Shown one piece after another: positions 1 through 31,855 of a DNA stretch of 31,855 nt. Below the pieces are notes generated by a model that was not told the origin of the DNA, searched no databases, and saw nothing but the letters and a program-made list of their open reading frames with translations. Positions within the stretch are counted from its first letter, which is position 1, and each line of letters opens with the position of its first letter. The stretch covers positions 1 to 31,855 of the forward strand of contig JANRKO010000021.1 in the NCBI GenBank assembly GCA_033763455.1, given 5' to 3'. The translations under genes and the position numbers were made by a program. Origin of the DNA: Polyangiaceae bacterium. GTDB taxonomy: Bacteria > Myxococcota_A > Polyangia > Polyangiales > Polyangiaceae.

Positions 1-1
1 G

Positions 2-244
2 GCCTGCGTCGGCGCACTCTACAAATGGCTGAATCGCCGCTCCCAGAAGCGGTCTTTCACCTGGGAACGTTTTGAAAAGCGTTTGCAATTCAATCCACTA
101 CCCATCCCACCATTTGGCCAAGACCTGCGCGATGTTTCCTCTGAACGCAATTCCAATAAACACAAACCGAAGAGCCGGATGCGGGAAATTCGCAAGTCCG
201 GTTCTGTAAGGAGCACCGGGTGGCAACACCCGGTGTTTACTTGA
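2..244 (+). CDS. ltrA: Group II intron reverse transcriptase/maturase, C-terminal 80 aa (5'-truncated by the window edge; not in the ORF track)
   Basis: Manual translation of frame 2: [37 protein letters not shown]...[31 protein letters not shown]...W..F....PLP is the domain X end typical of endonuclease-less bacterial intron proteins. No stop until TGA 242-244. Confidence 0.88.
172..204 (+). ncRNA. Group II intron catalytic domain V
   Basis: GAGCCGGAT-GCGG-GAAAT-TCGC-AA-GTCCGGTTC: AGC catalytic triad at 173-175, 9-bp lower stem (172-180 with 196-204), 2-nt AA bulge (194-195), short upper stem with a GAAA-containing loop. Confidence 0.93.
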
Positions 245-245
245 T
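208..245 (+). ncRNA. Group II intron domain VI, branch point and 3' splice site
   Basis: AAG(208-210) pairs with CTT(240-242); A239 is bulged; GAGCACCGGGTG(211-222) pairs with CACCCGGTGTTT(227-238) around a GCAA GNRA tetraloop. The branch A is the 7th nt from the terminal AT (244-245). Confidence 0.9.
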
Positions 246-1647
246 GGCCACACCCACTCGCATTGAAATCGACACTCTGGGCGAAGTCCACGTTCCCGAC
301 GCACAGCTTTGGGGCGCGCAAACCCAACGCAGCCTCGAAAACTTCAAGATCTCCAAAGAGAAAATGCCCGAAGAGCTGATTCATGCGCTCGCATTGGTGA
401 AGAAGGCCTCGGCGCTCGTGAACATCGAGCTTAAAATGGTCGACGAAAAGATCGGGCACGCCATCGCGGCCGCCGCAGATGAGGTGTTAGCCGGAAAACA
501 TCCAAACGAATTCCCACTCGTGGTTTGGCAAACGGGTAGCGGCACGCAGAGCAACATGAATATGAATGAAGTGCTCGCCAATCGTGCCAGCGAAATCATG
601 GGCGGCGTGCGCGGTGAGAAGCGGCTCGTGCATCCGAACGACCACGTGAACCGCGGGCAATCTTCCAACGATGTTTTCCCGGCGGCCATGACTATGGCGT
701 GTGTTACCGCTGTACGCACGCGGGTGTTACCATCCCTGGGGCTGCTGAGTCAGGTATTGGCAGAGAAGGCTCAAGCGTTTGCAGACGTTGTAAAGATCGG
801 GCGCACGCACCTGATGGACGCCACGCCGCTCACCTTGGGGCAGGAAATGAGCGGCTGGGTGGCCCAATTGAACCATGGCAAAGCGCACGTGGAAGCTTGT
901 TTGCCGCACCTTTCGGAGCTGGCGCTGGGAGGCACGGCAGTCGGGACAGGGCTCAACGCCCATCCTAAATTCGCGGTGATGGTGGCCGAGAAGCTCAGCG
1001 AGCTCAGTGGCTTCCCGATTGTCACCGCGCCCAACAAGTTTGAATCGCTCGCGGCTCACGACGCCATTGTGTTCGCCCACGGGGCCCTCAAAACAGTTGC
1101 GGCATCTCTCATGAAGCTGGCTAACGACGTCCGCTGGTTAGCATCCGGTCCACGTTCGGGCATCGGCGAGCTCATCATTCCCGCCAACGAACCGGGCAGC
1201 TCCATCATGCCGGGCAAGGTGAACCCCACCCAGTCCGAAGCGCTCACCATGGCCTGCGCGCAGATCATGGGCAACGATGTTGCCATCAACATCGGGGGCG
1301 CAAGCGGCAACTTCGAGCTCAACGTCTTCAAGCCGGTGATTGTCCACAATTTCCTTCAGAGCGCGCGGTTAATTGCCGACGGCGCCGATAGCTTCCGCGA
1401 AAACTGTGCGGTGGGCATCGAGCCTGATCGCGCTCAGATCAAGGCGCACTTGGAGCGTTCTCTAATGCTAGTGACAGCTCTCAACCCCCACATCGGCTAC
1501 GACGCCGCGGCCAAAATCGCCAAAAAAGCCCACAAGGAAGGCACTACCTTGAAGCAAGCGGCGCTGGCACTCGGGCTCGTGAGCTCCGAGGACTTCGACC
1601 GCTGGGTGCGCCCAGAACACATGATCGGCACCCTGCAAGGAAGCTAA
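244..1647 (+). CDS. fumC: Class II fumarate hydratase (fumarase C)
   Basis: Signature [13 protein letters not shown], plus [24 protein letters not shown] and N-terminal TRIEIDTLG...WGAQTQRS. Start placed at ATG 244 (MATPTRIE) because the ORF-track start GTG 220 lies inside intron DVI. Confidence 0.97.
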
Positions 1648-1717
1648 AAGAACCTAGCAACTGAGCGCCGTGCGCGCCGAAGGGGGGGCATGCTACCCTC
1701 AGCCCTTAGGAGCGACG

Positions 1718-2488
1718 ATGACCTTGCCCAGTTCGTTCATTCCCAAGCCCCCTCCCGGCCAAAACAGTTTGCCGTGCGACGACGGTGAGCCGATGGACAC
1801 ACCGCTCCATCGCTTGCAGATGAACGTGCTCATCGATTCGCTCGAAGATGCGTGGGCTGAGCGCTCAGACTTCTACGTGGGCGGCAACATGTTCGTTTAC
1901 TTCAGCGAACTCCAAATCAAAAATAACGACTTTCGCGGCCCGGATGTCTTTGTAGTTCTGAATTGCGAGCGCAAACCACGCAAGAGTTGGGTGGCGTGGG
2001 AAGAAGGGGGCAAGCTACCGGATGTAGTGATCGAGTTGTTGTCAGAATCCACCGCCAATGTGGATCGAAACCAGAAGAAGCAACTTTACGCTCGGGTGTG
2101 GCGGCTGCCAGAGTATTTCCTGTTTGATCCCGAGTCCGGAGAACTGGAAGGCTATCGCCTCAATGGCTTGAAGGGCGAATACGTTCGGATCGAACCCGAG
2201 CCGAATGGGGATCTCCAAGTTGCCACGCTCGGCTTGACGCTCGGAGTGCGTCCCGGGCGCATTCACCTGCAGGAAGCACCGTTCCTCCGCTGGCTTTCGA
2301 ACGGCAAAATATTGCCAACAGAGCGAGAGATGGCCGCTGAGCAACGCGCACTTGCGGCTTCGTCCAGCGCACTGGCGGAGCAAGAGAAGGCGCGCGCCGA
2401 GCAAGAGATGGCTCGTGCCGAGAGTGCCGAGGCGCGGGCAAAGGCCCTCGAAGCGGAGCTTGAGCTCTTGAGGCGTCGCGGCCCCTAA
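1718..2488 (+). CDS. Uma2/DUF820 family PD-(D/E)XK-fold putative endonuclease with C-terminal coiled-coil tail
   Basis: DGEPM...H, FYVGGNMFVYF, FRGPDVFVV, PDVVIELLSEST...D...KK.LY, EYFLFDP, LRW and an AEQEKARAEQE tail. AGGAG precedes ATG 1718. Confidence 0.88.
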   Translation: MTLPSSFIPKPPPGQNSLPCDDGEPMDTPLHRLQMNVLIDSLEDAWAERSDFYVGGNMFVYFSELQIKNNDFRGPDVFVVLNCERKPRKSWVAWEEGGKLPDVVIELLSESTANVDRNQKKQLYARVWRLPEYFLFDPESGELEGYRLNGLKGEYVRIEPEPNGDLQVATLGLTLGVRPGRIHLQEAPFLRWLSNGKILPTEREMAAEQRALAASSSALAEQEKARAEQEMARAESAEARAKALEAELELLRRRGP

Positions 2489-2560
2489 GCGCCACGGTGA
2501 GGGCGCTGCTCCACGCCTGGTGGGGCCAACCGAGCGCTAAATTCTAGTTTGTTCCTCTAA

Positions 2561-2580
2561 TTGGAGCCACTTGGAGCCAC
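2561..2580. repeat. Perfect 10-bp tandem duplication TTGGAGCCAC x2
   Basis: ttggagccac ttggagccac read directly, in the intergenic region upstream of the DeoR gene. Confidence 0.85.
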
Positions 2581-2589
2581 GCTCCACTT

Positions 2590-2611
2590 TTATGATTGAC
2601 TTCAGTCGTAA
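2590..2611. promoter_or_regulatory. Candidate operator (imperfect inverted repeat) upstream of the DeoR-rhaD operon
   Basis: TTATGATTGA-CT-TCAGTCGTAA (8/10 match between arms) in an AT-rich patch containing TTGACT, 26 nt before ATG 2638. Confidence 0.45.
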
Positions 2612-2637
2612 TTATATGCACGGTGTCGCTCATAAGA

Positions 2638-3414
2638 ATGAAGGTTCCCTGGCACATCGTGGTGGCCCGCCGTGAGCGCCTAGCCCACATGCTGAGGGAG
2701 CATTCCTACCTCACGTTGGCGGAAGTGTGCGCCCGCCTGGGCGTAAGCGAAGCCACCGCCCGGCGTGACCTTGCGGCGCTCGAACAGGAACAAGCCATTA
2801 CTCGTACGCGCGGCGGCGCCATCTCCGAATACAACCGTAGGTTTCCCTCCTTTCGGGATCGCCTGGAGCTCGGAGCCGCCAGCAAAACGCGCATCGCTCT
2901 CGCCGCCTACGAAAAAATTGTTCCCGGCCAGATAATATGGCTGGATGGTGGCACCACTTGCTACGCGTTAGCCCAAGCGATAGCAGCTCGCCCCTTGGCT
3001 GAGCTCACGATTGTTACCAATAATCTTCCCGCGGCGGAGCTCCTGGCGGATCACGAGCCCATCGTAGTGCACCTGCTCGGTGGTCAGTATTTTAGGCGGA
3101 GCTCCATTCTGCTTGGCGGCCATGCAGTGGAAGCCGTGCGAGCGTGGCGTTTCAACCTAGCCTTTCTAGGGGCTGAGGGGGTCACCCGGGCCGGCCTTTG
3201 GAACTCGGTGAGTGATGTGGTGGCACTTCAGCACGCAGTGTTAGCAGCCGCTGAAGATGCAATTTTCTGTGTGGATGCTGAAAAGGTGGGGCGTGAAGCC
3301 GAAGCCTTCCTATTGCCGCTCGGCGAGGTTCGGCACCTGCTCACGGATGCATCTGCTGAGGTGCTCGCACACCACCAAGTAAAACTTTCGAAGAAGGTGC
3401 TGTTGGCGGCTTAA
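2638..3414 (+). CDS. DeoR/GlpR family transcriptional regulator (probable rhamnose-pathway regulator)
   Basis: HTH LGVSEATARRDLAALE...RTRGGA; sensor domain with K.RIA..A, LDGGTT, IVTNN, LLGG, AFLGAEGV. Start moved to ATG 2638. Confidence 0.92.
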   Translation: MKVPWHIVVARRERLAHMLREHSYLTLAEVCARLGVSEATARRDLAALEQEQAITRTRGGAISEYNRRFPSFRDRLELGAASKTRIALAAYEKIVPGQIIWLDGGTTCYALAQAIAARPLAELTIVTNNLPAAELLADHEPIVVHLLGGQYFRRSSILLGGHAVEAVRAWRFNLAFLGAEGVTRAGLWNSVSDVVALQHAVLAAAEDAIFCVDAEKVGREAEAFLLPLGEVRHLLTDASAEVLAHHQVKLSKKVLLAA

Positions 3415-3456
3415 CGCACGTCGCCTCAGTTTTTCAGGACAATTGGAGAAACGAAC

Positions 3457-5658
3457 ATGAGCCAAGATCCGAACGTTAAGAACAGCCCTCGCCCCTACCC
3501 CCGCTGGGACGAAGCGCACGCCGCTACGCTAGACCCCGTGCAGCGCTTGGTCTATCGCTCGAACCTCCTCGGCTCAGATCAGCGCGTCACGAATACCGGA
3601 GGTGGGAATACCTCCGCCAAGCTTCTTGGGAAGGACCCAATCTCGACCGAAGACGTCGAAGTGCTGTGGGTGAAGGGTTCAGGCGGGGACCTTCGCACTA
3701 CGAAGAAGGATGGCTTCGCTTCGCTCTATCAGAAGCGCGTGCTGGCCTTGCAGGATGTTTACGCACGCTTCGAGACACGTGGAGTAAAGAGCGAAGCCGA
3801 AGACAAGATGGTCGATATGTACAAACATTCGACCTTCAACCTAAATCCAAGAGCTGCCTCCATTGACACGCCGCTGCACTCATTTGTGCCGCGAAAACAC
3901 GTGGACCACATGCACCCGAATTCGGTGATTGCAGTTGCCGCGTGCAAAGACCGCGAAGTGCTCACTGAAAAGGTATTTGGTGGAGAGCTCCAGTACATGA
4001 ATTGGCTGCGCCCTGGCTTTGAGCTCGGGCTGGAGCTGCAGGAAATATGCAAAAAGAACCCCAAGGCCAAGGGCGCCATCATGGGGCAACACGGCGTTAT
4101 CAACTGGGCGGACGACGACCGAGCTTGCTACGAGCTTACCATTTCGCTTATAGAAAAAGCTGACGCGTATATCGCCGCGTGCGACAAGGGAGCGCAAACC
4201 TTCGGCGGAAAGAAGTTCGAATCCTTGCCCCAACCCAAGCGCGAAGCCGTTTTGGCGGAGGTGCTGCCGTTCATTCGTGGCCAGATCACCTTCAAAGGGC
4301 AACGCTTGATTGGCACCGTACAGCACGACGATACCATGTTGCGCTTCGTAAATTCGGCCGACGCTCCGCGCCTGGCAGATTTGGGCACGAGTTGCCCGGA
4401 TCACTTCCTGCGAACCAAAATCAAGCCACTCTACGTTAACTGGGACCCTGCCAAAGAAGACGTGGCGGCGCTCAAAGAGAAGCTTACGAGCGGGCTTGAG
4501 GCATACCGCGAGGGATACAAAGCCTACTACGAACGCTGCCGGCGCCCGGGGTCCCCCGCCATGCGCAACCCCAATCCATCGGTCGTGCTGATTCCGGGAT
4601 GTGGCATGATCGCCTGGGGCAAAACGAAGTCTGAAAGCCGCGTTACGGCTGAATTCTACAACTGCGCAGTCGAAGTGATGCGCGGAGCGGAAGCCATCAG
4701 CGAATACGTGGCCTTACCCGAGCAAGAGGCTTTCGATATCGAATACTGGGCACTCGAAGAAGCGAAACTCCAGCGCATGCCGCCAGAAGAAGAGCTTTCA
4801 CGCCAAGTGGTAGCCGTGATTGGCGCGGGCAATGGGATCGGCAAGCAAGTTGCTATCCGACTCATGAAAGAAGGCGCGACGGTGGCATGCATTGATCGAG
4901 ATCTAGAGGCCGCCAAGGCGACGGCAAAGGAGCTGGAAGCCATCTATGGCGTCGGTATTGGCGTCGCCGGAACGGGCGTATCCGGAGTCGGGCCGGTGCT
5001 TGGGCTTGCCGCGGACATCACCGAACGGGAGAGCATTCGCGCTGCACTGCAGGATGTGGTGTTAGCCTACGGTGGCGCTGATACTGTGATCGTAACGGCA
5101 GGGATCTTCGTTTCCCCCGACAAAACAGGACACATCACGGACGACAAGTGGGGCCTCACCTACGCCATCAATGTGATTGGTCCATATTTGGTGGCCGACG
5201 TTGCGGCTGGGATTTGGAAAGCCCAAGGCACCCCTGGCAACTTCGTGATCACCACCTCGGTGAATGCGGCCGTGGCCAAAAAAGGCAGCCTTGCCTACGA
5301 CACGTCGAAAGCCGCAGCCAATCACCTGGTGCGTGAGCTTGCCGTTGAACTCGCACCGCTCGTGCGGGTAAACGCCGTGGCTCCGGCGACCGTCGTCAAA
5401 GGCAGCACCATGTTCCCTCGCGATCGGGTGATATCATCGCTCGTGAAGTACAATATCTCGCACAACGAAGCAGAATCCACCGAAGCTCTGCGTGAAAAGC
5501 TCGCTCAGTTCTATGCCGATCGCACGCTCTTGAAGCAGCCCATCACCCCCGAAGATCAGGCGGAAGCCGTATTTCTGTTGGTTTCCAACCGTTTACCGCG
5601 AACCACCGGCCAGGTTATCAACGTGGACGGAGGCTTGGTGGACGCGTTCCTACGATAA
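3457..5658 (+). CDS. rhaD: Bifunctional rhamnulose-1-phosphate aldolase / short-chain dehydrogenase (RhaEW/YuxG type)
   Basis: N-terminal class II aldolase (YRSNLLGSD, GGGNTSAK, WVKGSGGD, HVDHMHP, CPDHFLRTK, EAFDIEYWALEEAKL) fused to an SDR domain (GAGNGIG, YDTSK, VRVNAVAP, NVDGG). GGAG RBS. Confidence 0.93.
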   Translation: MSQDPNVKNSPRPYPRWDEAHAATLDPVQRLVYRSNLLGSDQRVTNTGGGNTSAKLLGKDPISTEDVEVLWVKGSGGDLRTTKKDGFASLYQKRVLALQDVYARFETRGVKSEAEDKMVDMYKHSTFNLNPRAASIDTPLHSFVPRKHVDHMHPNSVIAVAACKDREVLTEKVFGGELQYMNWLRPGFELGLELQEICKKNPKAKGAIMGQHGVINWADDDRACYELTISLIEKADAYIAACDKGAQTFGGKKFESLPQPKREAVLAEVLPFIRGQITFKGQRLIGTVQHDDTMLRFVNSADAPRLADLGTSCPDHFLRTKIKPLYVNWDPAKEDVAALKEKLTSGLEAYREGYKAYYERCRRPGSPAMRNPNPSVVLIPGCGMIAWGKTKSESRVTAEFYNCAVEVMRGAEAISEYVALPEQEAFDIEYWALEEAKLQRMPPEEELSRQVVAVIGAGNGIGKQVAIRLMKEGATVACIDRDLEAAKATAKELEAIYGVGIGVAGTGVSGVGPVLGLAADITERESIRAALQDVVLAYGGADTVIVTAGIFVSPDKTGHITDDKWGLTYAINVIGPYLVADVAAGIWKAQGTPGNFVITTSVNAAVAKKGSLAYDTSKAAANHLVRELAVELAPLVRVNAVAPATVVKGSTMFPRDRVISSLVKYNISHNEAESTEALREKLAQFYADRTLLKQPITPEDQAEAVFLLVSNRLPRTTGQVINVDGGLVDAFLR

Positions 5659-5673
5659 CCAAACCCCGAGAGG

Positions 5674-5692
5674 GCGCGGTGGGGGGCCGCGC
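5674..5692. terminator. GC-rich hairpin between convergent rhaD and cheB, possible terminator
   Basis: GCGCGG...CCGCGC stem in the 39-bp gap; no clear U-tract. Confidence 0.3.
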
Positions 5693-5697
5693 AGGGG

Positions 5698-6771
5698 CTA
5701 CAGGCGAGATAGAAAGACGCCTATCTCGTTCAGAGGAGAACTTCGGCTTACCGCTTTGGCACGTACCGCGGAGCCGGGCATACCGTAGACTACTGCTGTC
5801 GACTCACTCTCGGCGATTACAATCCCCCCCTTGGCGAGGATCGCCTGGGCACCAGCTGTTCCGTCGTCCCCCATCCCAGTGAGGATGACGCCCACCGCCC
5901 GATTACCAGCAACATTCGCTACACTCGTGAAGAGCTTGTCGGCACTTGGCACGTAGCGGTCCCCTTCATCGGGCGTGGATACCCTAATTCTAAGATGCCC
6001 ACCCGGCGCCATTTCGAGTTGCATGCAACGCCGACCTGGGCACACAAAACCCGCTGCTTGAGCGATAGTATCCCCGTCTTGAGCCTCACTCACAGCCACG
6101 GCGCTTCGTCGATCCAGACGCTCGGCAAAGGTGCGAGTGAACTTGTCGGGCATGTGTTGAGCGACAAGGAAGGTGTTCTTCGAGGTCGCCGGTAGCTGCG
6201 CGAAAATGTCCATGAGTGCGGTGGGTCCGCCGGTAGAAGACCCGATGGCCACCACAAATCGTGGCGGTGGGCCCGGTACTGTTCGAGCGGGCTTAGCGCC
6301 AGCGCCTGTGAGTAACTCCTGTTCCCACACACGTGCGCGCAACATTTGGTTGGGGCGCACGCTGCGGGCTAGCAACACCTTCTTTAACAGATCTGCACGA
6401 ATCCCAGCAAAATCCGCGTCTGCTCTGCGATCAGGTTTGGTAACAAAATCCAACGCACCCAGCTCTAGCGCTTTGAATACGTTTTCCTTCTGGCTGTAGC
6501 TTGAGACCACCACCACGGGAGTCGGCATCTTGCTCATCAAAATGCGAAGGAAGGTGAAGCCGTCCATCTTGGGCATCTCGAGATCCAACGTGATGACGTC
6601 TGGAAGCAGCTGAAGTACCTGGCGAATCGCTTCTTCACCGTCGCTCGCCTTGCCCACGACCTCAATTCCCGGGGCCGCAGCCAAGATCTCGGAAATGTTC
6701 CGGCGGTTGAAAGCGGAATCATCCACGATCAAGACCCGCAAAGGTTTCTCTGTGAGGCTGGTTACGGTCAT
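5698..6771 (-). CDS. cheB: Chemotaxis response regulator protein-glutamate methylesterase
   Basis: REC domain (VDDS, TLDLEMPKMDG, KP) plus methylesterase triad motifs GSSTGGP, QHMP, LTGMGDDG. ATG 6771 overlaps the cheR stop (TAATG). Confidence 0.96.
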   Translation of the reverse strand: MTVTSLTEKPLRVLIVDDSAFNRRNISEILAAAPGIEVVGKASDGEEAIRQVLQLLPDVITLDLEMPKMDGFTFLRILMSKMPTPVVVVSSYSQKENVFKALELGALDFVTKPDRRADADFAGIRADLLKKVLLARSVRPNQMLRARVWEQELLTGAGAKPARTVPGPPPRFVVAIGSSTGGPTALMDIFAQLPATSKNTFLVAQHMPDKFTRTFAERLDRRSAVAVSEAQDGDTIAQAAGFVCPGRRCMQLEMAPGGHLRIRVSTPDEGDRYVPSADKLFTSVANVAGNRAVGVILTGMGDDGTAGAQAILAKGGIVIAESESTAVVYGMPGSAVRAKAVSRSSPLNEIGVFLSRL

Positions 6772-7658
6772 TATCGATCCCAACGCTGGGCTGCCAGCGG
6801 CTTTCTGTACACCAGGTCGTCGGTTAGGTGCACTAGTTCAAACGCAGTAGACAAGTTCAGTAGGCTTTCCGAGTGCCCAAGGAGGAGATAGCCGCCTGGC
6901 ACCAGCCGTTCGTACAGGGCATCGATGACCCGACGACGAGAGTCGGTATCGAAGTAAATCAGGACGTTTCTGCAGAAAACGACGTCCACTCGACCCACCA
7001 TTGAGGCCTTCGCTGGATCAAGCAGATTCAGATTCCCGAACCAGGAGTTCCTCTTGATCCGTTCCTTCACCTCCCACATTCTCACACCAGTACTCGGTCG
7101 TTCGTCAAAAAAAACTGCACGCTGCTGGGGAGTTGTGACCCGAAGCGAACTTTCCCGGTAGAGCCCGCGGCGGGCGTGCGCGACGCTCTTCTTGGACAAG
7201 TCCGTCCCAACCACGCGCACGGACCAATCCTTAAAAAGCTCCGTTTGCTCGATGAGCATCGCAAGGGTGTAGACCTCCTCACCCGTGGAACAGCCAGCGC
7301 TCCACACGCGCAAACGCTTCTGACTAGCCAACGAAACGGCGAGCTCGGGAAGAATTTCTCGCTGAAACGCGGTGAGCTGGTACTCCTGGCGAAAGAAGTA
7401 TGTCTCTTTGGTCGTGATGAGTTCGAGTGCCGCCTCTAGCTCCTCGAACCCCGAGGGATGGTGGCGGAGGTGCTTGTAGTACTCGGAGAAACTGGAAAAG
7501 CCTAAATCATCCAGCCGTTCAGCGAGCCTGCGCTCAAACATGTAAAGAGAATCTTCCTCAAAGAACAACCCCGCGTGCTGATTCATGTGGTCTCGCAACA
7601 ACCGGAACTCGGCCGCCGTAAGGCTGGGGTGGTCGCGAAAGATCCCTCGGGTTGTCAT
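6771..7658 (-). CDS. cheR: Chemotaxis protein-glutamate O-methyltransferase
   Basis: TTKETYFFR, VWSAGCSTGEEVYTLA, GTDLS, FCRNVLIYFD, GGYLLLGHSESL. Confidence 0.96.
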   Translation of the reverse strand: MTTRGIFRDHPSLTAAEFRLLRDHMNQHAGLFFEEDSLYMFERRLAERLDDLGFSSFSEYYKHLRHHPSGFEELEAALELITTKETYFFRQEYQLTAFQREILPELAVSLASQKRLRVWSAGCSTGEEVYTLAMLIEQTELFKDWSVRVVGTDLSKKSVAHARRGLYRESSLRVTTPQQRAVFFDERPSTGVRMWEVKERIKRNSWFGNLNLLDPAKASMVGRVDVVFCRNVLIYFDTDSRRRVIDALYERLVPGGYLLLGHSESLLNLSTAFELVHLTDDLVYRKPLAAQRWDR

Positions 7659-9760
7659 GCGCGAGAGGGGTCCGTAGGAGGTGGTGATAAGCGAGGGGCA
7701 CGCGAACTCGGACGACCCTCCAGTTGGTTCAGGGTGCGCAACAAAGCGGCATGAACCTGCGAGTCTGGCTCCGAACGCAAGCGCTGTCGAATGACATCTG
7801 GATCCATCCCAGGAACGGCGGCTGCAAGATGTGCCGCAAAATCGCGAACTTCACGCAGAGGGTGTTCAAGACAAAACCGCACATGCGGTGCGGCCTGGGA
7901 CCCGAACTCTACGACTAGGGCCTCCAGCGCCAACTTCACAACATCGGGCGCGGAGTGTTCAAGCGCGTCAGCGAGCGCCTCTGAGCGAAACGGGCTCTTA
8001 AGACCGACGAGCGCTTCTATCGCCGTGAGCGCGCATAACGGTTCGGGCCGCGATAGCATGGAGCGAAGCACCTCAAGCGCGCGGCTGTCGTTGGTATTGC
8101 CCAAAGCTCGAATCGCCGGGATGAGTAGGCGATCTTCTTCGGTCTGTGCGATAAGAGAGATCAGGGGCAGAGCGCCCGGGGAGGAGCCGTTTTCAGCGCG
8201 CAGGCTGCCCAGGGCACCGAGCGCCGCCACCTGCACCTCGGGCTCCTCATCCGTAAGGGCGAGCGCTAATACCTCAACCGCGGAAGGTTCAGCGAGTGCC
8301 GCAAGTGCTTCTACGGCCAAACGTCGCATGGTCTTGTCGTCGGTAGCCAACAGTTGCTTCAGGTGAGCAATGTCGACATCCGGTTCGGTGTGGACCGGCT
8401 TGCCCAGTGTGGCAACGACGATCGGCCACGCCAAGGACTGAGGATCCGCGCTCAGTACGGCACGACGAGCGGACTCAGGGAAATTACTGGTTAGCTCCCC
8501 AAACGCTTGGACGGCCACCTTGCGCACGGAAGGCGGCACCTCTTGCCTCAACCACGGCAAAAGCGCGCTAATCATCGCCTCCCCGCCGTGTCGAGCAGCG
8601 GCAGTCAGGACCCAGCGAGCTTGGCGCGAGTCACCTTCACTCAGCAAACGCAACAACACCGCATCGACCTCGGCAAGGCTCCCATTCCTTGGTAGCCTCG
8701 CCAAGATCTCCAACAGACCGAACGCTTCCTCGACGTCAGCTTCTGGAATCACCCGTACTAACGCGAGCACGCCGAGCTCCCTGAGGGAAGCGAGTGCCGC
8801 CTCCGCCTCCGCCTCCATGTCTGCATCTCCTAAACGCGAAACAAGAATCTCGGCCGATCGTGGCGTTTTTTGCAGCCCGCAGAGGAAGACCGCGGATTTA
8901 CACCATACCAGGTCCTCCCCACGTGACGCCGCTTGGGCTTCGACAAGCTCCGTAGCACGAGGTGCTTTTGACAGCGCCGCTTCGACGGCTCTCTGCTGAT
9001 TCTCGCCACTTTTGCCGAGCGTTGCGAGCGCAATCAGTGCTTCTCGGAAAGCGGCACCTGGACCTCGGTTCAATTCGTCCACCAACATTGGAACGGCAAC
9101 CACATCTCCGGTGAGCCCCAACGCCAAAAGGGCGGTTGGACGAAGGATTGGATCTGAGAGCATACTCGCGATGTGTGGGACGGGCAGGGCAAGCTGGAGA
9201 GTGTTCAGCCCTCCAAGTGCCGCCAAACGAAGCATTGCGTGCGAGCTCCGAAGTGCTGCTTCAAGCAGGTGAAATGCCTCCTCTGGATCGACGGCCCCGA
9301 GCGCCGCAACAGCTTCAATCCCGGCCATTTGCACGTTCGGATCGACGTCAACCAAGAGCTGACTGAGCGGGAGGAAGGCCCGCGCCTCACCCGAACTACC
9401 TAGCACCTCAGCCGCTAACTTTTTTGCATCGGCATCGAACGCTCCGAGGCGCCTGCCTAGCTCATCGACAACGGACTCACCGTACACAGCCAACGCCTCA
9501 ACGGCGGCATTCCGCTGGCCAACGTGGTCGCTATCGGTGAAGGTAGCAAGTAAACTGGACATGACATCGGGAGCCGGGGAAAGAGCCTTGGCGATGCGAA
9601 CTGCCTCTTTCCGAACTCGCCAGTCAGAGTCCGCCATGCACTTCACGAGCAATGGCGCGCGCCCCTTTAGAGCCTCAGTAGCTAACTTCTCGACCCCGTG
9701 TCGACGCACCTCCGCGTCCGCGGACGTGAGTGCCAATTCGATCTCCTGCTCAGAACTCAC
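7655..9760 (-). CDS. HEAT/PBS-lyase-like repeat protein within the che operon
   Basis: Repeated D.D..VR..AV.AL units (DSDWRVRKEAV, GQRNAAVEALA, DVDPNVQMAGIEAVAALG, DEEPEVQVAALGALG). Coupled to both neighbours by 4-nt overlaps (GTGA, ATGA). Confidence 0.88.
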   Translation of the reverse strand: MSSEQEIELALTSADAEVRRHGVEKLATEALKGRAPLLVKCMADSDWRVRKEAVRIAKALSPAPDVMSSLLATFTDSDHVGQRNAAVEALAVYGESVVDELGRRLGAFDADAKKLAAEVLGSSGEARAFLPLSQLLVDVDPNVQMAGIEAVAALGAVDPEEAFHLLEAALRSSHAMLRLAALGGLNTLQLALPVPHIASMLSDPILRPTALLALGLTGDVVAVPMLVDELNRGPGAAFREALIALATLGKSGENQQRAVEAALSKAPRATELVEAQAASRGEDLVWCKSAVFLCGLQKTPRSAEILVSRLGDADMEAEAEAALASLRELGVLALVRVIPEADVEEAFGLLEILARLPRNGSLAEVDAVLLRLLSEGDSRQARWVLTAAARHGGEAMISALLPWLRQEVPPSVRKVAVQAFGELTSNFPESARRAVLSADPQSLAWPIVVATLGKPVHTEPDVDIAHLKQLLATDDKTMRRLAVEALAALAEPSAVEVLALALTDEEPEVQVAALGALGSLRAENGSSPGALPLISLIAQTEEDRLLIPAIRALGNTNDSRALEVLRSMLSRPEPLCALTAIEALVGLKSPFRSEALADALEHSAPDVVKLALEALVVEFGSQAAPHVRFCLEHPLREVRDFAAHLAAAVPGMDPDVIRQRLRSEPDSQVHAALLRTLNQLEGRPSSRAPRLSPPPTDPSRA

Positions 9761-10251
9761 GCGTGGCCTCCGTCCGCTTTCGAGCCTGCAAAAAGACCCG
9801 ACATAAGGCTCTCGAAAGAGTCCAAATCCAGCACAAAGATGAGCTTGCCCCCGTGCGCGGCAACGCCGGAAATTCCGCGCACTTCATCGCCAGGGCCGAA
9901 CTCGGGCGCGGGCCTGAGGACACCACCCTCAGTTCCGAACACCTCGGTGACCCTGTCCACCGCCAGCCCAACTGTCCGCCCCTGCACATCCACCAAGATC
10001 CACTTTGTTCTGAGTGCTGACGCAAGTTTGGGCATCCCCAAGCGCGCTCGCAGATCCACAACCGGAACGACATCGCCGCGGTGATCCGCCACACCGAGGA
10101 TCACGTCTGGTGCGTTAGGTACAGGCGTGGTCGGAAGCGCATTCACAATTTCCCGCACGGAACTGATGGGAACGGCGTATTCCACGTCACCGAGCGCAAA
10201 CCCAACTAAGCTGCGCTTTGGATCGGGTCGGTCTTTACTCGGTTGCCTCAA
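9757..10251 (-). CDS. cheW: Chemotaxis coupling protein CheW (second copy)
   Basis: F.LG..EYAVPISSVREIV, TPVPNAPDVILGV..HRGDVVPVVDLR.RLG, VGLAVDRVTEV. TTG start is uncertain. Confidence 0.92.
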   Translation of the reverse strand: MRQPSKDRPDPKRSLVGFALGDVEYAVPISSVREIVNALPTTPVPNAPDVILGVADHRGDVVPVVDLRARLGMPKLASALRTKWILVDVQGRTVGLAVDRVTEVFGTEGGVLRPAPEFGPGDEVRGISGVAAHGGKLIFVLDLDSFESLMSGLFAGSKADGGHA

Positions 10252-10252
10252 G

Positions 10253-10735
10253 TTATGCTCCTACGATGGACCCAAGATCGAGCAAGACAATGGCGTCGCT
10301 AGAAGGGCGGCCAATGCCCTGAACGTGTGCGGAAATTTCACCCCCTAACACCGAAGCAACAGGCTCAATTTCACTCGCACCCAGACGGATCACCTGGCGC
10401 ACTTCGTCGACGAGTAACCCCACAACCTCACCCGAAGCGGTTTCGCTCAAGAGAATTCGCGTTCGCTGAGAGCCTGAACCATCTCCCAAACGCAACCTCT
10501 GCCTCAAATCAATCACCGTAACGAGGAGGCCTCGAACGCTGCAGATACCCAGTACATCCGACGCCGCACGCGGCACATGCGTGATAGGTGGCGGACTGAC
10601 GATTTCGCGAATAGTCGTGAGCTCCACGGCATAGAGCTCACCAGCGAGTGTAAACGCAAGAAATTCTCGGATGGGCCCAACTTGAGCGGCTCGCCTCAGG
10701 TGCCCCCGACGCTCCACGCGTGTCAAATCAGCCAT
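10253..10735 (-). CDS. cheW: Chemotaxis coupling protein CheW (first copy)
   Basis: FLAFTLAGELYAV..IREIV, ITHVP...VLGI..VRG..VTVIDLR, VGLLVDEVRQV. Confidence 0.93.
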   Translation of the reverse strand: MADLTRVERRGHLRRAAQVGPIREFLAFTLAGELYAVELTTIREIVSPPPITHVPRAASDVLGICSVRGLLVTVIDLRQRLRLGDGSGSQRTRILLSETASGEVVGLLVDEVRQVIRLGASEIEPVASVLGGEISAHVQGIGRPSSDAIVLLDLGSIVGA

Positions 10736-12833
10736 GGGCTCGCATCCCCTTCTCGCGAGCGTTCTCGCCGCTCAACAAAACCTCTTCAATCAAAGCCGCC
10801 GGATCTAACACCAGGCCTACGCGCTGATCGCCGAGCTCTGTGGCCCCCGAGAAACCACGTACGTGCGCAAGACTCTTACCGAGCGGCTTGATAACGATAT
10901 CCTGCTGCCCAATCAGGTAGTCCACCAAAATTCCCATTCGCTTGGAGCCCACGCTGGCAACCACCACGAACTTTCTGGCACGCGGGTCCTGTTCCGGCAG
11001 GCAAAGAACCCGTGCCAAACGGCAAAGCGGAAGAGATTGACCACGCAGAGTCATCACCTCTCGCCCGTCCACGACGCGCACGCCCCTGCCGTCGAAAGAA
11101 AGCGCTTCAGAAACACTATTGAGCGGCATTGCGAAGATATCTTGGCCTACCTTGACCAAAAGGGCGCTCACGATGGCCAGGGTTATTGGCAACGTGATGG
11201 TCATCTTGGTGCCGATGCCAGGCTCACTTTGCACGTCAATGACACCGCCGAGATGGCTGATGTTGGTCTTCACCACATCCATCCCGACGCCACGACCGCT
11301 CACGTCATCGACAACTTCGCGCGTGCTGACACCGGGAAGGAAGATAAGGCCCAGAATCTCTTCGCGCGAAAGCTCCTCCCGTTCGTTCAGATTGATCTTG
11401 CCAAGCCGCAGCGCCTTCTGCAGCAACGCATTCTCATCAATTCCTCGACCATCGTCCTCGATCTCAATAACAACGTGGTTCCCCTTTTGAAACGCATTCA
11501 GCGCAATGGTGCCGGCGTTTGGTTTGCCAACACGTGCCCGCTCCGCAGCACTTTCGATACCATGATCGATGGAGTTTCGAATCATGTGCATGAGCGGATC
11601 GCTCAGCTCTTCGACGATCAGCTTATCGATTTCGGTCTCAGCGCCCGTGATGACGAATCGAATCTCTTTGTTGAGCTCACGCCCGATTTGCCGGACCACA
11701 CGCGAGAGACGTTCGAATACTTGGCCCAAGGGCACCATTCGCACTTCAAGAATGCCGTCCTGCATTTCAGTGAGGCGACGCTCGAAATTGCGGTGAACAC
11801 GTAGGAGCTCCGAGGCAAGCTGCGGTTGGCCATCCGTGCGCACACGGTCAGCCACTTTGGCCAGAACGCTCCGTACAATCGCCAACTCGCCGACGATATT
11901 CATCAGCCGGTCAAGCTTGCGAATATCAACGCGCACCGTCTGGGTAAGGCTGCGCAGTGAACGATCCGGCGACGCCAGCGCCATCTCGGCGTTTTCTTCG
12001 GGCACCCCAAGTGGCTTCGAAAGGGCTGGGAGGCTCACCTCGTGCCGCACAGACCGCCCTCGGGAAAGGGGCGAACCATGCAGATCGGCTTTCCGGGCAA
12101 CCTCCTCGACGATGACGTGCTCTGACGCGAGCGAGCCGATCAACATCGAAAGGTCATCGTGGGATGCCATCAACAAATCGAGCTCAATAGTCTCGATGCT
12201 GGAAGACTCACCCGTGGGCAAATACGTTATGATTTCCCCGTGTCGTTTGGCCCGCTCTTTGATCTCCTCAAGTGCCTTGTCGAGGGTTGCAAGATCGAAC
12301 TTAACGCGTAAGCGGTACAGCCGGAGGCCTTGTTCGAGGTTGGAGCGTAGCCGATGCTCCTCATATTCGGTCAGAACCGCCAACATGCCCGGGTCGAGCT
12401 CGTAGTCGGTGACCATCGCGGGCTCAGGCTCTTCGTGCCCAGCAAGCTGCGCCAAACGCTCCAATAGGTTCGTGAGGCCCTGCGGCGCAGCCTCACTCCC
12501 CCCACGTTCTGCCTCCAGGATCTTGCCAAAAACGTCGATCGAGCTGAATAGCAAATCCAGCACCGCGCGCGTAAGTTCCGCACGACCGAGACGCAGATCG
12601 TCCAGCAAATCCTCCAGGTGGTGGGCCAAGCTGCCCATGGCCGTGGCACCAAAAAGGCCAGCCAGCCCTTTTAGGGTATGCACAGCTCGGAAAACTTCGT
12701 TCACCAACGTCGGATCGGAATGGCCCCCGGTGAGGGATTCGTCGATCGCGAGCAAGTTCCTAGAATAGGTTTCTATAATCTCCTGGGCTTCGGAGAAGAA
12801 CTCGTCGCGTGCTTTGTCGATTGAATCCACCAT
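10728..12833 (-). CDS. cheA: Chemotaxis histidine kinase CheA
   Basis: Hpt domain (VFRAVHTLKGLAG), P2-like region, dimerisation domain (TVRVDIRKLDRLMNIVGEL), HATPase (HMIRNSIDHGIE, DDGRG, SGRGVGMDVVK) and C-terminal CheW-like P5. Confidence 0.97.
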   Translation of the reverse strand: MVDSIDKARDEFFSEAQEIIETYSRNLLAIDESLTGGHSDPTLVNEVFRAVHTLKGLAGLFGATAMGSLAHHLEDLLDDLRLGRAELTRAVLDLLFSSIDVFGKILEAERGGSEAAPQGLTNLLERLAQLAGHEEPEPAMVTDYELDPGMLAVLTEYEEHRLRSNLEQGLRLYRLRVKFDLATLDKALEEIKERAKRHGEIITYLPTGESSSIETIELDLLMASHDDLSMLIGSLASEHVIVEEVARKADLHGSPLSRGRSVRHEVSLPALSKPLGVPEENAEMALASPDRSLRSLTQTVRVDIRKLDRLMNIVGELAIVRSVLAKVADRVRTDGQPQLASELLRVHRNFERRLTEMQDGILEVRMVPLGQVFERLSRVVRQIGRELNKEIRFVITGAETEIDKLIVEELSDPLMHMIRNSIDHGIESAAERARVGKPNAGTIALNAFQKGNHVVIEIEDDGRGIDENALLQKALRLGKINLNEREELSREEILGLIFLPGVSTREVVDDVSGRGVGMDVVKTNISHLGGVIDVQSEPGIGTKMTITLPITLAIVSALLVKVGQDIFAMPLNSVSEALSFDGRGVRVVDGREVMTLRGQSLPLCRLARVLCLPEQDPRARKFVVVASVGSKRMGILVDYLIGQQDIVIKPLGKSLAHVRGFSGATELGDQRVGLVLDPAALIEEVLLSGENAREKGMRAHG

Positions 12834-12840
12834 GACGGAG

Positions 12841-13227
12841 CTAGCTTCGATGTCCTAGCGCGGCGAGCGTGCTCGCCAGGAGCTCTTCGGTGGAAAACGG
12901 CTTGGGTAGGTAGGCGGTTGCGCCTAATGCTAGCCCCCGTTTGCGGTCTCTTTCCGACGATTGCGTGGAAATGAGGAGCACCGGAATATCTTTGTACTTC
13001 TCACTTGTCCGCACAAAATTGAGAAGCTCAAGGCCGTTGATGTCTGGCATGTTGATATCGCTGATCACCAGATCGATGTGGCTGCGGGGCAACAAGCGCA
13101 GCGCATCAAACCCGCTGGCAGCCTCCACTACCTCCACCTCGCCAAGTGCGGACTGTGCGGAGCCCAAACACGCTCGTACAAAAGAGCGCATGCTCACGGA
13201 ATCTTCGACCAAAAGAATTCTTACCAT
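12841..13227 (-). CDS. cheY: Single-domain response regulator CheY
   Basis: ILLVEDS, ISDINMPDINGLEL, IST, YLPKPF. The start could alternatively be ATG 13263. Confidence 0.92.
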   Translation of the reverse strand: MVRILLVEDSVSMRSFVRACLGSAQSALGEVEVVEAASGFDALRLLPRSHIDLVISDINMPDINGLELLNFVRTSEKYKDIPVLLISTQSSERDRKRGLALGATAYLPKPFSTEELLASTLAALGHRS

Positions 13228-13332
13228 TGGCTGCTTGGCTTGGCGGACGGGATGGGACCCCACATGTTAGCGGGCCCGATCGCCAGACGTCACGACAAGG
13301 CGCCGGCTTGAGGCTTGCCACCCCTAAGTTGG

Positions 13333-13348
13333 TGCCACTATCGTGCCA
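13333..13348 (-). promoter_or_regulatory. Candidate sigma54 (-24/-12) promoter of the che operon
   Basis: Minus strand reads TGGCACG-ATAG-TGGCA versus consensus TGGCACG-N4-TTGCW: one mismatch, GG and GC correctly spaced, oriented toward cheY. Confidence 0.55.
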
Positions 13349-13419
13349 CTATATAAGAAACGGCACGGCGGCCGGAACCGCTTGACACACGCAGGCGTCG
13401 TTGGTGCGCTGAGCCCGCC

Positions 13420-14748
13420 ATGCACGTTTACCCATCGGACCCCGGTAAAGTGTGTGTGATAGGCGCCGGCCCCTCGGGGCTTGCCGCCGTCAAGGCTTTG
13501 ACAGACGCGGGGGTTGCCCTCGAATGCTTCGAGAAAGGCGACCGCGTTGGAGGCAACTGGGTCTTTCGAAACACGAACGGCCTTTCGTCCGCTTATCGCT
13601 CCCTCCACATCAACACCTCCAAAAAGCGCTCCCAGTTTTCGGACTTCCCGATGCCCGAGGACTATCCGGACTACCCCCGCCACGACCTGATGGCGAAGTA
13701 CTTTGAGAGCTTCGCCTTGGCCTTTGGTCTTATGCGAGTCATCCAGTTCAACACTAGCGTGAAACGGGTCGATCGCATTCCCGGCGGAAGCTGGCGCGTC
13801 ACACTGAGCAACGGCGAAGTCCGGGAGTATCGAGCCGTGGTGGTTGCCAACGGGCACCATTGGGACCCTCGCTATCCGGACCCACCACCCGAAGGTACAT
13901 TTAACGGCGTTACCTTTCATTCGCATCACTACGTGGATCCGCTTGAGCCTCATGATCTAAGGGACAAGAACGTCGTGGTGGTTGGCATCGGAAACAGCGC
14001 AGTCGACATCGCCTGCGAGCTCAGCCACGCTGGCAATGCGCACAGGGTTTTCCTCTCCACGCGGCGCGGTGCGTATGTATTGCCGAAGTATCTACTTGGA
14101 AAGCCTATTGATGCGGGGCTCTCGCTCCCGGATTGGCTACCGCAAAAACGCCTTATCGCGACTCGACTTTTCGAAGCCTTGGTTGGAAAGATGGAAGACT
14201 TTGGTCTGCCGCGGCCCGACCACCGCTTGCTAGAAGCTCACCCTACCGTTTCAAGTGAGCTCCTCACGCGCTTAGGCTCGGGGGATGTGACACCGAAGCC
14301 GGCAATTAGGCGTTACTTGGGGCACCAGGTGGAATTTTTGGATGGGACCCAGGAGCCCATAGACGCGGTGATCTACTGCACGGGCTATCGAGTGTCCTTT
14401 CCGTTTTTTGACCCCGATTTGGTGAGTGCTCCCAACAATGAACTCTCACTGTTTCATCGCGTGTTTCACCCGGAGCACCCGGGGCTCTTCTTTGTTGGCC
14501 TTTGCCAGCCGCTGGGAGCCATCTTCCCCCTAGCGGAAGTGCAGAGCCGTTGGATCGCCGAATACTTGAACGCTGACTACGCGCTTCCGTCCAAAGAGAG
14601 CATGCTCGCACAACTCGAACGAGATCGAATAGCCCTCAAAAAACGCTACGTACGCTCCGCGCGCCACACCCTGCAGGTGGACGTGGAGCGGTACCTTCGC
14701 GCTGTCGAAAAGGAGCGAAAGAGCGGGCGCAAACGGGCAAAACAGTAG
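13420..14748 (+). CDS. Flavin-containing monooxygenase (class B, FMO-like)
   Basis: FAD motif VIGAGPSG, GGNW, LHINTSK, FMO fingerprint FNGVTFHSHHY, NADPH motif VVGIGNSA, IYCTGY. Confidence 0.93.
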   Translation: MHVYPSDPGKVCVIGAGPSGLAAVKALTDAGVALECFEKGDRVGGNWVFRNTNGLSSAYRSLHINTSKKRSQFSDFPMPEDYPDYPRHDLMAKYFESFALAFGLMRVIQFNTSVKRVDRIPGGSWRVTLSNGEVREYRAVVVANGHHWDPRYPDPPPEGTFNGVTFHSHHYVDPLEPHDLRDKNVVVVGIGNSAVDIACELSHAGNAHRVFLSTRRGAYVLPKYLLGKPIDAGLSLPDWLPQKRLIATRLFEALVGKMEDFGLPRPDHRLLEAHPTVSSELLTRLGSGDVTPKPAIRRYLGHQVEFLDGTQEPIDAVIYCTGYRVSFPFFDPDLVSAPNNELSLFHRVFHPEHPGLFFVGLCQPLGAIFPLAEVQSRWIAEYLNADYALPSKESMLAQLERDRIALKKRYVRSARHTLQVDVERYLRAVEKERKSGRKRAKQ

Positions 14749-14751
14749 ATT

Positions 14752-16464
14752 TTAGGCCCGGAGGGCCGACCACGCCAGGCCAGCAACTTTGGCCCAGCTG
14801 GGGGCGGCTTCGAATTCACAAAACTTCTTCGCCACGATGTTCTGCGTACGGTGGCCAGGGAACCACATGGGCAGCGGGAAGGCTTCAAATGGCCCGCGCA
14901 ACACGCTCTTTTCGATTCGTTCGAGCATGAAAGTGTTGTGCACAAAGCCAATGCCACTCTGCACATCTTCTAAAGTAGCACCCGGGTAACCACCCCAAGG
15001 AATGGACCCCATTCCGAAGGCCGCAGCGGGCCAGTGGTTCACACCAATCACCCCGTAGCGAAGAGCTGAAATAGCCTTCTTCACGGCCTGCGAGTACCGT
15101 GGGTCGCGTTCGCTCTGCGGGGGCACAAGAAGCATCGCATTGAGCGTGCCTCGCACGTGATCGTTCAAAAAAGACGTCGCGGCTTGAAAGAACTCTTCGG
15201 GGTCGGGGCTTCCCAGCGACGTTTGGCTCAAGACCGCGCAAAAAGGCTCTTCGTTGAACGTCGGGGACGCCGGGTGGGGCTCCACGTCAGACACCAAAGC
15301 CCAAGGAAGCGTACCTTCTCGGGCTTCCCCGAATTTCTGCACGTTGCTTCCGGCTGCAAGTAACCGCCCGTAGGCCTCCTCGGACCCTGGGTAATAAGAA
15401 TACCTGGTTGGAACACGCCCCAACCACTCCGCCACGGCTTTCAAGAAGAGCGGAGCTTGTGGCCAGCCGCGTGCCAGCACCAAGAGCTTGGTGGCGTTGC
15501 AGTTGAAGCCCGCGTTCAGCACGAACGTGCCGACGACGTTCCGTGCCATCAACTGAAGCTGGGCGTCTGTGTACTTCGCGGGGGTAATGATGGCCGGGCT
15601 GATGTTTCCAAGCTCGCTCGTGATCGGCTTGGTGAGAAGCGGCTGGTGCAACGCTTGGCGGCGGGTGCGCTCTTCACCGGGTGGACCCCACACGATGTGA
15701 TCGAATGTTCGATCAGAACCGGTGATATGAATATCGCTAACCATTGGATGTTGACACAGGTACGCTCCCACGTCACCACCACCGTAAGCTATCTGCAGAA
15801 AACCAGCTCGGATGAGCACTTCAAACGCACGCTCGAAGCAAGGCCCCAGGTAATCGTTGATGGGGTTCAGCTTGAGGAGGCACACCCGCCCTTCCACAAA
15901 CAGCTTGTAAAGAGCGTCTACCGCCGGGATCGAAGCGATATTTCCCGCCCCAAGTACCAGCGACACTCCACCTTCGGGCTCACTCTCGTCGTAAAACGTC
16001 CCTTGAAGGCCCGCCACATCCCCCGGAGCCACACCAGAAGCCAGCCACGTTTCAGAAGTGAACCCCAGGAAGACGGCGCGGTCGAAGCTGTCCACGGGCA
16101 AGACTGAGATAGTGGTTCGTCCTTCGTCAGTCTCGGTGACCCTACTTTGCGAGGTTAAGGTGCGTCCGCTCACTCGGCGACGCGCCAGGCTGCCCTCGTA
16201 CTGACGCAGATGCCTCAGAATGATGCCGGGCCCACTCAACCACTCCTCAGCCGCTAAATTTCCAGAGAAGTCTATTCGTTTAGCGGCACAGGCTCGCTCC
16301 ACCAGCGCGGGGGCGACCTCCTTGAACGCCTGCCGCGTTTCGCTCAACCACCGCTCTTTCTGGGCAATAGGTGCGCGGGCAAACTCGCGCGCCTTGGACG
16401 CTAGGCGTTCAAGGCTTTGGTCGAGCACTGCGCGAGAAGTTGGAGGGGCGTTAGAAATGGGCAT
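14752..16464 (-). CDS. Aldehyde dehydrogenase family protein
   Basis: LGAGN, LKLNP.N, HITGS..T, ELGNISP (catalytic Glu), NAGFNC (catalytic Cys), EEPF. Confidence 0.88.
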   Translation of the reverse strand: MPISNAPPTSRAVLDQSLERLASKAREFARAPIAQKERWLSETRQAFKEVAPALVERACAAKRIDFSGNLAAEEWLSGPGIILRHLRQYEGSLARRRVSGRTLTSQSRVTETDEGRTTISVLPVDSFDRAVFLGFTSETWLASGVAPGDVAGLQGTFYDESEPEGGVSLVLGAGNIASIPAVDALYKLFVEGRVCLLKLNPINDYLGPCFERAFEVLIRAGFLQIAYGGGDVGAYLCQHPMVSDIHITGSDRTFDHIVWGPPGEERTRRQALHQPLLTKPITSELGNISPAIITPAKYTDAQLQLMARNVVGTFVLNAGFNCNATKLLVLARGWPQAPLFLKAVAEWLGRVPTRYSYYPGSEEAYGRLLAAGSNVQKFGEAREGTLPWALVSDVEPHPASPTFNEEPFCAVLSQTSLGSPDPEEFFQAATSFLNDHVRGTLNAMLLVPPQSERDPRYSQAVKKAISALRYGVIGVNHWPAAAFGMGSIPWGGYPGATLEDVQSGIGFVHNTFMLERIEKSVLRGPFEAFPLPMWFPGHRTQNIVAKKFCEFEAAPSWAKVAGLAWSALRA

Positions 16465-16618
16465 GGAACAAGTAGGTACCGATAGCGGGGCTGGAGCGAA
16501 TGGACCAAAAAGCAGGCAGGCGGAAGGGCTCCACAGCGGCGCGAGCCGCTATTCTAAGCGCTGAAATTCTGAACGAGTTGCGGACGGCTTCGGGTTCTTG
16601 GGGTATATACCCTAGCTG

Positions 16619-18040
16619 ATGCTTTCGAACGCTGGCAGTCCACCGGCCGCAGACGCCACCGCGGCAAATAGCTCGGATGCGCCTGAGCCTTCCCCAATGA
16701 CCGACGAAGACGGCCGATCCCAGTACATAAGTGGTGTGGCGCCACGCCCTCGCGCCGAAACGATCGATGACGGTGCCCGGAGGACAGTGCCCGTTGGCCT
16801 CCCAGATGGCCCCTCGAGTGAGCCAATTCTGTTGAATGAGGTTGCACAGAAAGCTGTGCACCAGCTGGTGAAAGCATTGGAGAAGATTGGCGGTGGCATT
16901 GCTGATGCCGGTGACGCCGGCCGTGTCCTATCGCAACACGCCGTTGAGCTACGCAGCGTGATGGCACGTCCGGATATGAGTCACGGCGTGCTTGAAAAGC
17001 GGGTGCTCAGTTTGGAAGCCGAGTTGCGAGCGGCTAAGAGGCAAGCTGTTTCAGAAGTGTTGCGAACCTTGGAACAGAACGATGAGTTCCTTGCGCTCTT
17101 GATCGAAGAACACACGGCCGAGCTCAGGCAAGCAAAGCGCGAGCGCGACGAAGTGCTGGCACAAGTCGCGCGCCTGCGTTCGATGTCACCCACGGGCACG
17201 GCGCGAGCTCCCGGGGCAGAAGAGCCCGGGTTTCCGCCGGAACCGCCCACTGCGCGTCGTCCCAGTCACGTTCCACAGCAGCGCACCAAGACGGATCCAG
17301 GGTTAGGCAGCTCGCCGACATCCATGGCTCCGAGGGCAAACAATGCTCGCGATGAAATGCCTACGGCTCGGCCACCCGCTCAAGATCTTGGGGATAGGCT
17401 GAGCGAAGTGCAACGCCAACTCGTAGTTTCGAACGAAACCGTCGATAAGCTGCTAGCGGACAAGCAGCGTTCCCTGGAGCTTATCCGACGCCTCCAGGCC
17501 CAGCGGGATGACGCTCACCGCGAGCTTCTGCATCTGAAGCGCCAAGCTCTCGACTCCTCGCCCACCAAGAGCCGCCCAAGCCACGGGCAGCCTTCCGCTG
17601 AGCAAAAGGAACGCCCCACCGATCCTGCTCCCGCGCTCCCGCTTGTATCGTTTGAGCCCCAATCGCCTCAGTCAGTGAGCCCTGCCGGCCACAAGCCGGA
17701 GAGCGCTTGGGATCTGGACGGCTCCTTGCCTGCACCTCCTCTCTCCCTCGGCTCAGCGTTACCTCGCACCCGCCGTCCCAGTGAGGAAGAAGTCGAACAG
17801 TCTGAGCCCCCGCCCATGGAGCTCGGCGGCGCCTTTTTGAACATCGCTCCCCCCCCGCTCGGAGCGTTCCACGAAGAGTCCCCCGCGGCTTCTGCCCATG
17901 CACGGCCAGTGCTGCGTGCCAAGCCAAGCCTCGCAGAACGCCCCTTAGTAACGTATTCGTTTCGTCCTGATAGCGACAGTACGAACCAGACCGAGCTTGG
18001 GAAAATCAGCCTGAAGCCCCCTCGCGACCCCAGCGTTTAG
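16619..18040 (+). CDS. Hypothetical Pro/Ser-rich protein with two coiled-coil segments
   Basis: 473-codon ORF with heptad-like helical stretches (LEKRVLSLEAELRAAK..., LSEVQRQL...LQAQRDDAHRELLHLKRQ) separated by low-complexity regions. The start may be ATG 16697. Confidence 0.75.
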   Translation: MLSNAGSPPAADATAANSSDAPEPSPMTDEDGRSQYISGVAPRPRAETIDDGARRTVPVGLPDGPSSEPILLNEVAQKAVHQLVKALEKIGGGIADAGDAGRVLSQHAVELRSVMARPDMSHGVLEKRVLSLEAELRAAKRQAVSEVLRTLEQNDEFLALLIEEHTAELRQAKRERDEVLAQVARLRSMSPTGTARAPGAEEPGFPPEPPTARRPSHVPQQRTKTDPGLGSSPTSMAPRANNARDEMPTARPPAQDLGDRLSEVQRQLVVSNETVDKLLADKQRSLELIRRLQAQRDDAHRELLHLKRQALDSSPTKSRPSHGQPSAEQKERPTDPAPALPLVSFEPQSPQSVSPAGHKPESAWDLDGSLPAPPLSLGSALPRTRRPSEEEVEQSEPPPMELGGAFLNIAPPPLGAFHEESPAASAHARPVLRAKPSLAERPLVTYSFRPDSDSTNQTELGKISLKPPRDPSV

Positions 18041-18085
18041 CTCGGGGCTTGTGCCCGGCACCTGAATTCGGCATCCCGCAAGGTA

Positions 18086-18910
18086 ATGGGTGTTCGCTAC
18101 GTCACAGGTTGGGGTCGCCTGGAAGCACTGGTGGCTTCGGCTTTGGTGTTCTCGGTGTTCTCGGTGCTTTGGACGCGGGCCGCCCCGTTTGCGCTGGCGT
18201 TCTCCCTGTTCAGTTTTCTCACCGCCGGCGGAGCTACCGCACCACGCGCTCGCCGGCTTGCGGCCATGGCCACAAGCATCGTCGCGGTAATTGGTCTCCT
18301 CAGATTCACGGCACAAGAGGCGCTACCGGGCATTGTCGAGTCTGGCAAGCGTGCGAGCGGGCAGCGGGCTGTCTCGCACCTGCGCCAGCTCTGGTTTGCT
18401 GAAGGGGTCATGCGCGAACAAGCCGAGATCGATCCTGATAACGACGGGGTAGGTTCCGCTGGATTGATCGAGGAGGTTGCAGGGCGAGCGAATGTGCGTG
18501 GGCGATTCACCCCCCTTTTGGCGCCCATGGCCATGGCTCGTGGAGCCACCGTGGTTCGGGTGCCGGGGGGCCCATGCCTTCAATTGGATGGCTACTGTTT
18601 CTTAGTTTGTGTCCCGCGCTTGGGGGGAGGCTGGGTTTCGGATCCGCAAGAAAGCAGCAAGATTGACGAGGAACGGGCCGAGCGACGTTTTGTGGCCTAC
18701 GCTTGGCCGGCACATGCCGAAGCGGCTCTAAGCGAAAGCTTTTTCATTGATGAACACGAGAACATCTTGGTTCAACGCCCAACGCCCGGTTCAGCCTACG
18801 CTGGCCAACGTTCCCCCAGTTGCGAGGCAGCTCTCGAGCGCCCAGCCGAATGGGCTCGGTGGCGTAACAAGCAGCCACGGGAAACGCTGCCAGGTGCAGG
18901 AGCTCGCTAA
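18086..18910 (+). CDS. Membrane-anchored protein with a pilin/pseudopilin-like (DUF2950-like) globular domain
   Basis: Hydrophobic N-terminal segments, then ALPGIVESGKRASGQRAVSHLRQL..AE (pilin alpha1-like), IDPDNDGVG, GYCF, FVAYAWP, FFIDE. Family assignment is by resemblance only. Confidence 0.6.
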   Translation: MGVRYVTGWGRLEALVASALVFSVFSVLWTRAAPFALAFSLFSFLTAGGATAPRARRLAAMATSIVAVIGLLRFTAQEALPGIVESGKRASGQRAVSHLRQLWFAEGVMREQAEIDPDNDGVGSAGLIEEVAGRANVRGRFTPLLAPMAMARGATVVRVPGGPCLQLDGYCFLVCVPRLGGGWVSDPQESSKIDEERAERRFVAYAWPAHAEAALSESFFIDEHENILVQRPTPGSAYAGQRSPSCEAALERPAEWARWRNKQPRETLPGAGAR

Positions 18911-18913
18911 CTG

Positions 18914-19237
18914 ATGGGCTTTATCGACCGCCAGAAGGAGCGCCTCGGGGTAAGCCTAACCCGTACTTCGGGCGGGGCTATCGAGAGCACCGACGATCCG
19001 CCCGTGGTGGCTCGCATGGTGATTGAAATCCGCTCGGATGGTTCACGCACCATCGCGAGGGGCGCAGTGGAAGACGCGCTCACGGGCGAAAGAGTGGCCA
19101 TTGAAGCGAGGGGCTCCACACCCATGGCGCTCGCTGCCTCACTCACCGGCACACTGACCAAGAGTCTCATCAGCGTACCCACTCTTGCACGTCACGGCGT
19201 AAAGGCGCTGCTGAAGGGCGCCTTGGGCAAAAAATAG
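18914..19237 (+). CDS. Small hypothetical protein
   Basis: 107-aa ORF starting 3 nt after the upstream stop; ordered-looking core PPVVARMVIEIRSDGSRTIARGAVED. Confidence 0.7.
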   Translation: MGFIDRQKERLGVSLTRTSGGAIESTDDPPVVARMVIEIRSDGSRTIARGAVEDALTGERVAIEARGSTPMALAASLTGTLTKSLISVPTLARHGVKALLKGALGKK

Positions 19238-19320
19238 TTCCTTTTGGCGTACTTTTTTGATTTCTCCGGTCGATCGATCGCGTGCATGCTATGTAGGGCG
19301 AACGTTTCCGGACTAGGGGT

Positions 19321-19851
19321 ATGCCGTTGGGATTGGACAAGTTTATCAGTTGGCGTTGGATGCCCTGTGTCGCCTTGAGCGCGATGTCGATTGGTTTCGT
19401 AGCGGTAGCTGTGCTCCTTGTCCCTCGCCCCGAACGCACCGTCACGCTTTCGGCATCCTCCGGAGACGTTAATCTAAGTTCTATTCCGAACAATGAAGTG
19501 CCGAGCGCCAATGATCGGCCGAGCTCCGGGCACCAAGCTCAGCTGGCTCGGCGCGGGTTTCGTTCCGCGGAACCGGGAAGGCAAGCACCCGCTGCACCCG
19601 GGTACCCCGCCCCAGGCTACGCAGCCATGGCCCCAACGCCATACTCAGATTCCGTGCCCGCACAGCCGCGCAACTTGGTGGCTCGCGCGAGCTACGGCAT
19701 GCAGAACTTCGCCGAGGTCGCCAAAGTGAAGGTCACCGGCGAGTCTGAGGTCATCGGTGAGTCTGAAGCGGTATCGCCCGGCGGGGGCACCGGAGCCGCC
19801 GCCGGCTTGGCCCAACCAGCCAGCTCTGCTGCTGCCGGCGCTGCACCCTAA
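19321..19851 (+). CDS. Hypothetical protein with one N-terminal TM segment and a low-complexity tail
   Basis: AGGGG RBS before ATG; hydrophobic segment CVALSAMSIGFVAVAVLLV; Pro/Ala-rich remainder; fills the gap between neighbouring genes. Confidence 0.6.
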   Translation: MPLGLDKFISWRWMPCVALSAMSIGFVAVAVLLVPRPERTVTLSASSGDVNLSSIPNNEVPSANDRPSSGHQAQLARRGFRSAEPGRQAPAAPGYPAPGYAAMAPTPYSDSVPAQPRNLVARASYGMQNFAEVAKVKVTGESEVIGESEAVSPGGGTGAAAGLAQPASSAAAGAAP

Positions 19852-19883
19852 AGCACTGGGTGCCCCGAAGAGCGCTGGCTTTT

Positions 19884-20237
19884 CTAGTAGCCGCGAAAAC
19901 GTGAGATAGCTCGTCGTTCCGTCTTTGTGGGTCGCCCGGCTCCCCGCACACGAACTGCAAACTCGGGTTCTTCGGTTGGGGGCGGGGAGCGATCTTCGTA
20001 CAGAGCTCGTGCCAATGGTGCCGATAGCCGCTTCTCGGCGAGCGCCAATACAAAAAGCACGATGCGCCCTCGCGGAGCTAGCCCACTCACTTCCTCCCCC
20101 ACGCGCAAGGCGCGGCTCGGCTTTACCGTCTCACCGTTAACCTTGACAGCACCACCGGTACACGCCTCCGTCGCAAGCACACGTGACTTGAAGATTCGTG
20201 CGGCCACAAGCCAACGGTCGATTCGGACGGACTCCAT
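19884..20237 (-). CDS. hslR: Ribosome-associated heat shock protein Hsp15 (S4 domain)
   Basis: VRIDRWLVAARIFKSR.LA..AC.GG.VKVNG..VKPS and C-terminal R.RGAGRPTKTERR. Confidence 0.92.
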   Translation of the reverse strand: MESVRIDRWLVAARIFKSRVLATEACTGGAVKVNGETVKPSRALRVGEEVSGLAPRGRIVLFVLALAEKRLSAPLARALYEDRSPPPTEEPEFAVRVRGAGRPTKTERRAISRFRGY

Positions 20238-20371
20238 TGAGAGCCCGGATTATACGTGACCCCGAACCGCGACCCAACCAGGGCTTCGCCACTAGCTTTG
20301 GCCCTGAGCCGCCGGACATGCGTGACGCCTTCGCGCTTGAGGCACCCGCTTCCGAGCTGTACCGTAGCGGA

Positions 20372-21382
20372 ATGCGCGCAATCCAGCTCGATGGTGGCTT
20401 TGGTGTGGCAAAGCTTTCGGTCACGGAACGCCCCCGTAGCGTTGTGGGTCCCGGACAAATTGAGCTCCGAATGTTGGCGGCCTCGCTCAACTACCGAGAC
20501 CTTCTCATGGTGCGCGGGGAGTACGATCCCAAGCTCGGGCTACCGTTGATCCCTGGGTCCGATGGCGTCGGCGAGATTGTAACGATGGGGGAAGGAGTCT
20601 CAGAGTTTCGATTGGGCGAGCGCGTATGTCCGCTCGTGGCCAACGGCTGGTATGAAGGATCCCCCACCCGCACCACGTTGCGCCAAACGCGCGGCGGCCC
20701 GCTCGATGGGGTGCTACAGGAGTACGTCGTGCTGAACGCCGGGGATGTGGTGCGACCACCCGCTTTCTTATCGAACGAACAGGCTGCGACGTTACCATGC
20801 GCGGCCCTCACAGCTTTCAGTGCGCTGTTTCGCCACAGCAAGCTTGTGTCGTCGGAGTGCGTCTTGGTGCTGGGCACTGGGGGCGTTTCGATGTTTGCGC
20901 TCCAGTTTGCCAAAGCCGCAGGCGCTCGCGTCATCGTGACGAGCCGTTCGGATGAAAAGCTTGCCAAAGCGCGGTCGCTCGGTGCCGATTTCACACTCAA
21001 CACCGGCATTAACCCCGAATTTGGCCAGAAAGTACGCGAGCTTTCAGGGGGTGAAGGCGTGGACTACGTGATCGAAGTCGGAGGAGCGGATACACTCGCA
21101 GAATCCCTGCGTGCGGTGCGACCCGGGGGCTCGGTGCATCTGATTGGTGTGCTCGCGGGTAAACAAGGGCCGCTCAATCTTTTGCCGCTTCTCATGCGAG
21201 ACGTGCGCTTGCAAGGGGTCTTCATCGGCCCTCGGCGGAGCTTTGTCGAGATGAATCAACTGATCCAAGAGCGAAAAATAGTTCCCGCCATCGACCGCTC
21301 CTTTCCACTGGACGAGGCCCGCGAGGCATTCAGTTACCTCGCGAGCGGGGCCCATGTGGGCAAGGTTTGTTTACGGTTCTAG
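20372..21382 (+). CDS. MDR-family NAD(P)-dependent oxidoreductase (zinc-type alcohol dehydrogenase-like)
   Basis: AASLNYRDL, IPGSDGVGEI, AATLPCAALTAF, VLGTGGVS, EVGG..TL, H.GKV. Start moved to ATG 20372 (MRAIQL). Confidence 0.92.
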   Translation: MRAIQLDGGFGVAKLSVTERPRSVVGPGQIELRMLAASLNYRDLLMVRGEYDPKLGLPLIPGSDGVGEIVTMGEGVSEFRLGERVCPLVANGWYEGSPTRTTLRQTRGGPLDGVLQEYVVLNAGDVVRPPAFLSNEQAATLPCAALTAFSALFRHSKLVSSECVLVLGTGGVSMFALQFAKAAGARVIVTSRSDEKLAKARSLGADFTLNTGINPEFGQKVRELSGGEGVDYVIEVGGADTLAESLRAVRPGGSVHLIGVLAGKQGPLNLLPLLMRDVRLQGVFIGPRRSFVEMNQLIQERKIVPAIDRSFPLDEAREAFSYLASGAHVGKVCLRF

Positions 21383-21420
21383 GGAGGGCGAGCCAACGGC
21401 TCAGCGCCGCGGCATGAAGC

Positions 21421-22302
21421 TCAACCCTGGCGCTTCTGCCTGCGCAGCATGGCACCACCTAGAGCGAGCCCAAAAAGCGCCAACACTCCCGACGAGACTT
21501 TCTCGCCCGGTGCGGGGCTAGCAGCACAGCTCGCCGAAGCCTCACCTTCGGCATTACAGCTGCCCCCTGTACACTCCGCACTTCCACGCGCTGAAACATC
21601 CACATTCACGGCAAGCTTGGCCTTGAGTGCATCGATGCACTTCTGAGCATTACCGTCTGTATCAACGTATTTGCCATCGCAGAAGATGGCGCCTTCGGGC
21701 TTCGTGCACTCTGCCTCACACTTACCCTTAACCATCACCTCGCACATGGCAGAGCCTCCTTTTTGGCAGCTGAGCTGGCAGCTTCCGTTGGCCTTCGCCT
21801 TGCACTCGCCCTGGCAACTCGCGTTGCACTTAGCTTTGCAGTCTGCCGTGGGCGGAACCACCTTGCAGCTCGCGTCGCACTCACCACTTGCCGTGGCCTT
21901 GCAAGAAGCCGTGCACTGGGCTTTGTCTGCCTCAGCCATACACGACGCGGCGCACATGCCTTCAGCTTTCGCAGTGCAGTTTGCGGCACAATCAAACTGA
22001 GCGGGAGTTGCAGTGCAGCTCGCCTCACAAGACGTGATGTCACAGCTGCCGGTGCAGGTTGCATCCACCGTTGCATTGCACATTCCCTGACAGCTCACGA
22101 AGAGATCGGCCGCGCAAGAAGCTTGGACGCTAAGTGGTGTACACGCAGCCGTACACCCTCCGCTCGTCTCCACCTTACACATTGCATCCGCCTTAACATC
22201 GATGTTTCCACACTCCGCCAGCCCAGCCTGGGCAGGGGTCGCCGTGAAAGCGGCGAGGGCGAGCGCCAACGGTAAAGCTAAATTCGTGAGATGGATTTTC
22301 AT
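21421..22302 (-). CDS. Secreted Cys-rich (CxxxC-repeat) protein with MYXO-CTERM-like sorting signal
   Basis: Signal peptide ending AQA; 33 Cys, many as CxxxC pairs; C-terminus SCAA-spacer-hydrophobic helix-RRQKR. AAAGGA RBS. Confidence 0.8.
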   Translation of the reverse strand: MKIHLTNLALPLALALAAFTATPAQAGLAECGNIDVKADAMCKVETSGGCTAACTPLSVQASCAADLFVSCQGMCNATVDATCTGSCDITSCEASCTATPAQFDCAANCTAKAEGMCAASCMAEADKAQCTASCKATASGECDASCKVVPPTADCKAKCNASCQGECKAKANGSCQLSCQKGGSAMCEVMVKGKCEAECTKPEGAIFCDGKYVDTDGNAQKCIDALKAKLAVNVDVSARGSAECTGGSCNAEGEASASCAASPAPGEKVSSGVLALFGLALGGAMLRRQKRQG

Positions 22303-22388
22303 GGCTGCGGTCCTTTTATGTGTAAGGGAGGAGACGGGACAAAGAGGTAGGGCAAACGTAGGTTAGACAGCCCAAGCCCCTAGAAACT

Positions 22389-24626
22389 TCACTCACTGCC
22401 CGCGAGAGCTGATTTCTGAGGCTGGCGCTTCACCGGGCTCACTGCAGAGGCCCCAAAAAAGCGTCGTTCTTCGCGCGCCATGCGCTGCAAGAACTCGGCC
22501 GGAGCAAACCTCGGGCCATACTCGGACGCAAAGCGCTCCAGCTGCCGCACGATTGCCACGGGGCCAACCGCATCGACGTAGCGAAATGGACCGCCACGAA
22601 ACGGAGGAAACCCAAGGCCCATCACCGCGCCGATGTCCCCATCGCGAGCAGAACGTAAGATCCCTTCTTCAAAGCAGCGCACGGCTTCGTTGATGAAAGC
22701 AAAAGCACAGCGTTGAGCGATAATGGTTTTCGGGAGTGAAAGCTTCTTAGGTTGCCCAATGAGCCCGTAGACACTTTCATCAACCGGGCGCTTGCCCTTG
22801 TCCTTCTTCGATCCGTATACGTAAAATCCTTTTTGGTTTTTGCGCCCCAATCGGCCTTCGGCAACCAAGCGCCCCACCGTCTTCGGGGCAGCCATGCGCT
22901 CGCCGAACGCGTGGTGCAGCACTTTGCCCACCTTCTCGGCCACGTCGATACCCACCTCATCTATCAAAGTGATAGGCCCCACCGGAAAACCCCACTCCAC
23001 CAAGGCATCATCGATGGCATCAATACTCAAACCTTCGCCCAGCAAATGCGCCGCTTCATTCATGTACGGGCCCAAGATGCGCGTGGTGTAAAAGCCCGGA
23101 CCATCGTTCACCACAATGACCGTTTTCCCCTGCTTTTTTCCTATTTGAACGGCGGTGGCGGTGGCCCACGGCGCCGTCTTTTCGGTGACGATGATCTCCA
23201 GGAGTGGCATTTTGTGAACCGGGGAGAAGTAGTGCATGCCGAGCACCCTTTCGGGGGCACGGCTTGCAGCGGCGAGGTCCGCAATCGGCAACGAAGATGT
23301 ATTAGACGCAAAGATCAGGTTCGGATGCCCGTTCTCTTCGGTCTGCTTCAAGACTGACCGCTTCAACTCCAGATCTTCAAACACCGCCTCAATCACCAAC
23401 TCAGCATCGTGAAACCCTGAGTACGAGGAAGTCGGCGTGATGGTCGCGAGCAAGGCATCCCGCTCGGTCGCGCTCAAGCGGCGCCTGGCCACCCGTTCAT
23501 CGGCAATACCTCGGATGTAGTTCATACCGCGCCCGAGGCCGACGTCATCGCGATCCTTCAAGCGAACAGGGAGCCCCGCCTGAGCCGCGGTAACGTACGC
23601 TACGCCGGCGCCCATGAGCCCGGCTCCGAGCACTCCTACTTTGTGCACAACCGCGGGCTTTACAGAAGCATCATCCACACCACTGTCGCGCTTCTGCTCA
23701 TTGGTTGCAAAAAAGAGATTCATCAGCTCACGAGCTTCAGGCGTGACCACAAGGTCCCCAAACGCCTGAGATTCAGCCTGGAGACCACGTTCGAAGCCCT
23801 TGGCCAACCCCGTTCGCACCACTTCCAAGATGCGCTCTGGCGCCGGATAATTTCCGTGGGTCTTCCGACGCAACTGCTGCTTAGCTTTATCGAAGAGTAT
23901 CTTTCGACCAATGGGATTTTCAACAAGCAAGGCCTCCACCACAGCTGCCTTATCAAACCCCTTGTGAAGCGTGCGAAAGTGCCCACGGCGCCCAGATTCA
24001 CTCATCTTGAGTGCCAGCTTCGCGGCGACCTCGACCACAATGGCGGGAGGCACCACGTCATCCAAAAGGCCCATGCGTTTGGCACGGCGACTGTCAATCT
24101 GCTTACCCGTTAGCATCATATCGAGGGACGCCTGGATACCGACCAAACGCGGTAGCCGTTGCGTACCGCCAAGGCCCGGCAACACTCCTAACTGCACCTC
24201 CGGCAACCCGAGCTTGGTCTTCTCGTGACTGCTCCCCACCCTACCATGACAAGCTAACGCCACCTCCAAGCCACCCCCTAGGCAGGCGCCATGGATCGCG
24301 GCGACCACCGGGCGCGAAAAATCAGCCAGCTTTCCGAGCGCGCGTTGACCTGCGTTTGAAAGCGCACTCGCTTCGGAGGCTACCTGAACCTTCTTCAGCA
24401 TCTTGATGTCCGCGCCAGCAATGAAGCCATCGGGCTTACCCGAGGCAATCACCACGGCACGCACACTCTGATCGGCGTCGATTTCGGCCAACGCCGCCGT
24501 GAACTCTTCGGCAAAGTTGGGCTGGAGAGTATTTACGGGTTCGTCCGGAACATCGATGCGAATCACGGCAACGCCATCGTTGCGTTTCTCGATCGTGAGC
24601 GACTTTTCAAAAACCTGACTGATCAC
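22389..24626 (-). CDS. fadJ: Fatty acid oxidation complex alpha subunit (enoyl-CoA hydratase / 3-hydroxyacyl-CoA dehydrogenase)
   Basis: [70 protein letters not shown] 24626 overlaps the fadI TGA and has a GGAGG RBS. Confidence 0.93.
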
Positions 24627-25918
24627 GCAACCTCCAAAACCATCGCGGCACCGAGGCCGCCTGCCGCACATGCCGTGCACAAACCGAACTGTTGACCCCG
24701 GCGCTGAAGCTCTCGCAATGTTTGAGTGATCTGGCGCGCACCCGTTGCAGCAAAGGGGTGCCCCACCGCGAGCGAACCTCCGTTTACATTGAACTTCTCG
24801 CGGTCAATCATCCCAATTTTAGAAGAGCGCCCAAGCTTTTGCTGCGCAAACTTGTCGCTCTCAAAAGCCTGAATATTGCTCAACACCTGAGCGGCGAAGG
24901 CCTCATGCATGTCAATCAAGTGCATGTCAGCAAGCGTGAGCCCTGCGCGATCCAACGCAATCGGTGTGGCGTAGGCAGGCCCCATCAAAAGCTGCTCTGA
25001 CGGATCCAAAGCCGCAAACGCGTAACTCCTGATGAATCCAAGGATGTTGAGGCCTAAGGAGCGGGCCTTATCTTCGCGCATCAGGAGAATAGCGCTCGCA
25101 CCATCCGTTAAGGGTGACGAATTGCCGGCGGTTACGGTGCCATAGTTGCGATCGAACACCGGCCGCAGTTTAGCGTAGCTTTCCAGTAGCGAATCTTTTC
25201 GCACCAGATTATCTTCAGTAAACGGCTCGTATTTGGGGGGCACAAACACGTGCATCACTTCGTCATCGAATTTGCCCGCGGCCCAGGCTTTGGCCGCTAG
25301 CGTGTGGCTCAAGTGCGCAAATTCATCCTGCTCGCGACGACCAATGCCATTTTCCTTGGCCATCTTTTCGGCGCTTTCACCCATGGTGAGGCCCGTGGAA
25401 GGCTCCTTCAGTGCCGGAGGGATGGGAGCGAGATCTCCGAGGTGCACACCCTTAAACGCAGCCAATTTAGCACCGAGGCTCTTGGCTTTGCTCGCTTCCA
25501 CTAAGGCTCCTGCCAAACGCTTGTTCACGGCCATGGGCACGTCGCTCGCGCTATCCGCACCCCCTGCAATCCCACACGTGATGGCGCCGGCCCAAATCGA
25601 CTCCGCAACATTGACCGTGGATTGATAACTGGTGGCGCATGCTCTCGACACGCTGTAGGCATCCGTGCTGCGCGGCATACCCGTACCGAGCACCACTTCA
25701 CGCGCGATATTCGGCGCGGCCAATGAAGGGATCACCTGCCCGTAGACGACCTGCTCTACGGCACTTTGGGGCACACCCGTCCGTTGCAAAAGCTCGGCTA
25801 CAACTATCTTCCCCAAATCCAATGCGGTTAGATGGCGATAAGCCGCGCCCACTTTACTAAAGGGCGTGCGAAGGCCCCCAACAATGGCAACCCGTGGTCT
25901 GCCTGCAAACTCATTCAT
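24623..25918 (-). CDS. fadI: Acetyl-CoA C-acyltransferase (3-ketoacyl-CoA thiolase)
   Basis: [45 protein letters not shown]. Start ATG 25918 with a GAGAGGA RBS. Confidence 0.94.
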
Positions 25919-26062
25919 GTGTGGTCTGATCCTCTCACCAACCAATATCCCAAGCTTCAGATCGATAGAGTCCGTGACGCAACGTGTCAACCCCGCCGTG
26001 AACCGATTGAGACTTCAGCGAGAAGACGCGCAGCCGGTCCTCTGGTAGGCAAAAGCAGCCGT

Positions 26063-26761
26063 ATGCTTCCTGCACCTTCTCCGCTTCTGGTCGTCTTATT
26101 TATCGCTGTGACGCTGGGGACTTTGGCACTGCTCCTGCTGGGGCTTGCTCGCTTCGCGGCCGATCGCTCAGCGTTCATGAAGTGGGTGCTTCCGCCTGTG
26201 TTCGCCTGGGCAGCACTCAGCGCCGCATTGGGCTCGCTCGGGCTGTTGAAGGATTTCAGCATGCCACCCAAAGTCGGGCTACTCATCGTTCTCGGGTTCG
26301 TGCTTACGGTCGTCACCGCGTTCTCACGTCCGGTGAGAACCTATATGGATAGGGTGCCACTCTGGTTTGTCATTGGCATCAACGTATTTCGCTTGCCGCT
26401 CGAACTCACGATGCACTTGGCTGCCAGCGAAGGCATCATGCCGCCCCAAATGAGCTACTCGGGCTCCAACCTGGATATTCTCACCGGTTGCCTGGCCCTG
26501 CCCACAGCTTGGCTCGCCTACAAAGGAAAGCTCCCGCACCTAGGCATGCGCCTGTTCAACATCGTGGGAGCAACGCTGCTTATCAACATCGTCGGCATCG
26601 CGGTGATGTCGATGCCCACCCCGCTCAGGCGCTTCCTCAACGACCCTCCCAATATCTGGATCGCAGATTTTCCGTTCGTATGGTTACCCACAGTTTTGGT
26701 CCCCATCGCGCTCTTTAGCCACCTTACGCTCTTTCGACGTGTAGCCACTTGGCGGGGCTAA
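26063..26761 (+). CDS. Uncharacterised polytopic membrane protein
   Basis: About 7 hydrophobic segments with conserved-looking polar motifs FRLPLEL, PPQMSYSG.N.DILTG, FPFVWLP..LVP..H. Start moved to ATG 26063. Confidence 0.8.
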   Translation: MLPAPSPLLVVLFIAVTLGTLALLLLGLARFAADRSAFMKWVLPPVFAWAALSAALGSLGLLKDFSMPPKVGLLIVLGFVLTVVTAFSRPVRTYMDRVPLWFVIGINVFRLPLELTMHLAASEGIMPPQMSYSGSNLDILTGCLALPTAWLAYKGKLPHLGMRLFNIVGATLLINIVGIAVMSMPTPLRRFLNDPPNIWIADFPFVWLPTVLVPIALFSHLTLFRRVATWRG

Positions 26762-26833
26762 GAGGGGTTGCACGTGCGGAAAAGCGCGATCCCCCCCTTG
26801 GGCCCCGGCAGAAGAATGAAAAGCTCACACATC

Positions 26834-26859
26834 CACGTCGTCTTTTCACGTCGTCTTTT
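26834..26859. repeat. Perfect 13-bp tandem duplication CACGTCGTCTTTT x2
   Basis: Read directly at 26834-26846 and 26847-26859 in the intergenic region. Confidence 0.85.
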
Positions 26860-27152
26860 GGTCCCTCGGGGACGAACACACGATTGCAGGCAACCCCATC
26901 CTCCTCTCTGGTGGCAAATCGCTCGGCTGGAACACTGGGAGCTACTTGCCTGACAACGGCCGGCGCTGGCGCAAATCCGTCATTCGACGGCAAATAACCG
27001 CGCCTGGTCGTCTGGGCATGATCCAGTAAAGTGGGAATAACGGCGCGGCACCACACCGCGTTCAAAGGCGGTTTGCCATTTCCAGCATGCGTGCGCCGGC
27101 GCAGGTAGTCGAAGGGTCTCCTTTTGTGGAGAGCCCATGGAGTTCATAAGTC

Positions 27153-28889
27153 ATGAGTCTCAACAGGTCCCGACTTCGAGCCGTTCCGCTTGCGTTCTCA
27201 GCCGCAGCCTACTGCGTTACCGGCTGCACGACTGAGGGGGGAGGCCGCGACGGTAGAGGAAGTGAGCCCGCAAACCAGGCTTCAGGCAACGCGAATGGCA
27301 ACCCCAACACCGTCCCGGGTGCAGGTGGCACCGGCGGCTCTACCGGCGGCAATGGCAACACCGGCGGCAGTCCTGTGTCCCTCCCACCGAGCGGGCCATT
27401 GGGTCCAATTGCGGTGCGGAGGCTAAGCACACCCGAGTACCAGAGGTCTGTGGAAGCCCTTCCCAATCTGAATGCGGGTGCTTCGGTCACCAGCGGGTTC
27501 CTGAGCGATGACGAAGTCCTCGGCTACCATAACATGACCTCGGCCTTGCGCGTCCCTCTGGCCGTGGCAGAGCAATACGCTGTCGCTGCCAAGCAGCTTG
27601 GTCAGAAGGCCATGGCCGAAGCGCAAACACTTGCCCCCTGCAGTGGCGCCAGCGACGCCCAATGTGGTGAAGCCTTCATTCGTTCTTTCGGGCAAAGCGC
27701 CTATCGGCGCCCCCTGGCAGAAAGCGAAGTGGCTTCGTATGTCCAATTATTTAGTGCAGAGGTGACCCGCACCTCCTACGCAGGCGGCATTGGTCTCGTA
27801 GTAGAGACCATGCTGCAGTCTCCATATTTCTTGTACAAGACCGAGGTAGGTGCTGGCACCGGCCCGAGCCGCGAACTTACGCCCCACGAAATCGCCTCTC
27901 AAATTTCCTACGCCATCGCAGGCGAGCCACCGGATGAGCAACTTTACGCGGCGGCAGCGTCCGGGAGCCTTGCCACCACGGCGGGGCGTGTAGCTGAAGC
28001 TAGGCGTTTCTTGGCACGCCCCAATTCCACCGCTTGGATACGGGGGTTCGTGCTCGATTGGCTGGGGATCTCAAACGCTGCAAAAGCGGTAAAGGACGGA
28101 GCATTGTTTCCATCGTTCTCCACTGGCCTTCAGGCCTCGATGGTCGAAGAATCGCATCGCTTCGTGGATACTCTTCTCACCGAGCACAATGGCTCGTTGA
28201 GCACCCTCTTCACGGCAAACTGGTCGCCGCTGGACAGTGTCATGGCCAGCCACTACGGCGTGCCCGCACCGGGTTCGGCTTGGACGAGCGTCACCATGCC
28301 GCCTGCGCGGCTCGGCATCTTATCCCAGGCTGCTTTCCTTTCCGCGCATTCCAAACCTGATAGTTCGTACCCTATCGGTCGCGGGAAAACGCTAAGAATG
28401 CGGGTGCTCTGTGCACCGATGGCGCCGCCGCCGCCCAATATCCCGCCGTTCAATCCTCCCCCAGAAGCGACCACGACTCGCGAGAAACTCGCAGCACACT
28501 CGACCAACCCAACCTGCAACTCCTGCCACAGGCTGATCGATCCGCTCGGCCTTGGATTCGAGAATTTCGATGCGGTTGGCGCCTATCGTGACTCGGAAAA
28601 CGGGAGCCCCGTCGACACACAGGGCGCTATCGTCGACGTGGCGCCCGAGGTCGACGGGCCCTTCGCTACCCCCGCAGAATTCATCAACCGCGTGGCTCAA
28701 AGCCAGGTGCTCCGTTCCTGCATCTCACGGGAAATGCTGAGGTGGAGCTTGGGCAGGGAAGAGACGGCGGCCGACGGCGCGCTGATCTCCGCAATGGGCA
28801 ATCAGCTCATGGCTGCAAACTTGGATATTCGAGAACTAATCGTGGGGCTGGTGCAAGCGGAATCCTACCCCTTCCGTTCGGACATGTGA
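27153..28889 (+). CDS. DUF1592/DUF1588-type (PSD/PSCyt3) probable lipoprotein with one CxxCH motif
   Basis: Lipobox-like VTGC, Gly-rich linker, RRLS..EY, AYRRPL, LQSPYFLYK.E, EIASQISY...PPDEQL, RLGIL, PIGRG...R..LC...PPPP, TTRE...H...CNSCH..IDPLG.GFENFDAVG.YR. Confidence 0.9.
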   Translation: MSLNRSRLRAVPLAFSAAAYCVTGCTTEGGGRDGRGSEPANQASGNANGNPNTVPGAGGTGGSTGGNGNTGGSPVSLPPSGPLGPIAVRRLSTPEYQRSVEALPNLNAGASVTSGFLSDDEVLGYHNMTSALRVPLAVAEQYAVAAKQLGQKAMAEAQTLAPCSGASDAQCGEAFIRSFGQSAYRRPLAESEVASYVQLFSAEVTRTSYAGGIGLVVETMLQSPYFLYKTEVGAGTGPSRELTPHEIASQISYAIAGEPPDEQLYAAAASGSLATTAGRVAEARRFLARPNSTAWIRGFVLDWLGISNAAKAVKDGALFPSFSTGLQASMVEESHRFVDTLLTEHNGSLSTLFTANWSPLDSVMASHYGVPAPGSAWTSVTMPPARLGILSQAAFLSAHSKPDSSYPIGRGKTLRMRVLCAPMAPPPPNIPPFNPPPEATTTREKLAAHSTNPTCNSCHRLIDPLGLGFENFDAVGAYRDSENGSPVDTQGAIVDVAPEVDGPFATPAEFINRVAQSQVLRSCISREMLRWSLGREETAADGALISAMGNQLMAANLDIRELIVGLVQAESYPFRSDM

Positions 28890-28920
28890 TCGGGCTCGCG
28901 CTCGAAAGGAACAGTTTCAG

Positions 28921-30315
28921 ATGATTTCTCGACACATTTTGAAGCGCAGAGAACTTTTGATGGGACTCGGCAGCGCGGGCTTTTTGGCAGCGCCGATCTT
29001 CCGCGACAGCTTGCTGGAAGCTCAGCAGCAAACCCAACCAATTCGGTTCGTGGTTTTGCACGTGGCCGGCGGCATCTACTTCCCCTCCCAAGGTGAGGGC
29101 GTCGGTGGGTGGACGTTTGACAAGGTTCTTCGCTCATTGCAGCCCCTTCAGTCCGAGTGCATTCGTTACTTGGGTTTCAACAACCTGGCAGGCCAGAACG
29201 CCGGCAGCATGAGCAACGAGCAGCACGGCGCAGCGATGCGGACCGTTTTGACAGGCGACTCCACTGTTTGGAAAGACGGCCTCGCTCAGTGGTCGCCCAC
29301 TAATAGCATCGACCAGCAGATTGCCGATCGCATTAGCGTGGGCTTAAAGTTCCCCTCGCTACAGTTCGGCGTTCTGCCCATCAACGCCGTTATTGACCAG
29401 CGTCGGATAGCGATTCGAAACCAAAGTGCATTGCCACCCGTAGAAGAACCAGCGACGATGTTTGCGCGCTTGTTTGGTGACGCAGTTCCAGTGCCCACTC
29501 CTGTTCCCACGTCTACGGGAACAGGCACCGCGCCCTCAATTCCACCGCCGGTACCCACCACCTCGGACAGCAGTCGCCAGAAGAGCATGCTGGATCACCT
29601 ACTCGCCGAGGTCGCTACACTCAAGTCAGTTGCTGGAACGCGCGAACAGCAGAAGCTAGAGGAGCACCTGGAGTCGCTTCGGCAACTGGAGATGCGAATT
29701 CAGTCCAACCCTTCCGCAGGAACAGGCGGTTCTCAAGGTGGAGATCCTCCAGTGGTCATTCCGCCGCAAGTGGGCACCGGCTGCGCAGCGCCATCGCTGG
29801 TATCTGGCAATGACATTCCCGCAATTACGGCGAACCAGCTCGACCTGCTCTATCAGTCGCTAGTCTGCGATATGACTCGAGTCGCAAGCGTGCAGTTCTT
29901 GTGTTCGGCTCAGGTGGGCGTGAGCTTCCCCCATGTTGGCGTAAGTGATGCACACCATACCTTGGAGCACAACTTCAACCCGGACCTCGACAAGGTGGGG
30001 ACTTGGTTCGTCGACCAGATCGCAGCCTTCGCCGCTCGACTGAAAGCTACACCCGAAGGCAACAGCAACATGCTCGACAACAGCCTGCTTGTGATTTGCT
30101 CCGAATTCGGCAACGGTGGCGACCACAATCACTCTTTCATACCATTCGTCACGGTGGGCCGAGCAGGTGGCAAAGTCAGACCGGGTCGGGACATCGTGGA
30201 GGAAGAGGCGGCGCACAACCTACTGCTCCGCGGGCTCATGCAGCCATTCGGAATCAACTCGCCGAGCATTGGCGATGCCGACAAGAATAGCGGCACGGTA
30301 CCGTCGCTCGCGTAG
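28921..30315 (+). CDS. DUF1552 (HXXSHH) family protein with Tat-type signal
   Basis: KRRELLMGLG, SIDQQIA, P...F.RLFG, KSMLD, KLEEHLES.RQLE.RI, CDMTRVAS, HHTLEH, MLDNSL....SEFG...H, GRAGG. Directly follows the DUF1592 gene, the usual arrangement. Confidence 0.9.
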   Translation: MISRHILKRRELLMGLGSAGFLAAPIFRDSLLEAQQQTQPIRFVVLHVAGGIYFPSQGEGVGGWTFDKVLRSLQPLQSECIRYLGFNNLAGQNAGSMSNEQHGAAMRTVLTGDSTVWKDGLAQWSPTNSIDQQIADRISVGLKFPSLQFGVLPINAVIDQRRIAIRNQSALPPVEEPATMFARLFGDAVPVPTPVPTSTGTGTAPSIPPPVPTTSDSSRQKSMLDHLLAEVATLKSVAGTREQQKLEEHLESLRQLEMRIQSNPSAGTGGSQGGDPPVVIPPQVGTGCAAPSLVSGNDIPAITANQLDLLYQSLVCDMTRVASVQFLCSAQVGVSFPHVGVSDAHHTLEHNFNPDLDKVGTWFVDQIAAFAARLKATPEGNSNMLDNSLLVICSEFGNGGDHNHSFIPFVTVGRAGGKVRPGRDIVEEEAAHNLLLRGLMQPFGINSPSIGDADKNSGTVPSLA

Positions 30316-30337
30316 CGCTTAGGCTCTGAGTGCGGCA

Positions 30338-30369
30338 GGGGGCAGTGACGATAATGCGTCGCTGGCCCT
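30338..30369. terminator. Hairpin between convergent DUF1552 and regulator genes, possible terminator
   Basis: CAGTGACG-ATAATG-CGTCGCTG stem-loop with GGG/CCC extension; no strong U-tract. Confidence 0.35.
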
Positions 30370-30446
30370 AAGGTACGAGTGCTCTCCAACCTAAACCGGT
30401 GCGGATGACGCAGCAACGAGTCGGGACGATCCCCCTTGGCCAGTAG

Positions 30447-31592
30447 TCAATCGTTTCTCCTGCCCGGTAGGGCGAGCCTGCGAAACTCGGTCGGTGTCAT
30501 GCCAGTCGTCTTGCGAAAGTTGGCAGCGAGCGTGCGACTATCGGTGAACCCCGTCCGAGCTGCAATCTCGCGCACCTGGAGCTCGGGACTCATGAGCAAC
30601 CGTTGCACTTCTTCGACTCGCAGCCGCGCCCATGCTTGAGCAGGGGATACGCCCAAGCAAGCGATGAAGCGTCGTTCCAAGCTTCTCCGCGAGCACAGGA
30701 GCTTGTCGCAAAGCAACTCGATACTCAGGCTCTGAGACAGGTTCTCGCGCATGATAGTAAGGGATTGGCAAACCAATCGGTCATCGGCCACCCCCGTGTC
30801 GGTTGAGCGCCGCGGGACTACACGTATGGGCGGCACAATCACCACTTCGGGTTGCTGGCTCGGACCCGCGATTTGCCGTTCGAGCAGCGCCATCGCCTCG
30901 TAGCCGCTCCGTTCCGCAGCGACGTCGACACTGCTGAGAGGAAACTCAGAGAGCAGGCACACGGATTCGTAGTTATCTACGCCAACCACGCCGATCTCGC
31001 GGGGCACGTCGAGGCCGAGCTGCGCACAAATCTGTAGCACGCCGAAGGCGTGTGTGTCTTGAGCGCAAAACACGCCGACAGGCTTTGGCAGGTTCTTTAG
31101 CCAATCAGTCAGGGCGGCTTTGTAGTCGGCATCGCCAACAACCAACGACGCTGCGGGTCGGTCGAAAAGGTCAAAATTCCAGCCTTGCCTCCGCACGAGT
31201 TCTCCGAAAGCCAGCAAGCGTGAATCGGGGTGGCCCCCTCGCGTGACGGTAGCTGCAAAATTCCGATAGCCACGCGACATGAGGTGCTCGAAAGCCATGC
31301 GAGCGATTGCCTGTTCGTCGTTCTGAACCTGGTGCAGTCGACGAGTGTTGAGCGGCGCGCCCCCACAGACAACGGGCAACGAGCTATTCTCCAAGACGCA
31401 TAGGATGTCGAGATCGCTTGCGAGGGCAATGATTCCATCCGCTTTCGATTCGACAACACGAAGCATGCTCTCCCGCGACGGCGCAAGGCGATCGAAATGG
31501 ATCCTGCCGGCAGGTTGAGCATAGGCCGCGACGCCTCGCAAGAATCGGTCGGCGTATCCCGCTTGAGAGCTGACAGCGAGAATGATGTGCAT
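30447..31592 (-). CDS. XylR-type transcriptional regulator (LacI-like sugar-binding domain plus AraC HTH)
   Basis: LRGVAAYA, DGII, A.EHL..RGYRNF, WLKNLPKPVGVF...D, VP.EIGVVGVDN, LSSVD, R.STD, SRRSLERRF, IAARTGF, F.K.TGMTP.EFR. Confidence 0.92.
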   Translation of the reverse strand: MHIILAVSSQAGYADRFLRGVAAYAQPAGRIHFDRLAPSRESMLRVVESKADGIIALASDLDILCVLENSSLPVVCGGAPLNTRRLHQVQNDEQAIARMAFEHLMSRGYRNFAATVTRGGHPDSRLLAFGELVRRQGWNFDLFDRPAASLVVGDADYKAALTDWLKNLPKPVGVFCAQDTHAFGVLQICAQLGLDVPREIGVVGVDNYESVCLLSEFPLSSVDVAAERSGYEAMALLERQIAGPSQQPEVVIVPPIRVVPRRSTDTGVADDRLVCQSLTIMRENLSQSLSIELLCDKLLCSRRSLERRFIACLGVSPAQAWARLRVEEVQRLLMSPELQVREIAARTGFTDSRTLAANFRKTTGMTPTEFRRLALPGRRND

Positions 31593-31743
31593 CTTTTTAG
31601 CGCCACGGATCTCGGATACCGTGGTGGTTTCGGTGCCCAGTGTAGTATGTCGCGAGCCTTGGCAAAAGTAGGGTCACCGAGCGGGCCCGCTTTGCGTGGT
31701 TGTTAGAGTGGGCGCGTGATGGCGCACCCGAAGTACGCGCGCT

Positions 31744-31854
31744 TCACGGGGGCATCGGCACCGCGACGCCCGGGACGCCTACCGGTACCGCGTACACCTT
31801 GCCCGGCTCGCCGGTAACGTAGAGCGTCGCTGAATCGAACCCCGGCCCCTTGCC
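31744..31854 (-). CDS. 3' end of a probable SMP-30/gluconolactonase-like beta-propeller protein (partial)
   Basis: Manual translation GKGPGFDSATLYVTGEPGKVYAVPVGVPGVAVPMPP* resembles the last blade and V.G tail of SMP-30/LRE proteins. Only 36 aa are visible. Confidence 0.55.
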   Translation of the reverse strand, partial: GKGPGFDSATLYVTGEPGKVYAVPVGVPGVAVPMPP

Positions 31855-31855
31855 A

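Follow-up and report, generated by a model that had tools for sequence, protein, structure and literature searches.

A predicted group II intron within the start codon of fumC, with an intron-encoded reading frame that continues through domains V and VI to the host AUG

The usual picture of a group II intron is that of a ribozyme which is not itself translated and surrounds a protein gene confined to domain IV. In the yeast mitochondrial introns aI1 and aI2 the upstream exon continues in frame into the ORF, which extends over domains I-IV, and one fusion protein is made, which is later processed. For bacterial introns, the accessible part of PMC3552965 places the ORF normally within domain IV (DIV) and describes the intron-encoded proteins (IEPs) of RmInt1 type as lacking an En domain. 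As to insertion sites, the accessible text of a 2015 review names homing sites, terminators and attC sites as the only bacterial target types (PMC4424553), subgroup IIC introns being those that insert after terminators or attC sites (PMC12584367; PMC4424553; accessible parts). Start and stop codons are, after Michel et al. 2007, the sites of the IIB1/CL1 lineage, which carries an En domain and a 300-700 nt insertion in domain I (PMC12584367; PMC4465626; accessible parts). How IIB1 introns colonise these codons is stated as unknown in the accessible part of PMC12584367.

The window analysed here, a stretch of 31,855 nt from a Polyangiaceae bacterium, starts inside an intron of which about 1.7 kb, together with the 5' exon, lie beyond the contig end. 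On homology and predicted fold, its first 245 bases belong to a mobile group II intron, of which they form the 3' end (Table 1). The Rfam model RF00029 (group II DV/DVI) matches positions 170-245 of the + strand over the whole model with 54.1 bits (gathering score 40; E 3.8e-08), and the region 166-250 folds into two hairpins of -44.2 kcal/mol (z -5.69), a stability reached by 0/200 shuffles. The hallmarks of a group II ribozyme are found in the window: a DV hairpin with catalytic triad and bulge, a DVI whose branch A bulges out 7-8 nt before the intron end, and AY as the last two bases. The branch A, A239, is the seventh base from the intron end and in the fold the sole bulged base of DVI and the sole unpaired base in its 3' strand. 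Since the Rfam model ends at U245 after the terminal AU, we place the 3' splice site behind this base; the first two letters of the "fumC ATG", A and T, thus belong to the intron.

The IEP frame (frame 2) is free of stops from position 2 through 241, i.e. for 80 codons, until TGA 242-244 closes it. From AAG 170-172 on, its codons are encoded by DV, the DV-DVI linker and DVI; the AGC triad of DV (173-175) is a Ser codon in this frame, and the last sense codon, ACU (Thr), begins with the bulged A239. The first-pass annotation had described an ORF that reads through both domains and whose end overlaps the fumC start as TGATG, and this description is borne out by the frame and by the RF00029 match. 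It had further taken the last base of the stop as the A of the fumC ATG; this ATG does open fumC, but the codon spans the splice site and consists of AU from the intron and G from the exon. Pfam gave no match for the IEP residues of the window, which are the last 80 residues only. A single frame would stay open over the ~25 codons of DV and DVI by chance with a probability of ~0.3 for a random frame (own arithmetic); judged from the aligned copies discussed below, it is the conservation among relatives, not the open frame alone, which exceeds chance.

Table 1. Coordinates of the predicted intron end and of the fumC gene in the window
Feature	Position	Strand	Evidence
Group II intron, 3' terminal 245 nt	1..245	+	Rfam RF00029 at 170-245; IEP tail homologous to full-length RT/maturases
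IEP (reverse transcriptase/maturase), last 80 codons	2..241	+	ORF listing; 200 homologues; common tail
Domain V, catalytic hairpin	172..204	+	Rfam alignment; MFE fold
Domain VI hairpin, GCAA loop 223-226, branch-point A 239	207..243	+	Rfam structure line; fold
IEP stop codon TGA, intron positions -4 to -2	242..244	+	
Junction ATG (intron A244 and U245, then exon G246)	244..246	+	
Terminal AU of the intron	244-245	+	Rfam model end
3' splice site	245/246	+	Rfam model ends at U245; homology of relatives stops there
fumC 3' exon, class II fumarate hydratase, 467 codons from junction ATG	246..1647	+	Pfam, PDB, orthologue N-termini

On the host side, ATG 244-246 starts an ORF of 467 codons (end at 1647), which matches Pfam Lyase_1 (E 2.8e-111) and FumaraseC_C as well as FumC structures of the PDB with E-values of 1e-213 to 3e-219. 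Its residue 5 aligns with residue 4 of E. coli FumC (chain 1fuo), and the motif D[TS][FLMI]G, located 8-10 residues from the start in 103/120 FumC relatives listed, is found at 9 in the window. PDB alignment and motif spacing therefore identify ATG 244 as the natural N-terminus of fumC. The nearest named relatives of this fumC come from Polyangiaceae MAGs. Gene callers wrongly place the host start inside DVI; the fumC record of the window (P0121), for example, begins at GTG 220.

Using the 80-residue tail as a query, we found 200 longer proteins, and the alignments to RVT_1-carrying proteins of 430-490 aa have 58-88% identity, the best (88%) belonging to proteins of 474-484 aa. Residues encoded by DV and DVI, with an ending ...xT, are carried by 118 of the 120 proteins listed; the two exceptions, P0062 and P0087, stop a few codons inside DVI. 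As such a query is biased towards tail-bearing proteins, the search was repeated with the RT region alone (residues 40-400 of P0001), and 117/120 listed proteins again have the tail: 75 were already known with it, and 42 of the 45 new ones carry it (38 by pattern, 4 by eye). Here, the exceptions are two proteins with the DV-encoded part but another ending and one fragment. P0001, P0002 and the IEPs of loci L002 and L028 (454-482 aa) contain no IEP-type Pfam domain other than RVT_1; three of them additionally match RdRP_1 weakly across this RT region, and in these four full-length relatives, Pfam detected neither an HNH domain nor GIIM. The tail itself is basic and well conserved, and its DVI-encoded residues vary with the covariation of the stem (e.g. 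TGWQHPV, AGRQRPA, LSRPIGRLR). Because the conserved tail residues coincide with conserved RNA positions, selection at the protein level and at the RNA level is inseparable.

At the DNA level, contigs were scanned using 22 aligned IEPs and RT-domain patterns (187 relatives, 79 loci kept). The hosts are mostly Myxococcota and Bdellovibrionota MAGs, including a Polyangiaceae MAG for L002. Two groups matter for the comparison, namely clade A with 22 loci (L001-L018, L034, L038, L044, L051; 23 copies with the window copy) and its sister clade B, also with 22 loci (L019-L033, L035, L037, L052, L055, L057, L059, L061). In the best tblastn segment, identity of the IEP to P0001 is 39-73% in clade A versus 40-47% in clade B. 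Full-length relatives match RF02005 (group-II-D1D4-6) at 70-109 bits and share the same 3' end in their RF00029 matches; the introns start with GTGCG or GTACG, have a length of 1782-1962 nt (~1.9 kb; the shorter L038 and L044 left out) and encode IEPs of 473-492 aa. The clades differ in the position of the IEP stop. Counted from the first base of DV, it begins 67-76 nt downstream in clade A (22/22 loci), whereas in clade B it lies 4-30 nt upstream, as usual. The clade A frame is thus longer by ~30 codons, made up of the DIV-DV linker, DV and DVI. Clade B, in spite of an ORF that ends before DV, also resides on start codons. As their final four bases, clade A introns, window included, have TGAT (14) or TAAT (9), and clade B introns have CGAT (8), CTAT (10), CAAT (3) or TCAT (1). 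Hence the positions -4 to -2 read T(G/A)A in 23/23 clade A copies and are never a stop in the 22 clade B copies, and in 21/23 clade A copies stop and start overlap. Introns of more distant relationship have ...AC as their end and lack a junction ATG. An alignment of relatives had been proposed in the first-pass annotation as a check on the read-through, with close homologues that all stop before DV as the contrary outcome. What we found is that all 22 clade A loci, together with 117/120 proteins of the tail-blind query, read through.

The pattern of variation within clade A also points to a constraint on the frame. In 23/23 copies, with 21 distinct DVI sequences among them, the IEP frame contains no stop in DV or DVI; the other two frames of DVI contain stops in 15/23 and 3/23 copies, and the equivalent frame of clade B is closed in 20/22. 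Between DV and the 3' end, clade A introns measure 71, 74, 77 or 80 nt, always 2 mod 3, as opposed to ten lengths in clade B which split 14/4/4 over the three mod-3 classes. At position -3, clade A has only G or A, both of which keep a stop, and clade B has U in addition. At the same time the RNA structure is maintained: in 21 copies 92.9% of the cells of the DV/DVI pairing are paired, 13 of the 27 pairs change on both sides, and the score is reached by 0/500 shuffles. DV is nearly invariant among the copies, with standard pairs in all cells of its 12 pairs and four pairs changed on both sides; among the 15 pairs of DVI, nine have changed on both sides. The clade A frame therefore looks selected, staying open through DV and DVI while the RNA pairs covary, and on this comparative basis we count a frame-preserving constraint among the points shown. 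The aligned copies likewise support selection for a link between the end of IEP translation and the host AUG.

The insertion site explains how this geometry arises. According to the predicted boundaries, the intron sits inside the fumC start codon (AT^G), and the window fumC matches the pattern of start-codon-sited hosts among the relatives. The junction codon is ATG in 40/45 related loci (20/22 in clade A, 20/22 in clade B, but not in L042), and G follows the intron in 21/23 copies of clade A and 20/22 of clade B (41/45). Among 29 loci with two readable exon bases, the 5' exon ends in AT in 25; the other ends noted are GT once (L002), TT once (L023) and CG or GC four times. As the 5' exon lacks the AT end in L002, L013, L023, L044, L031 and L032, the AT at the 3' junction is intron-borne. 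With a G at its start and AU at its end, the intron creates ATG at both junctions, and splicing restores the original codon; for fumC, the 5' exon should in this way supply the first part of the start codon on splicing. The host ORFs in the junction frame (29 ORFs of at least 30 codons) were submitted to Pfam: 17/29 have a domain that begins from the profile start near the protein start, e.g. HTH_Tnp_1 (residues 4-76 on profile 2-74), NhaA (16-437 on 2-373), PilM (5-347 on 1-338), BrnT (5-86 on 1-77) and prepilin peptidase (14-95 on 2-84). Two matches are uninformative, one lies inside a protein kinase domain (L005, junction codon ATC), and nine have no Pfam match. Taken together, the stop/AUG geometry is, as judged from these loci, a property of the lineage that is set by the insertion site and not a local coincidence. 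L005 and L013, clade A introns at non-ATG sites, keep the same stop, which makes the stop a fixed feature of the intron whether or not an AUG follows. Conversely, clade B occupies the same sites without extending its ORF, so that an intron can persist on a start codon without coupling.

Full-length clade A relatives contain a second ORF that runs from the host start codon through domains I-III and overlaps the IEP start as TAATG. The 5' junction codon, exon AT plus intron G1, opens a frame to a TAA in domain IVa, which is stop-free in 11/16 clade A introns and contains stops in 5/16. Over the same 447-531 nt between intron start and IEP, the other two frames have 4-12 stops, and the 5' junction frame of clade B is closed in 14/14 introns (4-16 stops). 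In L010, for example, the ORFs 4552-4995 (147 aa), 4995-6458 (the IEP, 487 aa) and 6458-7078 (a YceI-like host gene) follow each other with one-base overlaps of the TAATG type. By this tiling of 5' ORF and IEP ORF, the whole intron is covered by ORFs in full-length clade A relatives. As a protein, the 5' ORF has no Pfam match up to an E-value of 1 in the four cases tested; in a library of 1.84 billion proteins it forms 45 representative clusters, 24 of which begin with MC, corresponding to the junction ATG followed by UGC. One of these clusters, P0257, is a single ORF of 213 residues from MCARQ... to ...SRMPKSGTYGSVRSASRKLVFT and looks like an IEP-less derivative which is still open end to end.

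We consider termination-reinitiation the most likely function of this arrangement: a ribosome that finishes the IEP would be delivered to the fumC AUG in the unspliced RNA. In this RNA the fumC AUG would be without a usable ribosome-binding site and would adjoin the DVI helix. The only SD-like element near the junction is GGUG at 232-235, which is paired inside DVI in the predicted fold, and the junction AUG follows directly 3' of this stable helix. The pairing of GGUG favours delivery by a terminating ribosome over independent initiation. FumC could thus be made from the precursor RNA as well as from the spliced mRNA. A ribosome crossing DV and DVI would leave that RNA not catalytically folded, and translation and splicing would compete; reinitiation and this competition are what we infer from the sequence. 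The whole explanation, a mobile start-codon group II intron with clade A read-through and termination-reinitiation onto fumC, has in our estimate a probability of roughly 0.6. Regarding its parts, we are highly confident of the anatomy and of the lineage-wide read-through, and put the odds for a functional coupling of IEP termination to the fumC start at about even. The read-through is hence real and more general than the first-pass annotation supposed, and what argues for the functional part is strong evidence of an entirely comparative kind.

The same open frames would also fit a selection for continuous ribosome cover, in which the 1.9-kb insert is guarded from Rho-dependent polarity or RNA decay and fumC is made only from spliced mRNA. 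The ORFs of L010 tile the entire intron, and the IEP-less P0257 is a single ORF (MCARQ... to ...VFT), both as expected from such a need for cover. This explanation is nevertheless unlikely, as it accounts neither for the stop exactly at -4 to -2 overlapping the AUG nor for the restriction of position -3 to bases that preserve a stop. P0257 also speaks against the idea that the tail is a working part of the protein, e.g. a basic RNA-binding extension of the maturase, and the ATG overlap a by-product of the intron end, because this derivative keeps the frame to the same end without an IEP. The basic character and good conservation of the tail in 117/120 and 118/120 listed proteins would suit such a role, and C-terminal extensions are class signatures that matter for maturase function and mobility of class D IEPs (PMC3552965, accessible part). 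However, the conserved residues fall on invariant DV bases and the DVI-encoded part varies freely with the covariation of the stem, and we regard a functional tail as rather improbable.

If instead an ancestral stop was simply lost and the frame is open only through the conservation of the DV/DVI RNA, the read-through would be a neutral by-product. The near-invariance of DV, whose frame is fixed by the RNA constraint, is in line with this, and an open frame of 25 codons is not rare by chance. DVI, in contrast, varies (21 distinct sequences in 23 copies) without acquiring an in-frame stop where another frame stops in 15/23 copies, indels occur only in multiples of three, and position -3 is only G or A, which makes a neutral origin very improbable. 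Finally, the contig ends inside the intron, so that its assembly near the repeat was difficult; a private mutation or an assembly error of this contig has nonetheless a negligible probability and was rejected, since 22/22 independent loci and more than 100 protein clusters have tail and stop in common with it.

The 5' exons of the relatives, although mutually non-homologous, carry -10-like TANNNT hexamers at fixed positions. Relative to the splice site, TANNNT starts at -14 in 8/29, at -15 in 4/29 and at -12 in 3/29 loci (background ~1/29 per offset), and in a stricter test that requires two hexamers, a -35/-10 pair whose -10 element starts at -17 to -13 is present in 8/29, compared to five pairs over all other offsets. 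With this spacing, transcription would begin at the A of the start codon or directly beside it, which would point to leaderless genes; the 5' exons of the full-length clade A relatives look like promoters that set the transcript start on the ATG. Searching for EBS1, we found no 6-nt complement to the 5' exon at a common alignment column that was common to more than one intron. Such a null result can stem from a very short IBS1 or from an inadequate alignment; it is compatible with a very short 5' exon in the RNA and proves nothing. A bolder reading, tentative and in our view rather doubtful, is that clade A introns are "translationally transparent" retroelements of leaderless genes, situated on a start codon that coincides with the transcription start or is only a few bases away from it. 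The ribosome would start on the 5'-terminal AUG, translate the ~150-codon 5' ORF over domains I-III, be handed over to the IEP at UAAUG, continue through DIV-DVI and be handed over to the host gene at U(G/A)AUG. If so, the host protein would be made without splicing, and the intron protein would be driven by the host initiation signal. Should the 5' exon in the RNA consist of 2 nt only (pppAU), splicing and target recognition must differ from those of known group II introns. Together, the 5' ORF and the promoter-like 5' exons suggest a larger translation relay.

In clade A, the catalytic core of the ribozyme, i.e. DV and the DVI with its branch-point A, doubles as coding sequence, and the stop is fixed one base from the splice site, atop the host start codon. 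If the coupling works, a retroelement could occupy the start codon of an essential gene at little cost. It would further provide a natural system in which ribosome passage and ribozyme folding are set against each other on the same 75 nt, with directly testable variants. In the accessible literature covered by our search, we found no account of a bacterial group II intron ORF through DV/DVI. Within the same scope, there was also none of a coupling at the 3' splice site or of a link to leaderless genes.

Compared to Ll.LtrB and RmInt1, the lineage has the same six-domain ribozyme, an RT/maturase IEP, a GUGCG start, an AY end and a bulged branch A. Unlike in these introns, the ORF crosses DV and DVI and ends only 1 nt short of the 3' splice site, and the first-pass annotation was right to call this unusual against the normal location within DIV (PMC3552965, accessible part). 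The lineage is not placed in the classes A-F or g1-g4 given in the accessible part of that paper. Similar to aI1/aI2, translation would enter the intron from host initiation signals and cross ribozyme domains, as judged from the 5' ORF of clade A relatives; the differences are a separate 5' ORF of ~150 codons that ends at the IEP start, and a 3' end that is also coding. With the IIC introns it shares the targeting of a genomic context rather than of one long sequence and a short exon pairing, but the context is a start codon or promoter-proximal site and not a terminator hairpin, and the D1-D4 part is of the type D1D4-6. The UGAUG/UAAUG geometry on the same strand is that of termination-reinitiation in prokaryotic operons (TGATG/ATGA; PMC6728339, accessible part). 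In contrast to operon coupling as described there, the overlap spans a splice junction and the upstream ORF is a retroelement gene; moreover, the 75 nt before the overlap are the catalytic core of a ribozyme. As in the IIB1/CL1 lineage (PMC12584367; PMC4465626), clades A and B are tied to initiation or termination codons, and both lineages reside in housekeeping genes. In contrast to IIB1/CL1, a C-terminal endonuclease domain is absent (RVT_1 only in the IEPs tested), and the relatives have no such insertion in domain I, their 5' part measuring 447-531 nt in clade A and the introns ~1.9 kb. The accessible descriptions of IIB1/CL1 make no mention of an ORF read-through (PMC12584367; PMC4465626). 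The lineage described here represents a second, independent case of start-codon colonisation.

Besides the reading frame that runs from the intron-encoded protein (IEP) through domains V and VI (DV/DVI), many introns of clade A, the clade of the window copy, also encode a frame at their opposite end. In clade A relatives, the host start codon, composed of exon AT and intron G1, opens a 5' ORF that is about 145-172 codons long. This ORF traverses ribozyme domains I-III, and its stop is a TAA located in domain IVa. In many copies this TAA overlaps the ATG of the IEP in a TAATG arrangement. The frame is open in 11 of the 16 clade A introns and in none of the 14 introns of the sister clade B, in which the IEP ends before DV. 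Directly 5' of the IEP start, domain IVa of many relatives carries stops for each of the three frames (TAGTAG, TGA, TAA) over a span of about 25 nt, and an SD-like GAGGAAG is located within this stop cluster. Judged from this arrangement, any reading frame entering from upstream would be made to terminate beside the IEP start.

Three proteins, P0257, P0276 and P0253, were considered together and are known here as protein sequences alone. P0257 is a single ORF that begins at the 5' junction (MCARQ...) and finishes with the DV/DVI tail (...VFT); it appears to be an IEP-less derivative whose frame has stayed open over its full length. In P0253, the DVI-encoded tail is joined straight onto MCARQ..., as expected for tandem copies, with the junction ATG of one intron occupied by a second. 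At the related locus L057, two intron 5' ends (4549 and 7235) lie within 2.7 kb, the first of which reads ATACG and not GTACG; a BrnT-family toxin gene (6481-6762) starts on the 3' junction ATG of the first intron.

We also compared the 5' exons of 29 related loci from -45 to -1 relative to the splice site. They share no homology, yet at a fixed distance they carry hexamers resembling -10 (TANNNT) and -35 (TTGxxx) elements. From this spacing, the transcription start would fall on the A of the ATG, so that the host genes look leaderless and the 5' exon of the RNA may comprise just 2 nt.

Features located in the window and in related loci
Feature	Location	Strand	Remark
5' ORF	L010:4552-4995		equivalent region in L002, L004, L006, L007, L009, L011, L012, L015, L018, L044
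Stop cluster and SD-like element in domain IVa	L010:4974-5003		example copy
Promoter-like 5' exon	L052:4535-4548		example
Promoter-like 5' exon	L051:4510-4548		example
Uma2-family gene (putative restriction endonuclease fold)	window 1670-2488	+	Pfam Uma2, E 4.2e-24
Other annotated segment	window 5698-12833	-	
Other annotated segment	window 22389-25990	-	
Other annotated segment	window 27153-30315	+	

In the window, the public protein record P0121 (475 aa; 220-1647) places the fumC start at GTG 220 inside DVI, which adds eight residues (MATPGVYL) translated from intron RNA; this start is probably mis-called. The longest contig given for P0121 measures 31855 nt, equal to the window, so base 1 is the contig end and lies inside the intron ORF; this assembly break suggests several copies of the intron in the source. 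The Uma2-family gene follows immediately 3' of fumC and has a C-terminal tail rich in alanine and glutamate. The other annotated segments hold a chemotaxis cluster (CheB, CheR, a HEAT-repeat protein, two CheW and CheA), FadB/FadA-like genes and a DUF1585/1587/1588/1592/1595 plus DUF1552 pair. Beyond the intron, fumC and Uma2 region, the window is ordinary chromosomal context.

Insertion into start codons is not universal among the relatives. The copy at locus L005 (1856-2335) splits a protein kinase domain just 5' of the HRDLKPxN motif (Pfam profile positions 119-258), and in the protein P0259 a kinase-like N-terminus is fused to the 5' ORF. The protein kinase domain may represent a second recurrent target.

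Follow-up and report, generated by a model that had tools for sequence, protein, structure and literature searches.

The window analysed here is a whole contig of 31,855 bases, the first of which already lies inside a group II intron. On the forward strand, the contig opens with the tail of an open reading frame (ORF) for a reverse transcriptase (RT)/maturase, cut at its 5′ side and comprising the last 80 codons (2–241) and a TGA stop at 242–244 (2..244 in all). Its frame crosses domain V (172–205, +; GAGCCGGATGCGGGAAATTCGCAAGTCCGGTTCT), a catalytic hairpin whose loop has 5 nt (GAAAU) and whose bulge has 2 nt, and domain VI (207–243, +), a 16-bp hairpin with an unpaired branch-point A at position 239, both recognized by Rfam and by folding. 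The 3′ splice site follows at 245..246 (+), T245 being the last intron base and G246 the first exon base. An intact gene for class II fumarate hydratase, fumC (244..1647, +, 467 codons), opens at A244-T245-G246, and the RT stop and the fumC start share one base in the motif TGATG (242..246, +). Positions 1–245 of the window are thus the 3′ end of a compact, endonuclease-less group II intron of ~1.9 kb (the full length of this copy is extrapolated), placed between the second and third bases of the fumC start codon. Because the contig begins within the intron, the 5′ exon of this copy is out of view.

A search with the Rfam models, as proposed in the original prediction, returned Intron_gpII (RF00029) at 170–245 (+). 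It scored 54.1 bits, the gathering score being 40 (E = 3.8e-08). The match spans model positions 1–77 of 77, end to end, and is the sole Rfam match in the 31,855 bases. The minimum-free-energy fold of 100–275 contains the same two hairpins (z-score −3.0, with 1 of 200 shuffles folding as well). The marks of a group II intron found in the window are the AU end at 245, A239 at −7 and the hairpins of domains V and VI; the intron end reads ...ACTTGAT(245), that is, T241 T242 G243 A244 T245, followed by G246. Domain V is invariant in an alignment with five relatives (L001, L002, L004, L005 and L018), in 18 of 20 relatives the Rfam match likewise stops at this AT (L010 and L016 have no Intron_gpII match), and similarity of the window to its relatives ceases after G246. 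Match and fold agree with what had been read from the sequence before: intact domains V and VI, a bulged A239 and an intron end at 245.

The assignment of the fumC start also stood, in that the terminal AT of the intron and G246 open a complete ORF at the position where homologues start, and the unspliced DNA keeps this ORF intact (244–1647 open). The ORF matches FumaraseC_C and Lyase_1, the latter at E = 2.8e-111 with profile position 1 falling on residue 13. Its junction ATG lies 21 codons ahead of the conserved LWGAQTQR, a distance that is mostly 19–23 among the 120 homologues listed, and P0002, the closest fumC homologue among the matches listed (89% identity), has its M at exactly the same position. 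The database gene call on the contig instead starts fumC at GTG 220, inside domain VI (P0001, 475 aa), a start without support from homologue N termini. An AGGAG on the 5′ strand of domain VI was rejected as a linear Shine–Dalgarno (SD) sequence for fumC, being ~30 nt away from the ATG and base-paired with UUUACUU of the branch strand.

The RT tail has 200 homologues, of which the full-length ones measure 474–484 aa, with 60–88% identity over all 80 residues, and 118 of the 120 RT homologues listed share the same ...xT C terminus. The final ~50 residues come from domains V and VI. YADD is present in the RT, and RVT_1 alone, with no endonuclease domain, was found in all three RTs scanned.

A lineage of introns at start codons

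Relatives of this intron, here called type A, were compared at 22 3′ junctions (window included) and 14 5′ junctions, all from contigs of metagenome-assembled genomes (MAGs), in which mis-joined repeats are possible. The 3′ junction reads T(G/A)AT↓G (the arrow marks the splice site) in 20 of the 22 copies of the RT clade, counts that do not represent independent events because the intron sequences are related; the insertion sites are independent. The exceptions, L006 (AT↓C) and L009 (AT↓A), both still have TGAT, so the AT belongs to the intron. At the other side, the 5′ exon ends in AT in 12 of 14 relatives, in GT in one and in CG in one, followed by an intron that begins with GTGCG. As the first intron base is G and the last two are AU, each junction carries an AUG, and joining the exons would give back the native one; the ligated exons would read ATG or GTG in 13 of 14 relatives. 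We infer that the window's own 5′ exon likewise ends in AT.

Since G follows AT in all but two of the 22 junctions, the border cannot be placed by similarity alone, and an intron ending two bases earlier (...ACTTG↓ATG) would insert just before start codons, the whole ATG being exon. We consider this highly improbable: L006 and L009 retain TGAT before C or A, the AT-ending 5′ exons in 12 of 14 relatives would be an unexplained duplication, the Rfam consensus AY aligns to A244–T245 with the branch A at −7, and the AUG of exon-binding site 1 (EBS1) pairs with CAU of the exon. A single junction could also be a coincidence, roughly one in four following bases being G, in which case an intergenic intron would merely abut fumC. 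This is practically negligible given that the pattern recurs in 20 of 22 family junctions and that 14 of 19 open real genes at native N termini.

These figures come from tabulating the insertion sites of close RT homologues, as had been suggested. The junction ATG opens an ORF of at least 98 aa in 14 of 19 evaluable cases and only 12–48 codons in the other five (L007, L008, L010, L016 and L044). Pfam families were found in 11 of 13 relatives' downstream ORFs, starting at residues 4–41 in nine and at residues 58 and 110 in two. The host-gene domains include PFK, IS3-type HTH_Tnp_1, AAA_14 with DUF4143 (twice), globin, YceI, NUDIX, M16 peptidase, RNase_T with helicase, and a hybrid histidine kinase.

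In a quick tree search, 17 type A RTs formed one clade (SH-aLRT 100), carried by MAGs labelled Myxococcota, Bdellovibrionota and others. The Rfam D1D4-6 type, which we take to be bacterial class F, matches 16 of 20 relatives at 63–111 bits, starting 35–95 nt from the 5′ end; the other four are without domain I, as is the window. The relatives measure 1780–1962 nt, with 440–515 nt for domains I–III (5′ end to RT start). The comparison shows type A to be, as far as related sequences can tell, a monophyletic lineage of compact, endonuclease-less introns at AT↓G of many unrelated genes. The original prediction of start-codon insertion as a self-neutralising strategy of an endonuclease-less intron is thereby borne out at the level of the lineage, by 20 of 22 3′ junctions and 12 of 14 5′ junctions.

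In a plasmid collection, blastn with window positions 1–245 gave only domain V-sized matches, and tblastn with P0121 gave nothing above 42% identity. Two plasmid matches were rejected as family members: one from Halomonas, in which a separate ltrA ends before domain V and an IS21 istA adjoins, and one from Sinorhizobium, in which the RT is split.

The window copy might be a 5′-truncated or internally deleted remnant that no longer splices and supplies the ATG of fumC, which would then be expressed by read-through and coupling or from a new promoter. The contig does begin inside the RT ORF, and derivatives occur at start codons: L018 is an internally deleted copy of 719 nt, and in L046 similarity to the intron begins at position 1313. 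We nevertheless find a remnant distinctly improbable. The 80 visible RT codons are intact, with 80–88% identity to full-length homologues; a contig break in a multi-copy repeat would be the usual cause of such an end; and most contigs with RT homologues are ~2 kb, the size of the intron.

Target recognition

EBS1 is predicted in a domain I loop reading (G/U)UAUGN, in which 5′-AUGN pairs with (N)CAU at the end of the 5′ exon. Read by eye, exon position −4 pairs with the N of EBS1 in 8 of 11 cases (four G:C and four U:A). In L009, the exon ends in GUCG and the EBS1 loop has CGAC, and these changes account for three of only six unique substitutions in this copy. The predicted EBS1–IBS1 pairing in type A introns is thus ~4 bp. 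No EBS2–IBS2 signal emerged over shuffled intron–exon pairings, 14–43% of shuffles being as good in this small set (n = 11), and a search for EBS3 found no column in which L009 (+1 = A) differs complementarily from all others.

The original prediction had the 5′ exon consist of a ribosome-binding site followed by AT. In the relatives the AT held up and the SD sequence did not: the core GGAG/GAGG/AGGA was absent at −16 to −4 from all 13 target sites. Targeting through an upstream hairpin, as in group IIC introns, was rejected on the folds of 11 5′ exons, which have no hairpin at a common position and DNA-fold z-scores of −2.1 to +1.06, with one below −2. The target sites also show TA at −12/−11 relative to the A of the ATG (6 of 13) and T at −7 (6 of the 11 sites first tabulated). 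Together, these have the geometry of a −10 promoter box with a transcript starting at the AUG.

Open frames through the ribozyme

The RT stop lies at −4 to −2 in all 22 copies (13 TGA and 9 TAA) and overlaps the junction. Indels in domain VI are all multiples of 3 across the 22 copies, and the distance from the 3′ strand of domain V to the intron end is 38, 41, 44 or 47 nt in 22 relatives, always 2 modulo 3.

A second frame, ORF1, runs from the ATG at the 5′ junction to the RT start and is open in 12 of 14 full-length introns (147–172 codons; broken in L005 and L009); ORF1 of the window's copy is extrapolated. It ends in TAATG in seven copies, in a TAA 5 nt before the RT ATG in three, and in a TGA ~40 nt inside the RT ORF in two. 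The other two frames over the same 438 nt contain 2–10 stops, and the ORF1 frame is stop-free in 0–1.7% of 2000 dinucleotide shuffles per sequence. In L011 and L012, 259 of 449 aligned columns are in another phase and ORF1 is still open, and the deleted copy L018 is open in one frame all the way from AT↓G to TGAT↓G. The RNA that encodes ORF1 also contains 102 predicted pairs, 58 of them with compensatory changes, a pattern of covariation that shows it to be a conserved putative ribozyme.

At least 287 database proteins match ORF1, some annotated 'hypothetical protein', and 86 of the 120 listed begin with M-C-A/V at the junction. ORF1 was nonetheless rejected as a real protein family, and we read it as an open path rather than a protein, since a Pfam scan gave no match in the three ORF1s scanned and the sequence is unconserved where the phase shifts.

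A proposed translational relay

We think it probable that start-codon introns of the type A lineage are arranged as a translational relay, from which the host gene would be expressed whether or not splicing takes place. The initiation site of the host gene itself, completed by the first G of the intron, would start ORF1 across domains I–III; ORF1 would terminate at or beside the RT start, so that ribosomes pass to the RT ORF; and this ORF would cross domains IV, V and VI and stop at the U(G/A)A that overlaps the host AUG. Termination–reinitiation would hand the ribosomes on, finally to the host gene. Spliced mRNA and unspliced RNA could then each yield FumC of normal sequence, and RT synthesis would go through the start signal of the host gene. 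As the targets are without an SD core, an internal start at the 3′ junction would need such coupling. Ribosomes moving over domains I–III, V and VI would unfold the ribozyme, and translation and splicing would therefore have to alternate on one RNA. The open frames through the ribozyme could also serve some purpose other than a relay.

The main competing explanation is that FumC is made only after splicing and that the open frames are tolerated by-products, handing no ribosomes to fumC; in a variant, they serve only RT expression or avoidance of Rho-type polarity. Several observations fit it: joined exons would regain ATG or GTG in 13 of 14 relatives, the ribozyme shows good conservation with covariation, translation of domains V and VI conflicts with their folding, and upstream of the RT start there is GAGGAAG, an SD sequence of their own being normal for group II RT ORFs. 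It leaves unexplained, however, why all 22 copies have the RT stop one base ahead of the splice site, why domain VI indels are multiples of 3, why the deleted L018 retains one frame from ATG to TGATG, and why ORF1 stays open even across a phase change. We judge this explanation unlikely. The original prediction had suggested that fumarase expression could depend on splicing; this is not the likeliest reading, as stops that overlap starts point to expression from unspliced RNA too.

A more specific form of the relay, which we put forward tentatively and with some doubt, is that type A introns are parasites of leaderless (SD-less) start codons, the whole ribozyme being a translated relay. The 5′-terminal AU and the G of the intron would then be the only entry point for ribosomes; ORF1, RT and host gene would be translated one after another via TAATG and TGATG; and host expression would proceed without splicing, which would serve only mobility, from read-through transcripts.

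Bacterial group II introns are considered to keep out of housekeeping genes, since the coupling of transcription to translation disturbs splicing. The type A lineage appears to solve insertion into coding genes differently from the one published start/stop-codon clade: the start codon appears to be rebuilt at both junctions, with an uninterrupted path for ribosomes across a conserved ribozyme. If the relay is real, selection would act on one RNA both for its catalytic fold and for three linked reading frames at the same time, and a retroelement would use the start signal of its host for its own RT. There are also consequences for annotation. In the database, fumC of this contig begins at a GTG within domain VI, the proteins that match ORF1 are read-throughs of intron domains I–III, and contigs break at type A introns directly beside gene starts.

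Comparison with known group II introns

Group IIC introns target terminators or attC sites and need a stem-loop just upstream. Type A resembles them in being compact and endonuclease-less, with an EBS1–IBS1 pairing predicted to be very short and many sites reached through a generic genomic signal; in contrast, its target is the start codon, with no upstream stem-loop detectable in 11 5′ exons. In yeast mitochondrial introns of the aI1/aI2 type, the RT is an in-frame extension of the upstream exon, from which proteolysis frees it. These share with type A an open frame through domains I–III that is continuous with upstream translation and uses the host initiation site, whereas ORF1 of type A starts at the junction, lies in another frame than the RT and is linked to it by overlapping stop and start only.

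Introns of classes IIE and IIF, such as Ge.ur.I1 and Pe.th.I2, have a ribozyme of 450–700 nt without the ORF, a 5-nt domain V loop, a long domain VI and an endonuclease-less RT (PMC3753933), the RT being described as without a D/En region in PMC3552965. Type A has the same small size, 5-nt domain V loop, long domain VI and endonuclease-less RT. The RT has YADD, unlike the FADD of group g2 (PMC3552965). Type A differs in its predicted ~4-bp EBS1 pairing, compared with EBS1 pairings of at least 5 bp and an apparent EBS2 in classes E/F (PMC3753933, PMC3552965). Neither PMC3753933 nor PMC3552965 mentions start codons.

The published clade at start and stop codons belongs to IIB1 and includes Avi.groEL and EcKTE56.groEL (Michel et al. 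2007, as described in PMC12584367). According to PMC12584367, it has a CL1-type RT with an endonuclease domain and, in every member, a 300–700-nt subdomain Ia at the base of domain I. As in type A, insertion is between the second and third bases of a translation signal in a protein-coding gene, and the terminal bases rebuild the codon, UAA becoming UAG in that clade (PMC12584367) and AUG remaining AUG in type A. Tandem copies occur in both, in ~3% of reads in the IIB1 clade (PMC12584367) and in protein P0323 in type A. Unlike that clade, type A is of the D1D4-6 type, has RVT_1 only and is without the subdomain Ia insertion, as the length of its domains I–III indicates. The IIB1 clade homes to one gene, groEL, through long EBS–IBS pairings (PMC12584367), whereas type A occupies many genes with its short EBS1. 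The parallel with the Azotobacter groEL intron drawn in the original prediction therefore applies to the start/stop-codon site and does not extend to a shared lineage, the groEL group being IIB1, with an endonuclease RT and a domain I insertion (PMC12584367). According to the authors of PMC12584367, it is unknown how such introns locate start or stop codons; a second, independent lineage with a 4-nt EBS1 thus offers a simpler system for study.

In PMC12584367 we found no report of an RT ORF through domains V and VI, or of an ORF1, for the IIB1 clade. Our literature search, which covered Michel et al. 2007 through PMC12584367, gave no account of class F-like or D1D4-6 introns at start codons, of an RT ORF that terminates with the 3′ splice site or, in bacteria, of an ORF across domains I–III. 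Within that reach, the features new to type A are the RT ORF through domains V and VI with its stop overlapping the host ATG, ORF1, the AUGN of EBS1 and the SD-less targets; Michel et al. 2007 or Simon et al. 2008 may describe part of them.

A further comparison is with a sister clade, type B (L019–L066), which is of the same Rfam type and also sits at gene starts. Type B has no long ORF1 (8–36 codons), and the position of its RT stop varies. It inserts one base after the start codon (SD-N6–7-ATG-R↓GTGCG) and carries its own GGAGG-N6–9-ATG TCT ACT CGA C within domain VI.

The fumC start codon lies at a group II intron junction

The window opens with the 3′ end of a group II intron, which takes up bases 1–245. 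The Rfam model Intron_gpII, the sole Rfam hit in the 31,855-base window, aligns along its whole length with positions 170–245 (54.1 bits, E = 3.8e-08; the gathering score is 40), and a fold of bases 100–275 places on the + strand domain V at 172–205, with a 2-nt bulge and a 5-nt loop, and domain VI, of 16 bp with a single unpaired A at 239. Match and fold thus agree with the original prediction of intact domains V and VI with a bulged A239, and the end of the match at 245 bears out the predicted intron end at T245. The terminus reads ...ACTTGAT(245), G246 is the first base beyond and fumC (+ strand, 467 codons; Lyase_1 E = 2.8e-111, FumaraseC_C) starts at ATG 244–246. This ATG is the native start, as predicted, because its distance to LWGAQTQR (21 residues) is typical of the 120 fumC homologues listed (mostly 19–23) and because the closest of these, the intron-less database protein P0002 (89%), has its M at the same position. 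The stored gene call P0001 (475 aa) places the fumC start of this contig at GTG 220, within domain VI, which we take to be an artefact; it adds MATPGVYL to the N-terminus, and bases 220–231 (GTGGCAACACCC) are by chance similar to the true start at 244–255 (ATGGCCACACCC). Two features were no part of the original prediction. An RT/maturase frame (2–241, + strand) crosses both domain V and domain VI without a stop and ends at a TGA (242–244) that overlaps the fumC ATG. The window is the entire contig, and the 5′ exon lies off it.

An ORF for a Uma2-family putative restriction endonuclease (1670–2488, +; PF05685 E = 4.2e-24) lies 22 nt past the fumC stop. A DeoR-family regulator (2596–3414, +) precedes a 733-aa class II aldolase and short-chain dehydrogenase fusion (3457–5658, +), which we take to resemble rhamnulose-1-phosphate aldolase/dehydrogenase fusions. 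Further genes include a chemotaxis cluster of CheB, CheR, a 700-aa HEAT-repeat protein, two CheW and CheA (5698–12833, −) and a pair with DUF1585/1587/1588/1592/1595 and DUF1552 domains (27153–30315, +), families first described from Planctomycetes. Among those listed, the closest fumC homologues and intron loci that bear a name carry the label Polyangiaceae.

Related introns occupy start codons

Using the 80-residue RT tail of the window as query, we found 200 proteins; full-length RT relatives were 474–484 aa long, with 60–88% identity across all 80 residues. The same C-terminus was present in 118 of the 120 relatives listed, so extension of the RT frame across domains V and VI is a family trait. 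An alignment of 50 relatives was then used to scan genome contigs, yielding 80 loci, of which the 21 closest plus the window formed a set of 22 3′ junctions. The sequence T(G/A)AT|G (bar, splice site) occurs at 20 of these; the exceptions, L006 (AT|C) and L009 (AT|A), both retain TGAT, indicating that AT is intron sequence. The Intron_gpII match terminates at that AT in 18 of 20 relatives scanned, with no match at the gathering threshold in L010 and L016, and the window's similarity to L001, L002, L004, L005 and L018 ends after G246.

Fourteen 5′ junctions were available, at which the exon ends in AT in 12, in GT in L002 (which would give a GTG start) and in CG in L009; in all but L009, exon ligation would restore ATG or GTG. 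The junction ATG opens 98 to 1007 codons in 14 of 19 evaluable cases and 12–48 codons in five. Pfam families were found in 11 of 13 scanned ORFs downstream of relatives' introns: in nine the family begins at residues 4–41, in one (M16 peptidase) at 58 and in one (nucleotidyltransferase) at 110. Besides these two, host genes include phosphofructokinase, an IS3-type transposase, two AAA_14/DUF4143 ATPases, globin, YceI, a hybrid histidine kinase, NUDIX NADH pyrophosphatase and RNase_T-helicase. Most tabulated insertion sites are therefore at gene starts, and the predicted insertion into a start codon emerges from this comparison as a habit of the lineage. The 5′ exon had been expected to end in a ribosome-binding site followed by AT: among relatives the AT stood, while the ribosome-binding site did not, an SD core being present at −16..−4 in 0 of 13 targets.

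Two copies depart from this pattern. A C rather than G follows the intron at L006:1857, and the downstream frame contains IIHRDLKPANILL, a protein-kinase catalytic-loop motif, which places this copy within a kinase gene; its 5′ exon lies off contig. The L009 intron (3031–4950) sits at GUCG|A with no start codon and has a broken ORF1 (the open frame described below), and CGAC replaces AUGC in EBS1, the intron loop that pairs with the end of the 5′ exon. A tmRNA gene (L009:5611–5971, − strand; Rfam 181.6 bits) lies ~660 nt downstream of it.

Target recognition

The EBS1 loop in domain I reads (G/U)UAUGN in 11 of 12 aligned introns. Its AUG pairs with exon CAU, a U at −3 or a G at −2 of the exon being accommodated by a G:U pair, and N pairs with −4 in 8 of 11 (four G:C, four U:A; alignment read by eye). 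In L009 the exon ends in GUCG, and three of only six alignment columns unique to this intron are its EBS1 changes. The nearly identical introns L011 and L012, from one MAG, have exons that agree only at −1, −2, −6 and −7. In P0002, D (GAY) precedes M, giving a Y at −3 that would, from the codon, fit EBS1. We found no EBS2 signal over shuffled pairings, no assignable EBS3 column in the alignment and no upstream hairpin at target sites. As EBS1 is the sole pairing detected, RNA pairing explains ~YAU|G, which is far too little to account for most sites being gene starts; the extra determinant may be protein contacts or selection after insertion. TA occurs at −14/−13, counted back from the splice site, in 6 of 13 targets, where a −10 box would lie if transcription began at the A of ATG; by a rough hand binomial with p set at about 0.07, such a count is unlikely even with 39 positions allowed for.

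Reading frames inside the ribozyme

The RT stop falls at −4..−2 in all 22 copies (13 TGA, 9 TAA), and domain V to the intron end measures 38, 41, 44 or 47 nt, a distance that is 2 mod 3 in every case. At the other end, ORF1, which runs from the 5′-junction AT|G across domains I–III to the RT start, is stop-free for 440–515 nt (147–172 codons) in 12 of 14 full-length introns, L005 and L009 being the exceptions and the L003 junction codon, lost at a contig end, being assumed. The other two frames hold 2–10 stops within the first 438 nt, and when each sequence was dinucleotide-shuffled 2000 times, only 0–1.7% of the shuffles lacked a stop in the ORF1 frame. ORF1 ends in TAATG overlapping the RT ATG (L002, L010–L015), in TAA 5 nt ahead of it (L004, L008, L017) or ~40 nt within the RT ORF (L003, L007).

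This stretch also folds as ribozyme (102 predicted pairs, compensatory changes in 58), and ORF1 has no Pfam match in the three copies tested. Relative to L004, 259 of 449 aligned columns of L011/L012 are in another phase with the ORF1 frame still open, which points to selection for an open frame and not for a protein. There are 287 database proteins matching ORF1; among the 120 listed, the N-terminus is M-C-A/V at the junction in 86 and is extended in 29, most of which have M before the C. One ORF1 homologue, P0323, starts MATPPVYLMCVTK, a domain VI end running into an intron 5′ end, a sequence that would imply two copies in tandem, head to tail. In a 719-nt internally deleted copy (L018:3380–4098), an ORF-less derivative in the start codon of the NUDIX NADH pyrophosphatase gene, L002-intron positions 1–106 are joined to 1358–1957, which fuses ORF1 in frame with the RT tail and leaves 239 codons open all the way from AT|G to TGAT|G.

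The sequences establish the position, lineage, EBS1 and frame architecture of these introns (type A, the RT clade including the window's intron), for which we propose a ribosome relay. Splicing would restore the native AUG. Without splicing, ribosomes would begin at the host's site, translate ORF1 and then reinitiate twice, first on the RT and next on the host ORF, so that the host gene would be expressed spliced or unspliced and the RT translated by way of the host's initiation signal. We infer this from sequence and, for the window, which holds the last 245 nt of its intron only, by extrapolation from relatives. Against a relay, translation and ribozyme folding compete for one RNA, ORF1 is broken in 2 of 14 introns and five junction ORFs are short.

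A sister clade reaches gene starts by another device

The sister RT clade (type B; 25 loci within L019–L066, for example L032:4857–4943 and L037:4858–4937) is of the same Rfam type. Its domain VI carries GGAGG-N6-9-ATG TCT ACT CGA C up to the splice site, and all 11 cases with sufficient sequence show GGAGG-N6-7-ATG-R|GTGCG at the 5′ exon, placing insertion one base past an SD-led start codon. There is no long ORF1 in type B (8–36 codons only), and the RT stop position is variable. Judging by these motifs, the gene-start association is wider than type A and uses another device in type B, whose unspliced RNA would yield host protein with MSTR/MSTH in place of M. One MAG contains six type B copies, each ahead of a different MKK-type signal-peptide gene. 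In a third RT clade (L052:4877–4982, L053:2577–2904), the RT frame crosses domains V and VI and stops only in the 3′ exon.

Comparison with known introns

Rfam group-II-D1D4-6, which we take to be class F, matches all relatives retaining domain I (16 of 20, the other four being without it), and intron length among relatives is 1780–1962 nt. The RTs carry YADD and, in 3 of 3 tested, RVT_1 only, consistent with the predicted endonuclease-less RT. A quick maximum-likelihood tree of 63 scan RTs unites all 17 type A RTs in one clade (SH-aLRT 100). Our literature search, which did not cover two key papers, found no introns of this lineage at start codons, no RT ORF whose end is a single base short of the 3′ splice site, no ORF across domains I–III and no SD-less targets. 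Insertion at start codons is known for one IIB1 clade (PMC12584367, citing Michel et al. 2007). That start/stop-codon clade has a CL1-type RT with an endonuclease domain and a 300–700-nt subdomain Ia, whereas the type A RTs tested have RVT_1 only and the introns match D1D4-6. According to PMC3753933, IIE/IIF introns are small, with a long domain VI and a 5-nt loop in domain V, traits that fit type A.
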